IMG/VR virus record: IMGVR_UViG_3300017766_001583
Location: 2,452-66,451 of that record
Length of the DNA: 64,000 bases
Source of the DNA: a virus
Taxonomy: Duplodnaviria > Caudoviricetes
Strand: one strand, 5' to 3'
Part shown: positions 1 to 64,000 of the stretch, piece after piece
Numbering within the stretch: position 1 is the stretch's first letter
How the letters are laid out: each line of letters starts with the position of its first letter
Made by a program: the position numbers and the translations under genes
The notes under the pieces: model-generated
The model's input: only the letters and a program-made list of their open reading frames with translations
Database searches by the model: none
What the model was told of the DNA's origin: nothing

Positions 1-253
1 CATGCTCAATCAAATCAATCGTATCGACTGGCAAGTTATATGTAGCGGTACCCGCCACAAGCGGAATTGACCCACTTTCTACCGTCCAAAGATTGATCCC
101 ACGCGAAGCCCACTCCATCGTGAGCAAATTAAAGCTACGCCGCGCCGTGCGGAAGTCGTAGCCTGAGCGCATTTCTGAACCCGCCCGCTCATAGGCTTCC
201 TCAAACATGTCTGTAAGTTGGATATCAAAAGAGGAGGTACCCGAGGTAGTCAT
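1..253 (-). CDS. Virion structural protein, probable head-tail adaptor; runs off the left edge (partial)
   Basis: Manual translation from ATG at 253: MTTSGTSSFDIQLTDMFEEAYERAGSEMRSGYDFRTARRSFNLLTMEWASRGINLWTVE...; ATGA overlap with the HNH stop; N-terminus typical of aquatic podovirus adaptor proteins. Confidence 0.6.
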   Translation of the reverse strand, partial: MTTSGTSSFDIQLTDMFEEAYERAGSEMRSGYDFRTARRSFNLLTMEWASRGINLWTVESGSIPLVAGTATYNLPVDTIDLIEH

Positions 254-894
254 GACAGATACTCCAATCGCCAACCTTTAGAGCGATGCTTCTTTTTAAC
301 CGCTTGTACTACTGCTTGAAGAGATACCCCAAGGTCTTTCGCCGCCGACGCCGCTGTTGGCCAATACCCAACACCATAAAAAATATGAATGCCTGCGACT
401 TTTCGCGCCATATGGTTCTTTTCCCCAGCCTGCTCATGGCCGCGACCAAAGAATGGATTGTTTTCCCCATGCATAAAGCCCTTTGACCGCATCAACTCGG
501 CATGTTCTGGGCGTTTTTTGCCGGCGAAAGGTCGTGACGCATTATCTCTCAACTTGGCTCTTACTTCTGGCCGCTTCGATATGTTCCCGTCGCCGCGCAT
601 TGAGTCGATAAACAGTTGCTTAGCTGCGGCATAATCTTTACTGCGCCGCCTGTTTTGGTCATGCACCATCAAATTAAACGCCCGTGCAGCCGCGCTGGTC
701 TTGTAGATCCGATAAAGCATCCAGTGCGCTAGAAAATGCTCTCTTGGCGTCAGTGCGACCAAATTATCTGGCGCATCAGTTCCGCCTTCGCTACGGGGCA
801 CAATATGATGCATCTCCACGTATTGCAGAGTCACTGAACGGGCTTTCGCGCCCGCAATCAGCTTTTCATAGCGTGCCCCAGTAACAGTAGTCAT
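250..894 (-). CDS. Free-standing HNH homing endonuclease with NUMOD-like DNA-binding tail
   Basis: EMHHIVPRSEGGTDAPDNLVALTPREHFLAH HNH core; GENNPFFGR and TAASAAKDLGVS...KGWRLEY NUMOD3/NUMOD1-like motifs. Confidence 0.85.
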   Translation of the reverse strand: MTTVTGARYEKLIAGAKARSVTLQYVEMHHIVPRSEGGTDAPDNLVALTPREHFLAHWMLYRIYKTSAAARAFNLMVHDQNRRRSKDYAAAKQLFIDSMRGDGNISKRPEVRAKLRDNASRPFAGKKRPEHAELMRSKGFMHGENNPFFGRGHEQAGEKNHMARKVAGIHIFYGVGYWPTAASAAKDLGVSLQAVVQAVKKKHRSKGWRLEYLS

Positions 895-1733
895 TACGGG
901 GTCTGGTCGGTAGTTACGTTAGTACGGTTGCCGTTGCCGTCAATCGTCGCGGTCACACGGGGCTTGGCATTAGTCACGGCAGCGTTGAACACCTCAGTGC
1001 CAGACCCAGTACCGGAACGCCGACCCATCAGCACAGCACCCATCAGACGCAGCGCACCCCGGAAGGTCATACCAGCTTCAACAGTCTGAGTGTCGAAGAT
1101 TTCCGTAGCGATCTGAGCGGTGGTGGGTACAGCGGCAGTAGTTTGGCCGGAAGTCAGAGGCTGGTTCAGACCCTGCGGGAATACTGCAAACACGCTGCGC
1201 GTGCCACCGATGGTGAGCGCAACATCCCAACCCCGGTCAATCGTTGCAACTTTGGTCGAGCCGTTGTAGGCGGTAATGATTCTGGCTTGGTTCGCGCCGT
1301 CACCGCTGATGATCGTAACAACCGAGCCTTTGTAGAAGTCGGTCTGTGTGGCAGCGGTTGCGTCGAGTTTAATTACTAGATCGCCAATAGCCTGCGGATC
1401 TTGAGGCACACCCACTTGCAGGGCAGCGGCTTTGGTCGTTTGCAGCCGGAAGAACTGATCTTGCACAGCCTTGGGGGAGGCATCGATAATCTGAATGACA
1501 ATCTCAGTTGCTTCAGTCTCAGCGGCAGTCAAAGTCCAGTTAATCGCGGCGGAACCAGAAACGAAAGTTGGGGTCGTAAGGAGGTTGGCAAAAGCGCCGC
1601 CATCTTTACTGATCTTTACGTCAGTGGCAACGGGCGTCCAGTCAGCGGTAAGGGCGTAATCCGTAGACCCAGCCTTGACGATGGGGGCGCGGAACGTATA
1701 CGCGGTGCCCCAAGGAATAGAGATTGTACTCAT
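894..1733 (-). CDS. Tail-associated virion protein (hypothetical)
   Basis: 279 aa, Thr/Ala/Gly-rich and beta-rich, in tail cassette, coupled to neighbours. Confidence 0.55.
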   Translation of the reverse strand: MSTISIPWGTAYTFRAPIVKAGSTDYALTADWTPVATDVKISKDGGAFANLLTTPTFVSGSAAINWTLTAAETEATEIVIQIIDASPKAVQDQFFRLQTTKAAALQVGVPQDPQAIGDLVIKLDATAATQTDFYKGSVVTIISGDGANQARIITAYNGSTKVATIDRGWDVALTIGGTRSVFAVFPQGLNQPLTSGQTTAAVPTTAQIATEIFDTQTVEAGMTFRGALRLMGAVLMGRRSGTGSGTEVFNAAVTNAKPRVTATIDGNGNRTNVTTDQTP

Positions 1734-1745
1734 TAAAAAGTCCTT

Positions 1746-2450
1746 TTAAGCGACGCCGCGCTCAATACCACGAAAGATACCACGGGACATAGGAGAAGAA
1801 TAGTCTGTGACCGAAGGAACGCCAGAGGCTTGATATTGCGCTTCAGCCCAAGTGATGCGAGTGGAGTAAGGCAAAGTGGGCGCAGACTCAGGCGGGTAGC
1901 GGAGCCAAAAAACTTGGTTGCTGACGTTCCCAAATTGCTGAGTTGTATACAGCGTAAGCGTTGCAGAAGTCGGCCTAGTGGCCGGCGGCGGGACGTTAAG
2001 AATGATCCGTTTATATGTAGTCGTCCCAAGATCGGGGATAACATTCAACAATGGAGCGGTTGGGTTGCCCGCAAACGATGTGTTTTCAAGCCCCGTATCT
2101 TCGGTGATTGCCGTATCGGCACCACCGTCATAGATTATTTTTGGCCTTTTTGCTGAGTCTGCATTATCAGCCGCTGCCCATTCGGTTGCGGATCCGCCAG
2201 CCCCGCAAACAATTACGGCACTGAGGTGATTCGGATTATCGTAGATTGCTTGGAATAACGTTGTTACGTCAAAGTTGACGGCGCGTGGTGTATCAGTATC
2301 AACAACAGTTTGCGACGCCCAAGGCGTAGAACCATTGGCCGTGTACGCTGCATCCCACCAGTCCCCGCCTAAGTTATTCCAAGCAATAGGCGTGACACTG
2401 TCGTAGTTCGCCCGATTGACGTTGGCGTTTACGTATGTTGGTCTTGGCAT
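1746..2450 (-). CDS. Putative carbohydrate-binding virion protein (DNRLRE/CBM96-like segments) with C-terminal RITWAEAQYQ motif
   Basis: WNNLGGDW, FDVTTL, KRPKIIY, DTAITED, SATLTLY motifs. Confidence 0.5.
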   Translation of the reverse strand: MPRPTYVNANVNRANYDSVTPIAWNNLGGDWWDAAYTANGSTPWASQTVVDTDTPRAVNFDVTTLFQAIYDNPNHLSAVIVCGAGGSATEWAAADNADSAKRPKIIYDGGADTAITEDTGLENTSFAGNPTAPLLNVIPDLGTTTYKRIILNVPPPATRPTSATLTLYTTQQFGNVSNQVFWLRYPPESAPTLPYSTRITWAEAQYQASGVPSVTDYSSPMSRGIFRGIERGVA

Positions 2451-4895
2451 TTAATACGCCCCCATCTGCATGTCTAATTTGTTGCATCGAGTGAATGGGC
2501 TCGGGCCACTTGCAATTGGCGAATTAAACTGAGCAAGCCAAGAGATAGCATTTGCAACATCAGCCTCAAGGCCGGGAACATCAATACAATGTGAAAGTGC
2601 AGCCCTCGCCAAGCGGGCAAATCCGTGACAAGCCGCAGCGTAGCTATCAGAAGTGATTCCTATGTTGTAATAAAAATCGCCCGCGAGTGAAACGTTTATT
2701 GTCGAAACATTTGATGAGGTTATGTAAGCGCTTGTAAATTCATCCAAAATTGAAAGACGATTTGTCTTATATAAACCGTCTAAAGGGTTTGTTAATGGAA
2801 CAACATACATTCCATATGCCATTCGCACCTGATCGTTTTGTGATGGGAATGCCCCTGCCGACCCCTCTGTCGATCCAAATCCTTGCGCAAAAAATCTAGC
2901 CTGATCCGCATGAAGAATATCAAACCCAATTCCCGAAAAAGCACTTTTTGCTTGATATAAAACTCTAGTCCAATAAGAGTCGTGAAATGGTGCCACTGCG
3001 AAAGTTTTTGTAGGATTGCTAGTATCAGCCGGGCTATTCCAGAATTGCGGAGCAGGAAATCCACTAGCAACTGCCCAGTATGATCCCGGCGAAGCGGTCG
3101 ACGAGTTAAGACTAGACCCAAGCGGATTCCATAGAGGACTCTGCACTGTACTTCCAATTATAGAAGCCCTTTTGTTTACACCGTATATGTACTCGGCGGA
3201 TGACTCGTCCCCTTGTCCAGACAGTCCTTTGGCCCCACGGTAAAATCGTGATAACTTTAGAACTAGGCCTTTGTGCCTAGCGTGCATTAGGGAATCGCTA
3301 GCAGTAAACATCGCGGAGTGAACAAATTGCCGAAGCGACCAAGCAGAACCGCGCAAGGAAGAAAAGCTAGCGTCTCCGTACATTAGCCCGTCAGTTGGAT
3401 TGGGCCCACGAGCGGCCGAACTTAACTGCATTTCTGTCCAAGCTGCTCGCCCCTCTATTGCATCGGCCGCCCATAACCTCCCGCTAACTGCTACTAATGA
3501 AAACGGGTCGTATTGATGCGCACAGTCGAGAGTCAATGAGCTTGCTTCATTGGCAACGCTATAACTCGTATTTGTTGCAACGCCGCTGCCAAAAATCATA
3601 GCGCCCGCGTTGTCGTACCAATTCATTCTGTCCGCATTGGTTGTAGATGCGTCTCGGATAAAAAGGTTTATAGATTGATTTGCCCCAAGCATTCTTTGGC
3701 TGGGCCTGCCAAATGATGTGACGTATTGACTTTTTCCAGATACACCAGATGCTATGTTTTTATTGTCAAACTCAATAAAAAAAGTCGGACGATTTAGAGA
3801 TTCTTGCGCAATAATTTTGCTGGATTCCCAAGCTCTCCAATCGCCGCCGTTTATTGCCTGATTATTTGGTTCGACAAAATAAATCGAATTGTTTCCGCCG
3901 CCAGCCGTAACCTCACGGGGCATCTCCCACGGGTCAAATGCAACACCGGGGACAGGAAGTGCAGCAGAAGACGGGATACCGACGTGAGTAGAAGAAAAGA
4001 ACCCATCTGTGCCGCCAGCATACCAAGCGTTAAGAACCTGCTCGCTGGTTGTAGATGTTGCAGAAAACCTTGGAAATACTCCGCACTCGGCAAAGTGCCG
4101 GCGGTTAATCTGTCTGTTTACTTGGATCGGCGGGGCCGTACCGATCCAACCCTCATATACCCACGACGCGCCGGAATTGCCAGACACTGAAGCCTGAGTA
4201 AATACTTGCGTATTGCCAACGTACACAGACAGCGCGTAAGACAATTGCTGCAAAGCAATGCTGCTTCCATGATTGCCGTGGCAGTGAATCCATGTACTGC
4301 CGTTTGACCACATATATGCCCAAAACTGCGGCACGAACGGTTTTACTCCGGCAAGTGGGCCTTTGTTATACCCGCCGGTTCTGTCGAATGCCCTAATAAT
4401 TGTGCAGGCCGCTCCACTTAAAACAACTTCGTATTTGTCATTATCAATCATATCCCTAAGGCTGATTGTGTCTGACCCACCTCCGGCATATGAAAGACTA
4501 ATTGTCGCGCCTGCATTACCAGCAGGAATCCGTGCCTGAATTCCGGCTTTATTAAGACCCGTACCGTTTACATTGCCGCTTGCCAGCGCTACCTGAGCGG
4601 TAGCGCCGTTTGCTAAAGATGAAACCAGACCGGCAACTAATACTGTGCGCGGCGCGTCGTTTATGTCCGTAGCCCAAACTCTAGAAGCCGTCGCAACCGG
4701 CGTGCCGTTTATAGACATTACAGGTGCATTTGTAATGCTTGATGCTTTGACCGGCAAAATTGCTACAAATGGATACTCGCTGATTGATGAGCCGGATACA
4801 TTTGTGAGCGCGATAAGATTTTCGGCAGCACCTCCCGCCGTATTAGGAGCGCCAAGGGTGTATCCAGCAGGACCGCGAAGCAGGCTAAAGACCAT
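2451..4895 (-). CDS. Large receptor-binding / putative polysaccharide-lyase-like tail protein
   Basis: 814 aa; N-terminal PFVAILPV...GTPVATASRVWATDINDAPRTVLV resembles the PcRGLX/YetA-like beta domain; aromatic-rich helical C-terminal region. Confidence 0.45.
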   Translation of the reverse strand: MVFSLLRGPAGYTLGAPNTAGGAAENLIALTNVSGSSISEYPFVAILPVKASSITNAPVMSINGTPVATASRVWATDINDAPRTVLVAGLVSSLANGATAQVALASGNVNGTGLNKAGIQARIPAGNAGATISLSYAGGGSDTISLRDMIDNDKYEVVLSGAACTIIRAFDRTGGYNKGPLAGVKPFVPQFWAYMWSNGSTWIHCHGNHGSSIALQQLSYALSVYVGNTQVFTQASVSGNSGASWVYEGWIGTAPPIQVNRQINRRHFAECGVFPRFSATSTTSEQVLNAWYAGGTDGFFSSTHVGIPSSAALPVPGVAFDPWEMPREVTAGGGNNSIYFVEPNNQAINGGDWRAWESSKIIAQESLNRPTFFIEFDNKNIASGVSGKSQYVTSFGRPSQRMLGANQSINLFIRDASTTNADRMNWYDNAGAMIFGSGVATNTSYSVANEASSLTLDCAHQYDPFSLVAVSGRLWAADAIEGRAAWTEMQLSSAARGPNPTDGLMYGDASFSSLRGSAWSLRQFVHSAMFTASDSLMHARHKGLVLKLSRFYRGAKGLSGQGDESSAEYIYGVNKRASIIGSTVQSPLWNPLGSSLNSSTASPGSYWAVASGFPAPQFWNSPADTSNPTKTFAVAPFHDSYWTRVLYQAKSAFSGIGFDILHADQARFFAQGFGSTEGSAGAFPSQNDQVRMAYGMYVVPLTNPLDGLYKTNRLSILDEFTSAYITSSNVSTINVSLAGDFYYNIGITSDSYAAACHGFARLARAALSHCIDVPGLEADVANAISWLAQFNSPIASGPSPFTRCNKLDMQMGAY

Positions 4896-6263
4896 TTAGG
4901 CACTCACAAAACGAAGGCGCATGTTGGACCAATTGACAGCCACGGCACCCCACTCTGCTGAAGTTACCGTCATCGTGTAGTAGGCAGGGGAAGTGTTATT
5001 CGCCGTGCGGGTGGTGTCCGTCTTAACTAACGTCGCCCCGGAATACAAAGACACTGTAACCGATCCGCCCCCTGTGATGCCCTGCACCCGGTAATTTACC
5101 AGCACACTTGTACCAGCCTGCGGGATAGTCATCGCTTGCAAACCAACCTCATCCGTCTGCGCTGCCGCAGTGGCATAGATATAGTTCGCGTCGTTGTAGG
5201 TCGTTTCGTTAATCATCGTGTAGTGGTCAGCACCGGGAGTGCTAGGCGTCCACTGGGTTGTTACGTCGCTCGACGGGCGCGAGTAGGTGTAGGTGATGGT
5301 GGGGTATTCCCACGCGCCAATGGTGGGAGTCGTCAGGCTGCGGGCTGTACCAACGATATCTACGTCGTTGGTGTAGGTTTGTTGCCGAATACCGTTGCTG
5401 ATAAGCGCGGCACCTGTCTTAACCCGAAAGTCTTGCGAGCCAGCGGTTACATTTTCAAACTGATCGGCAGTCGTTAGGCTAACTTGGTTTGATGAACCAA
5501 ACGGAAACGAAGCAAGATTTGTCGCGTTGTTTGAACAATTTGCGGAATCGAACCTTGCGGTGCTACCAATACTTGTCCAGTTAAAAAGCCCGCAATTTTT
5601 GGCCGTATACAGGCCTCCAGTGTAATTAATTCTGAATGCTTGAGTTGAACCGTTTCCGTATATTGAACTGTTTATAAAGTTGCCAGAAGACGAAGGAATT
5701 ACGCTATAAATAAATTCTTTTGAAACAGAAGCGCAATAAAAAACAGAATTGATAAAGTTTATTGAGCCAGCGCCAACACTAATGGAATAATCGTTGCCTT
5801 CGTTTACTACTATACTTTGATCGACAGTAAACGCTCCGCCTACACCAAAAACCTCATCCGCCGCATTCCCCGCCCCAAGTAAACGCTTTATTTGCAAACG
5901 AGTAAACTTTACACCATAGCTAGTTACAAACATCGGCCCAGCATATGAGCCATTTCCTCTTATTGCAACGCCATTTGCAGTGTTATACCTAAGCGCGTTT
6001 GTAAGCTTATTCGCATTGTCAGCAAATGATTTACCAGCCGCCGCGTCAAGCCATACATATCTTGTAGCGTCCGTGGTTACGCCACTAAACGTCACAGACG
6101 ATGAAACAGTCCATTCGCCGTTTGTTCCGCCGCCCTCGTCATAAAGCAGACCCTTCCAAATCTCATCGCTTGATACAAGATTAGCTGGGCAAGCGTCTTC
6201 CCAGGCCTGAATCGTCGAATAATCTCGACCGGTACCAATTGTTTTAACGGTGGTAGTTGGCAT
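4896..6263 (-). CDS. Pectin-lyase-like beta-helix tail protein with extra C-terminal beta-sandwich
   Basis: TIGTGRDYSTIQAW start, Asn/Ser-rich repeats, DFRVKTGAALISNG...DIVGTAR...IGAWEY beta-helix cap motif. Confidence 0.6.
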   Translation of the reverse strand: MPTTTVKTIGTGRDYSTIQAWEDACPANLVSSDEIWKGLLYDEGGGTNGEWTVSSSVTFSGVTTDATRYVWLDAAAGKSFADNANKLTNALRYNTANGVAIRGNGSYAGPMFVTSYGVKFTRLQIKRLLGAGNAADEVFGVGGAFTVDQSIVVNEGNDYSISVGAGSINFINSVFYCASVSKEFIYSVIPSSSGNFINSSIYGNGSTQAFRINYTGGLYTAKNCGLFNWTSIGSTARFDSANCSNNATNLASFPFGSSNQVSLTTADQFENVTAGSQDFRVKTGAALISNGIRQQTYTNDVDIVGTARSLTTPTIGAWEYPTITYTYSRPSSDVTTQWTPSTPGADHYTMINETTYNDANYIYATAAAQTDEVGLQAMTIPQAGTSVLVNYRVQGITGGGSVTVSLYSGATLVKTDTTRTANNTSPAYYTMTVTSAEWGAVAVNWSNMRLRFVSA

Positions 6264-6662
6264 TTAGTCGCCCAATATCACAACAAGTTCTTGCGTTCTA
6301 ATTACTTTAAGGGTCAGTAATCTTGCAGCTTCTAAGTCGGTAAATTTTATAACCATGCCAGACGAAATAACTTTTTTAAGCCAATCATCCTCTACGTTAA
6401 AATATTGCCTCTTTTTGGCTGTTGTCTTTTCTTCTTGTTTTGGGTTTCTTCTAGGCTGAGTCATATCTGACAAGGCCGCAGCAGGCAATCCGGGTAGTTG
6501 AAAAACCCTCCACTCTGGGTTAGACACTTCTGCATCGCCCCATAAGTGCCCGTCATCGACGACAACAACCACATCACCAGCGCAATTTTGGTTTAGACGC
6601 TGGGAAAGCGAACTGCTTTCTTTGTCAATCACTCTGACAAGAACTTCACACATACGGGTCAC
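6264..6662 (-). CDS. Hypothetical protein
   Basis: 132-aa ORF abutting both neighbours. Confidence 0.55.
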   Translation of the reverse strand: MTRMCEVLVRVIDKESSSLSQRLNQNCAGDVVVVVDDGHLWGDAEVSNPEWRVFQLPGLPAAALSDMTQPRRNPKQEEKTTAKKRQYFNVEDDWLKKVISSGMVIKFTDLEAARLLTLKVIRTQELVVILGD

Positions 6663-7020
6663 TCCCAGCGGCGACTAACGGGTCGCCCATATCCCTGACG
6701 GCAAAAACACATATCCAAACCGTATTATCTTCTAGCACATCAATCTTGTGGCAAGTGTCTGCGCGAATAACGATGGGGCATGGAGCCTTAAAAGTCTTTG
6801 TGCCTTTCGGCTCACCGTTTTTTGTACACGCAATACGCAGCGATCCGCTTACCAACAAAGTCTGATGATCGAAGTTGTGTTCATGACCGTCGTGGCAATG
6901 CCCGGCCTTATGCGGCCCGTGAACACGCGAAAACACATCCCCGAAATAACACAAGACATCCGCCGAATGGGCTAGATTCTCATGGTGTAGGTCAACAATT
7001 TCTTGATCCGTCATAGTCAC
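6646..7020 (-). CDS. Cupin-fold protein
   Basis: GHEHNFDHQTLLVSGSLRI...IVIRADTCHKIDVLEDNTVWICVF cupin His motifs. Confidence 0.75.
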   Translation of the reverse strand: MTMTDQEIVDLHHENLAHSADVLCYFGDVFSRVHGPHKAGHCHDGHEHNFDHQTLLVSGSLRIACTKNGEPKGTKTFKAPCPIVIRADTCHKIDVLEDNTVWICVFAVRDMGDPLVAAGSDPYV

Positions 7021-9842
7021 AGCCCCACTTCAGCGGGCGTTTTCATGCGCCAAGATGGCAAGAATGAATACGAAAAATCACCACCCCCGGTGTCAACCAC
7101 AGTAGTTTTGTACGAGGCGTAAGACGCTTGGTACGCAGCAATTGCCGCGTCTGCTTTTGCTGTATTACCATAAAACGCTGTAATTTCCGATGCAAACCAG
7201 TACCTCAAACCATGCGCAACTTGGTAAACCAAGTGTATGTTCCCTTGTTTTTCTTCGTCAGGATAAGTTCCATCTGGGTACCTAAACAAATCTTCAGTTC
7301 CTTCTTTAGGAAACGTGGTGCTAATAGCAGTCCAGTCGCTTGGAACCTCGGAAACCCCATAGGAATTAGTCCCCTTTGAAAGGGAAATTGCCGTTGTGCC
7401 GTTAATAAACCTTCCGGCAGAGTACGTTGCGCGACCAGAAACACTTTGTGGTATTTCAAAATTAGCCTGCCCATCTGCATAAATATCTATGCAACGACGG
7501 AACATTGCGTGCAGGTAAAAATCCAACACGGCGGCGGCATTAGACGACAACCCACGCAACGAACCCCACGCGCCAGTCATCTTCATAATGATTAGCAGTT
7601 GCCCAAGGTACAAATGAACAGTATTGAGGCCAATAATTAAATAATAATTGCCGCCGCTCTCTGAGACATTTACCCCCACTCCGAGTTGCTTAAATGCTTT
7701 ACACCAAGGGGATGTTGTAGCGTTGGTGTTAACTGGGTTCACAATATTTGTAAACGCCGCGTCAAAATCATCTGAAAACATCTCTTCAATTAGAGACTTG
7801 GAATACCCAAAAGCCGTAGATGTGTGAGCGTTTGAGTTCAGCCACATCCACAGCATATTCCCCCATCTAAACGACAACTCTCTGCTGAATTTTGCTGGCG
7901 TATCAATCTCAACCCACGTTGTAGTAGTTATAGCTGATGTCGTGCTAATCATTGAGCGGCTGTATTGATCAATGCCAGTGCCAACATTCCAAAACGAAGA
8001 CGGGTTAGACCCACTGGTTCCGCCATTCATTGCCAACCGATTAGCAACCATCAAATGTCTAGCAGACACCATGTGCATAGGCGAGCCAAACCCGTAACTC
8101 CAAATTCCCGGTTGCTGGTGACCGTGTAAGCCATCCACAGACCATCCGTTCCAAAACCGTCTTGCACCAGTTAATCCATACTTATCATAAAACCTTGATG
8201 CTGGACGCGGCGCTGCGGCTTGATTCGACAAAAGCCCTAAATCATAGTCGCCATTGGCGATTGCAACCAAATCAACTCTTGTTGGGCCATACGGAGTGCC
8301 GTAATTTCCGTAATAATCATTGATATAAGTATTCGCGTTTAGGCCCGCCTTTGTGGTTGATATACCCTCAAAGGTTTTGACGTTAGTCAGGTAATGGCAA
8401 GAATGGTTAAAGTATGCAAATCCCCAGTCATCTGCAACATCGGCAATTGCTGTGTTGTCCAAAAGATTTACTGAAGACGGGGATGAAATGTATTGCGCAG
8501 CTACAGACGAAAACTGATAACGGTCAAACCTTACGCCGCCCGGGCCTGTGTACCAAGTATGTCCGCTAATTGATCCCGGCTCGTACCCCCATCCTGTTGC
8601 TTGGGACAGGAACATATAATAATCTTGATATTTGGCAACATTCGGGTCGTAAGAGCCTGAAAATGTAGTGCCGTTATAAGGCCCTTTTAGTGTGTTGACT
8701 GTGTAATGCCATGAATTTGGGTCATTATAAGCAAGACTAGAATATACAGTTCGCGGCCAACGAAGCATATATCGCCATTGATTATACCCATTTGGCTGGC
8801 TTCTTCCGGGAGAACCGGCATAAAGCATCGGCAATGGCATGTTGGACGATGTTCTTGGCGTAATTGAAGTAGATCGCCATGTCGAATAGTCTATGTTTGG
8901 TAGTTTTTGCTGTACCGTTGACAGCTTTTTTGGCCTTTTATTTTGCCAAGGCAAAAGCATTGCGCAGTTAAAGAATGGCCTTAGCGGTGGGCTTGTCGAA
9001 TCTTCCCGAACAGGTTGGTACTCGATATATGTTGCGCCGCCACCAGAGCCGCTTGCGGAAGCCGTGCCGCCAGCCACAAAAGAATAACTGTTTGCATCTA
9101 TAAGGGTGATTGCACGCCCGCCGTTTATGTTTCCAGCGGATATTCCATTAAATCCAACAGCATCAGCAAACGTAACGCTAAGACCGTATGTTGGATAACC
9201 ACCGTAATATCCCGGGGTCAGATTAAAGCCATGGCTAGGATGATTTACCACCACAACATTAGAACCTGATGTTGTTGTAAGCGGATTGTTGATTGTTACT
9301 GATAGCGGCACAAAACCCGGAATCCGCCCGCTTTGGCTAAGGCTTGCGCTATTGACAGGCAGGCCATCACGCATCTCGATGGTTTTTACAAGCGTGCCAG
9401 AGCCATTGAGAATACGAATCTTGAACGGAGCCGGATGGGTAATATCTGTGGCTTTGTTGAACGTATCTGAAAACGGATACGAAGACCAGCGTCCGTATGG
9501 TTTGCACCCAACCAAGACCTGATACAAGTCCGTATTGTCGAAAGCGCCGCCGGTCACGGTGAACATCATCGCGCCGAATTCAAACTGCTCGCCAGCAGGG
9601 CCGTGAACAATAGAGCTTGCACTACGCCACGTTTGAATACCGCCGGAATAGTGAGCGGCAAGCGTTGAGTCTTGCGGGGTGATGATGCCGTTATCGACGT
9701 TGAGCGTCAGCGTCCCGATCTGAACCGCAGAGCCGGTAGACCAATCGTCAAGGGCGATAACATAGTTAGGCGAAACTCCTCCGCCCGCCGTATTAGGTGC
9801 GCCAAGCGTAGGCCCAAAAGGGCCGGATAAGGCTGAGAACAA
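7017..9842 (-). CDS. Large tail/receptor-binding protein (TTG start)
   Basis: 941 aa; AAGGAG 6 nt before TTG; TTTSGSNVVVVNHPSHG...ITLIDANSYSF small beta-barrel module also present in the nozzle protein. Confidence 0.6.
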   Translation of the reverse strand: MFSALSGPFGPTLGAPNTAGGGVSPNYVIALDDWSTGSAVQIGTLTLNVDNGIITPQDSTLAAHYSGGIQTWRSASSIVHGPAGEQFEFGAMMFTVTGGAFDNTDLYQVLVGCKPYGRWSSYPFSDTFNKATDITHPAPFKIRILNGSGTLVKTIEMRDGLPVNSASLSQSGRIPGFVPLSVTINNPLTTTSGSNVVVVNHPSHGFNLTPGYYGGYPTYGLSVTFADAVGFNGISAGNINGGRAITLIDANSYSFVAGGTASASGSGGGATYIEYQPVREDSTSPPLRPFFNCAMLLPWQNKRPKKLSTVQQKLPNIDYSTWRSTSITPRTSSNMPLPMLYAGSPGRSQPNGYNQWRYMLRWPRTVYSSLAYNDPNSWHYTVNTLKGPYNGTTFSGSYDPNVAKYQDYYMFLSQATGWGYEPGSISGHTWYTGPGGVRFDRYQFSSVAAQYISSPSSVNLLDNTAIADVADDWGFAYFNHSCHYLTNVKTFEGISTTKAGLNANTYINDYYGNYGTPYGPTRVDLVAIANGDYDLGLLSNQAAAPRPASRFYDKYGLTGARRFWNGWSVDGLHGHQQPGIWSYGFGSPMHMVSARHLMVANRLAMNGGTSGSNPSSFWNVGTGIDQYSRSMISTTSAITTTTWVEIDTPAKFSRELSFRWGNMLWMWLNSNAHTSTAFGYSKSLIEEMFSDDFDAAFTNIVNPVNTNATTSPWCKAFKQLGVGVNVSESGGNYYLIIGLNTVHLYLGQLLIIMKMTGAWGSLRGLSSNAAAVLDFYLHAMFRRCIDIYADGQANFEIPQSVSGRATYSAGRFINGTTAISLSKGTNSYGVSEVPSDWTAISTTFPKEGTEDLFRYPDGTYPDEEKQGNIHLVYQVAHGLRYWFASEITAFYGNTAKADAAIAAYQASYASYKTTVVDTGGGDFSYSFLPSWRMKTPAEVGL

Positions 9843-9866
9843 CCGTCGCTCCTTAGTGCTTAAAAC

Positions 9867-10307
9867 TTAGCACATCTTACCGCGAGTCTTACCTTTGATC
9901 TCGATGCCGCCACCGCGAGCGTACTTCTTGGGCTTCATAGCACCCATCTCGGCTGCTTCGTGCTTAATCATGGACTTGGGAGCGCCCTTCTTTTTGAAGA
10001 ACGCGACTTCCTTAGCGACCATCTTCTTGGATTCTTTCACGGGACCACCTTCTTTAAATTTAGCCGTCTTAGCGGACTCTTGGAAATCTTTTGTGGTTGG
10101 AGCGCCTTTTGATCCCGGCTTACGCATACGCTCGCCAGACCCTTCAGCAATCCTCTCACGCTTCGCGTGAATGTTGGCGTACAAGCCGCCTTCTTTCGCC
10201 GTGAACTCTTTGCCAACCGACTGAGGAACGCCGGCCTTCTTAGCAAACTTCGGGTTGTTAGCCACGGCTTGCATGAAGCGTTCCTGTTTAGCGGAGGTAG
10301 CAGGCAT
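9867..10307 (-). CDS. Small basic head/core protein with repeated x-x-GG motifs
   Basis: Lys-rich; KEGGLY, KEGGPV, ARGGGIEIKGKTRGK. Confidence 0.6.
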   Translation of the reverse strand: MPATSAKQERFMQAVANNPKFAKKAGVPQSVGKEFTAKEGGLYANIHAKRERIAEGSGERMRKPGSKGAPTTKDFQESAKTAKFKEGGPVKESKKMVAKEVAFFKKKGAPKSMIKHEAAEMGAMKPKKYARGGGIEIKGKTRGKMC

Positions 10308-10651
10308 CAGACGATCTTAGTCTTGTTGGTAACTTTGGAGATACCGTAACCGCGAACCGAGCCACCCGCGGCCATCTTGACGACTTTGCCCTTGGTCTTG
10401 CCTTTGGCCTCGATGCCGCCGCCCTTCTTGTACCCAGCGTAGTTATAGGCTTCGCCTTCCCTGGCTGCTGCCGGGACTTCTTCGCGCATACGCTTGGCTT
10501 GCCTCATGTCATCCCTGGCGCCTTTGGCCATGGTGGGCATGAGCTTAGAGAAGATGTCCTTCTCTCCTTCGATGCCTTCAGCCATCAGCTTGCGCGAGGC
10601 CTCCAGCTTTTTGGTTTCTTCAATAGACGGGGACCGGTAGCTCTTAGGCAT
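10307..10651 (-). CDS. Small basic head/core protein
   Basis: Start re-called at MPKSYRSP (ATG 10651, AAGGA upstream); KKGGGIEAKGKTKGK, MAAGGSV. Confidence 0.55.
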   Translation of the reverse strand: MPKSYRSPSIEETKKLEASRKLMAEGIEGEKDIFSKLMPTMAKGARDDMRQAKRMREEVPAAAREGEAYNYAGYKKGGGIEAKGKTKGKVVKMAAGGSVRGYGISKVTNKTKIV

Positions 10652-10670
10652 GATTGAATCCTTGTTGGTA

Positions 10671-10874
10671 CTACATCTTAATTTGTTTTGCCTTGGTATT
10701 GCCCTTTGAGGCAATTCCATCGGCCGCTTTAACAAACCCGCCTTTAGCAAACATTGCTGCTTTGCCGTGAGAAGTCTTGGGATTGTTAATACGCTGTAGG
10801 TCTTCCCTGGCTTTGGTGCCGACCTTTTTGAGCTTGCTAAACACCGGTGCCTGGGGAGCTGGTTGAGACATCAT
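10671..10874 (-). CDS. Small basic head/core protein
   Basis: Start re-called at MMSQPAPQ directly after the upstream stop; FAKGGFVKAADGIASKGNTKAK. Confidence 0.55.
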   Translation of the reverse strand: MMSQPAPQAPVFSKLKKVGTKAREDLQRINNPKTSHGKAAMFAKGGFVKAADGIASKGNTKAKQIKM

Positions 10875-10875
10875 G

Positions 10876-11121
10876 TTAATTGTTCCCAATGATCCGGTCG
10901 ATCTTTTCCTCGATCCGGTCAAATCTGGAGTTTAGACTTTCCACAACAACTTGCATCTCATTTTTGTGGACGTACTTCTCCCGCACCTCTTCGCGTGTAC
11001 GGGCGATCAAGTCGCGGTGTTCCTTAACGGAGTCGCCTTGGGATTTAAGATATATGCCCATTAGCATGGTACCCAAGGTTAATACTCCGTTCCAGAGAAG
11101 GTGAAAAGGATCGGACGACAT
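10876..11121 (-). CDS. Small membrane-anchored coiled-coil protein
   Basis: N-terminal hydrophobic helix LLWNGVLTLGTMLMGIYL followed by RFDRIEEKIDRI coil. Confidence 0.6.
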   Translation of the reverse strand: MSSDPFHLLWNGVLTLGTMLMGIYLKSQGDSVKEHRDLIARTREEVREKYVHKNEMQVVVESLNSRFDRIEEKIDRIIGNN

Positions 11122-11376
11122 TTAGCACTTCCACGCCTTCAAAGATTTATTGATCCGGCTATTGGGATCATTAGCCGTTTTCGGTGAAGTGAGCTTCTTC
11201 TTCATGCCATTCATCCTGCTACAGAACGAATCTTTACGAGGCCCGCCTTCAGGTTGAGGAGCTTTCAAACCCGGCTTGCCCGGATTCGCCTTGTTGTAAG
11301 AGGCCCGACCTTTGGCGTTCAATCCGCCCGATTCGGCCTTGCCTTCCTTACGCTGCCAAGCTGCTGTCTTAGCCAT
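11122..11376 (-). CDS. Conserved phage protein, DUF6321-like
   Basis: RKDSFCSRM...PNSRINKSLKAWKC signature; start at MAKT with GAGGG RBS. Confidence 0.7.
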   Translation of the reverse strand: MAKTAAWQRKEGKAESGGLNAKGRASYNKANPGKPGLKAPQPEGGPRKDSFCSRMNGMKKKLTSPKTANDPNSRINKSLKAWKC

Positions 11377-11392
11377 TATGCCCTCGACTATA

Positions 11393-12022
11393 TTAGTCGT
11401 CAAAGATAAAAAGGATCTTGCCGCCTACTTTTAGCGTGCCAACGTATATGCCGCCAGGGCCGTACACCACGCCTTCTCGCACATCTGCGGGATTAGGATA
11501 AACAGAACTACGAGTAGCCGCGCCAGTAACTAACGCCCCAGTCCCGATAATTGCCCCGGTCGCAACGTGAAGAGGGGATCGCGTAGCCGCGCCAGTAATA
11601 GCCGCGGTAAGGCCAGCAAGCGTTCCAGTTGAATCGTGGGTTATGAACCGGCGGGCATCGCCCGTAACAAGCGCGCCCTGACCAACCAAAGCGCCCGTTG
11701 AATCAAAAGCTCGGAACCGGGTCGCCGCCCCAACTATTGCTGCACCGGGGCCAGTCAAGGCACCCGTCGAATTAAACGCCCTGAACCTATTCGATGTACC
11801 TGTTATTACAGCGCCGGGGCCAATCAGTACCCCAGTCGAACTAAATACCCTAAACCGGTTAGCCGTTCCGAGAATGAATGAGCCTTGCCCAGACAACGCC
11901 CCAGTAGCAACGTGATTGACGCCACCCTGATACTGAACCTCGGCCCAAGTGATGCGGGCTTCGTAAGAATCAACCTGAAATGAATCAGCTTGGAAAGCAC
12001 CAGACTGAAACGCCGTAGCCAT
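11393..12022 (-). CDS. Virion fibre-like protein with six 23-aa repeats
   Basis: Repeats such as RFRAFNSTGALTGPGAAIVGAAT; C-terminal PADVREGVVYG motif; N-terminal RITWAEVQYQ. Confidence 0.65.
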   Translation of the reverse strand: MATAFQSGAFQADSFQVDSYEARITWAEVQYQGGVNHVATGALSGQGSFILGTANRFRVFSSTGVLIGPGAVITGTSNRFRAFNSTGALTGPGAAIVGAATRFRAFDSTGALVGQGALVTGDARRFITHDSTGTLAGLTAAITGAATRSPLHVATGAIIGTGALVTGAATRSSVYPNPADVREGVVYGPGGIYVGTLKVGGKILFIFDD

Positions 12023-12026
12023 AGCG

Positions 12027-12572
12027 TCACTCGGTCGGTTTTACGGGTTTTACCAAAGTAGCGTAAAGATCCTGCGCGGCTTCTTTGTAGTTCTGAAGCG
12101 CAAACTGAACGTGGTCAGAATGCCTAGCGCCAAGCTCCGGGGTGTATGAATAGCCCCAAGTAGCAGCAAGATTGCAGCTATACCCAGCCGGATTCCACTT
12201 CACATCAGTATGCGGAGCGTTGGCGTTGCGCCACTCTTGGCTCAGGTAGTAATAGAACATCTCGGCCACCGGGGGCCACTGATGCGTGAAATCTCCATAA
12301 GCCCTGTTCGACGCCCAGTGAGGCGTAATAATCGTAGCCTTGGCTCCGTCCTTCATAACCCGGCAGGCTTCGTTCATGAAGTGAACGCGCTGCTGCGCAG
12401 TCAGATGCTCAAGGAAGTGGCTCGCATGGATCTCTTCAACCGTACCATCTTCCCAAGGCCAAGGGTCAACGCCGATATTCAGGACGACATCAACCCCCTC
12501 CATCGCGTATTGATCGACGCCAATGAAGCCTTCCTTTTTCTTACCGCCACAACCAAGGTCAAGCTTTGTCAT
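12027..12572 (-). CDS. Class I SAM-dependent methyltransferase (glycan-type)
   Basis: KLDLGCGG motif I, FIGVD, EIHASHFLEHL. Confidence 0.85.
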   Translation of the reverse strand: MTKLDLGCGGKKKEGFIGVDQYAMEGVDVVLNIGVDPWPWEDGTVEEIHASHFLEHLTAQQRVHFMNEACRVMKDGAKATIITPHWASNRAYGDFTHQWPPVAEMFYYYLSQEWRNANAPHTDVKWNPAGYSCNLAATWGYSYTPELGARHSDHVQFALQNYKEAAQDLYATLVKPVKPTE

Positions 12573-13272
12573 TCTGTGCTTTTATTCGTTGCTTAGCTCT
12601 GTACGCCCGCATGTATTCTGTTCTTTTGGCTTTTTGGACATCTGTACGCGCGTACGCTCGTTTTTGCTTTCTGTAAGCATCAAGGTCTTTTAGTCGATAC
12701 CTTTCAGACCTAGACAGCCCGTCATCCAGTTTTGGCTTTGTCTTTCTCGACGCCATTCTTGCCAGAAATTCTGGGTCTTGCCATTTTTTACGCATCGCTT
12801 CAGCGATCCGCTCCCTGCGAGTGAGATCGGCCATCCTTTCAGCCTGAACTTTTGAGCGCGTTTCTTTTAATTCAGGTGAGTTTTGTGATGCCAAATGATT
12901 CGCTTTTCTATCCGCGTCCGCAAAAGACTTTAGTTGCGCAGAACTTCTACGCTGTCTTCCCTCATCTGTAACTATAACGCCCAAAACCCCATCACCCCCG
13001 TCGGTCATATTGTAGCCGTCGGGCACTTTTGTTCCGTATACGGTAATAGCCTTGGTTTCTAAGGCTTTAAGGTATTCATAATCATCGGCAATTACAAGCA
13101 CTTTGACACACATGCTGTCCGCGCCGTACTTTCGTATTGCTTTTTGCAGCGCCCCATCTACAGACCGGAGGGCATTTGACCTATGGGCGCGCCACCTTGC
13201 ATTGATGTCTTGCGACGTAATGCCGATATACTTTTTCCCAGATGGTGATTCAAGCATATAAACGCAGCCCAT
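12559..13272 (-). CDS. Free-standing GIY-YIG homing endonuclease
   Basis: CVYMLESPSGKKYIGIT...ARW..H...LQKAIRKYG...LE...GYNMTDGGDG. Confidence 0.9.
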   Translation of the reverse strand: MGCVYMLESPSGKKYIGITSQDINARWRAHRSNALRSVDGALQKAIRKYGADSMCVKVLVIADDYEYLKALETKAITVYGTKVPDGYNMTDGGDGVLGVIVTDEGRQRRSSAQLKSFADADRKANHLASQNSPELKETRSKVQAERMADLTRRERIAEAMRKKWQDPEFLARMASRKTKPKLDDGLSRSERYRLKDLDAYRKQKRAYARTDVQKAKRTEYMRAYRAKQRIKAQNDKA

Positions 13273-13278
13273 ATAACC

Positions 13279-14013
13279 CTACCAAACGTAGTCTGGGATG
13301 CCCCCGCGCTTCCCGTCTAGATCGTAGTGACCTACTTTTACGCTTGAGTCAATAGCACAGCGATAGCCATATTTTCTAGCGTCAGACCAGAAGTAAAGAT
13401 CCTGCGTGCTAACGCCGTTCTCAGTCTGAGTTACAAACCAAGGCTTACGCAGGCGCTCATCGCGGAACATGTCCATACGCCAGACGTTAAACCCCATCCC
13501 CGTACCGTGGCACTCGACCAACCCACCAGCAGGATCGGGCTTCTGAGGACGGAAGTTAACCACCGGGTCTTTGACATCCCCCCATATTTGAGCCACACCA
13601 CCCGGCCCTTGCGTGAAGTACAACCCACCAATGCAGGCGTACTCGGGGTGAGCTTCCATCTGAGCCAACAGCTTAATGATCCCGTCAGGCGGCGGGATGT
13701 TGTCATGCTCCATCGTAAGGATGTACTTCCACTTACTCAGATCAGGATGGGCGAGAATGCTCTCGATAGCAGACGAAAACGCCTTACCAACTTCCATCCC
13801 AACAGCCCATAGGCGCGTGAACTTAGCGTTCGGAGGCGCGTACAGGTTCATCCATGAAGCAACAGCCCGTGTAGGGATCTGCCCAAAGCACGGAACAATC
13901 TGAATACAAGACAGGTCTTTGTAAGCTTTATCTGCCGTAAGCCGGGAGATGGTCTTGTCCAGATCTGCGTTATGCGCCCCGCCGTCGTAGGATGAAATGA
14001 TTTGTGGCTGCAT
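13279..14013 (-). CDS. GT-A fold (family 2-like) glycosyltransferase
   Basis: YILTMEHDNIPPPD (DxD-like), GTGMGFNVW, TQDLYF, IDSSVKVGH. Confidence 0.75.
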   Translation of the reverse strand: MQPQIISSYDGGAHNADLDKTISRLTADKAYKDLSCIQIVPCFGQIPTRAVASWMNLYAPPNAKFTRLWAVGMEVGKAFSSAIESILAHPDLSKWKYILTMEHDNIPPPDGIIKLLAQMEAHPEYACIGGLYFTQGPGGVAQIWGDVKDPVVNFRPQKPDPAGGLVECHGTGMGFNVWRMDMFRDERLRKPWFVTQTENGVSTQDLYFWSDARKYGYRCAIDSSVKVGHYDLDGKRGGIPDYVW

Positions 14014-14174
14014 CAAGGCATTCCAACAATTACGACAGCTACATAAGAAGCCCCGCCAGTCACATCAGACTCTCGCACACACAGCGCAATCCCCGGCACG
14101 GGTTCAGACAAAACGATATGAACTTCCCCATCTATCGTGATTCTCTGGCAAGACGCAAAGGCGTTGATGTCCAT
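14013..14174 (-). CDS. Small hypothetical protein (53 aa, absent from the ORF track)
   Basis: MDINAFASCQRITIDGEVHIVLSEPVPGIALCVRESDVTGGASYVAVVIVGMP; fills the gap exactly, TGATG coupling to the glycosyltransferase. Confidence 0.6.
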   Translation of the reverse strand: MDINAFASCQRITIDGEVHIVLSEPVPGIALCVRESDVTGGASYVAVVIVGMP

Positions 14175-14176
14175 AA

Positions 14177-15682
14177 TTACACCGTGCCGTTGATGAACAT
14201 GATCGCGGGCGCGCGAAGCGCAATCGAATCCGAGCCACGAATCTGGCTGAACGCCACGCTACTAGGCAAACCACTTGTCGTCACGGTATACACACCCTGA
14301 CCCTGCGTCCATTGCTGCGTGGTGTTATGCGACTGCCCAAAGAACCCGACAAAGTTACTGTTGACTTGGCTCACCAGCATCTGCGAGATGGAGGCGTTAT
14401 TACCACCGGTCGAGGTTCTGGAAACTTGCCCGATATAAATTTCCTGTTCAGCGACCGTCAATGTCCATGGGATAGTCATTATCCGCATGCCCGAATGTAG
14501 CGACCAATGCGTACCCGTTGTGCCCTGAAACGTAAAAGCGGTACTGATAGATGTACTGCTCGCCAAAGACAGCGTGCTGACGTTCTGGGTATAGAAGCCA
14601 ACCCAATAACTTAATGTCAAAGTGCCGTTAGAGCCTGAGTTATTGGTGTACGCAATCGGAATACCCACCCGATCTTGGAAGTAATACGGGCTATGCTCCG
14701 GTTCGATGTAGAGCGTGCCGTTGCCTTGCTGACCCGCCACCAGCTGAAGGTCCGCATACGGAGGCCAACCGTCGTATGTGTTGTTGGCAATAATAGAAGC
14801 GGTCAGCGTAGACCCATCCATACCAAAAGTAACCCCGTTGGAGTTACTGAACAGCACCGTGCCTGACGTAACCGTGGAACCCGCAACAGCAATGTTAGGG
14901 CCAGTCTGATTGGTAGTACCACCCGCGCCACCAGCGGAGATGACGATGGTGTTTGAGTTGCCGCTCAGGGTAATGTTGTTGCCGCCCGAGAAATAGATCG
15001 GGCCTTGCGTTGTGACCGTAGTTCCAGTCGTCCCTGCGGTATTAGCACCTACCAAGTTCCAAGCGTTGTAATCTACATCAGCCACGTTTGCCGACAGAGC
15101 CACGCCGTTGGTGTTCACCCCGAGGGTCATGGAGATGTTAGTACCGGCAGTGGTCGAACCTGTACCCGCTCGACCCGAAGTCAGATCATTAGCGTAAGTA
15201 GTGATGAAGTTAGGCACAGCCATCGAAAGGCCGTTTGTGCCTTGCGCAGCGGTAAGAAGCACCCCCGTAGTAGAAGTGCTAGTAAAGCCAGTACCTGCCC
15301 GACCAGAGGTGAGGTCGTTAACGTAAGTGGTAATAAAGTTGGGCACGGCCATCGACAGGCCATTAGTACCCAAAGTCGCTGTTAAAGCGGTTCCTGTCGT
15401 TGAGGTTCTAGTGAACCCCGTACCGGCTATAGCACCGGAGGCTTGGGTTTGTGTGGTCTGTGCTGCTTCACCAATGATGCTGACGGTCGAGCCGTTGGCG
15501 CTCAGAGTGACGTTACTTCCACCCGCCCAGTAGATATCGCTGCCACTGATCGAAGACGCCCCCGCAGTATTGCCCGCGATGAATAACGTCTGATTGTGGG
15601 CGCTGTTCCAGTCACTAGGACGGACTACGCTGGTTGCGGTGCCGTCTGCAACCGTCTGGCTGTAAACGTGCCGGATCGCCAT
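14177..15682 (-). CDS. Thr/Gly/Ser-rich fibre or decoration protein
   Basis: 501 aa; VVRPSDWNSAH start, internal 43-aa tandem repeat, beta-rich C-terminal domain. Confidence 0.6.
   Translation of the reverse strand: MAIRHVYSQTVADGTATSVVRPSDWNSAHNQTLFIAGNTAGASSISGSDIYWAGGSNVTLSANGSTVSIIGEAAQTTQTQASGAIAGTGFTRTSTTGTALTATLGTNGLSMAVPNFITTYVNDLTSGRAGTGFTSTSTTGVLLTAAQGTNGLSMAVPNFITTYANDLTSGRAGTGSTTAGTNISMTLGVNTNGVALSANVADVDYNAWNLVGANTAGTTGTTVTTQGPIYFSGGNNITLSGNSNTIVISAGGAGGTTNQTGPNIAVAGSTVTSGTVLFSNSNGVTFGMDGSTLTASIIANNTYDGWPPYADLQLVAGQQGNGTLYIEPEHSPYYFQDRVGIPIAYTNNSGSNGTLTLSYWVGFYTQNVSTLSLASSTSISTAFTFQGTTGTHWSLHSGMRIMTIPWTLTVAEQEIYIGQVSRTSTGGNNASISQMLVSQVNSNFVGFFGQSHNTTQQWTQGQGVYTVTTSGLPSSVAFSQIRGSDSIALRAPAIMFINGTV
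15167..15424 (-). repeat. 129-bp (43-aa) tandem duplication inside the fibre gene
   Basis: GTGFTRTSTTGTALTATLGTNGLSMAVPNFITTYVNDLTSGRA / GTGFTSTSTTGVLLTAAQGTNGLSMAVPNFITTYANDLTSGRA. Confidence 0.9.
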
Positions 15683-15683
15683 G

Positions 15684-16076
15684 TTATGCGTTCAATGCAG
15701 TGTAGGTCAGGCTTGAGCAAGACACCGTATCGCCGGCTGTTACAGTCAACCCGTTAGTCAGGTTAATGTCGCTACCGCTTGCAGCTACCGCGCAGTGGAC
15801 AACAATCGTACCGCCCGAAGTTTGAAGCGTTGCGAATGCGACAGGAGATGCGTTGCCAGCAGCGTTAGTATCACTGGTAATGGCATTGGCCGTAGCTGTA
15901 CCGCTCGATGCCGCGCCGAAGGCTGTAGCACTAAAAGTCAATGTAGCCACAACCGCGCCGGGCGAAGCCACTGAAGATGGCGAGGTACGGAAAACCAGCT
16001 TTCCGCTGGTAGAAATCAGCGCGGTTACTGCATCAGTCGCGGCGTTGCGCGCTGCTGTCGAGTGAGTTACTGCCAT
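15684..16076 (-). CDS. Virion structural protein (fibre-associated)
   Basis: 130 aa; STAARNAATDA...GSDINL..LTVTAGDTVSCSSLTYT, a pattern common in tail-associated proteins. Confidence 0.6.
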   Translation of the reverse strand: MAVTHSTAARNAATDAVTALISTSGKLVFRTSPSSVASPGAVVATLTFSATAFGAASSGTATANAITSDTNAAGNASPVAFATLQTSGGTIVVHCAVAASGSDINLTNGLTVTAGDTVSCSSLTYTALNA

Positions 16077-16206
16077 TTTGCAATTCCTTCAGTTTCTCTT
16101 CGTCTAAGTAACCGACCAACTCAACAGTGTCCGTCAGTCCGGTTTCTTTGCGCACAATCTGGAGCGTAAAACGTAGCTCGCCAACTTGACCACTAAGTTC
16201 CGGCAT
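16033..16206 (-). CDS. Small hypothetical protein (57 aa, absent from the ORF track)
   Basis: MPELSGQVGELRFTLQIVRKETGLTDTVELVGYLDEEKLKELQNGSN...; TGATG coupling to the upstream gene. Confidence 0.6.
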   Translation of the reverse strand: MPELSGQVGELRFTLQIVRKETGLTDTVELVGYLDEEKLKELQNGSNSLDSSAQRRD

Positions 16207-16538
16207 CACGCTTCTTCCAATATAGCAGTCACAGCCACTTCTGCGGCTTCGCTCAAGTTAATAATCAGAGGCCCATCAATAGGACCGCTGACAACCTGCC
16301 GTTTACTCAGAGCAAAGACACGATAATATTCCTGCGCCCCGAGGAACACCCTAATCAAAGGTGACGCCGAAGACCCAGGATCGTTAATCGCGTAGATCCA
16401 ACGAAGCCGAATGAGCTTGCCCGCTGTGGGCGTATAAATAGTAGTGGGGCCGGAGGCAGTGACCGTAGCAACCACATGGGTGTACTCGTATTCACCGCTA
16501 TCCAGCCCCTCTTGAAGGTTGGAGCGCGTAGTCGCCAC
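16206..16538 (-). CDS. Hypothetical virion protein
   Basis: 110-aa beta-rich ORF in the head module. Confidence 0.55.
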   Translation of the reverse strand: MATTRSNLQEGLDSGEYEYTHVVATVTASGPTTIYTPTAGKLIRLRWIYAINDPGSSASPLIRVFLGAQEYYRVFALSKRQVVSGPIDGPLIINLSEAAEVAVTAILEEA

Positions 16539-16541
16539 AAC

Positions 16542-17060
16542 TTATCCCAGCTTGCTACGCAGCGCGTCCAGAGCCTTCTCAGCAGCAGCCTTACGCTTCT
16601 CAAGATCCTTCACATCAGCTTCAAGCGCGGCGACTTTATCCGCATATGCAGCGTCAGCATCAGACAGTTTTTGCGCAAGATTAGCTTCGACTTTGGAAAA
16701 CTGAGCCTGCAAAGCAGCGGTCTTTTGAACCCACTCTGTCTCAGTTACGCTGAAGGCTTTTTCAGCCTGAGCTACCTTGTCGGCTTGAGCTTTCTTAGCG
16801 GCTTCGATATCGGCCAGAGCTTTTGCTTTTTGCTGCATGGCTTGCTCCATCTCGGAATTAACCGAAGACAGGCGCTTATCAGCTTCTTCAAAGGCTTTGG
16901 CGATCTTCTTATCCGCCTCTTCCAACTCAACCTGCTTGATGCGAAGTTCCCGATCTACGTCAGCTTTTTTAGCCGTCGCTTCAAGAACAGCAGGAATGGC
17001 CTCAAGGACCGGACCCCAAACGTCTTGGAACTTGCGCAGGGCAGTAGTGTCAATAGGCAT
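16542..17060 (-). CDS. Coiled-coil protein
   Basis: Start re-called at MPIDTTAL, 2 nt after the upstream stop; Ala/Lys/Glu heptads. Confidence 0.6.
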   Translation of the reverse strand: MPIDTTALRKFQDVWGPVLEAIPAVLEATAKKADVDRELRIKQVELEEADKKIAKAFEEADKRLSSVNSEMEQAMQQKAKALADIEAAKKAQADKVAQAEKAFSVTETEWVQKTAALQAQFSKVEANLAQKLSDADAAYADKVAALEADVKDLEKRKAAAEKALDALRSKLG

Positions 17061-17062
17061 AA

Positions 17063-17395
17063 TCAACCCCCCGGCATACCGGCTTGCAGCACGGTCATAA
17101 CAAGCGACCCCGACGTAATCGTCACGGCATTCAAACGTACAGCCGTCACAGGCGACGAAATCGTCCCGTCTTTGGATGTAGCCGTAGCAAGCGGGAATCC
17201 CGACATTACAAACCACCCAGCCGTGGCGGGATTAAACGTGTCAGAGAAAACGTCGTCGTAGGTGTATTCCACCGAATAGTCAACGGTACCAGTCTTCGTG
17301 ACGCCAATCCCCACGCTAAACGGAGCGCGGTAAGTATCCAAAATAATCGGGGCCGAAACCCCGGCGGCTGTTAACGTAACTCTAACAGGGCGCAT
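17063..17395 (-). CDS. Capsid decoration/cement-like protein
   Basis: 110-aa jelly-roll-like (YSVEYTYDD...VTAVRLN), downstream of MCP. Confidence 0.55.
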   Translation of the reverse strand: MRPVRVTLTAAGVSAPIILDTYRAPFSVGIGVTKTGTVDYSVEYTYDDVFSDTFNPATAGWFVMSGFPLATATSKDGTISSPVTAVRLNAVTITSGSLVMTVLQAGMPGG

Positions 17396-17408
17396 CTCAG
17401 CCCCCTAA

Positions 17409-17891
17409 TCAGTTTTGGTTATAAGCAGGAGCTACCGTGCCATCGGGCAGACGCTGGACATAAACGATGGTGACGATAAAGCGACCGGCAGACAACGCGG
17501 CACTGGGGGTCAGGTTCAGCCAAACCGAGGTATCGGCGGTGGTCGATGTCTGCCATGCCAGCAGGTTCGCGCCAGTGGGGGCGGCGGAAGTACGGCCAGC
17601 AGCAGAATAAGCGGCTACCGAAAGAAGCTGCGAACCACCAGAAGCTGTACCAAACACGGGAGTAATAGTCCCACCCACAACCGCTACCAGCGTGTCGATA
17701 ACGATGTTCTGGATGTACGCACCCTGCGGCAGGGTAGCAATCAGAGTGTTGGTAGCGGCAGACGTACCATTCAAATCACCCGAATCATAATTCTGATTCA
17801 GCACCAGCAGACCGACATTGCGGCCCGTAGCGGGGGTGCCATAACGAACGGTACCCGAGCGAACGGGGCCGGAGAAGGTTGCCATCGACAT
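17409..17891 (-). CDS. Minor capsid/decoration protein
   Basis: MATFSGPVRSG start typical of the gene following MCP in this phage type. Confidence 0.6.
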   Translation of the reverse strand: MSMATFSGPVRSGTVRYGTPATGRNVGLLVLNQNYDSGDLNGTSAATNTLIATLPQGAYIQNIVIDTLVAVVGGTITPVFGTASGGSQLLSVAAYSAAGRTSAAPTGANLLAWQTSTTADTSVWLNLTPSAALSAGRFIVTIVYVQRLPDGTVAPAYNQN

Positions 17892-17897
17892 AATAAA

Positions 17898-17967
17898 TTC
17901 CCTTATTTGCGCCCATCATCTCAAGGGAGAAGTCTGCCAAGCCAGTTGATGAGCAGATGATCTTGGT
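17898..17967 (-). ncRNA. Candidate pseudoknotted leader RNA that includes the SD
   Basis: CCAAG/CUUGG, GCUCAUCA/UGAUGGGC and UCCCUU/AAGGGA pairings are interleaved. Confidence 0.5.
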
Positions 17968-17992
17968 TTGATCAAATTAACATATAAGCCAT

Positions 17993-18017
17993 AAAAAGAA
18001 AAGGGGCCGAAGCCCCC
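17993..18017 (-). terminator. Rho-independent terminator after the major capsid gene
   Basis: GGGGC-TTCG-GCCCC followed by TTTTCTTTTT on the minus strand. Confidence 0.9.
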
Positions 18018-18037
18018 TCTCCTTACTAAGACGAATC

Positions 18038-18970
18038 TTAGTTAGAACCAGACGAACCCCAGATACCGAGCGGATCCGACCAGCCGAAGCTATAACGCTC
18101 GCGAGCTTTGTAACGGACATTGCCGGTATCAAAGTCTCCATCCATTCCGGTAGACATGGGGGTACGAACGAAGTGCTTCAGACCGTTAGGCACATCGGTC
18201 ATCAGGTACCAGCCGTTCGGGTCAGTCAGCCAGTGGTTGACGGTGTGACCTTCAGCGACAGAACCCATTGCCTTCAGTGCGTTGATGTCGTTGTCGGTCG
18301 TGCCAACACGCAGCTCAGTTTCAAGCAGGCGCTTAGCAACGAACATCAGCGACGGCGGGATCACCAGCTTGCGGGGGCGAGCCGCAATCAGCATACCGCG
18401 CTCATCCGTCCAGGCGGCGATCTGGATAACGGCAGCCTCAAGCGAGGTTTCGTTCAGATCGACATTGGTCGGCGGGCTGTTGTGGTTAACACCGCCGCTA
18501 ACCAGCGGGTGGCCAGTACGGACGCTAGAGGTGTTATAACCAAACAGAGTGGTGCCATCACCACCAACATACGCGCCGTTAAAGCCGTTGTTGATGATCG
18601 AAGACGCTTTGACTTGCTTGGTGTAAGCCATTGCACGGGCCAGAGCCTTGGTATAACGGCCAGACAGCGCGTCATACAGGTTGTCTTCGACGGCCTCCTC
18701 GGTCAGAGCGAAACCCATGGCGATCGTTTCATGAGTGTAACGAGCCACCCATGCTTCTTGCGCCATGTCGTAGGCGATTGCCGCGCCCTCGGTTTTCACC
18801 GGAGCGGGAGCAAAACCCGACAGCTTGGTTTCTTCTTCGAAGGAACGCTCGGAACTCTCGACTTCGTAGATTTCCTTGTGTTCTTCGCCGTAACGGTTGT
18901 ACTCCATGCCGAACAGAGCGTTCAGACCGGGGAGCAGTTCCTTGAGTAGTTGGGAACGTGAGATTGCCAT
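18038..18970 (-). CDS. Major capsid protein (HK97 fold, Mu gpT-like)
   Basis: MAISRSQLLKELLPGLNALFG...YKARERYSFGWSDPLGIWGS; follows scaffold; strong terminator downstream. Confidence 0.9.
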   Translation of the reverse strand: MAISRSQLLKELLPGLNALFGMEYNRYGEEHKEIYEVESSERSFEEETKLSGFAPAPVKTEGAAIAYDMAQEAWVARYTHETIAMGFALTEEAVEDNLYDALSGRYTKALARAMAYTKQVKASSIINNGFNGAYVGGDGTTLFGYNTSSVRTGHPLVSGGVNHNSPPTNVDLNETSLEAAVIQIAAWTDERGMLIAARPRKLVIPPSLMFVAKRLLETELRVGTTDNDINALKAMGSVAEGHTVNHWLTDPNGWYLMTDVPNGLKHFVRTPMSTGMDGDFDTGNVRYKARERYSFGWSDPLGIWGSSGSN

Positions 18971-18983
18971 TTTTAATTACCCC

Positions 18984-19604
18984 TTAGACCACGCCAGTCG
19001 CACTGTAGTACGAATGGACGCCCTGATTAAACTTCACCAGCACTTCGGGATAAAGATCATCCGGAGTAATGATGTCCACAACACGCAGCGCCAGCGTTGG
19101 GGCAGTAGCGACGCTAACCCAGTCTGCTCCAGTGGTCAGCGAGGAATTTGAAAGCCCCGTAGTGGCATTACCGGTATTGGCGTTAGTAATAGCAGCGTTT
19201 TGGCCGATACACCCACGAGCACCGTTAGTACGGCTACCAACAACCGTTGCAGCTTGGATCGAAAAGAGCTGATCGGGATCATCGGTCACGCGAACATAGA
19301 TATCGCGATAGCCAGAGGTGTATGCGCTGGGCGGCAGATACTGACCAAACACCGTGTACTTCAGGGTCGGGTCGGTATAGCGCACACCCACACAGACGCC
19401 AACTACGCCAACCGTTGAGGTCGTGGGCGATGCCGCAGCAGGAGTAATAACGCCGTTTGCCGCGAGCGTCATGATTTGGCCTGTGAAATAGGCGAAACCG
19501 ACGTTGCTGGGAAGTAGATATTCCCGAATAACGCCGCCGTTATTGGACTGTCCGCCGACCAGATTTACTGGACGCAGCCCAAAAGGAGAAGCAGTTGCAG
19601 CCAT
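18984..19604 (-). CDS. Capsid cement/decoration protein
   Basis: ASPFGLRPV start, DDPDQLFSIQ; immediately upstream of MCP. Confidence 0.65.
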   Translation of the reverse strand: MAATASPFGLRPVNLVGGQSNNGGVIREYLLPSNVGFAYFTGQIMTLAANGVITPAAASPTTSTVGVVGVCVGVRYTDPTLKYTVFGQYLPPSAYTSGYRDIYVRVTDDPDQLFSIQAATVVGSRTNGARGCIGQNAAITNANTGNATTGLSNSSLTTGADWVSVATAPTLALRVVDIITPDDLYPEVLVKFNQGVHSYYSATGVV

Positions 19605-19626
19605 TTAGGCCTCCAAAAAATAAAGT

Positions 19627-20082
19627 TTAAGAACCTGAACCAAAGCCGCTGCGCGAAATCTCAGACTTGTGGTCTTTGAACAGAGGCATACGGGGGTCAT
19701 TTTCACGGAATAGCGTGTTATTGACCGAATCCATTTGCGCGCGAGCCTGCTTGTTGTAATACATGTTGCGTTGATCCATAAACTCCGTAGGAATCTTACA
19801 AAGGATCAGGCCACCAATTTCAATGTTCCCTGCTTGATTTGCCTCTAGCATCAATTCGGGATGTTCTTCCGCTTTCACCGGCTCCCAGCCTTCTCGCAGT
19901 TTCCCAGACATATTAGTCGGGTCAGCTTGACCAAGAATTGCTGTACGAACCCAGCGAAACGTATACCCAGGCATCGGAGCTGGCTCAGGCAGAAGCGAGG
20001 CCGGTTGCCACTGGCGAACTTGGCGCTCGCGAGTTTGGTTTTCGCGAGTTGCAATGTTACGTTCAGTACGGTTTTCTGCCAT
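19627..20082 (-). CDS. Conserved head-module protein
   Basis: PGYTFRWVR...REGWEPVK...GGLILCKIP. Confidence 0.65.
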   Translation of the reverse strand: MAENRTERNIATRENQTRERQVRQWQPASLLPEPAPMPGYTFRWVRTAILGQADPTNMSGKLREGWEPVKAEEHPELMLEANQAGNIEIGGLILCKIPTEFMDQRNMYYNKQARAQMDSVNNTLFRENDPRMPLFKDHKSEISRSGFGSGS

Positions 20083-20084
20083 TT

Positions 20085-21005
20085 TTAAGACCCCAATTTC
20101 ATGAGTTCCCGAGCATATTGCTCAGGCGTGATGCCCAGTTTCTTTGCTATCTGGACTTGGCTGGCTTTGAGTCGGACCTTATTAGATCCAGTACTCCTTA
20201 CAGCCGGAGCGACGACCGTGCTTGATTTTGTTTTAGCCGGTCTTGATTCCTCGGCGTCAAACGCCTCTGGAAATCGCTTACGCATCGTCTTGTCGATGGT
20301 TTGATAGTACTCATCAGAGCCAAGCCTTACGCCGTTATCTTGGAGTTCTTCGTGTAATCCAAGCGCGAAAGCCGTCATCGCCTTGTGTTTACCGAACCAA
20401 GTATTTCGCTCTTGCCACGATAATGCTTTGGGATCGGAATTAGGCTGCTCTGAAACATACTGCTTTTGCAGTTCTACAGAAGTTTCTTCTTCTTGTAAAG
20501 GGGGTAGTTTAAAACTTTGTGCCTGCATTACCTTCATGTTTGCACTTTGAAGGTTTTGCTGGGCCTCTAAAACCCTGTCTGAATCGCCCGATTCAAACGC
20601 TTCCTTGTACTCTTTTTTAGCTGCCTCAAGCTCCATTGAAGCAACACTCTGAATAGAGGTGGCGTATTCTTTCTCGCCAACAGTCAGAATGTTCTTAATG
20701 CGCTTGTTCTCATCCAGCAGCTTTTGCGCGAAAGTTAGTGCTTCCTTCTGCTCTCGCAGCGCAGTCTCTTTCTCTCGGCGCTCGTCATGCCAGACCTTGC
20801 GCATTTGTTTGAGCCGAGTCTTGACGTTATCGTCATAAGATTCAAGCTCGTCTTGCTCAAGCTCTTCAATGAGTTCCTTGGGCATCGGAGTGCGCCCACG
20901 GTCCTCTTCAGGGGTATCGTCTTCGATCTCGACTTCAATCTCGTTGGCGACTTGATTGGCGACATCGTCCGGGAATTTAAATTCTTGCAGGTCAAGTTGA
21001 GGCAT
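20085..21005 (-). CDS. Capsid scaffolding protein
   Basis: Acidic coiled coil, C-terminal QVQIAKKLGITPEQYA; lies between portal and MCP. Confidence 0.7.
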   Translation of the reverse strand: MPQLDLQEFKFPDDVANQVANEIEVEIEDDTPEEDRGRTPMPKELIEELEQDELESYDDNVKTRLKQMRKVWHDERREKETALREQKEALTFAQKLLDENKRIKNILTVGEKEYATSIQSVASMELEAAKKEYKEAFESGDSDRVLEAQQNLQSANMKVMQAQSFKLPPLQEEETSVELQKQYVSEQPNSDPKALSWQERNTWFGKHKAMTAFALGLHEELQDNGVRLGSDEYYQTIDKTMRKRFPEAFDAEESRPAKTKSSTVVAPAVRSTGSNKVRLKASQVQIAKKLGITPEQYARELMKLGS

Positions 21006-21017
21006 TTTGTACTCCTC

Positions 21018-21446
21018 TTACTTACGTTTAATGCCGCGGGGATCTTCAACAACCCCCTCCACAGAATCATCGTTAATGATTCTGAACTCGCGTCCATGAA
21101 TGACTAGGCGGGTGCCGGCATGAGGCCGCACAAGCACAAAGTCGCCCTTCTTACACCAGGGGCCGGTAGGAAACTTGGAGGCATCCTTATAGCAATCAGG
21201 CCCAAGATCCACTACGAATAGAACCGTAGTAAGAACCTCTTCATTCCTGATCGTGATATCGGACTTAATAAGGCCCGACTCACTCTCCTCAAACTCTTTG
21301 TCAATCTCTGGGATCGCACAAAGAATGCGATAGCCAGACGGTTTGGGGAGCTGCTTGCCCTTTTCTTCAGCCGTGGCAGAAGGTCTATATGTGCCAACCA
21401 CCTGTGGGTTGCTGGGGTTTGTAGCCAGCAGGATTTGCTCTGTCAT
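21018..21446 (-). CDS. groES: Co-chaperonin GroES (Cpn10)-like
   Basis: PKPSGYRILC...VVDLGPDCY...KGDFVLV...EFRIINDDSVEGVV; start re-called at MTEQ (ATGA overlap). Confidence 0.85.
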   Translation of the reverse strand: MTEQILLATNPSNPQVVGTYRPSATAEEKGKQLPKPSGYRILCAIPEIDKEFEESESGLIKSDITIRNEEVLTTVLFVVDLGPDCYKDASKFPTGPWCKKGDFVLVRPHAGTRLVIHGREFRIINDDSVEGVVEDPRGIKRK

Positions 21447-22003
21447 CGTGACTCCATGAGTGCGCACACTTCTTGTGATAAATGTGCGCTAGGGTTGAAG
21501 GTATTGCTTTTTACACGATTTTGCTGCGCAGAAAGAATCTGCAAATTCCAGGGAACGTGTAACCCTGAAACACTTTTGCCACACAAAGGAGCTATGTGAT
21601 CTACTTCAAATCCATTAAATAACTGACAAAACAAGTACATTCCTTCGATTTCTGCGGCATGTGCTTTGTTTAACCATGCCGGGACTCTTTGCTTTTTGTC
21701 TGCATAGCGCCGCATGTTTCTAGATCGAACCTGCTCTTTATGGGTATTTCTATACTGTTTGTAATACGCGCAAACTTTTTTTGCGTTTTCCAACGCCCAA
21801 ACCTTCTTGTAGTCGGCTGGACTAGCAACACTTAACTTTTGCCGATCTTTGTTTTTGCGGCCATGTTTTGCTGCATATCGTTCTCGTTGTTTTTTGTTTA
21901 AACAAGACCGGCAATAGCTGTTTAGGCCATCCTCTTTTTGTCGATCTTTGGTAAAGCTAGAGATAGAAAGACTTGTCAAGCAGCAGGCGCACTGCTTACT
22001 CAT
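21443..22003 (-). CDS. Free-standing HNH endonuclease with N-terminal Zn-ribbon
   Basis: CACC...CRSC; EVDHIAPLCGKSVSGLHVPWNLQIL...N..KSN. Confidence 0.85.
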   Translation of the reverse strand: MSKQCACCLTSLSISSFTKDRQKEDGLNSYCRSCLNKKQRERYAAKHGRKNKDRQKLSVASPADYKKVWALENAKKVCAYYKQYRNTHKEQVRSRNMRRYADKKQRVPAWLNKAHAAEIEGMYLFCQLFNGFEVDHIAPLCGKSVSGLHVPWNLQILSAQQNRVKSNTFNPSAHLSQEVCALMESR

Positions 22004-22184
22004 CCATGTTCTCCAAAGTTGAATTAAGGTCTACGGCGTAACTACGCGCAGCGAGAAGACCCCGAATCTCGCCGCACATTCTCTTGTATTCCTCAAAGGT
22101 CTCCGCTTTTCCTGAAGACAAAAAGTCCTTGAGTTGATCTACCTTTTCGTCGGTTTGTCTAATCAAAGCTTCTAGCGGAGTCAT
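21996..22184 (-). CDS. Small hypothetical protein
   Basis: 62 aa, FEEYKRMCGEIRGL; follows portal. Confidence 0.6.
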   Translation of the reverse strand: MTPLEALIRQTDEKVDQLKDFLSSGKAETFEEYKRMCGEIRGLLAARSYAVDLNSTLENMDE

Positions 22185-24682
22185 TCGTTACCCTTTTTCT
22201 GTGGTTGTTTGGATTGCTGGGCGCGAGCCTGCAACTCCTCATGACGCTGCTGCATCATGCGAAGCTTTTCTTCTTGATGCTGGCTGGACATCTGTTTAAG
22301 CAGCTCAGTACCCACAGAAATGATCTGCGACGTCTTCTGGCCACTCATATCGGCCGCGGCTTTTAGCAAACCCGCCTTAACGCGCTGCTCATCGGCTTGT
22401 TTCAGAGCCTCAATACGCTCGCGCTCGATCTGCATTTGCTGCTGCTTGAGGGCGGCATCTGTCTGATCTTTGGCGGCTTTGCGCTGCTGTTCCTGCGCTT
22501 TGATCTGAAGCTCTTGCATTTGCATCTGAACAAGCGGGTCTTGAGCTTGTTGCTGAGCTTGTTGCTGGGCGACCTGCTGCTGGTTGTTGGCAAGCAGTCT
22601 TTGAGCTGCCTGGGCCAGGACAGGGGCCAGTTGAGCCTCGACTTGCGGGTCCATCGGGAGGTCTTCGCCCGATTCGTCTTTCTGCGGAGGCAGGGAAAAC
22701 CCAAGGTTTTGCTCGATTTGCTTGCGATACTCAAAGCCAAGATGCTCATTGATGTGAGCCATCATTGCGGCCGAGAGTTGCTGAGCCATCGGGTTGTTTT
22801 GCAGCAGTTGCTGGATCTTAGGATCCTGCATAGCCGACATATGAACCATGATATGAGCCTGATGATCCTGATAAGCGAACGCCTTAACAGGCTTCATCAT
22901 CAGTACATTCTGGTTCTCAGATACTGGATCGGTCGGCTTTTGATCCTCATCCATCGGAACCAGTCGGTCAGCGTCTTTAACCCCCAAAACGTCCAACATT
23001 TGCCGGTGCAGCAGCGGCATGTTGTACAACTGAGGCGACTGCTGGGCCAATTGGAACACTGCTTGGTACTGAACAATCTTCTGCGCCATGGTGGCCGCGT
23101 TCGGATCGCTCACAGGAATCACATCTACGTCGTCATAGTCAGACTTTTTGGCTGACCGATTCCCGGCATTCGGCTCGTAGGTGTAATCCTCTGGGGTGTA
23201 ATCCCTAATGATGTCTCGCAAAAGCACAAGCTCTTGCTTCATCGAGTAATGGATCCTTGCTTGTACAGCACTCATCGTTTTGAGCGTGCGCTCAAGGATG
23301 GCCAGAGTGGTACCAACCGGAGCCTGGGAGGACATATCACTGATCTGAAGGTCGGCCGTATTGGCGAATCGGCGACCCTCTTCAATGATCTTGTCCATCA
23401 GCCCAGCCAAAGTCTGGCTCGGCTCCTTATATGGAAGCGGCAGCAAGTTGTCCTTGATCGTCCCCGAAGGAACGTCAACATCTCGCCACTCACCGGGGCT
23501 AATCGGGGTGTCATCCCCCTTGACCCTCATGCCCCTTGCCTTAAACCCGCCGGGAAGATTGCTCAGCGTGCCGGCATCAACCAACTGACGCAGCAGTGAG
23601 GTGCCGCTCTTTGCGTAGGCGCCGATCAGGTGGATCAGGCCAAAGCAATAAAAGCCAAATCCGGGGATGTAGCCGTAGTGAACCAAGTGTGCGCGCTTGG
23701 TATACGTGTCATCGTCAGGTTGCCAGTTACGGCGAATCGCTAAAACCTTTGAAGATCCTTTCTCAATCGTAACGATGTAAGGCAGCTTCAGGCCGTCTTC
23801 ATCTTCATAGCCAGGGAGATCTAGCTCGACATGCATCTCCAAGAGCTTGTAACGGTCATCCGAAGTCGCTCGGAACCCAAGCCGCTCGGCGATCTTTTGC
23901 TCGACCTCATCTAGGACATTATTGGGTTCGCCAAGGTCGATATCTCGGTAAAACCCAGCAATCTGGAGCCGGCGAAGATCGTTCTCGGTCTTGCGCATGA
24001 CATGCGTGACCCGCGGGGAGGAGGCCAGATCGCTCGCTCCGTAGGGAACAACGACATCCTCGGCAGGCACGTACATCGAAACCTGACGCTGCATCGTCGG
24101 GTCGTAGTACACCTTCTTAAAAGCGTTACCAGCAAGCCCCAGGCCCCACAACATGCGCTCATGCTCGGGCCGGTACTCGGTCATCACATCAGTGAGCTGG
24201 TGGTTCATATCCTCACGAACCCGCTCGGCAGCGTCTTTCTTGGCCGGAGTCTCCTTGCCAATGACTTTAGTCTTCACCGGACCGGCCGCGGGGAAGATGC
24301 TCATCATCGTTTCGGCTTGGAACTTAACCAACGCCTCTGAGAGCATGGGGTGAAACACACCGCAGGCACCCTCCCACGGCTCAGTCCTCTCCTCAATCTT
24401 TAGACCAAGCAGCTCTAGACCGTCCACATACGTCTGGATCCAGTCCTTACGGCTAGACAAATCGTCTGCGTAATCACTTAAAAGCTCATTGGCAATCGAA
24501 TCCAGATCCCCCTCATCCATCTCTTCAGCGAGGTTGGAGTCGAAATCGCTCTCAATGTCGTCAGGCGTCAGGACAATTTCTAAATCGCCCATGCCAATAC
24601 TTACCGAGTCGGGATTCTCGATCTCGATCTCAATCGGTTCGGCCGCAATACCGTCTGGGGACAAAATCTTATCAATGCTCAT
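22181..24682 (-). CDS. Portal protein
   Basis: 833 aa directly after TerL; HPMLSEALVKFQA, GNAFKKVYYD, QLVDAGTLSNLPGG; Gln-rich coiled-coil tail. Confidence 0.9.
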   Translation of the reverse strand: MSIDKILSPDGIAAEPIEIEIENPDSVSIGMGDLEIVLTPDDIESDFDSNLAEEMDEGDLDSIANELLSDYADDLSSRKDWIQTYVDGLELLGLKIEERTEPWEGACGVFHPMLSEALVKFQAETMMSIFPAAGPVKTKVIGKETPAKKDAAERVREDMNHQLTDVMTEYRPEHERMLWGLGLAGNAFKKVYYDPTMQRQVSMYVPAEDVVVPYGASDLASSPRVTHVMRKTENDLRRLQIAGFYRDIDLGEPNNVLDEVEQKIAERLGFRATSDDRYKLLEMHVELDLPGYEDEDGLKLPYIVTIEKGSSKVLAIRRNWQPDDDTYTKRAHLVHYGYIPGFGFYCFGLIHLIGAYAKSGTSLLRQLVDAGTLSNLPGGFKARGMRVKGDDTPISPGEWRDVDVPSGTIKDNLLPLPYKEPSQTLAGLMDKIIEEGRRFANTADLQISDMSSQAPVGTTLAILERTLKTMSAVQARIHYSMKQELVLLRDIIRDYTPEDYTYEPNAGNRSAKKSDYDDVDVIPVSDPNAATMAQKIVQYQAVFQLAQQSPQLYNMPLLHRQMLDVLGVKDADRLVPMDEDQKPTDPVSENQNVLMMKPVKAFAYQDHQAHIMVHMSAMQDPKIQQLLQNNPMAQQLSAAMMAHINEHLGFEYRKQIEQNLGFSLPPQKDESGEDLPMDPQVEAQLAPVLAQAAQRLLANNQQQVAQQQAQQQAQDPLVQMQMQELQIKAQEQQRKAAKDQTDAALKQQQMQIERERIEALKQADEQRVKAGLLKAAADMSGQKTSQIISVGTELLKQMSSQHQEEKLRMMQQRHEELQARAQQSKQPQKKGNE

Positions 24683-24696
24683 ATCTAACCTTTTTG

Positions 24697-26229
24697 TTAA
24701 TAATATGCCCGCTTTTGCCTATAGACAGGCTCGTCATCTTCATCTGATGCCAAACGAATAAACCCGCCCTTGCGATAACGCAGCAACGCCTGGGTCATGG
24801 AGTCAACAAGGTCATCATGATCCCCCGCGGGGAACGCCGCAACCTCTTCTATCAACTCTTCTGCCCAATGAGTATTAGGAACCCAAACCATGCCGGATGC
24901 AAATATATCGGCCACGGCATTTAATCTCGCGATCTTATCGTTGCCTTTAGTTGGAGTAAACTCCTGCACTGGAATACCCATTGCCCGCAATTCAAATATC
25001 AATGGCGAACCAGCGGCTTTAGCTTCAACAATTAAACTATCTACTTCCCACTCTTTAAACTCTTGATAAGCGCGCTGTTTTAGTTCGGGAAACTCCATGC
25101 GCTTTTTAAAAGCATTCAAGAGAATAATATTATTCTGCGGCCGACCAGAATCATCTGTGGAATTAAATACACCCCACGTAGTACAAGCCGAATAGTCAGC
25201 GCGTTCGCTTTTTAAAAACGCAGTATCCCAAGACTGAATAATAAATTCACACGGGGGAGGTCTATCCTCCTCCCATATCTTCCACCACTCGCGCTTAACA
25301 ATAGCGCCGCCTTCAGAGGTGGGATCTTGTTGATACTGGGCCTGCCATTTGGAATTGGGAAGCTCAACCCGTAGGGCATCCAGCTCCTCATAAGACCAAA
25401 ACTCGGGCCATAGGGGTTTGTTTGAGGGCAGGATCGCAGGAAACTCGATCAGCTCCCACTCATCTCCACCTCGTTGCGATGAATCTTTAAGTACCCGTCC
25501 AGTCAAATCACGCTTTGACCAGCGCGTCATCACAACAACAATCGCCCCTCCAGGCTGCAAACGCTGCCGCGGACCGGACGTATACCACTCATAAACAGAA
25601 TCAAAGACCGTCGGATCAGACTCGGCTAACTTAGCCTCTTGCTCTGAATGCGGGTCATCAATAATCAAAAGGTCAGCACCCTTACCAGTGACAGTACCCC
25701 CAACGCCAATAGCGAAATACTCGCCATTAGAATTAGTAGACCACCGCCCTGCCGCCTTTGAATCATGACGCAGAGCCACATTAGGAAAGACCTTGGAGTA
25801 AAGCTCCCCATCAACCAAGTTTCTAACCTTACGGCCGAAACCAACAGCCAGTTCCGCTGTATTAGAAGATTGAATAATCTTTTTATGGGGAAACTTTCCT
25901 AAAAACCACGCCGGCAATAAGTACGAGGCAAACTCCGACTTCGTATGCCGCGGAGGCATATTGATAATCAGCCTCTTTAACTCACCCTTAGCAACCCTTT
26001 CAAAAGCCTTCGCCATGATTTCATGGTGTCGGCCCCCGATAAAGTTCGGCCACATAGTCTTCACAAAATCCATGAAGTGCTGCTGGCCACGCTCCCGCCG
26101 CAAAGCCTCTCCGTACTCCTGGGCAATGATCGCCAGATGCTCCTTCTGCCCATCAGGCAAACGCTCAATGACCGTACTCAACTGAGCATCAGTCATATTC
26201 GCCAGCAACTCCAGCAGCTCATCCTTCAT
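24697..26229 (-). CDS. terL: Terminase large subunit
   Basis: IINMPPRHTKSE Walker A, LLIIDDPH Walker B, QSWDTAF and HDDLVDSMTQAL nuclease motifs. Confidence 0.95.
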   Translation of the reverse strand: MKDELLELLANMTDAQLSTVIERLPDGQKEHLAIIAQEYGEALRRERGQQHFMDFVKTMWPNFIGGRHHEIMAKAFERVAKGELKRLIINMPPRHTKSEFASYLLPAWFLGKFPHKKIIQSSNTAELAVGFGRKVRNLVDGELYSKVFPNVALRHDSKAAGRWSTNSNGEYFAIGVGGTVTGKGADLLIIDDPHSEQEAKLAESDPTVFDSVYEWYTSGPRQRLQPGGAIVVVMTRWSKRDLTGRVLKDSSQRGGDEWELIEFPAILPSNKPLWPEFWSYEELDALRVELPNSKWQAQYQQDPTSEGGAIVKREWWKIWEEDRPPPCEFIIQSWDTAFLKSERADYSACTTWGVFNSTDDSGRPQNNIILLNAFKKRMEFPELKQRAYQEFKEWEVDSLIVEAKAAGSPLIFELRAMGIPVQEFTPTKGNDKIARLNAVADIFASGMVWVPNTHWAEELIEEVAAFPAGDHDDLVDSMTQALLRYRKGGFIRLASDEDDEPVYRQKRAYY

Positions 26230-26453
26230 CAGATGATGTCTCTAACCTTCAAGTACGACGGCCGAATGGTACGCGATTTCTTAGGCGTCCCCTTACATAT
26301 TCCTAACTCCACCAACGCCCACATCTTCCTAGATACATTCCCCCGTCCCTTTTCCCCAGTAACAAACATCACATCGTCCACAGAAGGACCGAAGCCAAAC
26401 TTCTTCCACCACTCATCAATCACTACGTAAATCTCTCTTTGCGCGGGCGTCAT
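26229..26453 (-). CDS. LexA-like winged-helix DNA-binding protein (no peptidase domain)
   Basis: MTPAQREIY..I..W...FGFGPSVDDV...SRTIRP matches the LexA N-terminal domain pattern. Confidence 0.7.
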   Translation of the reverse strand: MTPAQREIYVVIDEWWKKFGFGPSVDDVMFVTGEKGRGNVSRKMWALVELGICKGTPKKSRTIRPSYLKVRDII

Positions 26454-26463
26454 GTTACTTGCC

Positions 26464-26496
26464 TGTGGATAACTCTGTGGATAACCCTGTGGATAA
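26464..26496. promoter_or_regulatory. Three perfect DnaA boxes at 12-bp period
   Basis: TGTGGATAA at 26464, 26476 and 26488 (reverse complement TTATCCACA), intergenic. Confidence 0.8.
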
Positions 26497-26497
26497 G

Positions 26498-26521
26498 CAT
26501 CAGTAACACATGTTACTGATG
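26498..26521. repeat. Perfect 11-bp-arm palindrome (operator-like)
   Basis: CATCAGTAACA-CA-TGTTACTGATG. Confidence 0.85.
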
Positions 26522-26548
26522 GAATTGAGTAACGCGGATTTCAGAAAT

Positions 26549-27409
26549 TTATACCCCCTCCCCCTCTGCGTTTGGAAAAGGGATGGGGGGTGGTTCGTCA
26601 GGAAGGATGGATCGGATGTCTGGATTGCTAAGCAAGGTGGGGGCACAGGCACGCGGCCGATCCAGGGGGGTGCCCGTGCCGGCCCCATCGCCCGCGGCGC
26701 TCGCAACGCCCTGGGCAGTACCGTCGCCCTGGTGCGCATCGCCCTGCACATTACATAGCACGCGCGCCAGCTGCGGCACGCGCAGCCCGGCTAGCGATAC
26801 GCTGTACCCTGGCCCCTCGACGCTCGGACCCTGGCCCGTGGCGGGCGGGGTAGGGTTGGTCGCACCTAGGCTAGGCTGGGTTACAGCTGCATCCGTTGCG
26901 CCCGCTCTGAGCGCTGAACGTAGACTGTCGAGCAGCTGCGTGCGTGCCTGCCCTGCATCGGTCGTCTTGATCACTTCGCGCCGTTCAGTAAAGGCCGCGA
27001 CTTCCGTTACTTTGCCGAGCAGCTCCAGCGCACGCAGTCGCTGGGCCGGTTGGACGTCGGGATTGATGGCATGCTCCGTCAGCTGTTGGATGACCAGGGC
27101 ACGTAGGGCGGCAGGGGATGAATGCCTCGCCGCCTCCTGAGCCAGCACCAGGGCGTCGATCTGCGCCTGCACTGCGCCGCTCTTCGCCAGCTCCTGGCCG
27201 CGCCGGCTCTGTGTCTCCGGTTTGGCCACACTGTGTGGCACCGCATCCCGGTATGCGGCCGCCTTGCTCTTGCCCATGGCGACACTCTCAGCGAACCTTC
27301 GCTCCCTGGGCGTGAGCTTCGTTTGCTTCGCCCCTTGCACCCCTAGCAGCAAAGTATCCATGGGAACGGATGCGAGTGCTTCCCTCGTTTGTTTCCGTGT
27401 CAGCTTCAT
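26549..27409 (-). CDS. terS: Terminase small subunit with long low-complexity C-tail
   Basis: KLTPRERRFAESVAMGKSKAAAYRDA HTH, QRLRALELLGK; start re-called at MKLTRKQ. Confidence 0.75.
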   Translation of the reverse strand: MKLTRKQTREALASVPMDTLLLGVQGAKQTKLTPRERRFAESVAMGKSKAAAYRDAVPHSVAKPETQSRRGQELAKSGAVQAQIDALVLAQEAARHSSPAALRALVIQQLTEHAINPDVQPAQRLRALELLGKVTEVAAFTERREVIKTTDAGQARTQLLDSLRSALRAGATDAAVTQPSLGATNPTPPATGQGPSVEGPGYSVSLAGLRVPQLARVLCNVQGDAHQGDGTAQGVASAAGDGAGTGTPLDRPRACAPTLLSNPDIRSILPDEPPPIPFPNAEGEGV

Positions 27410-27493
27410 CGCGGGTACGTAATGGGTATGTGAATAAGTGTGAATTCTACCCGCACTTTTGCGCTTCGCGCTATTTTCGGAACGCATGAACGC

Positions 27494-27522
27494 TTGACAT
27501 GCAACCCCCATGCGCCCATGCT
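27494..27522 (+). promoter_or_regulatory. Sigma70-type early promoter
   Basis: TTGACA-17 bp-CATGCT just upstream of the first plus-strand gene. Confidence 0.7.
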
Positions 27523-27563
27523 GGTAGCGCAGCACCCCGAAACGAACACACACAGAGGCACAC

Positions 27564-27848
27564 ATGGCACAGAGCAAAGCATTCACCACCGCGTGCTGGA
27601 AGGTACGCGACGCCTTGGCGGCTATCGAATCGACCGACTTCGCGATTTACTCAGAACAGATCATCGACACTTTCCGCGCAGCAAAAGCCCCGAAGGGCTA
27701 TTCGGTCGGCGACCTGTTCATCGAACTGGACACCCGCCCTGGGCGGTATGACTTCACCAACGCCCCCAGCTGGTTCAGCAAGCTGCGCACTGTGCGCAAC
27801 ACGCCACACGCCGGAACCCGCCTCTTCGCTACCTGGAGCAACTCATGA
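27564..27848 (+). CDS. Early hypothetical protein
   Basis: GAGG RBS; ATGA coupling to the next gene. Confidence 0.65.
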   Translation: MAQSKAFTTACWKVRDALAAIESTDFAIYSEQIIDTFRAAKAPKGYSVGDLFIELDTRPGRYDFTNAPSWFSKLRTVRNTPHAGTRLFATWSNS

Positions 27849-28129
27849 TCATCGAACCCGACGACCTGTTTAGATTCTGGACACCCGACGCCGTAGCCGA
27901 GTGTCTGTCCGTCTCCGATGAAACCTACCGTGCCCTATGGCACATAGTCGCCAACGCGCCCCCTCGTGAGTTTTGCGAGACACCCGACGCACAATGGGAC
28001 CGTTACGCGCTCATTCGGACCTGGGATCAACTCGACGCTACCGCCCAGGCCGACTGCAACCGCGCAGCCGCTAAGCACATGGAAAGCATCCGTGCTGCCG
28101 ACGCTTACAACCTCAACACGGAGAATTGA
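27845..28129 (+). CDS. Early hypothetical protein
   Basis: 94-aa coupled ORF. Confidence 0.6.
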   Translation: MIIEPDDLFRFWTPDAVAECLSVSDETYRALWHIVANAPPREFCETPDAQWDRYALIRTWDQLDATAQADCNRAAAKHMESIRAADAYNLNTEN

Positions 28130-28132
28130 CCA

Positions 28133-28651
28133 ATGTGGTACTACGACATTTCACCCGACGCCACCCGCGCCGCCATTGTTGAACGCGACGGATCAACCGT
28201 TGCCGACGTATCCGCGCCCGCTCACACCACGGCAGAAACCAATTTCGCCGATACCCTGGCCATGATGGCCGCAGCACCTACCATGCTGGCCGCGCTTCGC
28301 GCTCTGACCGACGCCATGGCGACCGTGGCGCGGCCGGTAGAGAATTGGCCCGAGTACTCGCAGGCGCTCCGGGCAATCGCCCGCGCTACGCAACCGCTCA
28401 CGCTCGATTATGTTCAAGACTCCGGCCACGGTTGGATCGGGGTCGACTATGACATGCTCGACCGGCTCGGGATCGCGAGTGAGATCACCGAGTACTCATA
28501 CCGTGGGCCGGATCGCGCATGGCTCGAGGAAGACTGCGACGCCGGCGTCTTGATGCGCGCCTTGTCATGCGCGGGCATCGAGTACCGAATCAAAGAAAAC
28601 CACATGCACGCAATGTGGATTCGCAGCCTGCCCCGCTGGAGTAAAGCATGA
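28133..28651 (+). CDS. Early two-domain hypothetical protein
   Basis: MAAAPTMLAAL motif fused to a DSGHGWIGV...SY...LEEDCDA domain. Confidence 0.7.
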   Translation: MWYYDISPDATRAAIVERDGSTVADVSAPAHTTAETNFADTLAMMAAAPTMLAALRALTDAMATVARPVENWPEYSQALRAIARATQPLTLDYVQDSGHGWIGVDYDMLDRLGIASEITEYSYRGPDRAWLEEDCDAGVLMRALSCAGIEYRIKENHMHAMWIRSLPRWSKA

Positions 28652-28851
28652 TTTACGTCATTACCTACACCAACCGACGCGGCCATGTCGGATTTTTGGG
28701 TGGCGGCCGGTTCACCACGAAATCGGAAGCGGAGCGCACCCTGACCGACTTGCGAGAATGGGCAGAGGAAGCGGGCCGGTCGAATCTCACAGTCCGCCGG
28801 TTTAAGAACATGACCGAAGCCTGCAATTGGCGCGATGCCAACCAAGCCTAG
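28648..28851 (+). CDS. Early hypothetical protein
   Basis: 67-aa coupled ORF. Confidence 0.55.
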   Translation: MIYVITYTNRRGHVGFLGGGRFTTKSEAERTLTDLREWAEEAGRSNLTVRRFKNMTEACNWRDANQA

Positions 28852-28854
28852 TAC

Positions 28855-28900
28855 GCGAAACCCCTACGGGGGTCTGCTGGCAGCACCAGCACTGATGAGC
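28855..28900 (+). ncRNA. Type II hammerhead ribozyme
   Basis: GC-GAAA-CCCC(UACG)GGGG-UC^-UGCUGG(CAGCA)CCAGCA-CUGAUGA-GC; complete catalytic core, predicted cleavage after 28874. Confidence 0.85.
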
Positions 28901-28938
28901 AACGCCGGCCCGCTACCGGTTCACCATGGGACAAGACC

Positions 28939-29196
28939 ATGATTGGCATCGAAACCAAAGTTATTCCCGCGTCGAACACGCGCCCGCGCCGTATTTGTGC
29001 GTTCACCTGCAACGGGCACCGCATCATCCGAGCGTATGACTCGGACGCACAGTCCGACGTCCTGGCACATTTTGCGGTCGCCCAGGCACTGATCGCCGAA
29101 CAATTCGATCATCCGCTGCCCTATCAGACCATGGCCTATGGCGGCACGAAGCTCGGGTACTTTTTCTGCTGGCCTCAATCGACGGTCGGAGCCTGA
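28939..29196 (+). CDS. Early hypothetical protein
   Basis: IETKVIPASNTRPRRI motif common in small early phage proteins. Confidence 0.65.
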   Translation: MIGIETKVIPASNTRPRRICAFTCNGHRIIRAYDSDAQSDVLAHFAVAQALIAEQFDHPLPYQTMAYGGTKLGYFFCWPQSTVGA

Positions 29197-29198
29197 CC

Positions 29199-29642
29199 AT
29201 GCTCACACTCACCCAGGCCGGCATCGACCGGCTCACACTTGACACCTACGACGGGTGCGAGCCTCCCGTTTTCGTTTACTGGAACCTGCGCCGCGCCTGC
29301 TGGTCCCTGCGCGCAATGCGTGGACACAATGCCGGCCGCGTCATCGCTCACGCATCCCTGCTGACCCTGGCCGCCGTCGCGCCTAAAGTGTCGGCCGCCG
29401 GTCGCGAGCGAGTGCGCCGCGAGAATCGCAAGAATGTGCACGCCGGACTAATCGGGGTCGTTGACCTGCGCGATTCTGTCGGGATGACGCTCGACCTGCC
29501 AACTTGCGATGCCCGCATCACATATGACCCATATATGCATGACGGGTTTGTTTATTCAGACGGTCGACCGTTTAGGGCTGCACGATACGCAGTGCTGCAA
29601 ACGATCAACAATCGCGCCCGCGTGCGCGTGAGCCAGGAGTAA
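29199..29642 (+). CDS. Conserved phage hypothetical protein
   Basis: VYWNL...WSLR...VSAAGRERVRRENRKNVHA...TYDPY. Confidence 0.75.
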   Translation: MLTLTQAGIDRLTLDTYDGCEPPVFVYWNLRRACWSLRAMRGHNAGRVIAHASLLTLAAVAPKVSAAGRERVRRENRKNVHAGLIGVVDLRDSVGMTLDLPTCDARITYDPYMHDGFVYSDGRPFRAARYAVLQTINNRARVRVSQE

Positions 29643-29647
29643 CACCC

Positions 29648-30325
29648 ATGCTGTACCACTACGTCGAGCGGTCATCGAACCGCAAAACCGGCCCGATCCC
29701 GGTGGTCTACTCTGAGCGCAGCACCTGCCCGCCGTCCTGCCCGCACTACCGGTCAGACTGTTACGCGGAGGATTTTTATACGCGCCTCGCCTGGGACAAG
29801 GTAGCCCAACGCGGCGCCGAGCTGGCAATGCTTTGCGAGCGGGTCGCAGCGTTACCCGACAATCAATTGTGGCGCTTCAATATCGCGGGCGACCTCCCCG
29901 GCGAAGGTGAGGCGGTCGATCCCGTGGCCCTGGGGCATATCGTCTGGGCAAACAGGGGCAAGCGTGGCTTCACATACACGCACAAGAAAAGCCCCGACGC
30001 GATCAAATGGGCAAAGCATGCGACCGACTGGGGTTTTACGGTCAATCTGTCGGCGGATGATGCCGGCGAAGCTGACGCACTGGCCGCTCATGGGCTGCCC
30101 GTCGTTTGCATTGTGCCGACCGATAGCCCGGAGAAAAGCGCCACGCCTGGGGGCCGGCGAATTGTCGTCTGCCCCGCTCAGACACGGGAGGACGTTACAT
30201 GCGCGACCTGCGGGCTATGCGCCAGGGCGGATCGCTCCGTGATCATCGGATTCCGTGCCCACGGCACCCGTGCAAAGCTTGCAGACGCCCGCGCCCGGCG
30301 GGTCATCCCCATCACCGTGCAGTGA
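29648..30325 (+). CDS. Cys-rich putative Fe-S protein (gp88/DUF7227-like)
   Basis: SNRKTG...TCPPSCP...CYA, RFNIAGDL, FTYTH, CPAQ..TCATCGLC, IGFRAHG. Confidence 0.65.
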   Translation: MLYHYVERSSNRKTGPIPVVYSERSTCPPSCPHYRSDCYAEDFYTRLAWDKVAQRGAELAMLCERVAALPDNQLWRFNIAGDLPGEGEAVDPVALGHIVWANRGKRGFTYTHKKSPDAIKWAKHATDWGFTVNLSADDAGEADALAAHGLPVVCIVPTDSPEKSATPGGRRIVVCPAQTREDVTCATCGLCARADRSVIIGFRAHGTRAKLADARARRVIPITVQ

Positions 30326-30335
30326 TAGGGTCGCA

Positions 30336-30384
30336 CGTACAGGGCCGCGTGCGGTTCTGTGCGGGCAATCCTGCCCACCTGGAG
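30336..30384 (+). promoter_or_regulatory. Two-hairpin leader element, copy A (upstream of acrIII-1)
   Basis: CGTACAG-GGCC...GGTT-CTGTGCG then GGGCA-ATCC-TGCCC then GGAG. Confidence 0.6.
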
Positions 30385-30390
30385 AACATT

Positions 30391-30717
30391 ATGCAATTCA
30401 TCAGTAACGCTTTTTCGCTCGGCATGGTGCCCAGGCACTTGCTGCGTACAGTGCGGGTGACCCCGTGCGAGCGCCCCGAGCTGTCAGGGTTGTGGTCTGT
30501 TGTCGGCCATGCCGACACCGCGCAGGTTCTCGGTGTCCCGTTCAATCGGGCAAGCGTCACCCTGCAAGCGGGTGATGTTCTGTACGTCGCGCAATTGCGC
30601 GGCGGCCGCCTGCCCGAGGGATCAACAACCCTGCCCGAGGGATTCGGGTTTGATTGGTGCCGGGTCGAGGTCGCGGGGGTTATCTCGCAGGCCGAGGCTC
30701 TGCTGGCGAGCCTGTAA
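30391..30717 (+). CDS. acrIII-1: AcrIII-1-like viral ring nuclease (DUF1874/STIV B116 family)
   Basis: ISNAFSLGM, SVVGHADT (catalytic His), FNR, GDVLYVAQL, RLPEG; GGAG RBS before ATG 30391. Confidence 0.85.
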   Translation: MQFISNAFSLGMVPRHLLRTVRVTPCERPELSGLWSVVGHADTAQVLGVPFNRASVTLQAGDVLYVAQLRGGRLPEGSTTLPEGFGFDWCRVEVAGVISQAEALLASL

Positions 30718-30739
30718 CCCCATCACCTGGGAGAACATC

Positions 30740-30982
30740 ATGCCATTCGCAGCACGTTACCCTGGTCAGTGCGCCCGCACTGGCACCCCTATCAAAATAG
30801 GCGACCCGATTGTATCGGTCGGTCGCAACCGTTACGCGCACGCCACGCTAAGCACGCCAGCGACACGCGACGATGATCGGTACATCTCCCATATTTGGCG
30901 CTTGTCGTCCGGCAAAGAGCTGTACCGGAACAAGGCCGGCCGATGCGAAGACGCGCCATGCTGCGGGTGCTGCAATGTCTAG
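30740..30982 (+). CDS. Small Cys-rich early protein
   Basis: ARYPGQCARTG...RCEDAPCCGCC; GGGAG RBS. Confidence 0.7.
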   Translation: MPFAARYPGQCARTGTPIKIGDPIVSVGRNRYAHATLSTPATRDDDRYISHIWRLSSGKELYRNKAGRCEDAPCCGCCNV

Positions 30983-31241
30983 CATCGACTACACCGTGAC
31001 CGACGGCCAGCTCGTCGTCATGCACCATGGCCGACCGGAAGGGGCATGGGTTTTGCCCGATTCCGATGGGGTTGGCGTGCTGACTGTCGAGCTGGAAGAC
31101 CTGACCGGATTCGGATACGTCGACATTGTTCAACTGTCCGACGGCCGGCATGCGGTCATCGATAACACTTCTGCAACCCTGTATCGGTCTGCTGCGGATT
31201 CCTTTTCCGACCATAACCCCTGGCCCCTGGAGGCATTATGA
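30975..31241 (+). CDS. Early hypothetical protein
   Basis: Start re-called at MSSIDY, overlapping the previous stop. Confidence 0.55.
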   Translation: MSSIDYTVTDGQLVVMHHGRPEGAWVLPDSDGVGVLTVELEDLTGFGYVDIVQLSDGRHAVIDNTSATLYRSAADSFSDHNPWPLEAL

Positions 31242-31492
31242 GCATAGTCGCGCACCCTGGCGGAGGTTTTTCCGTCACCGGCCCCGAATCAATCGCCCTG
31301 TACCGTCTGATTGTCCTGCGGCAGGCCCTGAGCCTGTACGCAAAGACCGGGATGCGCCCGTCCCGCAGCGTCACCCCGACCTATATGCTTCAGATGGCCG
31401 AGGAGGTTACGGGCAAAAAGTACAAGCGGGGGCAGCACGCCCAGGCGGCCGAAGACATGAATGCGGTCATCGACGCCCGGAGGCCCGCATGA
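31238..31492 (+). CDS. Early hypothetical protein
   Basis: GGAGG RBS; 84 aa. Confidence 0.65.
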   Translation: MSIVAHPGGGFSVTGPESIALYRLIVLRQALSLYAKTGMRPSRSVTPTYMLQMAEEVTGKKYKRGQHAQAAEDMNAVIDARRPA

Positions 31493-31692
31493 CTCACGAT
31501 GCTAGCGCCCTGGTCGAGCGCGCCCGGAAGTTATACGAGAGTGACGCGCTTGAAATCGACGACAACTCGCGCATCAGCGTGACCGAAAACGGGTACTGGG
31601 TCCAGGCATGGGTCTGGGTGCCCGGCGCGCCCGAGAGCGACGGCAATTCAGACAGCAACGAGGATTCAAAGCGCCACGGAGGCGCATGGTAA
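31489..31692 (+). CDS. Early hypothetical protein
   Basis: MTHDASAL...EIDDNSRIS...GYWVQAWVWV; ATGA coupling. Confidence 0.6.
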   Translation: MTHDASALVERARKLYESDALEIDDNSRISVTENGYWVQAWVWVPGAPESDGNSDSNEDSKRHGGAW

Positions 31693-31699
31693 GGGTTCA

Positions 31700-31749
31700 C
31701 GTACAGCCCCTGTACGCGGGGGTTGTGCGGGCAATCTTGCCCCATAGGA
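31700..31749 (+). promoter_or_regulatory. Two-hairpin leader element, copy B
   Basis: CGTACAG-CCCC...GGGG-TTGTGCG then GGGCA-ATCT-TGCCC then GGAG. Confidence 0.6.
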
Positions 31750-31756
31750 GAAGACA

Positions 31757-31855
31757 ATGTACGAAGAGGATATTGCCCTGTGGAAGGGTCTGCTGTTAGG
31801 TGCCGGCCTGGGGCTGGCGTTCTGGCTTGTTGTTGTGTTCCTTTTCACCCTTTGA
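31757..31855 (+). CDS. 32-aa single-pass membrane peptide (absent from the ORF track)
   Basis: MYEEDIALWKGLLLGAGLGLAFWLVVVFLFTL; GGAG RBS. Confidence 0.6.
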   Translation: MYEEDIALWKGLLLGAGLGLAFWLVVVFLFTL

Positions 31856-31862
31856 GGTAGTC

Positions 31863-32036
31863 ATGGATCCTTTTACAGTCACCATCGTGGACGAAGAGCT
31901 GACCGTTTACTTTAAAACGACCGACGTTCAGCGGACATGGAAACAACACGGCTGGGTGCCGCCCAGCGAGACACCTGAGTTCTTGGCAAAATGGGAGTAC
32001 TTTCGGAAGCTTGACACCGAGCGGAGGAGTGTTTGA
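31863..32036 (+). CDS. Early hypothetical protein
   Basis: YFKTTDVQRTWKQHGWVPPSE; GAGGT RBS. Confidence 0.65.
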   Translation: MDPFTVTIVDEELTVYFKTTDVQRTWKQHGWVPPSETPEFLAKWEYFRKLDTERRSV

Positions 32037-32332
32037 ACAACCTGAAGATGTACGGGGGGCGTGTCCCCCTTTTGACGGGACACCCCGATAACCCGATCCT
32101 GCTGGTCGACTTCCCGTCGTTTGAGGAGTTCAGCAAACTCTATGGGCATCGGGTTTCAATCGGTAGCCGCATTCGGTACTACGAGCTGCTCTCGGCTCGC
32201 GTAAAAGGGGCCACCCTGGAGGATGCCGGCCAGCTCGCAGGCGTCACTCGCGAGAGGGTTCGGCAGATCGAGGCGAAGTTCCTGCGCCTGATGCGCCGGT
32301 CACGACTGGCTTCAATGAAGCCATCGCTTTGA
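32033..32332 (+). CDS. Sigma70 region-4-like HTH protein
   Basis: TLEDAGQLAGVTRERVRQIEAK. Confidence 0.75.
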   Translation: MNNLKMYGGRVPLLTGHPDNPILLVDFPSFEEFSKLYGHRVSIGSRIRYYELLSARVKGATLEDAGQLAGVTRERVRQIEAKFLRLMRRSRLASMKPSL

Positions 32333-33089
32333 AAAGGCCGACTCGGAGATGGTAATCATTGAAGTCTTCGCCCACTGTCTCCGAGAGCCAATGAGGTTTG
32401 CCGGTCTGTTCAGCCGCGAGTTTCCCGGTATGGTTCGGATCGTTGTCTGCCACGACGATCCCCCCTTGGACGTTGCCCGCTACGTTCTTCAGGTTCCCTG
32501 CGGAGAAACAGACGTAGATCGTGGCCTTGATTTTCATGGCCTGCATGACGGCGCGGATGCTCAGCCCTGTCGCATAGCCCTCGCAGAAAACGGGTACACC
32601 CCGTGCGTCAATCACGAACGCTGCGCCCTTGGTCGTCTGTCCTTGCAGGAACTTCTTGTCCCCTTCGTTACTGATGAGCTGGCACCCGGCCAGCCGCGAC
32701 CCGAGTCTCATTGGGATGACTAGCAGACCGTTGTAGATTTGCCCGACCTCATCCTTGAATCCCTTCTTTTCGAGATAGGGATGCGTCCCAGGCACTGAGT
32801 GGGCAAGGATGTAGGCGGCCTTCTCCGCGGCTCTCTTTGCTGCCTCGATCCGCTCCCTGTCGATGGTCTGAATGATGCGTTGAACCCCAGGCGCACGCTC
32901 TTCATCGCTGCGCCACATCTCAGGGCTTGTCATGGTTGCCCAGTTCTGCACCCAGCCGACGTCCCCCAGGTACTTGTACCTGCCGTTCCTTTTGCGAGGA
33001 TGATCTTCTGTCGGGACGGCCATCCACTTACCTACAACCACTGAAGTCATGCGCAAACCATGCAAACGGGCAAAGTCTTCAAAACGCAT
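32244..33089 (-). CDS. Toprim-domain DNA primase
   Basis: VFCEGYATGLSI, VVADND, GEDFND; start re-called at MRFEDFA. Confidence 0.8.
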   Translation of the reverse strand: MRFEDFARLHGLRMTSVVVGKWMAVPTEDHPRKRNGRYKYLGDVGWVQNWATMTSPEMWRSDEERAPGVQRIIQTIDRERIEAAKRAAEKAAYILAHSVPGTHPYLEKKGFKDEVGQIYNGLLVIPMRLGSRLAGCQLISNEGDKKFLQGQTTKGAAFVIDARGVPVFCEGYATGLSIRAVMQAMKIKATIYVCFSAGNLKNVAGNVQGGIVVADNDPNHTGKLAAEQTGKPHWLSETVGEDFNDYHLRVGLFKAMASLKPVVTGASGAGTSPRSAEPSRE

Positions 33090-33135
33090 CAAAACCCCCT
33101 CGAAACGGCCAAAAACATGCAAAAACTGGCCAAAT

Positions 33136-33179
33136 AATTACTTATTGCCGCTTTTGGCGAATTACTTATTGCCGCTTTT
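33136..33179. repeat. 20-bp perfect direct repeat (24-bp period)
   Basis: AATTACTTATTGCCGCTTTT at 33136 and 33160. Confidence 0.85.
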
Positions 33180-34660
33180 TATCCGGCCCCAATGCGGTTC
33201 CGGGCCTTCGCCCAGGCAATGTTTCGCGAGCGAATCCAATTGGCAGTGACCAGCGTGTATGGCTGCGGAGTCTCCTGCAAACCCCTTGGCCACACTCCAA
33301 ACTTCTCACGGTACTTATGCGCCGCCCAGTTCAGGTTGTACCCGCGCTCCTTGGCAAAGAACAGCAGCTCAGAGTAAAAGTCCTGCTTGTTCAGCTTGTT
33401 CTTGTTTGTTGTCAGCTCCTGCATCTCGCCGGCAACAGACTCGACCTGACTCTTACGCTGGCGCACATGGCCGCATGACGGGCAACTCTGCGCACCCTTT
33501 GGCCAGAGAAAACCGCAGCTCGGGCACTTGGACTCGGACTTGACTAGGTCGGTAGGCTCTTTCTTCGCCTTCTCGATCTTCTGATCAAGCTCCTGGACGC
33601 CGCCCTCGTACAGGTCATCCCAGTCTTCCATGAAACGGAGATAGTTTCCCCCATGATCCAGCCATACGGCAAACTGCTTGGATGGGTGAGGACGCATGAC
33701 GCGCCCCATCTGCTGGACATGACTCGACAGGGACTTAGAGAACGGACGGGCTGATACGCCGATCTTTACGTCCGCAACGTCAAAGCCGCGGGTCAGAATG
33801 TCAGTAGCGATCAGGCCATGGATTGTCGTATCCGGCTTGGCGAATTCCTCAATCGCATCCCGCTTGAACTGATCGTCGTCCTTGTAACTGATCGACACAA
33901 AGTTGTACCCCTTGCGGGCAAACTGCTCGACCAGATCGGCGCCATGAGCCACGCCAGCACAGAACACAATCGTCTTCTCCGGCTTGCCGTAAATCTCATG
34001 CGTCTTCTTGATCCACTCTTCGACAATGTCACCCGTGATCTTCATGCCGCGCTCTTGAACAACATCCGGCGACCACTCCCCGGCGATCTTCCTCGCCCCA
34101 GACATGTCGATCTCTTTGGCTATGTACACCTTGAGCGGTGTCAGCCAGTTGTTCTTGACCAGCCACTCATTGGTCGCTCCGCAGACAACGTGCTTATAAA
34201 CGTCGCCCAGGCCCTTCGTAAACGGCGTGGCAGTCAGACCAACGACTTTGATCTCGGGATGCTTCTTGATGAACTCGATGGTCTGCTTGCGAGCGATATG
34301 GCACTCATCGATGATCAGCAGATCGACCTCGGGGAACTTGTCCCTGCGCTCAAGAGTCTGTGCGCTGCACACCTGGAGCCGCTCTTTCGGGTCGAACTTC
34401 CAATGGCCGGACTGGAAGACGCCATGGCTCAGGTGATACTTTGAAAGCCTCATGCTGGTCTGATCCACCAGCACAAGCCTGTCCAAGACCATGGCGGCCT
34501 TCTTGTACTTGTCCTTGACCGCGGCCATCAACGCAATGGCCACCTCGGTCTTCCCAAAGCCAGTCGGGGCGTACAAAAGCTGAGCCTGATGGCCCAGCCT
34601 GAAGCCCTCCCGCAGGGCTTCAATCACCTTGGTTTGGTGTTCTCTCAACTGAAGTTCCAT
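33179..34660 (-). CDS. Superfamily 2 helicase with C-terminal Zn finger (RadD/YejH-like)
   Basis: APTGFGKT, IIDECH, LTATP, QQMGRVMR, CPSC..CPSC. Confidence 0.9.
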   Translation of the reverse strand: MELQLREHQTKVIEALREGFRLGHQAQLLYAPTGFGKTEVAIALMAAVKDKYKKAAMVLDRLVLVDQTSMRLSKYHLSHGVFQSGHWKFDPKERLQVCSAQTLERRDKFPEVDLLIIDECHIARKQTIEFIKKHPEIKVVGLTATPFTKGLGDVYKHVVCGATNEWLVKNNWLTPLKVYIAKEIDMSGARKIAGEWSPDVVQERGMKITGDIVEEWIKKTHEIYGKPEKTIVFCAGVAHGADLVEQFARKGYNFVSISYKDDDQFKRDAIEEFAKPDTTIHGLIATDILTRGFDVADVKIGVSARPFSKSLSSHVQQMGRVMRPHPSKQFAVWLDHGGNYLRFMEDWDDLYEGGVQELDQKIEKAKKEPTDLVKSESKCPSCGFLWPKGAQSCPSCGHVRQRKSQVESVAGEMQELTTNKNKLNKQDFYSELLFFAKERGYNLNWAAHKYREKFGVWPRGLQETPQPYTLVTANWIRSRNIAWAKARNRIGAG

Positions 34661-34671
34661 AGTTCCTCCTT

Positions 34672-34780
34672 TTTGGACAGGTTGGACAGGATGTAAGGTG
34701 TTTTACCTATTTCTCGTATGAGAGATTTAATATTTTGGACTTTGCCCAAAAAAGCGAAAATCCTGTCCAACCTGTCCAAA
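34672..34780. repeat. 21-bp perfect inverted repeat flanking an AT-rich 67-bp spacer
   Basis: TTTGGACAGGTTGGACAGGAT at 34672-34692; its reverse complement at 34760-34780. Confidence 0.9.
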
Positions 34781-34781
34781 G

Positions 34782-35606
34782 TTACCCCTCCAGCTTCTTG
34801 ATCTTTGCCTGCAAGACTTTCACAGTGCCCATCAGCTCAGCATTGCGAGCCTGGAACATGTCCCGAGAGTCTCTCAGGGCGGCATTGTCGATCTCCAGCA
34901 GGCGCACATGCTCGCGCAGCTCGTTGATCGTATCCTGCACATCGATCTTCTCGATCTCGCTGGCATCCCACTGCCCAACCGCAACGGCGTCCCGCAGCTT
35001 TTGATTCTCGGCGACCAGCTCGTTGATCGTGTCGGCCAGCTCATTAGATTCTTGAACCGGCTCATGCTCTTCGATCTGCTCTTCTTTGGCTGGCTTGGCT
35101 TGCTTCCGCGACAAGCTCTCCGTCTTAACCTCGTAGCTTTTGCCGGCGTTCTTGATAACCTTCGCGACCGGCTCAGCGATCTGCAAACTCGCTTTGATGC
35201 GCCCGACCGTCATCTTTGACAGGCCAACGTGCCTAGCAATTGCAGCGTTAGTCCAGTCCTTTGAAAGAGGATGCTCAAACATCCTCAGTACGATGGCTTT
35301 GTTGTCCTCTGGCGTAGTCGGCAAGCCGCGCTTCGCATTCGCCCCAAAAGAGAAAAGCTGGGCATCCTGGACCGTCCCAGTACGAACATCTGCACCGATG
35401 ACAGAAAGCCATGCCATCTTCGCTGCGTGCCAGCGGTGGAAGCCATCCGCTAACCAATAGTGACTGCCGTCGTGGAAAACAATAATGGGGGGGAAGTCGT
35501 CGCCCTCCTCCATATGCTCAGCGTACTGAGCAACCTTGGCAGTGTTCAGCTCGACGCGGGCTTGAGTCTCCCCGTCTAGACGGATCTTCGTTAGTTCGAT
35601 GTTCAT
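34782..35606 (-). CDS. ParB/Srx-like N-terminal domain + HTH + coiled-coil protein
   Basis: FPPIIVFHDGSHYWLADGFHRWHA; WTNAAIARHVGLSKMTVGRIK; GGAGG RBS before MNIEL. Confidence 0.8.
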   Translation of the reverse strand: MNIELTKIRLDGETQARVELNTAKVAQYAEHMEEGDDFPPIIVFHDGSHYWLADGFHRWHAAKMAWLSVIGADVRTGTVQDAQLFSFGANAKRGLPTTPEDNKAIVLRMFEHPLSKDWTNAAIARHVGLSKMTVGRIKASLQIAEPVAKVIKNAGKSYEVKTESLSRKQAKPAKEEQIEEHEPVQESNELADTINELVAENQKLRDAVAVGQWDASEIEKIDVQDTINELREHVRLLEIDNAALRDSRDMFQARNAELMGTVKVLQAKIKKLEG

Positions 35607-35689
35607 AGTTCCTCCAGTAACAGTGTTACTCATGATATCACCAGTCGAGTACGTTGTCAGTCATGTCATGACACATCAGGCTCTAAAAT

Positions 35690-35763
35690 CTCCAAGGGGT
35701 GGACTCGGGCCCTTCCCCGACCCAGACCTGACCACACGGGCCAGATCCCAGTCAACCTTGGAG
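35690..35763 (-). ncRNA. Candidate three-way-junction structured RNA
   Basis: Closing stem CUCCAAGG/CCUUGGAG, a 13/14-bp hairpin and a UCGGG/CCCGA hairpin. Confidence 0.4.
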
Positions 35764-35938
35764 GCAGCGATTCGTTCATCGGCGGGCTTGGTACGGCCAC
35801 CCTTGGTCCCACCGACTACCCTGGTCCCTCACTGACAGGCCAGGACGCTACTGCCGGGGTGTCGAGCAGAGCGTGTCTTTTCTTCCGAGCCACCGATTCA
35901 AGTGCGCTGCTAACGGGCGGAGTCCGGTTGGCACAGAA

Positions 35939-36044
35939 ACAAAAAAGCCGCTAAGTCAGACCCCGGTGGAAGAACACTCTCTTTCGAGAATGCCACCCCT
36001 CTCGGGGTCGGGATCTGGCTAAGCGGCTCTTTTGGCTTCCACGC
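35939..36044 (-). promoter_or_regulatory. Attenuator-like long hairpin with U-tract and alternative pairing (c4-a1b1 / P4-immunity-like)
   Basis: AGCCGCU/AGCGGCU, GACCCCG/CGGGGUC, CAUUCUC-GAAA-GAGAGUG, U6; upstream GUGGAAG complementary to internal CUUCCAC. Confidence 0.6.
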
Positions 36045-36054
36045 CAACGGCACC

Positions 36055-36083
36055 ATTGGATCACGGCGCTGCGTCTGCGTCAA
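36055..36083 (-). promoter_or_regulatory. Sigma70-type promoter for the replication operon
   Basis: TTGACG-17 bp-TCCAAT on the minus strand, directly after a terminator. Confidence 0.5.
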
Positions 36084-36086
36084 GCG

Positions 36087-36112
36087 AAAAAAAACCCCCG
36101 GAGGTGGGGGTT
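36087..36112 (-). terminator. Rho-independent terminator
   Basis: AACCCCC-ACCTCC-GGGGGTT followed by a T-run (minus strand). Confidence 0.85.
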
Positions 36113-36147
36113 AAATCTCTCAGGAGAGGAGAGAGGAGACAGAAGAA

Positions 36148-36405
36148 TCATACCAGCTTCTTGATCGTATCGTCCAGCACTGATAGCTCAGTCTTCTTGG
36201 TGATCGACCACATATGGCGGCGGCCATGGATCCCATTGTGGCTACCCTGGTGGCAGTCCTTACAGAGCGGGATGCACAGCCGGTGGAGTCCCTGCTCGAT
36301 GTGATGAGCATCTGATGGCCCTGCTTGGCCGCAGACCCCGCACGGCAAAGACTTCACCGCGGCCAGATGCTCGCGATCCGCGGCGGTCAGATTCTTGCTG
36401 TTCAA
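36148..36405 (-). CDS. DUF968/Ref-like small HNH-type nuclease
   Basis: HLAAVKSLPCGVCG...DAHH...CIPLCKDCH...GIH. Confidence 0.75.
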   Translation of the reverse strand: MNSKNLTAADREHLAAVKSLPCGVCGQAGPSDAHHIEQGLHRLCIPLCKDCHQGSHNGIHGRRHMWSITKKTELSVLDDTIKKLV

Positions 36406-36614
36406 AACTCGATCCTGTAGGCGAACACGATCACTCCCCCGGCAATGGTTGCCAAGGCATCCCGCGGGTCAGGAGTGTGCTTGTTTCGATGTTTACTGTC
36501 GTAAATCTCTTTCGCAACCGCGGCTGTTATGGCTACCATGAGAGCTGTTTCGGGTTTCTCTAACGGGTTCGCCGCCAGTGCCATGCCAACTAACAGATGC
36601 AGGATCTTATCCAT
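36402..36614 (-). CDS. Small membrane protein
   Basis: DKILH..VG...AKEIYD...DPRDALATIAGG. Confidence 0.65.
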   Translation of the reverse strand: MDKILHLLVGMALAANPLEKPETALMVAITAAVAKEIYDSKHRNKHTPDPRDALATIAGGVIVFAYRIEF

Positions 36615-36756
36615 CTTTCTTCTCGGACTTGTCTTTGGAGTCCTTTACATCACGGTCTGGCTTTTTGTCATCGTCGGAATATTTATACTCGTACTTCCTT
36701 AAGCTTATCTTGGGCGGCATATCGATATGATCGCCGACCCATCCTTCTCAGTCAAT

Positions 36757-36939
36757 TTACCGTTCGTTCCACTCCCGCGGAGCCATCATGCTGTACTTGC
36801 TCCTCGCATCCAAATCGATCTGCGACACAATCTTCTTAAAATCTCGACACGGTTTGCACTTGTCGCACTTACGTTCGCACTGTTTGAAGATTGTGCACTT
36901 AACACTTTCGGGTGATGGCCGCGGGTCTTGTTGGAACAT
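36757..36939 (-). CDS. Small Cys-rich hypothetical protein
   Basis: CTIFKQCERKCDKCKPC. Confidence 0.45.
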   Translation of the reverse strand: MFQQDPRPSPESVKCTIFKQCERKCDKCKPCRDFKKIVSQIDLDARSKYSMMAPREWNER

Positions 36940-36942
36940 TTC

Positions 36943-37230
36943 TTATCTTAGTACTTTGTTGAACATCCACGCCGCAGCGGGATCGGTCTTGAGTTTAGGG
37001 GGCAGGGGGATTTCCCCTACTGCTTTATAAATATACCGATTGCCCGCAGTTCTGCCGACACGGGCAACAACTCGCCTTTCTACTAACTTCTCCATTGCAA
37101 GCCGCACCTTATCGCGCGGTAGGTGAAGCTTCGCAGCCGCTGCATCAATCGAAAGTTCTTCTTTAGCGACCATCTCAAGGACGATCTGCCGCAGGGGCTT
37201 GGGTTTGCCTAGTCGTTTGCTGTATGTCAT
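36943..37230 (-). CDS. Winged-HTH protein
   Basis: LSIDAAAAKLHLPRDKVRLAMEKLVERRVVAR. Confidence 0.6.
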   Translation of the reverse strand: MTYSKRLGKPKPLRQIVLEMVAKEELSIDAAAAKLHLPRDKVRLAMEKLVERRVVARVGRTAGNRYIYKAVGEIPLPPKLKTDPAAAWMFNKVLR

Positions 37231-37239
37231 AGCGATTCG

Positions 37240-37458
37240 TTACTCCACTCCATTTTGTAAATTCCATCTTGATTTGTCGTGGAAAAGTTCAAGTGCTTTC
37301 CTGCCTTCTGGCGTTAATTGGTTAGCATCAATCAGACCGCGGCGCACCAATGACCAATAGGTCCCGCCGGCCCCTCGTTTGCCACTGAAAATAGCCCCCC
37401 ATTCGCAACCGTTCTCAAGTGTTTGCAACATAAAGGCCTGGGCAGGGGATAGCCTCAT
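37240..37458 (-). CDS. Hypothetical protein
   Basis: 72 aa, coupled; SLVRRGLI...LTPEGR. Confidence 0.55.
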   Translation of the reverse strand: MRLSPAQAFMLQTLENGCEWGAIFSGKRGAGGTYWSLVRRGLIDANQLTPEGRKALELFHDKSRWNLQNGVE

Positions 37459-37688
37459 TCCTTCCCGGTTTTAATAGGCACGTTACTCCACTCCACTTTG
37501 TAGATCCCGCCATCCAGCCCAAAGTCCACGCGCAGGTTGCACTCTTTGAAAACGGGATGGATGGGGTGCCCAAGGTTGTGGGATAGGGGAGTAACTCTGT
37601 AGTAATTACTCTGAAGGATCTTGTGCTGATCCTCGGGCGGAAGGACCGGGCCGGTGTACACGGGGGGGTTAGTTGCCGGGCCTTTCAT
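37455..37688 (-). CDS. Hypothetical protein
   Basis: 77-aa coupled ORF. Confidence 0.5.
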   Translation of the reverse strand: MKGPATNPPVYTGPVLPPEDQHKILQSNYYRVTPLSHNLGHPIHPVFKECNLRVDFGLDGGIYKVEWSNVPIKTGKE

Positions 37689-37996
37689 CCCCTTCCCCTT
37701 GCGCGAATCATCACCGCAGCGGCAAGCGTCCCGTGTCCTTCAATGCCTGTTTGCTCCACAACATTTGCACACGCCTCACGTTCAGCAGCGGCGACAAGAT
37801 TAGCGAAGTGATACCGGGTAAATTGCTCGCCGGCTTTTATAGATTCGGTCAGTGCTTGTTGCCATAGCGTGTCAATGTCGTCGCGGTTCATTGTTCTTCC
37901 ATCCAATCTGACTTTTGTTGCCGCTCTAGCATTTTCTGCAAATCTCTTTCCAGTATTGATAATAGCTTTGCGTAGGTTATCGGCGTATTCACTCAT
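37685..37996 (-). CDS. Hypothetical protein
   Basis: FANLVAAAEREACA motif common in phage accessory proteins. Confidence 0.6.
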   Translation of the reverse strand: MSEYADNLRKAIINTGKRFAENARAATKVRLDGRTMNRDDIDTLWQQALTESIKAGEQFTRYHFANLVAAAEREACANVVEQTGIEGHGTLAAAVMIRARGRG

Positions 37997-38904
37997 CCCT
38001 CTTCCCTTTTCTTTCGCGGCTGTGTGATCGAAAACCTAACGTCGTGCATTACGAATGAATCTATACCGCGCATGTGCTTGTTGATGTCGATATCGACTCC
38101 TTCTTTAAGTCGCCGCTTGTGTGCTTTGACCCAATGCAATATAGGACGCAACCTCCCAGAGTTAGTGAGGGGAACCGACCGGGCATAGAACAAACTTTTT
38201 ATGTATTCCTCATCAATTGAGAACATGGCCCTTGCGGGATAATTTTCCCAAAACTCTTCCGTTGCTTGCACTTCCCAAAAGTAACGCCTGTCGTTATGTA
38301 GGCCAACCACATAGGAAAGGAGCAGGGCGGGGTACATGGACGGTACGCCGTTAAGCGAACACCCAACACAAGTGCCATCAGGAAAGATACCTGCAAAAGC
38401 CGGTTGAACTATAGTTTCCATCTCGCCTTTGGAATCTGCTACAACAGACTTAGAAAGGGATTCATAACCAAGATACATACCAACTCTAAAAACATGACTA
38501 ACACCTGAAAGCGCCCTGTGTTTCTTTGCAAAACCAGCCTGTACTTTTTGCGCGTATACCGCGCTTGCATATATCCCCCGAGCAGGACTAGGCATGTGGA
38601 CTACTGCGTTATACGGTATCTCGTCGTTCACCGTATCTATTTGGCCCAAAAGCGTAATCCGATCTTTCCAAGGAAACCGAACCCCGTAGTCCACTAGCGG
38701 CGCGTAATCTTCTATCCTCAAAGTCTTAGTATTAGTTGCTGATCTTTGGTGATTGTTCATTACCAATAACATGGCCTTCGTGGCAGAGTCAGCTATTTCC
38801 TCGTCATCCAAAACAAAACTACTGGCGCGAATAAACTTCTGTTGGGGGGTGTGTTTTACGACTGACGAAGAATTTATAAATTTCAAAAGGTTCATTTTGC
38901 CCAC
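37993..38904 (-). CDS. Hypothetical protein (AT-richer)
   Basis: 303 aa; C-terminal GRLRPILHWVKAHKRR...HMRG. Confidence 0.65.
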   Translation of the reverse strand: MGKMNLLKFINSSSVVKHTPQQKFIRASSFVLDDEEIADSATKAMLLVMNNHQRSATNTKTLRIEDYAPLVDYGVRFPWKDRITLLGQIDTVNDEIPYNAVVHMPSPARGIYASAVYAQKVQAGFAKKHRALSGVSHVFRVGMYLGYESLSKSVVADSKGEMETIVQPAFAGIFPDGTCVGCSLNGVPSMYPALLLSYVVGLHNDRRYFWEVQATEEFWENYPARAMFSIDEEYIKSLFYARSVPLTNSGRLRPILHWVKAHKRRLKEGVDIDINKHMRGIDSFVMHDVRFSITQPRKKREEG

Positions 38905-39185
38905 CCCTTCGCCTTGGCAAGCTCACGACAAGCGCACGCATAATGCGCCGGCCCCCAGCTCCAGCATCCCTCTGCATGAGTGAACTGCCTGTGCTTTGAT
39001 AGCGCATCGGTATATGTCGCATATGCCTGTTCCTTACCCAGCGCATCACGTAGCTGCTCCATGAGATCCCAAACCGGGCGCCACTGAGCGCAGTCCGGGC
39101 ACCCTGGCTCTTTGCAGTCTGCATCTAGGTCTGCGGTCATGGACTCCAAAACCTCAAGAATCCTTTCCATTTCGGTCTTGCTCAT
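38892..39185 (-). CDS. Hypothetical protein
   Basis: CKEPGCPDC; HAEGCWSWGPAHYACA. Confidence 0.55.
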   Translation of the reverse strand: MSKTEMERILEVLESMTADLDADCKEPGCPDCAQWRPVWDLMEQLRDALGKEQAYATYTDALSKHRQFTHAEGCWSWGPAHYACACRELAKAKGWAK

Positions 39186-39408
39186 CTGTTGCTCCGCATT
39201 CTCTTATCCTCCAGTAAGTTTTACCGCCTGACTTGTAAGTAACAGTCACAAGCTTACGATCCCACAAATTATGCAGTGCGCGGGCAATGTTGCTTCGTCC
39301 GACTCCGACTTCATCGCACACTTGCTGAACGGTTTGTGTTCCGTTCTTTTCCAGCACTCGCAAGATCAAAATCTTGGTTGGGTCTAAGTTAGAACGGCGC
39401 GGGTTCAT
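39154..39408 (-). CDS. Winged-HTH (MarR/TrmB-like) protein
   Basis: ILRVLEKNGTQTVQQVCDEVGVGRSNIARALHNL. Confidence 0.7.
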   Translation of the reverse strand: MNPRRSNLDPTKILILRVLEKNGTQTVQQVCDEVGVGRSNIARALHNLWDRKLVTVTYKSGGKTYWRIRECGATDEQDRNGKDS

Positions 39409-39589
39409 AGTCGGCGGTATCGACACTCTTCTTCTTGTGCTTCTTCAGCTCGCTGACCGGAACAACCTCTTGAGCTGGGAACGGGAAGCCATTTGAAGAA
39501 GGGAAGCGAACCACTGCATAGCCCGCTGTGCCAACAACATCCACAACACCGTGCCGGCCGTTATGCGTGACCCACATCCCCGGAGTCAT
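39389..39589 (-). CDS. Small SH3-like hypothetical protein
   Basis: GMWVTHNGRHGVVDVV. Confidence 0.5.
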   Translation of the reverse strand: MTPGMWVTHNGRHGVVDVVGTAGYAVVRFPSSNGFPFPAQEVVPVSELKKHKKKSVDTADYEPAPF

Positions 39590-39789
39590 GCCTGATCCTT
39601 GGTTTGATAAGGAATGCCGTTGTTCTCTTTCAGCAGCTCGATGTTTGCCTTCATGAGCCTAAGCTCAGTGATTGCGCGAACAGCCTCGACTGAAGCCTGA
39701 TCCCAATCTTTCCTGATCATCAACTCTTCCATGCTTTTGACTAACTGTTTAATGGAAATTATTTGTTCCGAATAATCGATCACCGCCAT
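39586..39789 (-). CDS. Hypothetical protein
   Basis: 67-aa helical, coupled ORF. Confidence 0.55.
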   Translation of the reverse strand: MAVIDYSEQIISIKQLVKSMEELMIRKDWDQASVEAVRAITELRLMKANIELLKENNGIPYQTKDQA

Positions 39790-40034
39790 GGCCGCTCCAT
39801 AAACTCAAACACCTCTAGGTCAAGTTGCTCGTTTTCCGACAAGGTCATATGACGCTCCAACCATTTTGCTGGACGGCCTCGGCGAGTCAGTATCATGTAG
39901 TCGCCATGACCGCCTTCTTCTGGGCACCAGTTGTCTGGTGGGCCAGACAAAATTGGCGGGCGATACGGCTCCCAGTCAGTTACTTGAATGATGCACGTGA
40001 TGCCGCGGATGGTCGTTTCAAATTCACCGATCAT
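39780..40034 (-). CDS. Hypothetical protein
   Basis: SGPPDNWCPEEGG...GRPAKWLE. Confidence 0.6.
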   Translation of the reverse strand: MIGEFETTIRGITCIIQVTDWEPYRPPILSGPPDNWCPEEGGHGDYMILTRRGRPAKWLERHMTLSENEQLDLEVFEFMERPWR

Positions 40035-40294
40035 TTGGCCAGCCCCATAACTCGATCAGATAGCACGGCACCCATGTCCCTGCCTTTGATCGCAATCATC
40101 TGGGCCTCGGGGCATTCGTAGATCACTTGGACCGCGTCCTTGATGCCAGCGTTGTAGCCGGCCACATAGCTTTCGTTGCCAGCCAGGATCATGGTGATGG
40201 CGTCCCGAATCAAAGCAGATGCCTTTCGTTCCTTGGCAAACTCCTTGAGCTTTGCGTGCGTATCCTCCGGTAGGTAGAAGGAGTACGGGATCAT
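40031..40294 (-). CDS. Ribbon-helix-helix protein
   Basis: PYSFYLPEDTHAKLKEFAK...SALIRDAI; start re-called by ATGA overlap. Confidence 0.65.
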   Translation of the reverse strand: MIPYSFYLPEDTHAKLKEFAKERKASALIRDAITMILAGNESYVAGYNAGIKDAVQVIYECPEAQMIAIKGRDMGAVLSDRVMGLAK

Positions 40295-40710
40295 TTTCTT
40301 TTCCACTTTGTAAACTCCATGTTGATTTGCTCCAGCTTGAGGCGGGCATCTTGATTGGTTTTTAGCTCCGCTCTTGAGGGAATCCCCAAGTATTCGCGGA
40401 ACCATTCAATCGCAAGCCCAACATCGTTGTAAGCAATGTGTCCAAAGTGCGCCAAGAACTTTAAGAACTCAGGATCGTTAGTCAGGATGCCGGCTCTCTT
40501 GACTGCCTGAGCGCCGATAAATTCATCCTGCCGATTCATCGGTTCTTCGTGCTGGTTCAGTCGGACCATCACCACCTGATACCGCGCCCCGACCCAATCC
40601 CGAAGAAGCTCCTCTGGAATCTCGTCGGGTTGCAGGCAAAGCGTCAAAACGTATCCGGTCTTATCCTGCTTGAGCGCAACTTTGACTGCTTCAAACTGGA
40701 GCGTATTCAT
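40291..40710 (-). CDS. Conserved phage hypothetical protein
   Basis: QFEAVKVALKQDKTGYVLTL; SRAELKTN. Confidence 0.65.
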   Translation of the reverse strand: MNTLQFEAVKVALKQDKTGYVLTLCLQPDEIPEELLRDWVGARYQVVMVRLNQHEEPMNRQDEFIGAQAVKRAGILTNDPEFLKFLAHFGHIAYNDVGLAIEWFREYLGIPSRAELKTNQDARLKLEQINMEFTKWKRK

Positions 40711-40905
40711 CTACCACCACCCAAACCAAATGCCTGTGCCATGAACGCAGGCGATTGGAAAAAGAAGCGCCCCCGCAATCAAGAACCCCCAGGCTGACGT
40801 TGCCAAACAAACAACGACATGGGTGATCCATGATGCCAAGACCCAAGTAAGAAAGGCGACTGCACCAAAGTTCACGGCGTCCTCCTCAGAAAGGAATTTC
40901 TTCAT
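40711..40905 (-). CDS. Small membrane protein
   Basis: Two hydrophobic helices; FPIACVHGTGIWFG. Confidence 0.6.
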   Translation of the reverse strand: MKKFLSEEDAVNFGAVAFLTWVLASWITHVVVCLATSAWGFLIAGALLFPIACVHGTGIWFGWW

Positions 40906-41215
40906 CATCTGCCGGCCTCTGAACAGGCTTGGGTGCGGGCTTGGGCGCGGGCTTGGAGTACGAAGGCTTGGAGTCGTCGCGCACAAACGGGGCTGACGCG
41001 CTCAACGAAAAGCGACGGCGGCCATTGCTTTCTGCCTCCCATGAAGACACTGCAATCTTGATCAGGTCATCATTGGACTGGCCAAGCATCTCCTCGATGA
41101 AGGACCGATCCAGAAACAAATCGCCTTTGAGGTCGGGGTGATTGGGCGACTTCTTGTAGTCGTTTTGCCAAAGGGTGCCCGTATTGGGCTTAGGTACATA
41201 GGTACTCATAGTCAC
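40886..41215 (-). CDS. ssb: Single-stranded DNA-binding protein
   Basis: NTGTLWQN..K...HPDLKG, Pro-rich linker, acidic tail DDEEIPF. Confidence 0.75.
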   Translation of the reverse strand: MTMSTYVPKPNTGTLWQNDYKKSPNHPDLKGDLFLDRSFIEEMLGQSNDDLIKIAVSSWEAESNGRRRFSLSASAPFVRDDSKPSYSKPAPKPAPKPVQRPADDEEIPF

Positions 41216-41886
41216 TCCGTAAACTGAGCTTTGGTTCTAGAAAAATCCGCCATCAGGTCTTTGAAGAACACGGGGTCTTTGGCCTTGACAGCGTCAAATA
41301 GCTGCTTGTTCTTCTTGAAGATTTGAAGCACATCATCTGCACTCTCGGCCATAACAAGCGTGACCCCGACCGCATCTTTAACCGCCTCAAGCCAGTCGCT
41401 TGAATTAGGAGTGATAGATGCTTTGATCTGCCAGCCCCCTTGTTGGCCAACGATCGTTCGTGGCTTGTCTTCCGCCGGCTTAACTTCCTTGGGCTTGGCC
41501 TCCTTTGGTTCGCTTGGCTCAGAAATATCAATCGGATCATGCTCAACAATCTCCATGGCGGCCAGCCATAGGTACCGACGCTGATATGACTGCACCGCCC
41601 CAAGGTTCTGGATAGGATGCAATCCCTTCAGATTGGCTTCTGCCATGGGGCTGCTGATGGTCACTGCCGATCCGTCTTCCGTGTCGGTGATGGTTAACGT
41701 GGCCATCTCCGGCGTGAATGACACGACGCTCGCAAGCTTCAATCGGTGAAAGATCAACATGGTCGCAGGGAGAAAGTCCTGCAACTCAAAGTAGCTGTAA
41801 TCAGCAAACTTGTTGCGCCCGCTCTTCTTCAGGTCGCGCTGACCCAACGCGACCCGAGCATCCATCAATTTAGCGAGAACTGTCAT
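41212..41886 (-). CDS. erf: ERF-family ssDNA annealing protein
   Basis: KKSGRNKFADYSYFEL...QNLGAVQSYQRRY. Confidence 0.8.
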   Translation of the reverse strand: MTVLAKLMDARVALGQRDLKKSGRNKFADYSYFELQDFLPATMLIFHRLKLASVVSFTPEMATLTITDTEDGSAVTISSPMAEANLKGLHPIQNLGAVQSYQRRYLWLAAMEIVEHDPIDISEPSEPKEAKPKEVKPAEDKPRTIVGQQGGWQIKASITPNSSDWLEAVKDAVGVTLVMAESADDVLQIFKKNKQLFDAVKAKDPVFFKDLMADFSRTKAQFTE

Positions 41887-42236
41887 TTAGCACCTCTACG
41901 TTTGTTCTTAACTCCGGGCGGACGGCCACGGCGGCGCACGCCAACAATGCTGGCCGGGGTTTTAACGATGGGCTTGACCGCTACCAGCTCGACTTCCAGC
42001 GGCTTGACCTCAACAATCTTCGCCGGCTCTTGAGGTTCTTGCAGCTCGATCAATTTAGACAGGTAATGCTGAGCCTTTTGCAGGTCTTCAATACCGCCCT
42101 TGAGCGAATGGCGGCTTACATACTTGACGACGCAGCCTTCCAAGTAGCCCAGGCCGTTGCTGACAATGAAGTCCCACGGCTGAACGGCTTTGGTTTTGTA
42201 GTGGTCGCCGCCGATTTGTGTGTCATTTGCTGACAT
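41883..42236 (-). CDS. DUF3310 (SaV-like) protein
   Basis: QIGGDHYK...QPWD...YLEGCVVKYVSR...EDLQKAQHYL. Confidence 0.85.
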   Translation of the reverse strand: MSANDTQIGGDHYKTKAVQPWDFIVSNGLGYLEGCVVKYVSRHSLKGGIEDLQKAQHYLSKLIELQEPQEPAKIVEVKPLEVELVAVKPIVKTPASIVGVRRRGRPPGVKNKRRGAK

Positions 42237-43113
42237 GATTGCTCCTAGATTGATATTCCTGCCATTGTTGGCAGTACGTGTTGACCGAGCAGAAGTTTGC
42301 GCAACGTGACCGCTCGCCTGGACGGACTTCAACTTCGTAGTCCTTGCCCAGTTGCTCGGCCATTTGCTTTGCCTCCTCCTCGGTTTGATGCAGCGACTTC
42401 GCCCGAACGTTCCCTGCCTTGCGCACCGCGAAGACTGCGGGCTTTTCCCACATCTCTTCTGGTGTGCAATCAGGCAGAGACTCTCCGGTCTCCATCGCAA
42501 ACTCGCAGGCCGAATGTTTTGAGATGCGGTCCATTACAAACCGCTCCCGCTCTTCCATCGGCCATAACTTGATAGGCAGCTCCTTGATCGGAGCCTCGGG
42601 GTAGCCTTCCTTGTTGGCGGCGTCCCGTCTGCTCCAGTCGCGGATGATGGCTACGATGCCAAGATCCTTGACCGGCGTCCCCTTGACCTTCTCGATCAGG
42701 TATCCGTAGATGTTGAGCTGATACTCCCACTCAACCTTCTCGTTCATAACCGCCCAGGCACTGGTCGTTTTGTAGTCACGGATGCTGACCGATCCGTCCG
42801 GGTGCTTGATCTGAAGGTCAACGGCACCGCTCAAGCGCCAGCCCTCGATCTCGATATGGATGCGCTCCTCGATCAGGTGCGTGTCATCCTTGCCGTGTTC
42901 CAAGACGGTGTGAACCGCCGACCCGAACAGGGACCAGACCATATCAGCCACATCTTCTTCAAGATCGGCCTCATGCTTGGCCGTCAAAGCTACAATCTTG
43001 GGGCTGTTGATCAGCCCAGTAGCCGAGATATTTGCCCGCCCCTTGCTGTAGGTTGGGCGCTTCAAGACGTTAACTATCGTCTGTGGCAGGTTAAACTTGT
43101 TTGTGAGTTTCAC
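42223..43113 (-). CDS. PD-(D/E)XK (Cas4-like) recombination exonuclease
   Basis: GSAVH, LSGAVD, IRDYKTT, QLNIY, C-terminal RCANFCSVNTYC; GTG start with AAGGAG. Confidence 0.8.
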   Translation of the reverse strand: MKLTNKFNLPQTIVNVLKRPTYSKGRANISATGLINSPKIVALTAKHEADLEEDVADMVWSLFGSAVHTVLEHGKDDTHLIEERIHIEIEGWRLSGAVDLQIKHPDGSVSIRDYKTTSAWAVMNEKVEWEYQLNIYGYLIEKVKGTPVKDLGIVAIIRDWSRRDAANKEGYPEAPIKELPIKLWPMEERERFVMDRISKHSACEFAMETGESLPDCTPEEMWEKPAVFAVRKAGNVRAKSLHQTEEEAKQMAEQLGKDYEVEVRPGERSRCANFCSVNTYCQQWQEYQSRSNHVSK

Positions 43114-43137
43114 TTGCGCTCCTTGGTGCGAGCGTCG

Positions 43138-43166
43138 ATTCTCTACGAACAGATTGCCCATGTCAA
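43138..43166 (-). promoter_or_regulatory. Sigma70-type promoter for the recombination operon
   Basis: TTGACA-17 bp-GAGAAT on the minus strand in the divergent gap. Confidence 0.5.
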
Positions 43167-43205
43167 CAGGTTGTACCCACCCCATCTCATCTGATGTGTA
43201 ACAAA

Positions 43206-43559
43206 ATGAAACCGATCCAGCTTGTCTTGCCCTGGCCTCCGAGCGTTAACAATTACTGGTTGCAGCGAGGCACGGCTAGGTTCATTGGTGCCAAGGGCAA
43301 AGCGTTCCGCAAGGCCGTCGCAGAAGAGTGCGCGGCCCAGGGGATCGTTGCTTTGGAGGGCAGGCTATCGATGCATGTGACCATGTGGCCACCGGATCGA
43401 CGCCGTCGGGATATCGATAACCCGATGAAGGCTTTGCTAGATGCCTGCGAACATGCCGGGTGCTACGAGGACGATGGGCAGATCGATGAGTTGCACATCG
43501 TCCGCCAAGAAGTGTATCGAGGCGGACGGTGCGTGATCATGATCTTGCCTATTCGGTAA
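43206..43559 (+). CDS. rusA: RusA Holliday junction resolvase
   Basis: LPWPPSVNNYW...PPDRRRRDIDN..KALLD...DDGQID. Confidence 0.9.
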   Translation: MKPIQLVLPWPPSVNNYWLQRGTARFIGAKGKAFRKAVAEECAAQGIVALEGRLSMHVTMWPPDRRRRDIDNPMKALLDACEHAGCYEDDGQIDELHIVRQEVYRGGRCVIMILPIR

Positions 43560-46500
43560 GAGCTTCTTGGCGCCTCACGTTTTTAAACGTTTCTACCCGC
43601 AGCTCTTTGATTGGTGCCAACAACTCATTGCGTAGTCTTTGCATTTCTACGATTTCTTTCCTGCGCGCTTGCGGAGTCGTGGTTTTGTCCTTCGATTCGC
43701 CCAACCTTCTGATCTCTGAATTGATTTCTTTAAGCTCTTCTTCGGTTTCGCTAATGTATTCGTACATGCCATCAATGTCGCCGTGCTTCTCGATGTATTT
43801 GTCGGCGGCTTTGTAGTCTTCTCGCTCGATAAGTTTTTTCAGAGTTTCGTGTTTTTCCATGACGATTTCTTTGAAGTCATAGAACAGGTCTTCGTTACCG
43901 CGAGGCACTTCCTCTCGCTTGAACGAACCGGTGATGGGCATCTCGCGAGGAGAAGGGGCCGGTCGAGTAGACGCTTCGATGCTGTTGCTAACCCACTGAG
44001 CCATAGCGCCAGCCGTTCCGAACAATCCGCGAACAATGTGATCCGCCTCCATCGGGTTCAGAGCGCGCTTACTTGTGCCTGGGATGGCCGTCATGGCACT
44101 GAGCTTCTTGCCAAGCTCTGAGGTGCTGGCCACGTATTGTTGCGCTGCCTCTACTCCTTCAACAGACTGAGGAGTGATCTGGCGACCAGTAAAGAAGCTG
44201 TGGTTGATCCCTACCTCCAAAAGCGTTTTGACTCCAGCAGGAATCGGCTCAGGCCCAAGCAATGCATCGCGAGCAAACTCTGCCAACGCTCTACGAAGAC
44301 GCCGCGCATCGTTCTCATTCTTGGTCCCATCTCTGGTGATCTTGTTGTAGATCAGCTCAGGGATGGCCTTGAAGATAAGAGCGGCACTGGTGTTGATCGG
44401 CATCACGATCTTGGTGCCAGGGATCATGATGTTGCGCAGCTTAGTTTGATCGTCCAGCTCATCGTACTCAGGATCGCCGCCAGCCAACATGCAATAAAGA
44501 ATCGTCAAAGTAGACAGCGTAGTCGCGGCAACGGCCAACCGAGCGATTGCTTTCTTGCGGCTCATGCCTTTAAGGCCGCCGCCCTGAAGGCTATTGAGAA
44601 GCACATCAGTCGAGTTCATCCAGGCGCCAATAAATGGCACTGTCTTCACCGCGGCTTGGGCAAACCCAGCGGAGCCATGATGCATGAAGTTAATGACATT
44701 TGCTGCTTGATACAGCGCCTGGGTTTGATCGCCGGTTTCAGCCATGACGCGCTTGTAGACGCCAACGCGCTGAGCCATATCGGAAGAGTCGCCAATGTGA
44801 TCCAACGTTTTGATTACCGCTGAATACACGTTGCGATTCATGATCCCCAGGCGCCGCTTGATCTCGGCCTCCGGGGTACGAGCTGGGCTATGGAATCCAC
44901 CAATACCAGCGGCTTTCAAGATGTCAATCACCGGATCAACGTTGACGCCAGCTTTCTTCATCCCAGGCTGAATAAGGCTAGTCAGGAAGCCTTTCCAAAC
45001 GCCACCGATCAGAGCGATAGGATTGCGAACGCCAGTCACCAGGGCGGCAGTCGGAGCGTCCTTGAACACCTGCTTCACTTGGAACACGCCAGACAGCGTC
45101 ACCCCTCGCCGAGTGAAGTTGGCGACCGCGGCCATCGGCGCCCACATTCTGAGGTTGATGTTCTCCATCCCGTAGATCGAGGCAACGACAACCGGATCTT
45201 GAATCTGAACAACAACCTTCTTGCCATTCACCATCCAGTTGAACTTGCCCTCTTCTGGATTGACTGACGGATAGACGCGGATCTTTCCTTCTGCGTTACG
45301 AACAGCGTACTCAAGCACGATCCTGTTCGATGCAAACTGCCGGATCCCGTTCATCGTCATACGCATAACGTTGCGCGTCATGTTGTCGATGATGTTCTGG
45401 ATCTCGCGGTTGGTTTCAAACGTCACCAAGTCGCCGGCTTCCAAAGCCATGTTGATGCGGACATCGCCTTGAGGTGTGGCCGTCACCAAGTCTGGGCTAA
45501 TCCGCTTGCCGTTGACCTTCACCTTAACCACAGAGGTCGGCTGGATCTTGAAGTCCTGTTGACCAGCAGTAGCGATGATATCCACTACATTGCGGGGACG
45601 GCCGCTCTTGAACAGTTTCTCCCGGCCAATGTTAACCAGCGACCGAGTCGTTGACTGAACAGCTTGCCCAGCAGAGTGAATGTCCTCGTCGTCATTCATG
45701 ATCCGATACCAAGGCACATAGTCCTTGATAGCAGACAGAGTTTCATACCGACCTTGAGATATTAGGCCGACCTGACGCCAGACTCTCAGCAGGTTTTGAT
45801 TGACCGCCGTCCAGTTATCCATAAGCGTGCGCAGCTCAGGATGCTTTTCATCCAGCGCAGCAAACTCATACATCTCCTCTTCGGACATGTTGACTGAGGA
45901 GGCGGCCCTGTTGATTGCTTCCAGATCGACCTTCAGATCATCGACTGCTTTCTTGGCCTCGGCAATATCTTCTGGAGGCGCCATCATCGCTTCCATTGCC
46001 TCAAGATTTTGCTCGGCTCTCTCTAGCGCATCAGTCCGCTCGCGCAGCTCATCCATGATGCTGATCGAACGCTTGGCCTCCAAATAACCCTGAACAATGT
46101 CAGTACCGAGCTGATTCCCAAGGCGCTTCTTGATTGCCGCTTCAGCTTCGTAAACGCCACGCATCCCAAGGTCGCGCTTGACTGCAACAAAGTTACCAAG
46201 CGCTGCGTTGTACTCAAGGCCGCCGCTGAAAATCACTTCAACACCAATGTTGCCGCTACGGATCGCGTTGTCGAGTGCAACAGACGACGTAACAATGTCG
46301 GCACTTGTGCGCAACTGTCCTTGGTAACGGGCAAAGTCCCGAGACTCTAGACCAGCGCCGTACCAAGAAGTCAGGTTACGTGCATTCAGGAGGGCATCGG
46401 TGACATTCCGTTCGGCAGCGGCAGCGGTTTGAATCGGACTTGTGACGGCGTCGGTTACAAAGTCTTTGCCGTTCGTATATGCATTGGTCAGTAAGGTCAG

Positions 46501-49500
46501 GACCGGAGAGTTGTCCAGCATCGGCGTATGCGGCCGGCTGTACCGCTGCATCAGGTCTTGCTCGTCCTGGGTGTTCATCGACATGCTGCTGGCGCGATCT
46601 TGCTCGCTCACATCTCGCGCCTCAACAGCGGCCGCAACGTTTTCGCTTGATTGAATATCAACCAGATTATCTGGACGCCACTTGCCCGCCCGTCGCTGAC
46701 CGCCATCAAAGTAACGAATCTCTACAGGGATGTATTCAACCCCCTCGGCCAAAGCCGCCATGATTCGATGGTTGCCTTCGCTAATCCATGGCACGCCATC
46801 AAACCCAACCTCAATGTATGGAACGTATTCGCCAGACTCTTCAATCGGGAACCGGCCTGTTTCACTGATGATCTTGCGAATAGCAGCAAGGTCTTTTTCG
46901 CGGACGTTCTGTTGTTCGCCGCGCTCTCCCTTTACATCGGTAAACCATCTTGTCGGCACGTACACCGGCCCGCTAAAGTACCCAGTAATCGACCCCATGT
47001 GCGGGACGCCAAACTGATTTCTGGGTTTCTGCATGGCGTACTTAATCTTGCCATCCAGCCACCCTTCGTTTGGAATGTCTTCTTGAAACTTAGCCGTTGG
47101 CTGAATGCTAGGCGCCCCCGTATCCGTCGACATGAAGTATTCTGTGTCGTCTTCATCAGGCGTCAGCACAGGCGGCTGAGCGGTAACGCGATCCATGTAC
47201 TGCGCAAACGTTTCGTCTGGCAAGTACTTGCGAGCTTTCAGTTGCTGATAGAAACGGCGAAGCTGATTGCCGAGCCTCTTGAAGAACTTCTCAACAGCAG
47301 TAACAGGCACCTTGTTGGATACTGCCCAACGTGCTGTTTGGTCGGCGTACCATTCTTCAAACTTACGCCAGTATGGCGGCAGCTCTTCGCCCTTTTGAGT
47401 CGGCGCTGCTTTAACTCGTCGCTGCCCTATGGCGCGACCACGCATAGAGTTAATTACTTCTTGTGCGGTCTTGGTTTTGTGAGTATCAAGCCACTTTTGA
47501 TGCGCGTCTTTTAGAGCCTTCTTGTCTGCTTCGCTGGCTCTTTCATAAACAGTTTTTTGATGAACGTGCCCAAGTTCATGAGCAAGAATCTCAAGCATGA
47601 ATGTTGGGCTAGTAGACTTGGTGAACAAGATGTAATGACTACCATCTGGCATCAGCCTTGTTGAGCCAAGATCATTTCGGTTTAATGTTCCAGACCCGAC
47701 CCTTCGGTGCGGACCGGTGTAATCGTTTTTATGAAGCCGAGCGTCTTCGATAGTCGCGATATAGATTGGAACGTCAAGCTTTAGCAGCTTCTTCCACTCG
47801 CGAACGATGCCTTCAATCTCAGGGGATACGCTCTCTGAAACAGCAACGCCATCCACAAACTTAATGAATGGGTTAGCCTTGTGTTTTTCCGCGGCGTCTT
47901 GCTCGGCCTTCTTTTTGGCCTCAATCATCTCCTGCTTGATGCTTGGGCTAACGCCGGTTCCGGTGTATTTCTCAATATCCTTTATGGAGCGTTGCCTGCC
48001 AAACGTAGCAACATAAACAGGGTCGCCGGTTTTATCGTCATAGGCGCGGATTAAAGCGTTGTCGCCTTTTCTCCAAACGATTTCTCCGCCAGTATCCCTG
48101 GCGTGACCCGCCGCGTTCTTTTTGTATGCCGCCTCAAGCTCTTTCTCAAACTCTGTTTCTTCTTTGGCTTCCGGCTCCGCCGCCTTCGGCTGCTCGGCAG
48201 GAATTGCCTGCAAGTATTTGCCAAACTGGCTACGTTGACTTCCAATGCCGCCGCTGGTGACGTTGATGCTGGCATCTTTGGAGATGACGCCATCTTCTTG
48301 CAGTCTTGCAACCGCTGCTCGCATGACCCGTTGGTACTGTTTGCCACCAACGATCAAGACATCTTTAATGCCATCTGGCCAGTCGATACTGTCCATGTCC
48401 CTTTGCAAAGTCAGAAGAAACTCTTCCGCTTTTTCTGGGGTCATAACCTGATCGTATGGCTCGATCTCTTTAGTTGGTTCAATGAACCCGTGCTTTGCCG
48501 ACAGGATGACAATGTTCGGTTCGGCGCCGCTCTTCTGGTTGCTTTTAAGCGTTTGGAAAAATACGCCCTTGTAAAGCTCCATGGCAGGAGCCTTCGCATC
48601 GCCTTTGGTATCGCAGCATGGCATCAATACCAATCGGTTCTTAGCAGGCAAGTCTGGATCAACAGGCTTGCCATTCACCACCTTATCGCCGGCCGCCTCT
48701 AGGGCTTCTGCCTGCTTTTTCTGATCATACGCAATCAAGTCTCTTCGACGCGACAACTCTGCCGGTGTCAAGACTTTGCCAGGAGTCTTTGCCGCGGCTT
48801 CCATTTCTTTGCGAGCCTGCCGAATGTTTGCAGGCTCAACTTCTTTGGGTTTTGCCGCTGGCTTTTCAGCTTTTGTTGCCCGCGGTTTTTTGGCAGGCTT
48901 TTCCAATTTTGCAAACGGTTCGGAAGGCAAGCCTAATTTGCTAATTGGGTTGTTATAAAACTCTGCGGCTGCCTTGTCATAAGCCTTTTCCTCGGCCAAG
49001 AATTCTTCTTTGCTGATCTTGTTGTCGCGATAATCAGCCATGGCTTGGACAAGACGCTCGCCTGCTTTGCGATAAATCCCTAATGCCGCCTGATACTCGG
49101 CGGTCCGGGCGTCCTCGCCAGTCTTAATCTCTGGCTCAGAAACATCTTCTGCTGGCTTTTCGGCTCTTGCTTCTCGCAGCTTCTTGACGCGCTCTTCCTT
49201 GGTTTCTGTAGGCTCAGTAGGCTCGTTAAGCTTGCGAATCGTTTCGCTAAACTTTACCGATTCCTTGTTATATTCCTCTTGTGCGGCTGCAAGTTCTTCT
49301 TTGCTAATCTCTTTGTTGCGATAAGCGGACTCAGCCTTTCCAAGCCGCTCGGTTGCTCTGCGAAGCGGCTCATATGCCGCTTGATACCCTGGGGACGGCG
49401 CGTTCTCGCCAGTAAATAGGTCGCCAGTAGGAGCGGCCTGCTCTTCAGATGGGGGCGCCGTCAGCCCAAACAGATCGACCTCTCGATCCGCGATTACCTT

Positions 49501-52500
49501 GCGCTCCTTCTCTTCTTTCTCTGCCGCTTCCTTATCTTCCCTGGCCTGACGCTCAGCCTCGGACTCGGAGGTCAGCTCAAACGGCGTTGCACCAATGGCT
49601 TCTCTGATCTCGGCGATTGCCTCGGAGTTGCTGTGCCAGTTGTCCCACTTAGCCTTGAGTTGCCTAAGCTCGGCCTCCCGGCGCTTCACCGCATCGAGAT
49701 CATTGACGTTGATGCCCTCTGCCTTGGCAAGCTCTGGGCGCTTGGCCACTCCGCTAATAGCAGACAGCCGGTTCTGTACTTCGCGCTGCTTCTTGGCGGC
49801 ATAGTCCGCCATGGCCGCGGCTTCTTCCAGGGCAGCAGTGTCATCACCAAAGATGTCTCGCGTGGTACCGCGCAAGCCACCGCTAGACATAACCCTCACG
49901 GCCTGCATGAGGTTGGTGGCCATGTTGATGGACTTGCCATCAAGCACGGCCTTCATGCCTACGCCTTGGAGCTTCGCATCGTTGGGGGCGTTGAGGGCGA
50001 TGTAGAACGCATCGTTGTCGGTGATTTGATCGGCTCTAAGCGACTCGATGAGTTCATCGCTGCCTTGATTTCCGATTGTGAAACCCCGCTTGCCCTTATC
50101 CCTTGCCAGAAATCCTTTTGACTCGGCGGTTTCCCGGTCCATGCCGCTTTCTTTGAAGTAGTTGACATAGTCCTTTACCTGTCCTTGATCGTCGCGAACG
50201 TTAAGTTCCGCGTCCTTGATGGCCGCGTCTTTTGCTGTGAACCCCTGGCTTTCGTAATAGACTTGCGCCGGAATTGTTTCTTCGCCGCTACGCTTTGCCA
50301 GATCAAACCGGTGCCGGCCAGAGATCACCTCAAGCGATCCGTCTAGTCTTTGCCACACGGCAATAGGAGCAAGTCCTTCTCTAGAGAACTTGCCACCCAG
50401 GGGTTTAACAACCCCCCTTTTGTCCGCCCCGTACTTAAACTGCGGCACATCTTCCGACAGTCTCAGCATCTTGATCGGCACATCTACGCTTGGCAGATCG
50501 GCATCTTGATGTTGCGGCGCTGCCGGCTCAAATGGTTTGACCGGCTTGACCGGCGCTACCGTTGGCGTGTCGGGAAGTCGAGCGGCGGCAGTGGTCGGGG
50601 CGACCGATCCTTTGAATGACGGGCCTTTGCCGGCCGGAGTGAAGGGCAGCTCGCCGGTAGCAGCGGCACCAGTAACAGGTGTTACTGGTGGAGCTTCGGC
50701 GGCAGGAGCGGTGCGAGTAACAGGTGTTACTGGCAGCTCTTCAATCTCATCGCCCGTTGGCATTCCTGGCACAACAGGTACAGTCGTTGGGGCTGCGGGC
50801 GTGGCTGGCGCTCCCCCCATCGTTGGCTCGACACGCTCACCCGGAGTGGGCGGCAGGGGGCCGGCTCCGATTGTAGGTTCGACGCGGCCAGGGCGTTCTG
50901 GGGCGACAAAATCTGCACTGATAGTCGGCTCAGTCCGGCCGGCACGTACTGTTTGCGTACCATCGACCGCGGACTGCGCTCGCAATCCCGCCATGGTCGG
51001 CTCAACTCTTTCTGCGTCTTTCCCAATGGCGCGAGCAACCGCCATCTTGGAGCTTACTGCCGGCAGAACCTTCTCAGAAAAGGCACGCTCTGACTTGCTT
51101 GCGCCATAGATTGCCGCATTAGACGCACCGGACTGGATGACCGTCTGCCTCAGTGTTTCGGCGGCTTGCTCCATGTAGTCTTTAAGTCCGGCGTTCTGAT
51201 TGAGGCCGAGACCAGGAAGTTTGTCTACAAGGAATTGCGACAGAGTGGTTGCTTGTTCAGAAGGGATCTCTTTAAGGAAAGCCGCCGTAAGGTAACCAGA
51301 CAGGTCTTTGGTTGGGACTCTATCAATCACCCCGCGAATAGCCTTGAGCTGATCGCCCAGGCCATAACGCTCAAACAGAATCTCCGACACAGCCATCAGG
51401 CCAGCTCTAGATCCCGCCTCGTTTGGCTTCAGTCCGGCACTGCGACCTTGCCCGTAGTTTTGCGAGAACACTTCAATGCCAGCCTGCGCCAACACTGGGA
51501 GAGCCGTTCCGGTCATCGCCCCAAGAACCATCATGGGCGCTTGGCCGCCGAGACTTGCAATGGCTTGCTGTGCAGACCGCTCCGCTATGCTATCGCCTTT
51601 GGGAATCGCCTCGCCCTTGGCAGTCTCAAGCTTGCGGTAATACGATAGATTCTTTTGCAGCTCATTGTCGCCGGCTACGTCTGCATAGATTTGCGCCAGA
51701 CCAAGACCAGTTTGCCTAGCTCTTGTGCCAATCTCTGCGCCAACGCGAGCGCCAAATCCAGCGCCTTCCATTTTTTGCTTGACTTGCTGTCCCGCAAGAG
51801 CCGCCTGCTCGGCAGCTACATCTCGCACCGCGGATGGCAAAACTTGAGGAGTAACGCCTCGACGCAGTGACTGCGCAGCCCATGCTTTCGCAGACTGCGG
51901 ATCCATCCCGCCTTTGACCTCAAGCTTTCTGGCTTGGGCCTCCAGCCTGGGATCAAATACTTGCTGAGCTTCAGGCGTCAGCTTGTCCATCGCCTGATAC
52001 CGACCCTGAATGTCCCTGGCTGCTCGGCCATACGCATCGTTGCGCTGTACCAGTCTGGCCAGCACTTTGTCGCGAGACTCTTTCGGAACGGCGTTGAGTT
52101 CTGTCTCTACAGCCTGGATAAACTTTGGATCGACAACGTAACGCTCGGCACTAGGCAACGGCTCTTGCTTGCCCTGTCCAGCGACATAGCCGGCCATGAC
52201 TGACTCGGGCTTTTTGATTGGTTGCCCACGCCCGCCAATAGCACTCCACTTCTCTGGAGTCATCTTCGCTTGAATCGTATTAGCCGGCTTTTGCGAATCC
52301 GCGACAGGCTGAGGAATCGTATTAGCCGGCTTTTGCGAATCTGTGGCTGGCTGCGCTGCGGCCGGCACATCAAACTGGTCAAACGGATTTGGCGTAGCCT
52401 TCTGTGGCTCAGCCTTCCTTGCGCTCTGTCCAAGCCCCATGTTCACCCCGGCGCTAATACTTTCGGGTGTGAACGTAGAACCAAAAGCTCTCTGCCCCTT

Positions 52501-52902
52501 CTCTTGAACGCCAATAGCAGTGATGAGCTTAGACATCACCGCTGGGTCTTGCATGTTCAGCGGAGCATTGGGATCAACGCCAAGCGCCCTCGATACATTG
52601 GCAATGTATGCGGCAGTCGGGTTGTTGTCCGACGGCGGCGCCCAGGTAGAGATGATCTTGGATACGGTATTGATACCGCGCTTGTTGTATGCCAACAGGT
52701 TTTGAACGTTGGCCGCTACCCCTTCTTCCGGTGACGCAAACGAACGGAACTGCGAGCTTCCAACTTCTCGCAGGTTTCCTACGTTGTATGGGTTTGGGCC
52801 TGTTGGCCTTGGCGCTTTTGGCGCGTCGAATTGATCAAACGGATTGGCAGTCGGAACTGGCGCAGGCTTCGGGTCGAATTGATCAAACGGATTCGCGGCC
52901 AT
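43549..52902 (-). CDS. 3117-aa polyvalent internal virion (DNA ejection) protein
   Basis: Lysozyme-like domain (GNL...WAPPSDNNPTAAY), ParB-like VISGRHR and SEGNHR, DUF6884-like ILSAKHG, HELGH zincin, LPD38-like C-terminus. Confidence 0.85.
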   Translation of the reverse strand: MAANPFDQFDPKPAPVPTANPFDQFDAPKAPRPTGPNPYNVGNLREVGSSQFRSFASPEEGVAANVQNLLAYNKRGINTVSKIISTWAPPSDNNPTAAYIANVSRALGVDPNAPLNMQDPAVMSKLITAIGVQEKGQRAFGSTFTPESISAGVNMGLGQSARKAEPQKATPNPFDQFDVPAAAQPATDSQKPANTIPQPVADSQKPANTIQAKMTPEKWSAIGGRGQPIKKPESVMAGYVAGQGKQEPLPSAERYVVDPKFIQAVETELNAVPKESRDKVLARLVQRNDAYGRAARDIQGRYQAMDKLTPEAQQVFDPRLEAQARKLEVKGGMDPQSAKAWAAQSLRRGVTPQVLPSAVRDVAAEQAALAGQQVKQKMEGAGFGARVGAEIGTRARQTGLGLAQIYADVAGDNELQKNLSYYRKLETAKGEAIPKGDSIAERSAQQAIASLGGQAPMMVLGAMTGTALPVLAQAGIEVFSQNYGQGRSAGLKPNEAGSRAGLMAVSEILFERYGLGDQLKAIRGVIDRVPTKDLSGYLTAAFLKEIPSEQATTLSQFLVDKLPGLGLNQNAGLKDYMEQAAETLRQTVIQSGASNAAIYGASKSERAFSEKVLPAVSSKMAVARAIGKDAERVEPTMAGLRAQSAVDGTQTVRAGRTEPTISADFVAPERPGRVEPTIGAGPLPPTPGERVEPTMGGAPATPAAPTTVPVVPGMPTGDEIEELPVTPVTRTAPAAEAPPVTPVTGAAATGELPFTPAGKGPSFKGSVAPTTAAARLPDTPTVAPVKPVKPFEPAAPQHQDADLPSVDVPIKMLRLSEDVPQFKYGADKRGVVKPLGGKFSREGLAPIAVWQRLDGSLEVISGRHRFDLAKRSGEETIPAQVYYESQGFTAKDAAIKDAELNVRDDQGQVKDYVNYFKESGMDRETAESKGFLARDKGKRGFTIGNQGSDELIESLRADQITDNDAFYIALNAPNDAKLQGVGMKAVLDGKSINMATNLMQAVRVMSSGGLRGTTRDIFGDDTAALEEAAAMADYAAKKQREVQNRLSAISGVAKRPELAKAEGINVNDLDAVKRREAELRQLKAKWDNWHSNSEAIAEIREAIGATPFELTSESEAERQAREDKEAAEKEEKERKVIADREVDLFGLTAPPSEEQAAPTGDLFTGENAPSPGYQAAYEPLRRATERLGKAESAYRNKEISKEELAAAQEEYNKESVKFSETIRKLNEPTEPTETKEERVKKLREARAEKPAEDVSEPEIKTGEDARTAEYQAALGIYRKAGERLVQAMADYRDNKISKEEFLAEEKAYDKAAAEFYNNPISKLGLPSEPFAKLEKPAKKPRATKAEKPAAKPKEVEPANIRQARKEMEAAAKTPGKVLTPAELSRRRDLIAYDQKKQAEALEAAGDKVVNGKPVDPDLPAKNRLVLMPCCDTKGDAKAPAMELYKGVFFQTLKSNQKSGAEPNIVILSAKHGFIEPTKEIEPYDQVMTPEKAEEFLLTLQRDMDSIDWPDGIKDVLIVGGKQYQRVMRAAVARLQEDGVISKDASINVTSGGIGSQRSQFGKYLQAIPAEQPKAAEPEAKEETEFEKELEAAYKKNAAGHARDTGGEIVWRKGDNALIRAYDDKTGDPVYVATFGRQRSIKDIEKYTGTGVSPSIKQEMIEAKKKAEQDAAEKHKANPFIKFVDGVAVSESVSPEIEGIVREWKKLLKLDVPIYIATIEDARLHKNDYTGPHRRVGSGTLNRNDLGSTRLMPDGSHYILFTKSTSPTFMLEILAHELGHVHQKTVYERASEADKKALKDAHQKWLDTHKTKTAQEVINSMRGRAIGQRRVKAAPTQKGEELPPYWRKFEEWYADQTARWAVSNKVPVTAVEKFFKRLGNQLRRFYQQLKARKYLPDETFAQYMDRVTAQPPVLTPDEDDTEYFMSTDTGAPSIQPTAKFQEDIPNEGWLDGKIKYAMQKPRNQFGVPHMGSITGYFSGPVYVPTRWFTDVKGERGEQQNVREKDLAAIRKIISETGRFPIEESGEYVPYIEVGFDGVPWISEGNHRIMAALAEGVEYIPVEIRYFDGGQRRAGKWRPDNLVDIQSSENVAAAVEARDVSEQDRASSMSMNTQDEQDLMQRYSRPHTPMLDNSPVLTLLTNAYTNGKDFVTDAVTSPIQTAAAAERNVTDALLNARNLTSWYGAGLESRDFARYQGQLRTSADIVTSSVALDNAIRSGNIGVEVIFSGGLEYNAALGNFVAVKRDLGMRGVYEAEAAIKKRLGNQLGTDIVQGYLEAKRSISIMDELRERTDALERAEQNLEAMEAMMAPPEDIAEAKKAVDDLKVDLEAINRAASSVNMSEEEMYEFAALDEKHPELRTLMDNWTAVNQNLLRVWRQVGLISQGRYETLSAIKDYVPWYRIMNDDEDIHSAGQAVQSTTRSLVNIGREKLFKSGRPRNVVDIIATAGQQDFKIQPTSVVKVKVNGKRISPDLVTATPQGDVRINMALEAGDLVTFETNREIQNIIDNMTRNVMRMTMNGIRQFASNRIVLEYAVRNAEGKIRVYPSVNPEEGKFNWMVNGKKVVVQIQDPVVVASIYGMENINLRMWAPMAAVANFTRRGVTLSGVFQVKQVFKDAPTAALVTGVRNPIALIGGVWKGFLTSLIQPGMKKAGVNVDPVIDILKAAGIGGFHSPARTPEAEIKRRLGIMNRNVYSAVIKTLDHIGDSSDMAQRVGVYKRVMAETGDQTQALYQAANVINFMHHGSAGFAQAAVKTVPFIGAWMNSTDVLLNSLQGGGLKGMSRKKAIARLAVAATTLSTLTILYCMLAGGDPEYDELDDQTKLRNIMIPGTKIVMPINTSAALIFKAIPELIYNKITRDGTKNENDARRLRRALAEFARDALLGPEPIPAGVKTLLEVGINHSFFTGRQITPQSVEGVEAAQQYVASTSELGKKLSAMTAIPGTSKRALNPMEADHIVRGLFGTAGAMAQWVSNSIEASTRPAPSPREMPITGSFKREEVPRGNEDLFYDFKEIVMEKHETLKKLIEREDYKAADKYIEKHGDIDGMYEYISETEEELKEINSEIRRLGESKDKTTTPQARRKEIVEMQRLRNELLAPIKELRVETFKNVRRQEALTE
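50669..50731. repeat. Two AGTAACA-GG-TGTTACT palindromes within the giant gene
   Basis: At 50671-50686 and 50716-50731; encode PVTPVT. Confidence 0.8.
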
Positions 52903-52908
52903 ATTTCT

Positions 52909-55440
52909 TTACTGTGCAGGTTTAGGAAGGAACCCGGCCGATGCTCCGGCGCCAAACTTTTCATCAAATCTCGCAGCAAATTGAGGATTTGCTTTTAGAT
53001 GGTCAATGTGCGCTTGCGTTGGCTTTGGATAGTTTCCGGGAGCCGGCATACTGCGCGCCGGAGCCGTTGGCTGGGCGGGGGCTGCCGCCGCGCTGGACTT
53101 AGGCGTCCTTCTTGTGGCTTCATCTTGAATCCACTTATCTCTAAACGCCTCCGCAGCCGCACGGCCATCGGCGGCACGCTTTACAGGGTCTTTCTCAGCG
53201 GGATCGCCTTGCGCAAGTTCACGATACCTGCGCAGATCCGGGTCAATATACTTCTTCTTAGACCACGTATCTGCGGCATCCTCGACAATTTTGCGCTGCT
53301 GCTCGGCGCGCTGAACTTCTTGACCTGCGGCGGCCGTTGCGGCCGTGCTTTGTTGCCCTGCTGCCGCAGTACCGGCCGCAGCTCTTGCGACATCTCTCGT
53401 CGCCTCCACTCTGCCAGAAGCGTATCCATACTCTTTGAAGAAGACTCGATACCCCTCGTCGCGAATGACCTCATCTGATCTTTGGTCGCCGGAAGATCTT
53501 TTCATCTGCACATAGTTATCCGCAAACTTTGCGCCAAGCTGGCTATCTTTTGCAATGTTCTGACGGGTTGCACGATCAAGAGCCTTCTCTTGCAGCTCGG
53601 CCGCAGTCTTGATGTCACCAAGCTTCTCGGCCCTGCGAGCTTCAGCGTAATCAGCCTGGGCTTTCAGGCCAAGAAGGCCGGACTCTTTCTGCTTCTTGAG
53701 GTCTTCCGCGTAACCAGCCAATGCAGGCGCCGCGCCTTCAGCAATGTTCTTCAGCGCAAACGGAGATGTGCCGCCAAGAATTCCCAGGCCGGCCTGCAAG
53801 AACCGCATACCTCTTTGCTGCTCTTTCTCCTCGGGCGTAATAGCCGCGGCACGCTGAGCCTCCAGCCATGCTTTTGATTCTGGCGTTGCATCACCAGTAA
53901 TACCATATGCCGCCTTGGCCGCTCTAATCTGTTCCATTTGATCAGAGAGAGTTGGCTCTCTCACCAAATCACCAGAACTGAACGCCACAATCCCGCCGGA
54001 GGCCATCTCTTCTGGCAGATTCGACTGAAGGCCAGGAAGACCTGATGCCATCGCCTCTTCACGAATCGTTTGCTTGGGCTGCTGTTGCTGCATTGCAGCA
54101 AATTGCTGAGCCATCTTCTGCTTTTGCAGCGCAGCAGGAATGCCAATGAGATCGCTGATTGTTTCGTTCTTGACGCCTTGCTGCACTTGGCCAAGCGTGA
54201 CTGACTCAGGCTCAAACAGTACTTTGCGGTTAAGCGATGGGATTCCGCCCGTGGCCATGCTTTGGACTTTGCCGCCGCCGGCCATACTCTTGATGACGCC
54301 GCCTTCGGCTCTTCCGCCCCCCATCATTTGGGATATGCCATACGCCCCCATGCCTAAGCCGGCAAGCTGAGACATCCCGGACGGAGCCGCCTGATATGAC
54401 GTTGCGGTTTGGCCTGGGACTGCGTACCCACGCAGCAGCGCGTTATAAGCATTGTATTGCTGAAGCGGATACTGCCGAGCATTAGCGAAGTTCTGAATTG
54501 CCTGATTGACAATATTCTGCTGCTGCTGCTGTTGCTGGCCGCCCGCCGTAGATTGCAACCCAATGATGTCTTTTTGAGCCGCTAGTTGTTGCGTGCCAAG
54601 ATTTCCAACGTTTGCACCTTGACGGCCAAGCAGATCGTATGCACCGAGTACGTTCTGCATCCCCTGTTGCGCACCTTGCATCCCCTGAAGACCAAGATTC
54701 GACCCAAACTGCTGAGCTTGCTGAGCGTTTTGGAATGCGTTCTGAAGGCCCGTCGCCTGAATGCCTTGCTTTGTCCGCATCAGATCCGCATTGGCTTGCG
54801 CTTGAGCAATTCCTTGCGCACCACCACCAAACGCTCCGCGCTGAGCAAAGCCAGCTTTTGCCGCTTGGTTGGCAATATCAGCCTGCCGTTGCGCCTGTTG
54901 CTGCTGGACGTTGACGACGTTTTGCATGTACGGGGACATGAACGCCCGCATCGACCCAGGGTCTGATGCCATCCCCATGTATTGGTTGCCGGCATTGGCC
55001 TGCTGAGATGCAATCCCGGCAGCTTGAGGAGCTACGCTTAACGCACCTTGCCCAGCCATCTGAGCCATTTGGGTGCCGGTGCCGAACTGTCCGGGCACTT
55101 GAAGGTTTGCTATGTTGCCAAACGCCTGCTCCTGCATAGGCGAAAATCCAGCAACATAATCGCTAGGATCTTGGCTATAAGGAACGAACGGCTTGACGCC
55201 AGTAATGTTTAGCTTGCCGTCTTGGCCGGGAGATGTATTGAACAGCTCCTGCATTGAGCCGCCGAGAGTTGTCTCGACTTGAGGGCGCAGCCAGTCAGGA
55301 ATGTTTGATTGAGTAACTGTCGAGCTAGTAGGACCGCCGCCACCGCCCGAGCCGTACACAATCCTCCCGCCGCTCTTATGAGTTGCAGATTCACCAATAG
55401 GCTCACCGAGAGCATAGAGTTGATGACGGGAGTAGTTCAT
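52909..55440 (-). CDS. Internal virion/ejection protein
   Basis: 843 aa; leader then GSGGGGG, Gln/Ala/Gly-rich helices, MA.GG motifs. Confidence 0.7.
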   Translation of the reverse strand: MNYSRHQLYALGEPIGESATHKSGGRIVYGSGGGGGPTSSTVTQSNIPDWLRPQVETTLGGSMQELFNTSPGQDGKLNITGVKPFVPYSQDPSDYVAGFSPMQEQAFGNIANLQVPGQFGTGTQMAQMAGQGALSVAPQAAGIASQQANAGNQYMGMASDPGSMRAFMSPYMQNVVNVQQQQAQRQADIANQAAKAGFAQRGAFGGGAQGIAQAQANADLMRTKQGIQATGLQNAFQNAQQAQQFGSNLGLQGMQGAQQGMQNVLGAYDLLGRQGANVGNLGTQQLAAQKDIIGLQSTAGGQQQQQQQNIVNQAIQNFANARQYPLQQYNAYNALLRGYAVPGQTATSYQAAPSGMSQLAGLGMGAYGISQMMGGGRAEGGVIKSMAGGGKVQSMATGGIPSLNRKVLFEPESVTLGQVQQGVKNETISDLIGIPAALQKQKMAQQFAAMQQQQPKQTIREEAMASGLPGLQSNLPEEMASGGIVAFSSGDLVREPTLSDQMEQIRAAKAAYGITGDATPESKAWLEAQRAAAITPEEKEQQRGMRFLQAGLGILGGTSPFALKNIAEGAAPALAGYAEDLKKQKESGLLGLKAQADYAEARRAEKLGDIKTAAELQEKALDRATRQNIAKDSQLGAKFADNYVQMKRSSGDQRSDEVIRDEGYRVFFKEYGYASGRVEATRDVARAAAGTAAAGQQSTAATAAAGQEVQRAEQQRKIVEDAADTWSKKKYIDPDLRRYRELAQGDPAEKDPVKRAADGRAAAEAFRDKWIQDEATRRTPKSSAAAAPAQPTAPARSMPAPGNYPKPTQAHIDHLKANPQFAARFDEKFGAGASAGFLPKPAQ

Positions 55441-55868
55441 ATAAGCACCTCAACCAAGGTAAGTCTTGGCTCAAAATCGTAACGCTTCCACAGCCGCATG
55501 ATTGAATCTCTACCGTATCCTTGGATCTTGGTAGCACCGCGCTGCTTTAGCAGAAGCTTGAATTGATTAAACGTGTCTGTATTGGAAATTAACTTTCCGC
55601 CAATCGCCGTTACAAACGCGACACGATGAATCGGGTAGTTAACAAACGATACCGCACAGGCACCGCATACAGACCCATCTTCTTCTATCGCCACCACCAA
55701 CAACCATGCCCCGTTCGTAAGGAACATTTGGAGGTGGTGGATGTTGTAGTTGTGATGCCAGTCAGGAAACTCTGGACTGCTATTTAATGCTTCTTCTAAG
55801 AATGGCTCAACAACTGGCCACACTTGTGACACATTAGATGTCTCGACATACTGGATGGCAATAGCCAT
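55437..55868 (-). CDS. GNAT-fold acyltransferase-like virion assembly protein (P22 gp14 / T7 gp13 position)
   Basis: VWPVVEPFLEEAL...LLVVA...VAFVTAIGG...ATKIQGYGR. Confidence 0.65.
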   Translation of the reverse strand: MAIAIQYVETSNVSQVWPVVEPFLEEALNSSPEFPDWHHNYNIHHLQMFLTNGAWLLVVAIEEDGSVCGACAVSFVNYPIHRVAFVTAIGGKLISNTDTFNQFKLLLKQRGATKIQGYGRDSIMRLWKRYDFEPRLTLVEVLI

Positions 55869-56341
55869 TAGCGGTTAAGCCCAGCAAGTCCGTAGTCATT
55901 GAAAGCGGGGCCGTTGTAAAGACTGGCAATCCCTTGCGAACCGCTTTGAGCAAATGGATCGACAAACTGCCCAAACGGCGATTGCATGTTAGTGCCGTAA
56001 TCACTTACTGCCGGAGTAGAGCTTCGGGCGTAGTCGGTGTAAGTCGGTCGGTAAATGTTCGTATTAACAGACGGCTGCTGTTGCGCTTGGTAGTCGGAGA
56101 GAATCGAGGGTTGAGATGCCCCCGGCAGTCCGGCAAGCCCTTGGCTATACGGGCTTTGGTAGTCGTTACCTCCGTAGCCGTTGTCTGAACTAATCCCGTG
56201 CATACCTAAAGCAGCATCAACTGATCCGATACTTCCGACATCCCCCATAGCTGGGCCACCGTCGCCACCGCCACCACCGCCACCACCAGCATAGTAAGTG
56301 CGGCGACCAGCTTTATACCCATTGAATTTGCTGTAAATCAT
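55868..56341 (-). CDS. Small ejection-type protein with leader and poly-Gly
   Basis: MIYSKFNGYKAGRRTYYAGGGGGGGG. Confidence 0.6.
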   Translation of the reverse strand: MIYSKFNGYKAGRRTYYAGGGGGGGGDGGPAMGDVGSIGSVDAALGMHGISSDNGYGGNDYQSPYSQGLAGLPGASQPSILSDYQAQQQPSVNTNIYRPTYTDYARSSTPAVSDYGTNMQSPFGQFVDPFAQSGSQGIASLYNGPAFNDYGLAGLNR

Positions 56342-56353
56342 AAGTTTGTCCGC

Positions 56354-57397
56354 TTATGCTGGCATCATTTTTTTCGGGGTGATTCTGCGGCCCTGCTTTT
56401 TGTTCCCAGTGCGGGCAGAACGAACTCGACTCATCATGGCATAGAGCTGCTTGGCCCCAGCGTCTGTCGAGCCATTGCCAAGGTGGGACACTACGTCAGC
56501 AGGGATGACGAACTCGCCATCAGCCAGTCGAGCGGGTTGCTTGTTGGCAATGCTTGCTGGGATGTGGTCGGACATCCCGTCGCCCGGACCCTTCAGAAGT
56601 CGACCACCATCTGAGTAGCCGCCAAGACTCGCAATACCGCCTTTAGCAAACTGCGGCCTGTAAACAGAGGGATCGTAAACAAACTTGGATAGCGGCCCAG
56701 TATACGGAGCCTGACCCGGAACCTTGCCTTTTTGGCCCATAAGCGCCATCAGCCCAAGCGCACCACCGCCACCATAGAGAAGCTTTTTCTCTGGCGACAG
56801 GTTCTTCCAGATATCCATCAACCCGCGAGGAGGCTGCCCCGCTGGGTTCAAAGCCCCAAAACTTGATCGAAATCCCGGCTGACTTTGCCCAAGAAATGAC
56901 AGTCCACTTGGCTGAGCTGCTACGGGAGCCGCTACCTGCGCCGCCATCGGATTCATGGCTTGTTGGGCAGCATCGGAAGCGCCCACCATTTGTTCCGCCG
57001 TCCCGGAGAACAATCCTTCAAGCCCCTGAGGAGCTGCTGACATCGGATTTAGAGTTGCTCCCGCTGCCTCGGCAAGCCCACTGGCCAACCCTTCCGTTGC
57101 TGCCGCACCCGCCCCCGCACCCGTCGCCGCTGTACCTGCTGCCACTCCCGGAGAAGTTAAGGCCGTAATCGGGGCCGCATTCGCAGCCGAGCCAAGAAAA
57201 CTTGGTAGGGCGCCGGTCATCGCAAAATTACCGACCCCGCCGGTTAGACCACCAAGCAATGCGCCTTGTAGAGGGTTGCCGCCTCGCAGCGCAGAGGTTC
57301 CGCCTCCAATCGCAGCCCCAAGGAGAATAGGCTCCATGCCCGTATGGTAAGTACGGCGTCCGGCAACGTAACCATTGAATTTATTGGAGATAAGCAT
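56354..57397 (-). CDS. Internal virion/ejection protein
   Basis: MLISNKFNGYVAGRRTYHTG leader, hydrophobic Gly-rich segment, GPGDGMSD.IPA...LADGEFVIPADVV domain. Confidence 0.7.
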   Translation of the reverse strand: MLISNKFNGYVAGRRTYHTGMEPILLGAAIGGGTSALRGGNPLQGALLGGLTGGVGNFAMTGALPSFLGSAANAAPITALTSPGVAAGTAATGAGAGAAATEGLASGLAEAAGATLNPMSAAPQGLEGLFSGTAEQMVGASDAAQQAMNPMAAQVAAPVAAQPSGLSFLGQSQPGFRSSFGALNPAGQPPRGLMDIWKNLSPEKKLLYGGGGALGLMALMGQKGKVPGQAPYTGPLSKFVYDPSVYRPQFAKGGIASLGGYSDGGRLLKGPGDGMSDHIPASIANKQPARLADGEFVIPADVVSHLGNGSTDAGAKQLYAMMSRVRSARTGNKKQGRRITPKKMMPA

Positions 57398-57421
57398 AAG
57401 AACCTCTTGCCCTAAATCGTA

Positions 57422-58069
57422 TCACCGCAACGGAGCGGACACAAAGGAAAGCGTAGTAATTACAGAAGGAACTGCGGGTCTTGTAGGAGAGGTGCCGGCA
57501 GCATACCCAGTAAGACTTAAAGAGATATCTGCTGTACGCCAAACTAATTCCAAGTAGTCGTCTTCTTTCATATCGGCAAAGATATTCAGCGCGGCCAAGA
57601 TATGAAACGGGTCGCCCGGATTCTTTCGTGCTGGCAAGCCAAATCGACTGTTGGAGTTGGGGATGTCCACGCCGTTCTGTCTTACCCAGATATCCATATC
57701 ATGCGGGGCGTTGCTACTGTTGTTTAGCTGCACGCTAAACTGAAGGTTGTAGATACCTTCTTGAGAAACAGTCATTCGTGAGCCGCCAATCAGCGATACC
57801 CCGTTGCTCAAGGATGTTGAATTGAGGGTAATCACATATGCTTGCGTCGTTAACGCAGCATTCTGTACTGTTGTGTCATAAAACGCGCCATGAGGAAAGC
57901 TCAGCCTATAGCCGCCTCTCGGCCCACTAAGCTGCTGGAGGTTGTTGCTAAGCTGGTTGAAGTACAGTCGCAGTACGTTTGAGTACTGATCGTGATACCC
58001 AGCGTCCCAGTCCTTTGGGGATATGGGGAGGCTTGGTCCGGGCGGAAACCGCAGATAGTTATTGCTCAT
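57422..58069 (-). CDS. Tail protein with C1q/BclA-like C-terminal domain
   Basis: LRLYFNQL coil then GAFYDTT...GIYNLQFSVQL...DIWVRQNG. Confidence 0.65.
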   Translation of the reverse strand: MSNNYLRFPPGPSLPISPKDWDAGYHDQYSNVLRLYFNQLSNNLQQLSGPRGGYRLSFPHGAFYDTTVQNAALTTQAYVITLNSTSLSNGVSLIGGSRMTVSQEGIYNLQFSVQLNNSSNAPHDMDIWVRQNGVDIPNSNSRFGLPARKNPGDPFHILAALNIFADMKEDDYLELVWRTADISLSLTGYAAGTSPTRPAVPSVITTLSFVSAPLR

Positions 58070-60168
58070 CGCCTGCCGTCTGTGCGAACGTCAATCCGTT
58101 GAGTGCCAGCCTGCCACGCGGTGTTTACTTGATTTGACTCAAGACGCATGGCCATCTGTCGGCCACGCAGTCTCATGTAAACCTGACCGGTAAACTTTTC
58201 CGTATCCAACGCAGTCTCTGGCGCTACCAACGTCACCGTTTCGGTCTTCGCGCTACCGATGCCGGAGCCAGAGTTGCGCAGTGCCGACAAAGATAGATCG
58301 ACTCTAGGAGCCAGTCCGCCCGGAGTGTTTTCAGAGTTGGCAAACGTGACATCAGGCACCACGCGCCATACAAACCCAAAGCTATTGCCGTCGCCAATAT
58401 CAAACTCAGAAGAAGAGATATAAGCGTGGATCGGTAAGTCTGTGCCATCTGTATTGTCATTCAACCCCGACTCTTGAGCGATCAGCCTGCCAGTCTGGGT
58501 AGTTGAATCATACGTTGCGCTAATTGGCAGCGCCCGTAATCCAGAGTCAATCCACGCGCTACGCTCTAAAGTGCCGTAATACCAGACGTTCTCGGCGTAG
58601 TTATAGATGACGTATCTGTCTATCTCATTCGAATTTTTAGACGGGTAAAGCCACCAGACTTCATTAAACCCTTCATTAGACCCAGAATAAATAAGGCCTA
58701 TTTGATCGTGGTTCAGGTTGCTAAACACAAACCTTCTGAGATCGCAGTTCAGAGTTTGAACTCGACCGTTGTAGGCATAGAACTTGTCTACGCCCATCCA
58801 ATACACAACGCCTGACGCCAAGGTAACGCAGTTTCTGCCGACTATCGAAATGTTGTCAGCCAGAAGCTGAGATCCCCATACGACTGGCGGCCCAAAGTAT
58901 TGTAATGAATACAGGCTGGATTCGGTGAACAGCAGAATCTCTTGACGAGCAATCATCCAAGAAACGATGGACGATCCATGAGATAACCTCAAGCTTCCCG
59001 CTTGGTTAGTCGCATCCGGAGTCCATTGGTATTGGTTGTCTTGATCGCTCCATCGAACAAGCAAAGGATCAAGTGTCGCAGAGCCGTAGTCGTTGCAACC
59101 TAGTGCCAAAACAAACCTGTTGACATCCGACACGATAATGCCGTTTTGCGTTGTCGGTATATCAACAAGCAGTGAAACAGAAAACGTTCCACTTCCTGCG
59201 CCTGTGACGTTGACAAGGCTCCCGGCTACGTTAAGCAGATTTGCGGTCAGGCCGTTTACATTAAACAGGTAGTAAGTGGTCAGCGCAGAAATGCCGGTCG
59301 GCAATGTGCCGCCAGACGATACGGCAAACTGAATGGCCGTGCCTTCTGTAAGTACAGTGGATAGCGTAACAACCGTAGGTGATGTAGTGGTAAACGTTAC
59401 CGTCCCGCCGAGAGAGTTAAGCAAAACTCCCCGAGTTGATGTTCCGGCAGTAGCGTCCCAATAGTAAATGCCGCCTTTGGCTGGGCCGTAAATCAGGTCT
59501 TCGCCATAGTTTTGCTGCGACCACAGACGAAGGTCGGTAGTGGTCGAGCTGGGCGTGCCTGTGCCCCAAGGGCCAGAACCCCAAGCTCCAGACCCCCATC
59601 CTGCCAAAGGAACAACCGTTGCCGGCCCAACCGACAATTGATATGCAGCCACTACGGCTGATCCACCGTACGATCCCGCTACTAAAGCAGTAGGTGTCGT
59701 GATTGTGTATGTATTGACGGTGAGTACAGTGACCTGAAACTCAGCGTTCAGGGTGCTTGCATACGTTCCGGTGGCGCCGCTGAAGGTAAAAAAGTCCCCG
59801 GTGATACACCCGTGCGAAGTATCCGTTACCGTAACAGTCGTCGTTCCAGTAGCAGCAAAGGGATCGGTGCCTAGAGTAACGGTGCGACGAAGAGGCGTGA
59901 TGTCGAACATCGAGCCGCCGTCTTCGATATAGAACTTCAGATGGGTGCCGATGCCCATCAAGTTTTTGCCAGTTAGCGTTACCCAGTTCCAGAGCGAACG
60001 ACAAACGCCTTTGAAGACATTGAGCGAATACGGCGCCCAACCGCCAATTGTTTCTGGCGTGCTTTGCCGGAACCTAACTTTGTCGCACTCCCACCAACCG
60101 CCTTCGTTAGTGTATCGAGTGTTCTCTTTGTTAACCCCCGGCTTGAGAGCTATCTTCTGTAACGGCAT
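58066..60168 (-). CDS. Tail nozzle / head-stabilisation protein (P22 gp10-like beta-propeller)
   Basis: 700 aa; PLLVRWSDQDN, VVYWMG..KFYAYNG, NEVWWLYPS, RIDVRTDGRR. Confidence 0.75.
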   Translation of the reverse strand: MPLQKIALKPGVNKENTRYTNEGGWWECDKVRFRQSTPETIGGWAPYSLNVFKGVCRSLWNWVTLTGKNLMGIGTHLKFYIEDGGSMFDITPLRRTVTLGTDPFAATGTTTVTVTDTSHGCITGDFFTFSGATGTYASTLNAEFQVTVLTVNTYTITTPTALVAGSYGGSAVVAAYQLSVGPATVVPLAGWGSGAWGSGPWGTGTPSSTTTDLRLWSQQNYGEDLIYGPAKGGIYYWDATAGTSTRGVLLNSLGGTVTFTTTSPTVVTLSTVLTEGTAIQFAVSSGGTLPTGISALTTYYLFNVNGLTANLLNVAGSLVNVTGAGSGTFSVSLLVDIPTTQNGIIVSDVNRFVLALGCNDYGSATLDPLLVRWSDQDNQYQWTPDATNQAGSLRLSHGSSIVSWMIARQEILLFTESSLYSLQYFGPPVVWGSQLLADNISIVGRNCVTLASGVVYWMGVDKFYAYNGRVQTLNCDLRRFVFSNLNHDQIGLIYSGSNEGFNEVWWLYPSKNSNEIDRYVIYNYAENVWYYGTLERSAWIDSGLRALPISATYDSTTQTGRLIAQESGLNDNTDGTDLPIHAYISSSEFDIGDGNSFGFVWRVVPDVTFANSENTPGGLAPRVDLSLSALRNSGSGIGSAKTETVTLVAPETALDTEKFTGQVYMRLRGRQMAMRLESNQVNTAWQAGTQRIDVRTDGRR

Positions 60169-60174
60169 GGCATG

Positions 60175-60348
60175 TCAATCTTTCTTGTCAGCGAAGAACA
60201 CACCGATAACGCCAGAAAGGGCCAGACCCGCAGTAATGATCGCCTCGGCCTGGGCGGCGCCAAGCGAAAGACCCAGCGCGGTCAACAGATACACAAAGCC
60301 GCGCCACGTAGAGGCTTCGGCAAGACGGTTAAGGATGTAGGACTTCAT
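60175..60348 (-). CDS. Holin (57 aa, absent from the ORF track)
   Basis: MKSYILNRLAEASTWRGFVYLLTALGLSLGAAQAEAIITAGLALSGVIGVFFADKKD; two hydrophobic segments, coupled to endolysin. Confidence 0.75.
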   Translation of the reverse strand: MKSYILNRLAEASTWRGFVYLLTALGLSLGAAQAEAIITAGLALSGVIGVFFADKKD

Positions 60349-60818
60349 GGTTTTTCCTTTGTTAAGGGTTCTTTGAACAGATCACGTTCGGCTTTGCGCC
60401 GGTTCACTAGGCCGGGAAGGATCCTTCCACCGGCATAAACCCATTTATCAAACTCGGCAGCGGCGGCTTCGTACTCACGCGCATTGAGCTTACGGAGCAA
60501 TGAGCTTCTGGCCAGGGCCGATGCACCCAGATTATAGGTAAAAGATACCAGCGCGTCGAACCTATTCTGGTTAAGCGGGACGCTCACAAGCTGGTTAACT
60601 GAGGTAGCGAACTTCTTAACGTCTTGCTTGAGGTAGTCAAGCGCCTGCACTTGGGTGATTACATCGCCCTTCTTAACCTTGCGCCCGTCGGGGTATACGG
60701 TCGTCCCGTAGCCGATTGTCCAAGGCTCATTACCCGTGCCCGGATCGGGGTAAGCGTTAAGCCGCAGACCCTCGAAGTCTGCGATGAGCTTCAGACCTCG
60801 GGGGGAGATTTGCATCAT
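60345..60818 (-). CDS. Endolysin, GH24 lysozyme
   Basis: IADFEG..L.AYPD...WTIGYGTT...FDALVSFTYNLG...GLVNRRKAE. Confidence 0.95.
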   Translation of the reverse strand: MMQISPRGLKLIADFEGLRLNAYPDPGTGNEPWTIGYGTTVYPDGRKVKKGDVITQVQALDYLKQDVKKFATSVNQLVSVPLNQNRFDALVSFTYNLGASALARSSLLRKLNAREYEAAAAEFDKWVYAGGRILPGLVNRRKAERDLFKEPLTKEKP

Positions 60819-61078
60819 GGCTTATAGATATTGAACAGATTAACCATATTATCGACAAGCTCTTGCTGGTTTGCGTCGTCAGCAGTGATTCTGTCAGATA
60901 TGTAATAGCCTATACGCTGGGCAACCTGCGGAACTCTAGAGGGCGGTATAAACAAAACGCATGCGTAAAACTTACCGGCTTCCCCAAGGGGGGTGTAAGG
61001 CGGGTCTAGAGGTGTAGTTTCCACGTAATCAACATCAGGAAGCGCAGCGAAAGCGGCTATTAAACTTGCCTCGCTCAT
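60815..61078 (-). CDS. Hypothetical protein downstream of the radical SAM gene
   Basis: 87 aa; starts 1 nt after the rSAM stop. Confidence 0.6.
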   Translation of the reverse strand: MSEASLIAAFAALPDVDYVETTPLDPPYTPLGEAGKFYACVLFIPPSRVPQVAQRIGYYISDRITADDANQQELVDNMVNLFNIYKP

Positions 61079-61079
61079 A

Positions 61080-62525
61080 TCAAACCTCCACTACAGCAGA
61101 CTTAGAATAAACTTCTACGCCTTCTACATCTTTCTTTACGGAAACAACCTTTACCGGGAACGCTTTAAGCTTCGGCTTTTCTTCGTGCTTGAAAACATCC
61201 CCCCAAATATCCATGCGCTCAGCGGGAAGATTCTCGGACTCTATCAGCGTCGGAATAAACCCGTTAGTCATCTTAGCGATAGCTAAAGCGAAGAACACAA
61301 CCGCATCGGAATAAGCACTGTCACAGGATGCCGTCCAATTATTGCCCTCGATAAACATACAAGAGCCTTTACAAATATGTAGAACGGGGCATTCGGCGCA
61401 AGCGGGCCTATTACTCCAGTGTGTAGCCGTCTTTATACGGACCGCTTCGATATCTTCAATATTGCCTGCGTGGTGGCTCTCACCATTGTGCGAAACCTGT
61501 ACGTGACTCACGTTTTGGCAGGTTATTACGTTGCCTTTTAGGTCAATCGCAATCGTATTTTCTCGGTCCATTCCACACTTCTGCCCAGTCTTTATAGCAG
61601 GGCTATGAGAAAGAACGTCTTTAATAAACCCGTCTATTTTTAAAGGGGCTAAGTAAAACCCTATTTTAGCTTCGGTCGAGAATATGTCATTGAAAGCCGT
61701 CTTACGGAATTCAAAATGCTTTTTCTTCGTGTCTAGCAGGTTGTTCATGCCACCATCATCATAGGCATCGACTACGCTCCCTTCTCCGAGAATCACATCC
61801 GGATCGCCCGTAAGCTCAACAAACCATTCGTAGATTTCTTTACGGCTGTAGTTACTTGCCGTAAGCATGGAATTAAAGCTGATGCGTTTGTCTTTACGCA
61901 TCGCTCTGTAGAAATCTAGAATGATTTTTTTCTGTTCGGGATCGTCAAAAGGATCGGGCCCGCGAATAGCTTGGCCGGGGCCATCATGGCTTATTCCAAC
62001 ACTAAAATTATTTACTAACAGCCAATAACATATCTCGGGAGTAAGGATAGACCCGTTGGTGATGATCGAGAATTTAGGTTTCTTTTTCCATGAATCAAAC
62101 TTCTCATGCAGACGCTCGGCTAACGGGCGTAGTGTCTTCCAATAAACAAGCGGCTCACCACCCCAAAACTCGATCCCTAGCCCGCGTTCTTCATTAAATT
62201 CAAGGTTATCAAGCTTCGCCAAGAAGGCATCAATGTCTTTCTTGCTTGTCTCGGGCGCACGTTCTACAAAACGCTGACTGCAATAATCACAAGAATAATT
62301 ACAAGAAAGACCTAATTGAACCTTGAGGATCTGTACATGCTTACTCTTCCTAAGAGGCATGTCTTTGGAAAAGGGTAAAGATAACGTATTGTTTTGATCG
62401 GCTGTAGACGGATTATGAAAAACAAAACCGCTTTCTGTATGGAGAATATTGGTTTCGTTATTATAGAAGAGCTTAAGAGAATCCCCTGTAGAAGGATGCT
62501 TAGCCGTTACAACAAATTTGGTCAT
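61080..62525 (-). CDS. Radical SAM/SPASM-domain maturase
   Basis: CNYSCDYC (CxxxCxxC), FWGGEP, ITNG, SPASM C...GNVITC...CAECPVLHICKGSC...C. Confidence 0.95.
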   Translation of the reverse strand: MTKFVVTAKHPSTGDSLKLFYNNETNILHTESGFVFHNPSTADQNNTLSLPFSKDMPLRKSKHVQILKVQLGLSCNYSCDYCSQRFVERAPETSKKDIDAFLAKLDNLEFNEERGLGIEFWGGEPLVYWKTLRPLAERLHEKFDSWKKKPKFSIITNGSILTPEICYWLLVNNFSVGISHDGPGQAIRGPDPFDDPEQKKIILDFYRAMRKDKRISFNSMLTASNYSRKEIYEWFVELTGDPDVILGEGSVVDAYDDGGMNNLLDTKKKHFEFRKTAFNDIFSTEAKIGFYLAPLKIDGFIKDVLSHSPAIKTGQKCGMDRENTIAIDLKGNVITCQNVSHVQVSHNGESHHAGNIEDIEAVRIKTATHWSNRPACAECPVLHICKGSCMFIEGNNWTASCDSAYSDAVVFFALAIAKMTNGFIPTLIESENLPAERMDIWGDVFKHEEKPKLKAFPVKVVSVKKDVEGVEVYSKSAVVEV

Positions 62526-62531
62526 CTAATT

Positions 62532-62921
62532 TTAGCCGCAGTCGGGAGGGGCGCAATCGCAAGCGCAATCGTATGTAGCTGTCGTAGTGAAGTTGCAGTT
62601 ATAGGTACAGGCGCAATTGCAGTTAGCTTGTAGCCAATTACGTGTATCGCAGTTCGCGCAATTGACGTTACCACTAATAAAGCAGTTTACGCACTGATAG
62701 ATTCCACAATTACAATTATTGGTGCAGTTGCCGTTATTACAGTTACCGTCCGTGTTTTTCGGGTACCAAGTCATTCCTGCGTAGCTTCTAAGCGCATTAG
62801 GCGAAGGCCGTTGATCGGATCTAGTGTTAGCGTAGACCCACGAAAGCTCAATTGGAAGAGGGTCCCCTGTTTCGTTCTTTATATCGATAAGCGTAATTGG
62901 CGGCGATGCTGGCAGTGTCAT
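62532..62921 (-). CDS. Tail-tip protein with Cys/Asn-rich C-terminal half (putative rSAM substrate)
   Basis: MTLPASPPITLIDIKNE fibre-tip-type N-terminus; 16 Cys in residues 61-128. Confidence 0.75.
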   Translation of the reverse strand: MTLPASPPITLIDIKNETGDPLPIELSWVYANTRSDQRPSPNALRSYAGMTWYPKNTDGNCNNGNCTNNCNCGIYQCVNCFISGNVNCANCDTRNWLQANCNCACTYNCNFTTTATYDCACDCAPPDCG

Positions 62922-63946
62922 GCTTTTCCTTCCAGAGCTTCAATACGGGCGCGAAGGCGCTGCACTTCTTTAGCAAGTTCGACACAAGCTACAAGGGCAG
63001 CATTACCGTAGGAAACCGCCAAAAATCCGTTTTCGCCTTCGTGAACCGCTTCGGGGAGAATCTTCTGTAAAGACTGCGCGGTAACACCAACCTGTCGGGC
63101 ACCGGAACTAATCTTCGTATAGGTACCGTACTTAACACCCGCAAGACCTTCTAGAAATCCTACGTCTAAATCACCCCAGTCTTCCTTAAGACGTTCATCC
63201 GAAGTGGCAATAAAGTCGGTAGCATACACGTAGTCGGCATTTGGATTACAGTAAATACCATCGGTATTATAAAGACTGCTACCCGAGTTCCACACCATCC
63301 GGTATGTACTAGCGGCGTTGCTGTCAGTAACCGTGATGTTGGTTGCGTTTGTTGCGTTTGTTGCGTTTGTTGCAGTTGTTGCACTACCCGCAGTTGTTGC
63401 AAAAGCGACGGATGCCCCGTCAACATACTGCTTGGTCGCCGCGCCTAGCGCAACCGAAGGGTTTGCATTAAGGACGAGCGCCCCGGTCATCGTATCCCCA
63501 GCCTTGTTTACTGGGGTGTAGCCAAGCGCAGTCTGCTTGGCACTGAACGGGTCAATGACGTTCGTCCCGTCGCAGTAAACGATAGCCGTAGCGCCATTAG
63601 CTACAGTGACAGTCGTGCCACTGCCAGTCGTCATAACGATGTTTTGACTGCCGGTTGTGGCGTTACGCACCACATAGAGCTTTTGCTTGGCAGGGCAAAC
63701 AACATTACATGCCACCGATAGCGTGCCGAGGATCCTTAGGGCCATCGACCTAGATTCATAAGCCGTTCCATTTGGGGAGCTTACTAGGGTGTACGATGCG
63801 CCGCTAACAGTAACGTCGGACTGCGCTGCGATAGCCTGCTCTAACAGCGTGCCAAGATTGTTGTTAGTGGTGTTGCCCCAGTTTCCAGATTGCTCGCCGG
63901 TCTGGATTAGCTCAATGCCTAGCAGGCTTGAATACGATGACGGCAT
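62918..63946 (-). CDS. Tail fibre with C-terminal peptidase S74 intramolecular chaperone
   Basis: YTPVNKAGDTMTGAL fibre motif, ATNATNAT repeats, SDERLK...GVTAQ...LAVSYG. Confidence 0.85.
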   Translation of the reverse strand: MPSSYSSLLGIELIQTGEQSGNWGNTTNNNLGTLLEQAIAAQSDVTVSGASYTLVSSPNGTAYESRSMALRILGTLSVACNVVCPAKQKLYVVRNATTGSQNIVMTTGSGTTVTVANGATAIVYCDGTNVIDPFSAKQTALGYTPVNKAGDTMTGALVLNANPSVALGAATKQYVDGASVAFATTAGSATTATNATNATNATNITVTDSNAASTYRMVWNSGSSLYNTDGIYCNPNADYVYATDFIATSDERLKEDWGDLDVGFLEGLAGVKYGTYTKISSGARQVGVTAQSLQKILPEAVHEGENGFLAVSYGNAALVACVELAKEVQRLRARIEALEGKA

Positions 63947-63947
63947 C

Positions 63948-64000
63948 TTAGTTTGCTCTCAAAATTGCTGATGCAGGGGCTGGCGTCGGCATCTGAATAA
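63948..64000 (-). CDS. 3' end of an upstream tail protein (partial)
   Basis: ...IQMPTPAPASAILRAN* ending 1 nt before the fibre start. Confidence 0.5.
   Translation of the reverse strand, partial: IQMPTPAPASAILRAN

Follow-up and report, generated by a model that had tools for sequence, protein, structure and literature searches.

The question raised by this locus is whether a short motif in the gap between two phage genes is a genuine self-cleaving RNA, and what it could do there when a tertiary contact common in its class is missing. Sequence comparison and folding indicate that it is probably a genuine type II hammerhead ribozyme carried on a cassette of about 80 nt, and that the RNA of the surrounding operon would cut itself, its two halves becoming separate RNAs.

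The source is an uncultured phage. The window, that is, the whole stretch of 64,000 nt that was analysed, is taken from a 66,451-bp IMG/VR record (bases 2452-66451), which is complete and has direct terminal repeats. The genome encodes TerL, portal, major head protein, helicase, a Toprim protein and a polyvalent protein, and its TerL is closest to those of the HTVC023P-type pelagiphages (~55% identical). The ribozyme lies within a block of small ORFs on the + strand, an accessory operon at about 27.5-32 kb, which is flanked by terS and a Toprim gene, both on the opposite strand. Within this block two co-directional genes are separated by 87 nt, and the ribozyme lies between them on their strand, 3 nt from the upstream stop codon and 38 nt from the next start codon. 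The coordinates of the features are collected in Table 1.

Table 1. Features of the hammerhead locus and its surroundings, in window coordinates.
Feature	Position	Strand	Basis or remark
67-aa ORF upstream of the ribozyme, stop TAG 28849-28851	28648-28851	+	ORF list
~80-nt hammerhead cassette	28853-28930	+	blastn block common to sibling contig L165 (7259-7338)
Type II hammerhead ribozyme	28855-28900	+	Read directly; first base 3 nt past the stop codon
Stem II 5' strand, G11.2 and C11.1	28855-28856	+	Pairs with C28900 and G28899; read directly
Core G12 A13 A14 (GAA)	28857-28859	+	Direct reading and Rfam alignment
Stem III, 5 bp (A15.1-U16.1 plus CCCC/GGGG)	28860-28873	+	A28860-C28864 paired with G28869-U28873
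Stem III loop UACG	28865-28868	+	Read directly
C17 / U1.1, predicted scissile bond	28874/28875	+	From the hammerhead consensus (PMC3088659)
Stem I hairpin UGCUGG-CAGCA-CCAGCA, 6 bp	28875-28891	+	28875-28880 paired with 28886-28891
Loop I CAGCA, 5 nt	28881-28885	+	Read directly
Core C3 U4 G5 A6 U7 G8 A9 (CUGAUGA)	28892-28898	+	Direct reading and Rfam alignment
Stem II 3' strand, G10.1 and C10.2	28899-28900	+	Read directly
3' tail: AAC linker, hairpin GCCGG-CCCGCUA-CCGGU (28904-28920), then UCAC	28901-28924	+	Folding
85-aa ORF downstream, first gene on the 3' cleavage product	28939-29196	+	ORF list
Second copy of the tail hairpin, GCCGGC-AUCG-ACCGGCUCAC plus TCAC	29217-29236	+	2 matches vs 0.01 expected; fold z = -2.8
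3117-aa polyvalent protein	43549-52902	-	DUF6884 (residues 1425-1530), LPD38 (2810-2990)

The gene upstream of the ribozyme had no Pfam or PHROG match. Beyond the 85-aa ORF lie an L5 gp82-like gene (PF25735), which had originally been named gp88-like, and a DUF7227 gene. Further downstream, the ORF at 30391-30717 (108 aa) had been proposed as acrIII-1, and it does match PF08960 (the STIV B116-like, AcrIII-1 ring-nuclease family), although at 17.5 bits the match is below the cut-off of 26. The start of this ORF at 30391 is supported by a repeated leader and by a PHROG match that begins at residue 65 of the longer frame. The leader, about 36 nt long, occurs before three genes of the operon (30358-30393, 30707-30742 and 31724-31759) and consists of a hairpin, GGGCA-AUCY-UGCCC, followed by GGAGAA and ATG (repeat family D1). 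The operon was also considered as an N4-like "early operon"; this was rejected because the 3117-aa ORF is the polyvalent protein (LPD38, DUF6884) and not a virion RNA polymerase. A promoter scan called no sigma-70-type site on the + strand, and a TTGACA sequence is visible at 27494-27499. No tRNAs were found, no other Rfam family matched the operon, and the operon segment had no DNA match among cultured phages. When the cassette itself was compared with cultured phages, there were weak matches to seven records (E 0.05-0.2), all in unannotated stretches of Streptomyces phages, which cover only cassette positions 3-52 and exclude the tail.

Base-by-base reading showed that all of the hammerhead invariants are present: C3-A9, G12-A14, A15.1-U16.1, C17, G10.1-C11.1 and U1.1-A2.1. 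The pairs that flank the core are formed by A28860-U28873, G28899-C28856 and U28875-A28891, and the H17 position at the cleavage site is C28874. The motif is of type II, as it has loops on stems I and III and its open end at stem II. A longer stem II was considered and rejected, as the flanking UAC and AAC do not pair, leaving 2 bp only. The coordinates and cut position given in the original prediction were right throughout, as was its description of the structure, namely a core of CUGAUGA, GAAA and GUC with a C(UACG)G-capped stem III, a 6-bp stem I and a 2-bp stem II.

The covariance model for type II hammerheads (Rfam RF02276, Hammerhead_II) matched window positions 28853-28908 over its full length (1-66) with a cmscan score of 33.7 bits. 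E-values were low. Searched against all 4227 Rfam families, the 4.9-kb operon gave 3.8e-4, and a 361-nt segment gave 2.8e-5 against all families. Against this family alone, the value for the 66-kb genome as a whole was 1.2e-6. The score is 3.3 bits short of the gathering score of 37 bits, which is a threshold set by the curators rather than a biological feature, and so a default Rfam scan reports nothing for this copy. The cmscan alignment places both stem II pairs one position too far out relative to the canonical C11.1-G10.1 and G11.2-C10.2, with C28854-C28900 flagged as non-canonical and G28855 placed opposite G28899. This offset in the stem II annotation probably costs the window copy some score.

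By chance, a window would contain 0.38 matches to the bare core pattern if no stems are required. When a descriptor requiring the stems was used, the real site was the sole match in the window, and 300 dinucleotide-preserving shuffles gave no match with stems of at least 4/4 bp and one match with at least 3/3 bp. The total folding energy was indistinguishable from that of shuffled sequence (z about 0), as expected because the DNA is GC-rich. The RF02276 searches found a single match in the operon and the same number in the 66-kb genome. In other words, the clustering of several ribozymes around genes described in 2011 by Perreault et al. was not seen in this genome.

A second copy of the hammerhead was found in the nearest relative. 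The 85-aa gene occurs in eight viral contigs, and the hammerhead accompanies it only in the closest of these (L165, also listed as L002), in which the protein is 92% identical. Versions of the 85-aa protein that are 94% and 89% identical were also found (P0001 and P0002). The sibling hammerhead in L165 scored 37.5 bits, above the gathering score. By blastn, the window and L165 share just two blocks, the gene (85% identity) and the 80-nt cassette (86% identity), and all of the remaining flanking DNA is unrelated. Furthermore, the order of the two blocks is swapped: the hammerhead is directly downstream of the 85-aa gene in L165 and upstream of it in the window.

The differences between the two copies were examined position by position. 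The sole difference in the core is at N7, a free position, where U is replaced by C in the sibling. In stem I the pair U28878-A28888 becomes A-U, a compensatory change, and in the tail hairpin a G-U pair becomes G-C. Stem III of the sibling (CCCGC-UCCG-GCGGG) has one extra G-C pair, and its loop changes from UACG to UCCG, both of which are UNCG loops; loop I differs at two bases. RNAalifold, applied to both copies, gave a consensus of stem III, stem I and the tail hairpin in which no pair is broken and two pairs have changed on both strands. The confinement of the differences to loops, N7 and pair-preserving changes is the pattern predicted by selection on the hammerhead fold, although conservation of structure based on two sequences gives modest support. 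Conservation of the tail taken separately (1 change in 26 nt) was estimated not to be significant against a divergence of ~15% (P about 0.1). Taken together, the RF02276 match, the shuffles, the sibling copy and the consensus fold bear out the earlier call of a type II hammerhead in a phage intergenic gap.

Most type II hammerheads have a pseudoknot between loop I and the 3' tail. Among 86 distinct sampled copies, 26 have a 2-bp stem II, and 24 of these have a pseudoknot of at least 4 bp; the two exceptions are the window copy and its sibling. An exhaustive viral scan of copies with an AAC linker gave the same result on the pseudoknot. In the window no loop I/tail pairing of at least 4 bp was found, the best being 3 bp (AGC/GCU, in the loop of the tail hairpin), and the best in the sibling is 2 bp. 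The original prediction had itself voiced this concern, that the tertiary contacts which a very short stem II may need are absent. Perreault et al. reported that removal of the pseudoknot lowered cleavage more than 100-fold at 0.5 mM Mg2+, and that shortening it cost 20-fold to more than 100-fold in rate at the same concentration (PMC3088659). Since they describe it for "a majority" of type II hammerheads, its presence is not a defining trait of the class. With the pseudoknot missing, the window copy may cleave slowly or incompletely, unless the tail hairpin makes up for it.

This hairpin takes the place of the usual pseudoknot strand. Following the AAC linker, GCCGG pairs with a CCGGU that lies seven bases further on. 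A hairpin immediately after stem II was seen in only 2 of 111 sampled type II hammerheads, again the window copy and its sibling. Such a hairpin also arose in 4 of 111 shuffled tails, and it could therefore have begun by chance. With the full tail included, the minimum-energy fold of both copies has three hairpins and is compatible with the hammerhead. Several alternative roles for the tail were considered and rejected. Pairing of the tail with the 5' strand of stem I is the minimum-energy fold only when the 3' partner within the tail is cut off; in the sibling this pairing is interrupted by an internal mismatch, and it vanishes once the full tail is folded. Loop I and the loop of the tail hairpin could form a kissing contact of 3 bp in the window and 2 bp in L165, and these pairs do not covary. 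The tail also resembles 29682-29703 within the DUF7227 gene (D8) over 22 nt, which is attributable to chance, as an estimated ~2.5 such matches are expected per 4.8 kb. It is possible, if rather doubtful, that the tail hairpin is a natural replacement for the pseudoknot, which would stack on stem II, block invasion of stem I and keep the ribozyme active.

A hammerhead on a 94-kb viral contig (IMGVR_UViG_3300017991_000010, listed as L150/L174; 41.3 bits) provides the most direct comparison. It has the same core and the same tail, CUGAUGAGC-AAC-GCCGG, as the window copy, and its stem I (UGCAGG/CCUGCA) is identical to that of the sibling. In this contig, however, the GCCGG of the tail pairs with a CCGGC in a 13-nt loop I, forming a classic pseudoknot, whereas in the window the CCGGY partner is 3' of the tail strand, and the resulting hairpin is local and unconnected to stem I. 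The shared tail suggests a helix that persisted through the relocation of its second strand, out of loop I and to the 3' side. The pattern CTGAYGAGCAACGCCGG was found at 35 loci in viral contigs, nearly all of them coding (LMSNAG motif); as candidates for further hammerheads these loci were rejected, because hammerheads were found only in L150 and L165.

A loose-pattern search yielded a broader sample of more than 120 viral loci, with both stems present in 129 of 166 matches. Same-strand ORFs end within 40 nt upstream of 85 of the 99 distinct type II copies (median gap 4 nt), and a Shine-Dalgarno sequence and start codon follow within 80 nt in 74 of the 99 (median 23 nt). The window copy, with gaps of 3 nt and 38 nt, is in a typical place. 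Some viral contigs hold 5-10 copies. Dense type II arrays were also observed, with 10 hammerheads in ~2.8 kb of one contig (L111:200-3030, - strand) and 4-6 in each of three others (L046, L060 and L128), and the hammerheads of these arrays each directly precede a Shine-Dalgarno sequence and start codon. A large group of prophage-like contigs of ~33-40 kb (L280, L282, L288-L290, L294-L297, L299, L303, L307, L309, L314-L316 and L323) shares a pseudoknotted hammerhead with the tail AACCRAAYGA, followed by the palindrome TCTGGGCCCAGGTC.

Distribution among related phages was examined as well. The hammerhead was absent from 9 of 10 other related fragments and from 50 records with TerL proteins 68-93% identical, including three complete genomes. 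This indicates that the phage lineage does not need the element. In the closest relative that retains the region (L277, listed as G009; TerL 93% identical), the spot between a 172-aa gene and the DUF7227 gene is variable: window positions 28651-29648 are replaced by ~530 nt of unrelated DNA (3912-4441), which lacks the 67-aa ORF, the hammerhead, the 85-aa gene and the gp82-like gene. Absence from the 59 related records, together with the variable spot, indicates that the hammerhead is a sporadic, recently moved cassette and not a feature of the lineage.

The second copy of the tail hairpin begins 21 nt after the stop codon of the 85-aa gene and lies within the first 23 codons of the gp82-like ORF. 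Homologues of the gp82-like protein match residues 24-137 only, and the N-terminal stretch that holds the hairpin is missing from them. The two hairpin copies, at 28904-28924 and 29217-29236, bracket the 85-aa gene as a direct repeat; there are two copies in the phage genome and one in the sibling. The bracketing hairpins and the swapped order in the sibling suggest an ancestral unit of hammerhead, gene and hammerhead, or recombination at the hairpin.

From these observations a course of events at the locus can be proposed. We infer transcription, cleavage, the rate of cleavage and its effect on RNA stability from sequence. On transcription, stem III, stem I and the tail hairpin would fold as three successive hairpins, and GC at 28855-56 would pair with GC at 28899-900 and close the core. 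The operon transcript would then most likely be cut after C28874, between that base and U28875. The upstream product, with four small ORFs, would end in the stable C(UACG)G hairpin of stem III with a 2',3'-cyclic phosphate. The downstream product, with the 85-aa gene, the gp82-like gene, DUF7227 and the later genes, would begin with a 5'-OH flush at the base of the stem I hairpin. Both ends should resist the 3' exonucleases and the 5'-end-dependent RNase E of bacterial mRNA decay. The two halves of the operon would thus be separate RNAs, whose decay and translation could differ. Stabilisation of the downstream mRNA by its 5'-OH, as suggested in the original prediction, is plausible, if in part too simple a view, and would depend on the host.

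Three other explanations of the locus were weighed against a selected, self-cleaving hammerhead. That the motif is a chance match in GC-rich DNA might be argued from the expected frequency of the bare core and from a folding energy no better than that of shuffles, but this is so improbable as to be negligible: with stems required none of the 300 shuffles matched at 4/4 bp, the E-value was 1.2e-6 for the genome, and an independent sibling shows compensatory changes. The genome E-value, the shuffles, the sibling and its consensus fold have already effectively refuted this reading. The same sibling bears on whether the copy is crippled or decaying, a pseudoknotted ancestor having lost its loop I partner, so that the RNA would keep its sequence signature but cleave too slowly at cellular Mg2+ to matter, as a passenger. 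The absent pseudoknot, the 5-nt loop I, the score below the gathering score and the sporadic distribution all fit such decay, as does the L150 hammerhead, which has the same tail and the sibling's stem I and retains the 13-nt loop I with its CCGGC partner, and the pseudoknot is critical for fast cleavage (PMC3088659). We nevertheless regard decay as unlikely. The two copies, ~14% diverged, keep every essential core base, and their differences, lying in loops, at N7 and in pair-preserving changes, indicate that the fold remained under selection once the pseudoknot had gone; stable UNCG loops cap stem III in both, and minimal hammerheads without tertiary contacts cleave too, if more slowly.

The bracketing hairpins give rise to an explanation at the level of DNA, in which the tail hairpin (GCCGG...CCGGYTCAC) marks a boundary where small gene modules recombine or move, and the hammerhead travels along with it. 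This would account for the direct repeats around the 85-aa gene, for the exchange of cassette and gene relative to the sibling amid unrelated DNA, and for the different DNA that lies between the 172-aa gene and DUF7227 in the closest relative retaining this part. However, no transposase, integrase or homing nuclease adjoins the locus, the hairpin is present in just two copies here and one in the sibling, and the intact ribozyme core and compensatory changes would be left unexplained. We therefore consider this quite improbable as the explanation of the locus, though a role in DNA could hold alongside ribozyme activity. A genuine, probably active type II hammerhead remains the preferred reading.

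This copy is one more among thousands of hammerheads known between phage genes, and the class is not news, having been known in phages since 2011. The role of phage hammerheads is unproven in general, and this locus leaves that unchanged. As a copy below the gathering score, it shows what default annotation misses. Among the type II hammerheads sampled, only the window copy and its sibling combine a 2-bp stem II with the lack of a pseudoknot, and their fold is still conserved, so that the pair could show, as a natural experiment, how much tertiary stabilisation a cellular hammerhead requires. The swapped order of ribozyme and 85-aa gene, with the bracketing hairpins, provides a concrete small case of ribozymes moving between gene junctions.

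The known systems most like this one are the type II hammerheads described by Perreault et al. in 2011 (PMC3088659) and represented by RF02276. These are common in prophages and flank genes, and their stem II is often 2 bp, with a function that is unproven. The window copy shares their identical catalytic core, the 2-bp stem II, and the setting: phage genes of the same direction lie close on either side, with a stop codon just upstream of the ribozyme and a ribosome-binding site following it. It differs in that it has no pseudoknot, a loop I of 5 nt and a 5-bp tail hairpin, a combination that its sibling alone shares among the 111 sampled type II hammerheads, and in that it is a single copy rather than part of an array. 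For three type II hammerheads of D. vulgaris that lie beside phage-like genes, Olzog et al. reported cleavage in vivo (PMC8782182).

The glmS ribozyme is similar in its consequences. There too, according to the account given in PMC3328962, self-cleavage puts a 5'-OH on the downstream mRNA and this end decides the fate of the mRNA. It is, however, a ribozyme of another class and depends on a metabolite, and its 5'-OH is destabilising, the opposite of what was originally suggested for the phage: in B. subtilis the 5'-OH of the glmS product marks the RNA for decay by RNase J1 (Collins et al. 2007, as described in PMC3328962). Because a 5'-OH triggers decay in hosts with RNase J, on that account, the direction of any effect on the phage mRNA would depend on the host.

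The type I and type III hammerheads of viroids and satellite RNAs offer a structural comparison, since a tail hairpin stacked on stem II would resemble the closed stem-loop II of those ribozymes. Such a surrogate stem-loop II, with 2+5 bp and a 7-nt loop, would stand beside a stem-loop I of 6 bp with a 5-nt loop, lengths that would allow loop-loop contact, and the tail hairpin might touch loop I in this way. In contrast to types I and III, the helix in the window would be nicked and broken by the AAC linker, and no covarying loop-loop pairs were seen. If the tail hairpin does act as a surrogate, the window copy and its sibling would be a case of hammerheads switching topology in nature between the pseudoknot type and the loop-loop type.

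Follow-up and report, generated by a model that had tools for sequence, protein, structure and literature searches.

We found that positions 30391-30717 (+) of the analysed DNA encode a 108-aa protein which sequence, profile, fold and active-site evidence confirm as an intact member of the AcrIII-1/DUF1874 family. We consider it probable (about 0.78) that the gene product is a catalytically competent AcrIII-1-family ring nuclease, which would remove host cA4 in analogy to SIRV1 gp29. The window, by which we mean the whole stretch of 64,000 nucleotides that was analysed, spans bases 2452-66451 of an IMG/VR virus record of 66,451 bp, which has direct terminal repeats and was judged complete. Unless stated otherwise, all coordinates refer to the window.

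The first-pass annotation had listed the motifs NAFS, S-V-V-G-H-x-D-T, N-R, D-x-L-Y-V-x-Q and R-L-P-E-G, and all of them are present in the 108-aa translation in the order claimed (NAFS at residues 6-9, SVVGHADT at 36-43, NR at 52-53, DVLYVAQ at 62-68 and RLPEG at 73-77). It had also stated that the ORF track hides the gene inside a 172-aa frame. The gene is indeed the tail of the frame 30199-30717, which at its beginning shares 127 nt with the DUF7227 gene upstream (29648-30325). The proposed start, ATG 30391 with the Shine-Dalgarno motif GGAG at 30381-30384 (+), 6 nt upstream, agrees with several kinds of data: homologues share this start column in our alignment of 28 sequences, the similarity to the DNA of a sister phage sets in at 30385, just ahead of the ATG, and for the identical protein on five independent contigs the gene callers all give the same 108-aa product. 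The GGAG is part of TGGAGAACATTATG, of which a copy with one mismatch is found at 30729-30742, before the next gene. The sole in-frame alternative start downstream of the preceding gene, GTG 30349, was rejected as it has no Shine-Dalgarno motif and there is no homology upstream of 30385. The GC content of the gene is 63.6% and its GC3 is 74%.

We compared the protein with Pfam, PHROG, PDB and several sequence collections. As a single sequence it scored 17.5 bits against PF08960 (STIV_B116-like, formerly DUF1874), which is under the gathering cut-off of 26 bits, and it matched PHROG 5063, a family without assigned function, at 3.6e-8. In a phmmer search of the PDB sequences the top three matches were 2x4i (SIRV1 gp29), 6scf (the SIRV1 gp29 H47A-cA4 complex) and 2j6b (AFV3-109), though the E-value of 0.011 for 2x4i is weak. 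The profile of the 28 homologues recovered all four solved archaeal-virus DUF1874 proteins, with E-values of 2.6e-8 for 2x4i, 1.7e-6 for 6scf, 2.6e-6 for 2j6b and 4e-3 for 2j85 (STIV B116). An HMM search against DUF1874 had been suggested as a check of the family assignment; its outcome is thus below the Pfam gathering cut-off for the single sequence and significant to the solved DUF1874 proteins for the 28-sequence profile. PF08960 was detected at E<0.01 in 17 of the 28 clade members. A large protein collection yielded 2516 homologue clusters at E<=1e-3, and the matches listed were all pre-annotated as PF08960.17; an exhaustive search of representatives gave 1423 clusters at 50% identity. The match is far beyond chance because of these 2516 clusters and the profile E-value of 2.6e-8 to a DUF1874 protein in the PDB. 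Among 50,697 GenBank phage records tblastn detected three distinct viruses only, the best of them being THSA-485A (49% identity, E 5e-18). BLASTP to the DUF1874 protein of THSA-485A gave an E-value of 2e-27 with 49% identity over 102 aligned columns.

The predicted structure leads to the same family. With the 28-sequence alignment as input, the AlphaFold2 model of the single chain reached a mean pLDDT of 93 and a pTM of 0.82. In a Foldseek search against the PDB the first eleven matches were chains of 6scf, 2x4i, 2j85 and 2j6b, the next was the Marinitoga Csx1-Crn2 protein and then we saw only noise. VIA-align superposed the model on the cA4-bound chain 6scf_E with a Z-score of 11.6 and an rmsd of 2.6 A over 94 residues; the Z-scores were 11.1 for 2j85, 10.8 for 2x4i, 10.6 for 2j6b and 9.4-9.8 for Csx1-Crn2. 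All chains with Z>=2 were DUF1874 or Crn2 proteins and no unrelated chain was among them. The comparison with SIRV1 gp29 which had been put forward as a further check therefore gives the same fold for the predicted model (Z 11.6 to 6scf_E and 10.8 to 2x4i). The DUF1874 fold spans residues 1-95/96 of the model. A C-terminal helix at residues 97-107 (pLDDT about 70-80) lies outside the conserved fold and occurs in the closest subclade only, i.e. in 10 of the 28 aligned homologues.

In order to evaluate the active site we relied on what has been reported for SIRV1 gp29: H47 is the absolutely conserved general acid, and H47A loses more than 2500-fold; R85 is the lid-locking arginine; and N8, S11, N13, S49, T50, R66 and Q81 make side-chain contacts to cA4 (10.1101/778746). 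We took the residue mapping from the HMMER alignments. H47 corresponds to H40, R85 to R73, N8 to N6, S11 to S9, T50 to T43, R66 to R53 and Q81 to Q68, and two positions differ, with N13 replaced by G11 and S49 by D42. Counting R85 with the seven contact residues, 6/8 are identical and 2/8 are substituted. The predicted cA4 pocket consists of N6, S9, T43, R53, Q68, R73 and E76, with H40 as the putative catalytic histidine. We computed the conservation over 164 aligned sequences (cluster representatives) and obtained 154/158 for H40, 156/158 for R53, 153/157 for Q68, 153/156 for R73, 151/156 for E76, 134/138 for N6 and 138/139 for S9. The histidine of the GH motif and the conserved Arg and Glu residues named in the first-pass annotation are thus all present (H40, R53/R73 and E76) and more than 96% conserved across about 160 representatives. 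Since the 108-aa protein carries the consensus residue at every one of these conserved active-site positions (H40, R53, Q68, R73, E76, N6 and S9), we judged it to be probably catalytically competent. At the S49 position, Asp (D42) prevails in the bacterial/phage branch (143/158), and the functional THSA-485A protein has it as well. Gly11 is specific to the nearest clade, and most family members have Gln there.

Of the characterised systems, the DUF1874 protein of THSA-485A (Tsac_2833) is the most similar. When its duf1874 gene was tested in vivo, type III immunity was abolished if it was based on cA4, but not if it was based on cA6 (Athukoralage et al., 10.1101/778746). Both proteins are phage-borne, the identity of 49% extends across the whole domain and the motifs NAFSL-M, GHADTA, NR and VAQL-GGRLPEGSTTLP-GF are common to both. 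The THSA-485A protein is shorter (102 aa compared to 108 aa), has Gln in place of Gly11, makes a somewhat longer loop behind the GH helix and lacks the C-terminal helix. THSA-485A is a Thermoanaerobacterium phage and its host a thermophilic Firmicute, whereas our gene comes from an uncultured aquatic podovirus-like phage. SIRV1 gp29 (2X4I; H47A-cA4 complex 6SCF), the founding AcrIII-1 protein, was found in an archaeal rudivirus. It shares the fold, the catalytic His and the equivalents of N8, S11, T50, R66, Q81 and R85, but the identity is only about 22-25% and the 108-aa protein differs by N13 to G, S49 to D and shorter loops. STIV B116 (2J85) and AFV3-109 (2J6B) are likewise archaeal virus proteins; they have about 24% identity, fold Z-scores of 11.1 and 10.6 and profile E-values of 4e-3 and 2.6e-6, respectively. 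The cellular Crn2 proteins (e.g. Marinitoga Csx1-Crn2, 8Y7F/8Y7G) show the same domain fold with Z-scores of 9.4-9.8 and presumably use the same chemistry. However, Crn2 is defined by its association or fusion with type III CRISPR loci, whereas here we have a free-standing protein of 108 aa in a phage without Cas10. We searched the phage genome for Cas10/Csm1 and Cmr2 and obtained no match, while control genomes scored. Without a Cas10 gene in the phage, we assign the gene to the viral AcrIII-1 type and not to Crn2.

About 15 small genes, the ring nuclease gene among them, form a block at 27564-32332 (+), between leftward packaging and structural genes, which extend up to about 27.3 kb (terminase 24697-26229, portal 22181-24682), and leftward primase and helicase genes from 32.2 kb onward. 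The block contains mostly ORFans together with an L5 gp82-like gene, a DUF7227 gene, the ring nuclease gene and a terminal gene for a sigma-70 region-4 HTH protein. Pfam and PHROG searches of the remaining small genes of the block showed no known anti-defence function. The GC content of the block is 61% compared to 53% for the window, and no other part of the window is as GC-rich (59-61.5% at 26000-32000 against 46-57% elsewhere). This suggests that the GC island is accessory DNA with an origin or history of its own. Immediately ahead of the ring nuclease gene, within 29199-30325 (+), we observed the L5 gp82-like gene (PF25735, 1e-31) followed by the Cys-rich DUF7227 gene (Pfam 5.9e-76). Both are without assigned function, and at other loci neither of them accompanies the DUF1874 gene. 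Across 82 DUF1874 loci we looked for a conserved neighbour, e.g. an Aca-type regulator, and found none. The best neighbour cluster occurred in 16/82 loci once antisense shadow ORFs of the gene had been excluded, and the neighbours in the window belong to no such cluster.

A TTGACA-N17-CATGCT site at 27494-27522 (+), 42 nt ahead of the gene that opens the block, is the single occurrence of this pattern in the window, with 0.04 expected by chance. This sigma-70-like site is likely to be a host-RNA-polymerase promoter of the operon that holds the ring nuclease. A generic promoter scan of the window produced nothing better, and no strong promoter directly before the ring nuclease gene. Judging from the promoter-like sites here and at the sister-phage orthologue, the block would probably be transcribed early, as an operon, which lends indirect support to the 'early island' of the first-pass annotation. 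The intergenic stretch between the DUF7227 and ring nuclease genes contains a structured, GC-rich hairpin leader at 30326-30378 (+), and a second copy is located at 31690-31745 (+) before a 32-codon ORF for a hydrophobic membrane peptide (31757-31855). Both copies (30326-30393 and 31690-31759) end in a Shine-Dalgarno motif and an ATG and have TGTGCGGGCAATC(C/T)TGCCC in common. Their folds were predicted at -29.7 and -29.4 kcal/mol (z -2.2 and -3.6). The hairpin leader is absent from the sister phage.

Two further features of the window were noted. Within the small-gene block and some 1.5 kb ahead of the ring nuclease gene, at 28853-28908 (+), a Hammerhead_II candidate with the full CUGAUGA / GAAAC / GUC core scored 33.7 bits against a gathering score of 37 (E 4e-4). 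The sister phage has no hammerhead ribozyme and the 18 closest viral loci (141 kb) showed no Rfam family at gathering score, and we conclude that there is no association of ribozymes with the DUF1874 gene in the closest clade. At 43549-52902 (-) the window encodes a polyvalent protein of 3117 aa with LPD38 (1.1e-20) and DUF6884 (1.9e-13) matches, which is likely to be an ejected multi-domain protein.

We compared the window with the sister phage, a 67-kb JGI contig (L004). Its version of the ring nuclease protein is 87% identical and is likewise encoded behind the terminase, in roughly the same place. At the DNA level the structural genes are 64-91% identical between the two phages. For the small-gene block, the similarity is confined to the ring nuclease ORF (L004 9995-10325 to window 30385-30715, 85.8%), and the flanks, the neighbouring genes and the regulatory sequences are unrelated. 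As the similarity in the block ends at the ORF and the flanks are unrelated, the gene behaves as a mobile single-gene cassette. It is also under purifying selection: we computed a dN/dS of 0.32 against the L004 orthologue, and none of the 14 substitutions affects H40, R53, Q68, R73 or E76. This combination of selection and mobility, for a single gene within a variable accessory region, is what one typically sees with anti-defence genes. An ENA contig represents the same phage assembled independently (99.995% identical over 20 kb), and several further sequencing runs carry the identical ring nuclease protein. In the comparison with L004 we also saw that part of the replication/accessory region (36900-39600 of the window, L004 17300-18300) is inverted relative to the structural module.

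In L004 the orthologue has its own near-consensus promoter, TTGACT-17-TATACT, followed by the palindrome TCTGACAATGTCAGA before the ribosome binding site, and promoter and palindrome recur before the genes adjoining the ring nuclease. The region L004 9300-10430 contains repeated near-consensus sigma-70 promoters (TTGACA/T-N17-TATGCT/TATACT), each followed by TCTGACA(A/T)TGTCAGA before the ribosome binding site, as well as AT-rich spacers and strong terminators. The palindrome TCTGACA(A/T)TGTCAGA is likely a repressor operator, and the block in L004 resembles a set of early genes that are transcribed by the host polymerase and controlled by a repressor. We searched the window for the palindromic operator TCTGACAWTGTCAGA of L004 and it is absent.

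Several searches were directed at the host. The terminase large subunit is nearest to those of aquatic podoviruses, at 46-58% identity (Pelagibacter phages HTVC027P/023P, DSL-LC04 and freshwater cyanophages). No tRNA genes were detected in the window and megablast of 24 kb of the phage against the GenBank phages gave no match. Matches of the ring nuclease to bacterial genomes reach at most 61% identity and come from groups as different as Bacteroidota, Bacillota, CPR and others, and therefore give no host clue. At 36086-36141 (-) there is a match to Rfam RF02278 (Betaproteobacteria toxic small RNA) with 45.8 bits against a gathering score of 50 (E 3.4e-6), which was found on the 99.995% identical contig copy and shows a CU-rich 5' part, a GC hairpin and a U8 tail. 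This match may hint at a betaproteobacterial host.

If the protein works like SIRV1 gp29, the gene would be expressed from the block of small, probably early, genes and the product would form a homodimer that binds one cA4 at its interface. The lid loop GGRLPEG, in which R73 corresponds to R85 of SIRV1 gp29, would close over the cA4, and His40, the equivalent of H47, would act as general acid and protonate the leaving group during an in-line attack by the 2'-OH. Cleavage of cA4 into two A2>P halves would be metal-independent. By removing the cA4 produced by a host Cas10 complex, the enzyme would keep the cA4-dependent CARF or SAVED effectors of a host type III system (Csx1/Csm6-type nucleases etc.) off.

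The first-pass annotation had called such a gene notable in an aquatic podovirus-like phage, which goes too far. Already the first descriptions presented the family as widespread in phages (10.1101/778746; PMC8284326), and since 2019-2020 it has been reported to occur widely in archaeal viruses, bacteriophages, prophages and plasmids. For cultured phages, 36 of 28,114 genomes carry an AcrIII-1 family gene (10.1101/2024.09.24.614671). We found at least 124 IMG/VR loci, jumbo phages included, which match two short motif patterns. The family is thus rare in cultured phages and plentiful in uncultured ones.

Alternative explanations for the gene differ in how much of the ring nuclease function they retain. 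A chance open frame or a decaying, functionless pseudogene could be suspected, as the gene was listed only within the 172-aa frame and its single sequence stays under the Pfam cut-off. However, the ORF is full-length and intact with a Shine-Dalgarno site, its fold prediction is confident and the identical protein recurs on contigs from several independent samples. This explanation is effectively refuted by the thousands of homologues, their alignment, the repeated occurrence and the dN/dS of 0.32. We also considered whether the ring nuclease fold was kept while the main benefit comes from some other activity, e.g. the binding and inhibition of a host protein or late-stage housekeeping. There is a precedent in SIRV2 gp37, the rudivirus orthologue, which had no anti-CRISPR effect in native infection, because the gene is expressed middle/late, and which has a second, protein-binding role with a lysine methyltransferase (Martinez-Alvarez et al., 10.1101/2023.01.10.523387). 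In our protein the subclade-specific helix 97-107 could be a partner-binding element. However, the methyltransferase partner occurs in Crenarchaeota only and no more than a few rudiviruses conserve the residues of the interaction (10.1101/2023.01.10.523387), the strongest conservation that we observed falls on the catalytic and cA4-pocket residues, and the gene sits in a small-gene block with host-type promoter features and not among the late genes. We regard a different main activity as quite improbable. The case of SIRV2 gp37 does imply that anti-CRISPR function in vivo hinges on expression timing.

It is likewise unlikely, in our view, that the protein is an active cyclic-oligoadenylate nuclease whose natural target is another defence based on cA4 or a related cyclic oligonucleotide, perhaps an undescribed one, or whose specificity has shifted. 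What speaks for such a target is the Gly that the closest clade has where N13 of SIRV1 gp29 contacts cA4 and most relatives have Gln, the extra C-terminal helix outside the fold, and the fact that the family is far commoner in environmental viral contigs than in cultured phages (36/28,114, 10.1101/2024.09.24.614671). To our knowledge cA4 has so far been the messenger of type III CRISPR, which counts against this explanation, and the catalytic His and all remaining pocket residues are retained. The nearest tested relative, that of THSA-485A, is moreover cA4-specific and anti-type III (10.1101/778746). A related idea, to which we give little credence, is that the closest clade with its Gly11, its C-terminal helix and its cassette exchange forms a specialised sub-branch with an altered ligand preference or a second, partner-binding function. 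If this were true, the abundance in viromes would point to a widespread, unappreciated cA4-like defence in aquatic bacteria, possibly in Betaproteobacteria.

We thus retain cA4 removal by an AcrIII-1-type ring nuclease as the preferred explanation. The gene is a further member of a well-known and common phage family and leaves the knowledge of the family unchanged. It does receive a confident functional label, where routine annotation had left it as 'hypothetical' because it is below the Pfam cut-off and in a PHROG family without assigned function. The conservation between two related phages, precise to the ORF and with unrelated flanks, illustrates neatly, on a small scale, how an anti-defence gene moves as a cassette. 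For the biology of the phage, the presence of the gene would predict cA4-based type III CRISPR signalling in its host.

Follow-up and report, generated by a model that had tools for sequence, protein, structure and literature searches.

Leaders of 17 to 29 residues head the 347-, 157- and 843-amino-acid (aa) proteins of an ejection-protein module in a 64,000-nucleotide viral stretch (referred to below, at its full length, as the window). The modularity and distribution of these leaders, the selection acting on them, the position of their junction with the protein body and their independence from a neighboring GNAT-fold gene were read from the sequence data, and no dedicated phage peptidase was found in the window or by comparison of complete genomes. 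The leaders may well be pro-sequences like the 20-residue leader of P22 gp7 and be trimmed by a general host peptidase, an analogy for which we hold belief and doubt to be evenly balanced.

RESULTS

Organization of the ejection module

The window contains a podovirus-type module of ejection (internal virion) proteins consisting of F1 (347 aa), F4 (157 aa), a GNAT-fold protein, F2 (843 aa) and a 3117-aa polyvalent protein. The four ORFs of 347, 157, 143 and 843 aa were all located on the minus strand at the coordinates in Table 1. No family was found in Pfam or PHROGs for the 347-, 157- and 143-aa proteins, and blastn detected nothing similar to the region among 50,697 phage records. Relatives in cultured phages were detected by tblastn, but only distant and leaderless ones (MinM2/Pag-Yong1/Pra-JY27 and Caulobacter phages), while the GNAT-fold protein had a relative in Methylophilales phage Venkman. 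Relatives of F1 were present on 221 IMG/VR stretches. The body of F1 has an N-terminal Gly/Ala-rich, hydrophobic, "Gly-zipper-like" segment, then a low-complexity central part and a C-terminal domain that is conserved in cyanophage MinM2/Pag-Yong1 and Caulobacter phage proteins. The F4 slot is occupied by differing proteins in different relatives, and the conserved core of F2 starts with a Gly-run followed by P-T-S-S-T-V-T-Q-S-N-I-P-D-W-L-R-P-Q-V-E.

TABLE 1 Coordinates of the ejection module and adjoining genes in the window
Feature	Coordinates	Strand	Remarks
Type A leader of F1, residues 1-20	57338..57397	-	M-L-I-S-N-K-F-N-G-Y-V-A-G-R-R-T-Y-H-T-G
Body of ejection protein F1	56354..57337	-	Part of ORF 56354-57397
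Type A leader of F4, residues 1-17	56291..56341	-	M-I-Y-S-K-F-N-G-Y-K-A-G-R-R-T-Y-Y, then A-G8
Body of F4, small Gly-rich low-complexity ejection-module protein	55868..56290	-	Part of ORF 55868-56341
143-aa GNAT-fold protein	55437..55868	-	Predicted fold; large family without a Pfam model
Type B leader of F2, residues 1-29	55354..55440	-	M-N-Y-S-R-H-Q-L-Y-A-L-G-E-P-I-G-E-S ... G-G-R-I-V-Y, then G-S-G5
Body of ejection protein F2	52909..55353	-	phrog_4287 "DNA ejection protein"
3117-aa polyvalent internal protein	43549..52902	-	LPD38, DUF6884, HELGH zincin
215-aa and 700-aa virion structural proteins	57422..60168	-	phrog_3287; directly upstream of ejection module

A shared leader on ejection proteins

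The initial annotation had noted a common KFNGY leader on two otherwise unrelated proteins, and this was confirmed by a BLASTP comparison in which residues 2 to 18 of the 347-aa protein matched residues 1 to 17 of the 157-aa protein (12 of 17 identical; E = 5e-6). Similarity was limited to the first 17 to 20 residues, nothing else was significant, and the resemblance is far above the chance expectation. A search with the back-translated pattern M-x-I-x-N-K-F-N-G-Y detected matches on 106 IMG/VR stretches, and every viral match was an ORF read from its ATG. The consensus leader, M-x-I-x-N-K-F-N-G-Y-x-x-[DG]-G-x-R-x-Y, spans ~19 residues and is conserved beyond the positions used in the search (D/G in 99%, R in 84% and Y in 75%). 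When the same pattern was run against 596 Gb of bacterial and archaeal genomes (185,579 species genomes), three spurious matches without the remainder of the motif and one real, phage-like contig were obtained; this exact-pattern scan detected the leader on no host protein and so gave no sign of host-protein mimicry. At least five unrelated protein families carry the leader, one of them ending in a Peptidase_S74 C terminus, and in eight complete genomes it was confined to two or three proteins of the ejection module. The KFNGY..GRR.Y motif thus held up in the motif search as a real, conserved and portable leader on ejection proteins. A literature search for the motif found no paper; a tblastn search of phage records with a 24-residue leader query gave no match, an outcome that carries no weight given the shortness and low-complexity filtering of the query.

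Asn-Gly and Asp-Gly pairs are strong beta-turn formers. Because the N-G and D/G-G pairs of the leader are invariant, it probably folds as a small beta-hairpin.

Position of the junction and turnover of leader types

A third protein, the 843-aa F2, had been suggested to have a comparable junction. Residues 24 to 36 of this protein read G-G-R-I-V-Y and then G-S-G-G-G-G-G, and in a comparison with a KFNGY-bearing orthologue (L015) homology began right past the Gly-run, at residue 37 versus residue 27. The suggestion was therefore correct: the F2 leader is different from that of F1 and F4 but of the same class, with the same G-R-x-x-Y/Gly-run end. The leader is a self-contained module. Alignment of F2-family N termini on the core indicated that leaderless forms start with M-[ASG]-GGGG, exactly at the junction, that Gly-rich N termini are nearly universal in the family and that at least five further leader types occupy the same position, all stopping just ahead of the Gly-run. 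Similarly, Met21 of the 347-aa F1 is at the alignment position of the start codon of leaderless orthologues.

Leader states have changed often, with at least 22 changes required on a tree of F2 cores. Near-identical F2 cores carry no leader, a D leader or a B leader (L025, L027, L042 and L018), and G001 and G002 have no leader on any ejection protein across the whole genome. The window genome mixes types A (F1 and F4) and B (F2), whereas L013, L034 and L068 each have type B on a pair of different proteins and type C occurs twice in L022. The idea that each genome strictly uses a single leader type was rejected, as mixed combinations were common. The leader is dispensable for mature function by comparison, since orthologues that lack it begin at the junction and cores that are nearly identical occur in both states. 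As the leader is restricted to ejection proteins and is often swapped, lost or replaced, it is probably not part of the mature working protein.

Selection on the leader peptide

Five of the 12 same-residue codons differ synonymously between the two type A leaders of the window. Every synonymous codon occurs at the invariant residues (for Arg, all six), and in an independent freshwater (lake) run, X7, whose contigs supplied the variant calls, five of five variants in the F1 leader were third-position synonymous changes (residues 10, 11, 13, 18 and 20). Third codon positions have diverged while residues were kept, and hence selection acts at the peptide level; codon usage and synonymous population variants both point to a leader selected as a peptide. 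This bears on an explanation without any peptide-level function, in which the leaders became alike by a recent duplication or gene conversion, or in which the conserved DNA serves as a linker favoring recombination of modules. Frequent exchange of leaders between genes and genomes, and the tendency of rare types to occur twice per genome (B with B and C with C in the genomes cited above), would fit such an explanation. It was largely refuted by the codon analysis and runs counter to retention of the motif on more than 100 contigs whose downstream genes differ greatly, so that we consider it scarcely credible.

Search for a leader peptidase

The window yielded no prohead protease, nor was there any protease family match in the head module, where the 306-aa neighbor of the capsid gene was scaffold-like at best. 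Comparison of the gene content of six complete genomes with leader A and two leaderless complete genomes detected no specific gene except a lysozyme, which was a lineage effect; no phage protease correlated with the leader was found among these genomes. The HELGH zincin of the 3117-aa protein was rejected as a leader peptidase because it is absent from five complete leader-A genomes. A Tat or Sec signal was also rejected, as the twin Arg is not invariant (only a minority of leaders have R-R) and F2 and F4 show no hydrophobic core thereafter.

A GNAT-fold protein that is independent of the leaders

The middle gene had been assigned a GNAT fold in the initial annotation, and structure prediction agreed. 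An AlphaFold (AF2) model of the 143-aa ORF had a pLDDT of 87.5 and a pTM of 0.82, and Foldseek matched it to 242 PDB chains at E<=1e-3; all those listed were GNAT acetyltransferases, with the best scores at E of about 5e-7 and TM of 0.56-0.68. The ORF had no Pfam match at E<=10. Its family comprises 1112 clusters at 50% identity (E<=1e-3), and 1 of 30 members weakly matched Acetyltransf_1 (E = 0.0035, below the cut-off). The predicted alpha/beta fold is that of the GNAT superfamily (RimI, SpeG and the aminoglycoside acetyltransferases), but the family differs from these in that, as judged from its alignment, the canonical R/Q-x-x-G-x-G/A acetyl-CoA (pyrophosphate) loop between beta4 and alpha3 is not recognizable and a conserved [IT]-G-G-K-L-I, with an invariant G91, appears instead. 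The gene is translationally coupled to the downstream F2 gene.

GNAT-fold genes were detected in the same slot in three sequence-unrelated lineages, namely the window family, the L075 lineage and P22, where gp14 (DUF2824), encoded next to gene 7, is also predicted from modeling to have a GNAT fold. In the L075 lineage the gene product is a canonical Pfam Acetyltransf_1 whose R-x-x-G-x-G loop is intact, and F2 is without a Gly-run. GNAT genes occur without leaders (G001, G002, L019, L021 and others), whereas no GNAT was detected even at E<=10 in the complete genome G008, in which F1 has leader A and F2 has a type D leader followed by a Gly-run, and the MinM2-like G013 has neither. All four combinations exist and hence the GNAT and the leader assort independently. 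This co-occurrence check did not uphold the original proposal that the GNAT acts on an N terminus exposed by leader removal, as a second virion modification system. The GNAT-fold protein recurs in ejection modules as a component in its own right (compare P22 gp14).

DISCUSSION

The loading, holding and release of ejection proteins by short-tailed phages are, to our knowledge, little understood; the leader that OpdA trims from P22 gp7 has so far been an isolated curiosity.

P22 gp7 and gp14, to which the window genes had been likened, are the right comparison. The P22 record annotates cleavage by host OpdA between M-L-Y-A-F-T-L-G-R-K-L-R-G-E-E-P-S-Y-P-E and K-G-G-K-G-G. As in the window, an ejection protein has an N-terminal extension of ~20 residues that is rich in aromatic and basic residues, ends in Y-x-x and precedes a Gly-rich mature N terminus; furthermore, no phage protease is involved and a small gene of predicted GNAT fold lies in the same module. 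The mature gp7 begins with K-G-G-K-G, and phage with the leader deleted retains about 60% of the burst (PMC8402733), a dispensability that matches the leaderless orthologues of the window proteins. The parallel is one of architecture only, as there is no homology and PF25688, which scores 9e-129 with P22 gp7 itself, has no match to the window proteins. Likewise, the link to gp14 is one of fold and position only, with hhalign giving a probability below 1% for window GNAT profiles versus DUF2824; literature searches found nothing on the function of gene 14 or DUF2824. P22 also differs in having a leader on gp7 only, whereas one to three unrelated proteins per genome carry several interchangeable types here, and in that cleavage is annotated for gp7 but would be by analogy for the window leaders.

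If the leaders are pro-sequences of this kind, then in the infected cell they may keep unfolded, membrane-active ejection proteins inert or chaperoned, or help to load them. A general host peptidase (OpdA/M3-like, its presence being assumed) would then trim the leader by a cut after its terminal aromatic residue and ahead of the Gly-run and leave a Gly-rich N terminus exposed. Cleavage, the enzyme and the role of the leader before cleavage are all modeled here on P22. Counting against this proposal, the presence of several leader types in one genome means that a single recognition system must accept several sequences.

An alternative, which we consider possible but rather doubtful, is that the leader is retained as a loading or docking tag, a small beta-hairpin that docks on some conserved part of the core, such as the portal barrel, the scaffold or the 700-aa protein, and either loads ejection proteins into the procapsid or positions them for ordered exit, the Gly-run being a flexible tether. 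Confinement to ejection-module proteins, the folded element suggested by the N-G and D-G turn propensities and the failure of the family searches and the six-versus-two genome comparison to find a protease would all be consistent with such a tag, as would the very strong retention of the leader sequence across phages whose mature proteins have diverged widely. The leader is more strongly conserved than the proteins that it heads, a pattern that a specific docking partner would explain no less well than a broad-specificity host peptidase. A tag is harder to reconcile with near-identical mature proteins that have the leader, lack it or have an unrelated one, with the mixing of unrelated types inside one genome and with the leaderless G001 and G002 genomes; moreover, the P22 gp7 leader is dispensable and not a procapsid-binding determinant (PMC8402733). 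Docking would resemble the T4 capsid-targeting sequence, minus cleavage. That sequence is a short N-terminal peptide common to the otherwise unrelated internal proteins IPI-III and Alt, which travel inside the capsid and are then injected; it targets the scaffolding core and is cut at a defined motif by the phage's own prohead protease, gp21 (PMC3012670). Here, in contrast, the search for a prohead protease was negative, no such cleavage motif was seen on inspection of the junction and the leader is often absent in close relatives. In phage 80alpha, one N-terminal motif is present on non-homologous capsid and scaffold proteins and is removed by the host enzyme Prp, a precedent in favor of host-trimmed pro-sequences; assembly requires the scaffold N terminus but not its cleavage (PMC5744158), which would also favor a tag. 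The 80alpha motif differs in its carriers, which are not ejection proteins, and in copying the pro-sequence of host L27, whereas the KFNGY leader was on no host protein in the exact-pattern scan.

It is improbable, in our estimation, that the GNATs of ejection modules acylate the ejection proteins, perhaps at the Gly-rich N terminus after leader trimming or Met excision. The membrane-penetration proteins of some animal viruses are N-myristoylated, among them picornavirus VP4 and reovirus mu1N, and the likeness lies in a Gly N terminus on a protein that crosses or perforates a host membrane. Recurrence of the gene in one slot, its coupling to F2 and the Gly-rich starts of the F2 family would suit N-acylation of a Gly/Ala N terminus by the adjacent GNAT. 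Against it are the independent assortment of the GNAT with respect to both leaders and Gly N termini, exemplified by G008 and by the L075 lineage, the unrecognizable acetyl-CoA loop of the window family, the single 143-aa domain, which is unlike the two-domain N-myristoyltransferase, and a neighborhood with no acyl-carrier or lipid-metabolism gene. Were it true, phages would possess an equivalent of the acylated peptides with which animal viruses penetrate membranes, with the leaders controlling when the N terminus becomes available.

These results indicated that, in a large group of uncultured freshwater phages, leaders ahead of a Gly-rich start are common on ejection proteins, that these leaders comprise several conserved, interchangeable types that are under strong selection at the peptide level and that a small GNAT-fold protein accompanies ejection modules in three unrelated lineages, including, by predicted fold, P22 gp14. 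The practical interest is modest, although cargo could be brought into phage heads by means of a portable tag that is specific for ejected proteins. The purpose of the leaders is now approachable by comparison and by simple expression experiments, and the role of the GNAT can be approached directly in a model phage.

Ejection operon of the window

The IMG/VR record around the window is 66,451 bp long and has direct terminal repeats; the window covers 64 kb of it. DNA near-identical to the window was found repeatedly in freshwater metagenomes from several studies of 2017-2023. The leader/GNAT region forms a single minus-strand operon, and the terminase, portal and capsid protein (Phage_capsid_4 / Mu gpT-like type) are encoded elsewhere in the window, where no head protease was detected. 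A gene layout of this kind belongs to a short-tailed phage that encodes several internal "ejection" proteins. The N terminus of the 215-aa protein was strongly conserved among its homologues in contigs L003-L082 (...P-N-L-P-x-A-P-x-x-Y...N-V-L-R-L-Y-F-N-x-L...), with C-terminal parts that vary widely in length, from 97 to about 460 aa; judged from sequence, an adaptor whose distal domains can be exchanged would show such a pattern.

Genes of the minus-strand ejection operon, in operon order
Feature	Position in window	Strand	Place in operon	Annotation
700-aa virion structural protein		-	first	phrog_3287
215-aa protein	57422-58069	-	second, upstream of F1	
F1, 347-aa ejection protein	56354-57397	-	third	
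F4, 157 aa	55868-56341	-	fourth	Gly-rich
GNAT-fold protein, 143 aa	55437-55868	-	fifth	
F2, 843 aa	52909-55440	-	sixth	phrog_4287, "DNA ejection protein"
Polyvalent protein, 3117 aa		-	last	LPD38, DUF6884, HELGH zincin

A leader shared by unrelated ejection proteins

Residues 2-18 of F1 and residues 1-17 of F4 were identical at 12 of 17 positions, with no other similarity between the two proteins, a likeness far beyond chance that confirms the shared leader described in the initial annotation. F2 begins with a different peptide of 29 residues, which ends G-G-R-I-V-Y and is followed by G-S-G5. In the F2 orthologue of contig L015, the KFNGY leader stands in place of this peptide and alignment with the window protein begins exactly past the Gly-run; hence the junctions of F2 and of the KFNGY proteins are equivalent, as had been proposed for this third protein. 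In alignments with orthologues that have no leader, F1 Met21 coincided with their start codon. The in-frame ATG of this residue (window 57335-57337) sits right at the leader/body junction, and a leaderless F1 isoform could conceivably arise from it by internal initiation; no clear Shine-Dalgarno sequence was seen before this ATG.

Synonymous differences between the F1 and F4 leaders were present in 5 of 12 same-residue codons. Across 84 distinct DNA versions of the leader, invariant residues used all synonymous codons, including all six Arg codons, and a variant contig from an independent lake sample differed from the window at five sites within the F1 leader, all third-position synonymous. 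These patterns indicated that selection acts on the leader at the peptide level, and such divergence at conserved residues excluded both a recent duplication and a purely DNA-level role.

A search with a back-translated pattern for M-x-I-x-N-K-F-N-G-Y matched 106 IMG/VR stretches, and in every viral match the ATG opened a reading frame. The leader is thus conserved in relatives, a point on which the initial annotation had let its proposal depend. Applied to bacterial and archaeal genomes (596 Gb), the same pattern detected a single phage-like contig, a short one from a MAG, and three chance matches in which the remainder of the motif was absent; it found neither a host protein with the exact motif nor a copy on a long chromosomal contig, where it would have pointed to a prophage. 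Chance is a negligible source of leader matches. Conservation extended to positions outside the search pattern (D/G, 99%; G/N; R, 84%; Y, 75%), and the consensus was M-x-I-x-N-K-F-N-G-Y-x-x-[DG]-[GN]-x-R-x-Y-x, after which came GGGG or D-P. When compared without the leader, the carriers formed at least five unrelated groups (F2-like, F1-like, a "middle" family, small Ala-rich proteins and single cases), and in complete genomes (n = 8) the leader was restricted to two or three ejection-module proteins. The phage records searched contained no cultured phage with a KFNGY leader, and a literature search found no publication describing the motif. One of the single cases with a KFNGY leader was a 358-aa protein (L179:10569-11645) with a C-terminal Peptidase_S74 intramolecular-chaperone domain (E = 8.6e-10), whose usual place is in tail fibres or spikes and not in ejection proteins.

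Alternative leaders at a fixed junction

We aligned 81 distinct F2-family N termini on the conserved core I-P-E-Y-A-R-P-Y-V-E. These were leaderless (M-[SAG]-GGGG), carried the KFNGY leader (type A) or a relative of it (S-K-H-S-G-W-T-W...R-T-P-F), carried type B, the type also seen in the window (M-N-Y-S-R-R-Q-L-E-A-L-G-E-P-L-G-E-S...G-G-R-I-Y), or were of M-[RK]-F-N-[DN]-R-[AS]-M-A-L types or an aromatic type (M-N-F-L-K-Y-W-K-W-F-F-F). All leader types ended 1-3 residues past an aromatic residue, directly before the Gly-run, and F1 relatives behaved in the same way. In gene-order tables of ~150 loci, the leader types of F1, F2 and the middle protein occurred in every combination, with a tendency of rare types to occur twice per genome (B+B, C+C). 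Leader state, mapped on a tree built from 80 distinct F2 cores, needed at least 22 changes (minimum possible, 6), and nearly identical cores in L025, L027, L042 and L018 were either leaderless or headed by type D or B. These results indicated that gain, loss and replacement of the leader outpace change in the mature protein.

A second portable module, ~55 residues long (G-[DE]-[DT]-x-L-x-H-x-x-P-x-E ... G-G-[SA]-x-T-I-N-P-x-T-G-L-x-E), was found at the N terminus of different ejection proteins in different relatives: L018:6935-8098, an F2 homologue in L045 and F1 homologues in L059, L070, L075, L093, L165 and L173. It replaces the short leaders and is in some cases followed by a Gly-run.

GNAT-fold proteins of the ejection module

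The predicted structure of the 143-aa protein allows a confident assignment to the GNAT fold. Its family (1112 clusters at 50% identity, E ≤ 1e-3) has no Pfam model and no R/Q-x-x-G-x-G/A loop recognisable in its sequence. P22 gp14 (DUF2824), encoded directly upstream of gene 7, is likewise confidently predicted to have a GNAT fold (model pLDDT, 87.6; SpeG-like matches, E = 4e-7, TM about 0.7), and no profile similarity linked it to the window family. It is annotated only as "virion stability factor" or DUF2824 (P22 genes 7 and 14, L193:370-1059 / L194), and a full-text search found no literature on its function or fold. A third lineage, made up of L075 plus four relatives, has a canonical Pfam Acetyltransf_1 in the slot between F1 and F2. 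Taken over these three lineages, a GNAT fold in the ejection module is a recurrent feature.

The F1-F2 slot also holds a 148- to 151-aa protein with the motif W-D-D-L-V-D-K-D, which looks helical from its sequence; it lies next to the GNAT in L108 (2860-3315) and L140 and in its place in L047, L098, L099, L109 and L115. A Pfam scan, performed on the L108 copy alone, gave no match. In the 3229-aa protein P0094, GNAT profile positions 37-72 matched 22 separate stretches, and this is either a repeat protein made of a GNAT segment or a compositional artefact.

Possible roles of the leader

The initial annotation had joined leader and GNAT in one modification system, in which the GNAT may acylate the N terminus exposed by leader removal. 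A GNAT HMM matched seven of the eight complete genomes, including both leaderless ones. The exception, G008, gave no match even at E ≤ 10 and has leader A on F1 and a type D leader before the Gly-run on F2. The L075 lineage has a GNAT and an F2 that begins M-C-S-P-S-Q; MinM2-like genomes are without GNAT and without Gly-run. By these distributions the GNAT is not tied to leaders, which leaves acylation without comparative support and makes it a very improbable role. The expected co-occurrence was thus not borne out, and the modification system is not supported; the leader, the GNAT fold and the P22 analogy stand.

OpdA, the host oligopeptidase A, is said to prefer Gly or Ala beside the scissile bond. 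According to the P22 record, it removes the first 20 residues of gp7 (M-L-Y-A-F-T-L-G-R-K-L-R-G-E-E-P-S-Y-P-E, cut before K-G-G-K-G-G); mature gp7 begins K-G-G-K-G, and about 60% of the burst remains without the leader (PMC8402733). By analogy, P22 is the closest documented case. Both kinds of leader have ~20 residues, aromatic plus basic, with an aromatic residue near the end and a Gly-rich start next, and both appear dispensable, here from comparison of orthologues. The zincin of the window was rejected as a leader peptidase, being missing from five complete leader-A genomes, and the gene contents of six leader-A and two leaderless genomes differed in nothing relevant to the leader; neither comparison detected a phage peptidase tied to it. 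The P22-like format and this lack of an associated phage peptidase favour a pro-sequence that would be trimmed at the aromatic/Gly junction by a general host peptidase, a reading to which we give an even chance. Retention of the leader on the mature protein as a docking hairpin, the main rival, would account for the invariant N-G and D/G-G pairs, which are classic turn formers, and for a conservation that exceeds the apparent need of a broad-specificity protease. However, close relatives are leaderless and leader types are mixed within one genome, which argues against an indispensable structural role, and we consider the hairpin rather unlikely.

In the 80alpha/Prp system, motifs common to non-homologous structural proteins are trimmed by the host, and the peptide can matter before cleavage when cleavage itself does not (PMC5744158). 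From their inferred function, the leaders would belong to a known kind, the pro-sequences or targeting sequences that internal proteins of phages carry, within which they are notable for their modularity, their several interchangeable types and their breadth.

Follow-up and report, generated by a model that had tools for sequence, protein, structure and literature searches.

The phage analysed here very probably modifies, most likely by cross-linking, the tip of its own host-binding fibre, as judged from its genes and those of its relatives: a radical SAM/SPASM enzyme encoded beside the tail fibre is so rarely found without a neighbouring ladder of Asn-Cys pairs that the ladder-bearing tip would be its target. 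The overall reading, to which a probability of about 0.6 is given, is that the N-terminal domain of a small 129-aa protein docks on the fibre, while the enzyme joins Cys to Asn/Asp through thioethers within that protein's C-terminal ladder. We infer from this the ladder as substrate, the thioether as product and a role for the modified tip as either an adhesin or a stabilising cap.

The genes lie in a stretch of 64,000 nucleotides (the window) of a complete phage genome of 66 kb, and everything from the fibre to the lysis genes is encoded on the minus strand. The tail fibre (342 aa, 62918..63946) matched PHROG tail-fibre families and carries a C-terminal Peptidase_S74 domain (PF13884, 1.5e-10, 41.7 bits with a Pfam cut-off of 22) at residues 249-302, approximately positions 63041-63202, preceded by an SDERLK motif of the kind usual for these domains. 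The fibre gene ends in an ATGA overlap with the start of the 129-aa gene (62532-62921), the TAA of which is separated by six nucleotides (AATTAG) from the ATG of the 481-aa enzyme gene (61080..62525). This coupling and spacing had been given in a preliminary description of the DNA and were borne out, as were its count of Cys residues in the 129-aa protein and the radical SAM and SPASM motifs in the enzyme, both of which are treated below.

All 16 Cys of the 129-aa protein fall within residues 61-128, and 13 of them directly follow Asn (10) or Asp (3). When the 71-residue core was shuffled, a mean of 4.5 (N/D)C pairs (sd 1.6) was obtained and none of 100,000 shuffles reached 13. Among the 506 six-frame ORFs of at least 40 aa in the window, only the 129-aa protein passed a filter for (N/D)C ladders. 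The domain in question, the proposed substrate of the enzyme (residues 59-129, 62535..62747, minus strand), holds seven [ND]xxC motifs and ends in ...YDCACDCAPPDCG; the N-x-x-C arrangement of an Asn acceptor and a Cys donor expected of an NxxC-type substrate is thus present seven times. The ladders of relatives consist of NCNC runs. Across 120 homologues the Asn and Cys positions are invariant or almost so, Asn as strongly as Cys, which fits Asn as a reaction partner. Cys and Asn/Asp are the only residues common to all ladders, and aromatic or Lys partners are not shared. The family of Cys-rich proteins comprises 127 clusters at 50% identity. No match to this protein was found among Pfam, PHROG or NCBIfam families, in a profile search of PDB sequences or in a full-length tblastn search of cultured phages, and the single match in the ESM Atlas was its own viral cluster.

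The middle of the domain contains two CxxC pairs seven residues apart (CxxC-x7-CxxC) and a CxCxC arrangement, and from this sequence the paired CxxC could bind metal. AlphaFold2 (AF2) left residues 59-129 unfolded with a pLDDT below 50, as it would for a fold that depends on a cofactor. In T4 gp37, iron is bound along the axis of the fibre by HxH ladders, a precedent for metal spines in fibre tips. These features fit a purely structural domain held by metal, an Fe-S cluster or disulfides, beside an enzyme that is no covalent modifier and has another substrate or loads a cofactor. Such an explanation is decidedly unlikely: it does not account for a complete three-cluster enzyme being retained beside the ladder at over 200 loci where all other neighbours vary, nor for Asn being as conserved as Cys, and the characterised cases found of an RS-SPASM enzyme with a Cys-rich neighbour involve covalent modification (PMC13692751, PMC10114670).

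The first 58 residues (62748..62921, minus strand) form the N-terminal domain, for which AF2 gave block-mean pLDDT values of 76-90 over residues 1-50. The preliminary description had seen in the first 60 residues the N-terminus of a fibre-tip adhesin. The fibre-tip character was upheld by hhalign, in which the domain aligned with a probability of 96-97% to the N-termini of post-fibre proteins of Pseudomonas phage Cygsa01 and Vibrio phage BUCT194. This homology, together with the ATGA coupling to an S74 fibre and the S74 or Hint modules behind the ladder in relatives, supports the assignment of the 129-aa protein to the fibre-tip type, and its N-terminal part is a folded domain that probably serves as a docking module onto the matured fibre. 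The label ‘adhesin’ is less certain, because receptor-binding heads are not usually as conserved as the (N/D)C-rich domain.

The known protein that comes to mind is the gp38 adhesin of phages S16 and T2 (PDB 6F45), likewise a small protein encoded straight after the fibre, in which short conserved motifs alternate with variable stretches. A fold search of the PDB with the N-terminal domain gave as its sole match the N-terminus of S16 gp38 (6F45 chain D), a weak one with a Z of 2.6, and Foldseek against viral models returned a member of the same family and weak matches annotated as gp38 (E ~1) and nothing else. The post-fibre protein of Cygsa01, which shares the homologous N-terminal domain, has a Gly-rich, gp38-like head and is likewise encoded after a fibre that bears an S74 chaperone domain. 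The head of gp38 is polyglycine, whereas that of the 129-aa protein is rich in Asn-Cys, and gp38 lacks the dedicated modifying enzyme that is attached here. With the Pfam GP38 model (PF05268) giving no match at E-values up to 10 across the phage genome and only the N-terminal domain being related, identification of the 129-aa protein as a gp38 adhesin was rejected.

A leader and core, as in the precursor of a RiPP, had also been proposed for the 129-aa protein. This interpretation was abandoned, because the N-terminal domain of 58-60 aa, the supposed leader, also occurs in small post-fibre proteins of phages without the enzyme, ladders are likewise found on fibres with unrelated N-termini, and the Cys-rich ‘core’ is the most conserved part of the protein, above the N-terminal domain. 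A RiPP precursor and maturase, with leader, RRE and variable core, could consequently not be recognised. The suggestion that the first 50 or so residues of the enzyme recognise the substrate fared no better: in the AF2 model residues 4-30 form a meander of three beta strands with no helices, which is not the winged helix of an RRE, and the same meander is present in enzymes whose substrates are without the MTLP domain.

The radical SAM motif CxxxCxxC of the enzyme is formed by C75, C79 and C82 (62280-62303). The SPASM region (61323-61577) contains seven Cys, arranged as C317-x13-GxxxxC336, C376xxC379x5C385x3C389 and C401. None of the ten cluster Cys varied among 63 homologues (34-60% identity), nor did G331. 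Both domain models scored above their cut-offs, PF04055 (Radical_SAM) at 31.7 bits against 29.5 and TIGR04085 (SPASM) at 34.1 bits against 27. The protein further matched phrog_1802 (3e-61), and its AF2 model (pLDDT 93.5) has the RS-SPASM fold, with anSME as the best Foldseek match, along with TigE, CteB, ChlB and SuiB. Its motifs and predicted fold identify it as a complete three-cluster enzyme of the peptide- or protein-maturase kind.

A search of the SPASM families in NCBIfam thus placed the enzyme in the domain family but in no named family. The PapB model NF047865 gave 82.7 bits where 340 are required, TIGR03906 (QhpD) 61 against 453, TIGR04463 (CrpC family) 54 against 525, and TIGR03942 (anSME) 49.2 against 349 over a full-length alignment. 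By these scores the enzyme belongs to no named NCBIfam family, lying far under every named cut-off. Within NCBIfam the lowest best E-value was obtained with PapB and the second with QhpD in 63 of 63 family members, all of them far below the PapB cut-off. Since the scores are sub-cut-off and the neighbours tied (anSME, the cyclopropyl synthase TigE, CteB and SuiB), homology does not fix the reaction.

This leaves room for the enzyme to act on the ladder with a product other than a thioether, such as formylglycine from Cys in the manner of anSME, C-C or C-O links, epimerisation or modification of Asn. Such a product is unlikely. The leading place of anSME in the Foldseek comparison, the full-length alignment to its model and the similar scores of SPASM enzymes with very different reactions speak for it, but the substrate motif of anSME, CxPxR, does not occur in the 129-aa protein, the ladders offer none of the aromatic or Lys partners of known C-C links, and the PapB and QhpD models outscored anSME throughout the 63 members. 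The conserved SPASM Cys moreover number seven instead of eight. In the light of the anSME and CteB structures, seven would leave auxiliary cluster I with a free site, a feature of thioether synthases.

The enzyme and the (N/D)C-rich protein were found to accompany each other in nearly every locus examined. Among 115 distinct enzyme loci, 111 had a Cys-rich gene on the same strand, and three of the four misses were cut by a contig end; one 44-kb contig contained the enzyme without an NC gene. The prospect, raised beforehand as fatal to the idea, that radical SAM homologues would mostly lack such a neighbour was therefore not realised. Conversely, the enzyme was present in 79 of 80 loci found via the Cys-rich gene, the single miss again being cut by a contig end. 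The NC gene lies upstream of the enzyme in 50 loci and downstream in 61, and the pair occurs on unrelated backbones, namely an SU10-like podophage, a Paraburkholderia prophage and aquatic phage contigs. These counts in both directions, the two gene orders and the several backbones support the two proteins as a functional pair, as had been proposed, and point to a near-obligate association both ways.

A similar pattern was seen in 80 loci from bacterial genomes with enzymes 32-59% identical. Ladders were detected in 60 of 1300 upstream ORFs on the same strand versus two of 5277 other ORFs, and 49 of the 60 upstream ladders formed the extreme C-terminus. Distant homologues of the enzyme adjoin fibres that end in NC ladders. 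In Achromobacter phage JWF, the tail fibre gp028 carries ...QNCNCDCNCNCSC directly before a Hint domain, with the enzyme one gene downstream. More generally in relatives, self-cleaving S74 or Hint modules start straight after the ladder, and some NC-rich homologues bear their own S74 domain directly behind it. The enzyme travels with the ladder and not with the N-terminal domain. The proposed check, that a Cys-rich gene behind a tail fibre always adjoins the enzyme, bore out the neighbour; an S74 fibre stands directly upstream in only about 18 of the 111 loci and was discarded as the conserved partner.

In approximately half of the loci the Cys-rich protein has a form of about 300 aa with a hydrophobic C-terminal segment and without a recognisable adjoining tail fibre. 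This form, which sits among oxygenases and other auxiliary genes and not among fibres, could suggest that the pair makes a phage-borne, RiPP-like product outside the virion (a released toxin, a signal or a membrane protein) and is only a neighbour of structural genes. This is most improbable, given the ATGA coupling of the 129-aa gene to the fibre, its N-terminal domain of post-fibre-protein type, the S74 chaperone domains, a fibre feature, on its relatives and the bona fide tail fibres that end in the same ladder. Genes for 2OG-Fe(II) oxygenases were found beside the pair in 79 of the 115 loci, many of them aquatic. They count in favour of a product other than a thioether, and more than one chemistry may operate in the aquatic loci.

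Under the preferred reading, with thioethers placed in a docked tip, the S74 chaperone of the fibre would first cleave itself off, after which the N-terminal domain of the 129-aa protein would dock. The 70 C-terminal residues would serve as a conserved scaffold of Asn-Cys pairs, on which the radical SAM/SPASM enzyme would act inside the infected cell, ahead of virion assembly. It would take hydrogen from Asn/Asp carbons and join these to Cys thiols held by an auxiliary Fe-S cluster, so that several thioether rings of the ranthionine or sactionine type would span the overlapping N-x-x-C units. The outcome would be a covalently knotted tip, resistant to reduction and proteases, for which no disulfide chemistry in the cytoplasm is needed. 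That many phage lineages ‘zip’ the tip of their host-binding fibre by multiple Cys-Asn thioethers with a radical SAM enzyme of their own is proposed tentatively, at slightly less than even odds.

By motif, there is a likeness to the streptococcal RaS-RiPP system NxxcB/NxxcA, in which NxxcB, a radical SAM enzyme that also carries auxiliary clusters, forms a thioether between Cys and the beta-carbon of an Asn located three positions earlier (PMC9389541). The N-x-x-C motif of that system recurs here, where an NCNC ladder amounts to overlapping NxxC units. NxxcA is a short peptide that has a leader and carries a single link, whereas the protein studied here is a folded, virion-type protein of 129 aa or longer with up to 16 Cys. 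PapB/PapA (freyrasin), whose enzyme model ranked first above, introduces Cys-to-Asp beta-thioethers repeatedly along a repetitive core; PapA differs in its C-x3-D motif, compared with (N/D)C ladders here, and PapB has an RRE and PapA a leader, neither of which was found in the present system. QhpD and CrpC put thioethers on whole proteins (PMC10114670, PMC13692751), so that substrates of protein size are feasible. In QhpD/QhpC and in CrpC/CrpA of Methanococcus voltae, as in the phage, an RS-SPASM enzyme is paired with a Cys-rich protein encoded next to it, but QhpC and CrpA are bacterial and archaeal cellular proteins with C-x-x-Q/D motifs and belong to no virus particle.

No description of a radical SAM/SPASM enzyme paired with a Cys-rich fibre-tip protein was found in the literature. 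If true, covalent modification of the tip by an enzyme would add a new step to virion assembly and extend the natural roles of RS-SPASM enzymes to a viral structural protein in place of a peptide natural product. A zipped tip would be the first case of a phage receptor-binding structure cross-linked by an enzyme, a substitute for disulfides that is compatible with the cytoplasm, and a counterpart in the fibre of capsid chainmail. To our knowledge, maturation of tail fibres has been thought to involve folding chaperones and self-cleavage only. The modification could also account for the difficulty of predicting the structure of such tips, and would make them a compact, hyperstable scaffold. The system is widespread: in addition to the 127 protein clusters, more than 540 enzyme loci were counted in IMG/VR and prophages carry it in Burkholderiales and Alphaproteobacteria, while its cultured carriers include Achromobacter phages JWF and 2-1 and Ralstonia phage RSP15.

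Downstream of the enzyme, all on the minus strand, follow an 87-aa gene of unknown function (60815..61078) and the lysis genes. The 87-aa gene begins one nucleotide past the enzyme gene and is translationally coupled, its end overlapping the start of the endolysin as ATGA. The preliminary description had listed it with the genes inserted before the lysis genes; that position was correct, but membership in the modification system was rejected, as among the clustered loci it is confined to the closest, near-identical relatives of the window (represented by L004 and L009) and so stands outside the conserved cassette. Its product had no match in Pfam, NCBIfam, PHROG or the ESM Atlas. The endolysin (60345..60818; PF00959, 3e-48; phrog_7) is the first of the lysis genes. 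After it comes a small hydrophobic protein of 57 aa (60175..60348), similar to phrog_8494 of unknown function (1.4e-5), which, judged together with this position, is possibly a holin.

The phage record is complete (66,451 bp, with direct terminal repeats) and nearly all of it is covered by the window. The genes from the tail fibre through a 700-aa virion protein form a single tightly packed late operon on the minus strand. The fibre (342 aa, 62918-63946) has a C-terminal Peptidase_S74 chaperone domain, and its stop codon overlaps, as ATGA, with the ATG of a 129-aa gene (62532-62921). Six nucleotides later starts the gene of the 481-aa radical SAM/SPASM enzyme (61080-62525), followed after one nucleotide by an 87-aa gene (60815-61078), an ATGA-coupled endolysin, a 57-aa hydrophobic protein and the 700-aa virion protein. 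The G+C content is 0.41-0.45 over the enzyme and the Cys-rich 129-aa gene (window 61000-62750) and 0.50-0.56 on either side of them, in the fibre and lysis genes. This suggests horizontal acquisition and would fit a module passed between phages. The 87-aa gene, which matched no family, is flanked by the enzyme and endolysin genes, and a GGAGG lies shortly before its start, within the last codons of the enzyme. Its relatives were confined to phages nearly identical to that of the window, and it is not regarded as part of the system.

All 16 Cys residues of the 129-aa protein lie within residues 61-128, 13 of them directly preceded by Asn or Asp. Shuffling of the same 71 residues gave 4.5 ± 1.6 such pairs, with none of 100,000 shuffles reaching 13, and no second ladder (a dense run of Asn/Asp-Cys pairs) was present among the other six-frame ORFs of the window. 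Genes, coordinates, Cys counts and motifs as first described were confirmed in full by this re-analysis. The conservation of Asn equals that of Cys, and Cys and Asn/Asp are the sole residues common to all ladders. An NCNC run amounts to an overlapping series of N-x-x-C units.

Relatives of the enzyme were found in at least 541 stretches in IMG/VR. After pooling 177 fetched loci and removing duplicates, 115 distinct enzyme loci remained, and that enzyme homologues adjoin a Cys-rich gene, the check proposed in the preliminary description, was borne out in both directions. A same-strand homologue of the 129-aa protein was present in 111 of the 115, and a search starting from the Cys-rich protein found the enzyme in 79 of 80 loci, the exception ending 156 bp past the gene. 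Three of the four misses among the 115 were cut by a contig end and one, L017, was a real miss. On this 44-kb IMG/VR contig (identical to L093), with an enzyme of 54% identity and at least 5 kb on each side, no NC-rich gene or ladder was detected; the contig is estimated to represent 12% of the genome, so the partner may be located elsewhere. Two gene orders occur, a short protein directly upstream of the enzyme, as in the window, or a protein of ~300 aa directly downstream. The pair was found in unrelated backbones (an SU10-like podophage, a Paraburkholderia prophage and aquatic phage contigs), with all other neighbours varying between loci. The enzyme and the Cys-rich gene are a conserved unit. 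A domain with 16 Cys could also bind metal or form disulfides, the enzyme being unrelated to it; beside these counts we regard this as quite unlikely.

More distant enzymes were found in bacterial genomes. In the best 80 loci, out of 149 stretches encoding enzyme relatives, the enzymes are 32-59% identical, and the majority of the loci are from Burkholderiales (Limnohabitans, Polynucleobacter, Polaromonas, Paraburkholderia) and Alphaproteobacteria. For most of these 80 loci, a search with the 129-aa family profile gave no match. Dense (N/D)C ladders were encoded by 60 of 1300 upstream same-strand ORFs versus two of 5277 other ORFs, and 49 of the 60 form the very C-terminus of a protein of 180-615 aa (e.g. 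...YNFNCNCNCNCDCYC). The tail fibre gp028 of the cultured Achromobacter phage JWF (L002:2844-4295) carries ...QNCNCDCNCNCSC immediately ahead of a Hint domain, with an enzyme of 43% identity one gene downstream, and in Ralstonia phage RSP15 the side tail fibre terminates in ...NTNCQCGN. It is thus the ladder, rather than the N-domain of the 129-aa protein, that travels with the enzyme.

The 129-aa family comprises 127 clusters at 50% identity and more than 340 at 90%. All members have the N-domain (consensus MTLPASGxISxS..N.E.G) and then the NC-rich domain, after which the protein either ends or continues with an S74 chaperone domain, a Hint domain or a ~170-aa extension. At the junctions, ...CDCFW is followed by SDDTLKD... 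and ...CACT by CFPAD..., so that the polypeptide produced by self-cleavage would terminate in the ladder. In JWF gp028 and in P0012, P0128 and P0145 the first Cys of the Hint (intein-like) domain abuts the ladder, and Hint self-cleavage would expose the ladder as the C-terminus, possibly via a thioester intermediate. About half of the loci (L010-L020 and many of L027-L100; e.g. L013:5206-6108) have the ~300-aa form, placed just downstream of the enzyme. It carries the ~170-aa extension, which matched no Pfam family and has a hydrophobic, transmembrane-like segment at its end.

AlphaFold2 (120 sequences) folded residues 1-58 of the 129-aa protein confidently, with pLDDT below 50 for the NC-rich part. 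The sole PDB chain with Z of at least 2 for the N-domain was the gp37-tip-bound N-terminus of the S16 gp38 adhesin, a weak match (Z 2.6). The sequence evidence is stronger: the N-domain profile matched residues 1-55 and 1-66 of two cultured-phage proteins (hhalign probability 96% and 97%), whose genes both start at the stop codon of the gene before. In Vibrio phage BUCT194 (L259:1-4513) that gene is annotated as tail fibre and the small protein has a beta-rich head; in Pseudomonas phage Cygsa01 (L258:2406-4837) an S74-domain protein of 531 aa precedes a small protein with a polyglycine-rich, gp38-like head. The enzyme was not found in either genome, with a working positive control. The preliminary description had proposed a fibre-tip protein built as leader and core. 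The homology to post-fibre proteins supports its placement at the fibre tip; the leader is rejected, since the same N-domain heads proteins with other heads in phages without the enzyme. The N-domain appears to be a docking module of general use in fibre-following proteins with exchangeable heads, the enzyme occurring where an NC ladder forms the head. That the product is not part of the virion seems very improbable alongside this homology.

The enzyme has CxxxCxxC at C75, C79 and C82 and a complete seven-Cys SPASM motif, and scores above the curated thresholds for PF04055 and TIGR04085. Its AlphaFold2 model is a confident RS-SPASM fold (pLDDT 93.5). The family is filed as phrog_1802, with no function assigned there. 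Among all NCBIfam models the PapB ranthipeptide-maturase gave the lowest best E-value for 63 of 63 members and QhpD came second, yet scores for the named families were far below cut-offs for all 63, which makes the family a branch without a name among the peptide/protein-maturase SPASM enzymes. No more than seven SPASM Cys are conserved, and in the alignment with anSME the extra Cys of the CGMNGTCTC segment has no counterpart in the phage enzyme. Judged by the anSME and CteB structures, this would presumably give auxiliary cluster I an open site to which a substrate thiol could bind, the arrangement of thioether synthases. The preliminary description had suggested that the enzyme's N-terminus could recognise the substrate. 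It is a helix-less three-strand meander, present also in enzymes with ladders on fibres of different N-termini, and recognition of the MTLP-type N-domain by it was discarded.

The favoured reading is that the enzyme would make multiple Cys-Asn/Asp thioethers in the ladder and so lock the fibre-tip domain. It draws on the shared Cys and Asn/Asp, on the N-x-x-C spacing, the same as in the link that NxxcB makes between Cys and the Asn beta-carbon (PMC9389541), and on whole proteins cross-linked by RS-SPASM enzymes, namely by QhpD (PMC10114670) and by CrpC acting on CrpA (PMC13692751). Such locking would account for the failed structure prediction on the unmodified sequence. The best structural matches of the enzyme, anSME, TigE, CteB, ChlB and SuiB, are statistically tied and include a cyclopropyl synthase, TigE (PMC10878394); a different reaction on the same ladder is nevertheless rather unlikely in our estimate. 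For a receptor-binding head, the NC domain is unusually well conserved among phages with different hosts, and the modified tip may serve either as the adhesin or as a stabilising cap. No paper describing the action of a radical SAM enzyme on a phage fibre came up in the literature searches.

In aquatic phage contigs, 2OG-Fe(II)-oxygenase-like genes of ~200 aa (PF13759 in L024) recur beside the pair (L011:8355-10723; 79 of 115 loci), as do families of ~120, ~181 and ~260 aa. The window has none of these genes, whose products may carry out additional tailoring, e.g. Asn/Asp hydroxylation. In the relatives L005 and L009 (3281-5611), with enzymes 95% identical, the fibre measures 776 aa (686 aa in L007) versus 342 aa in the window, with a similar N-terminus and identical final ~45 residues (in the S74 chaperone region). 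The fibre shaft has been exchanged or shortened, with the chaperone/NC/enzyme module retained.
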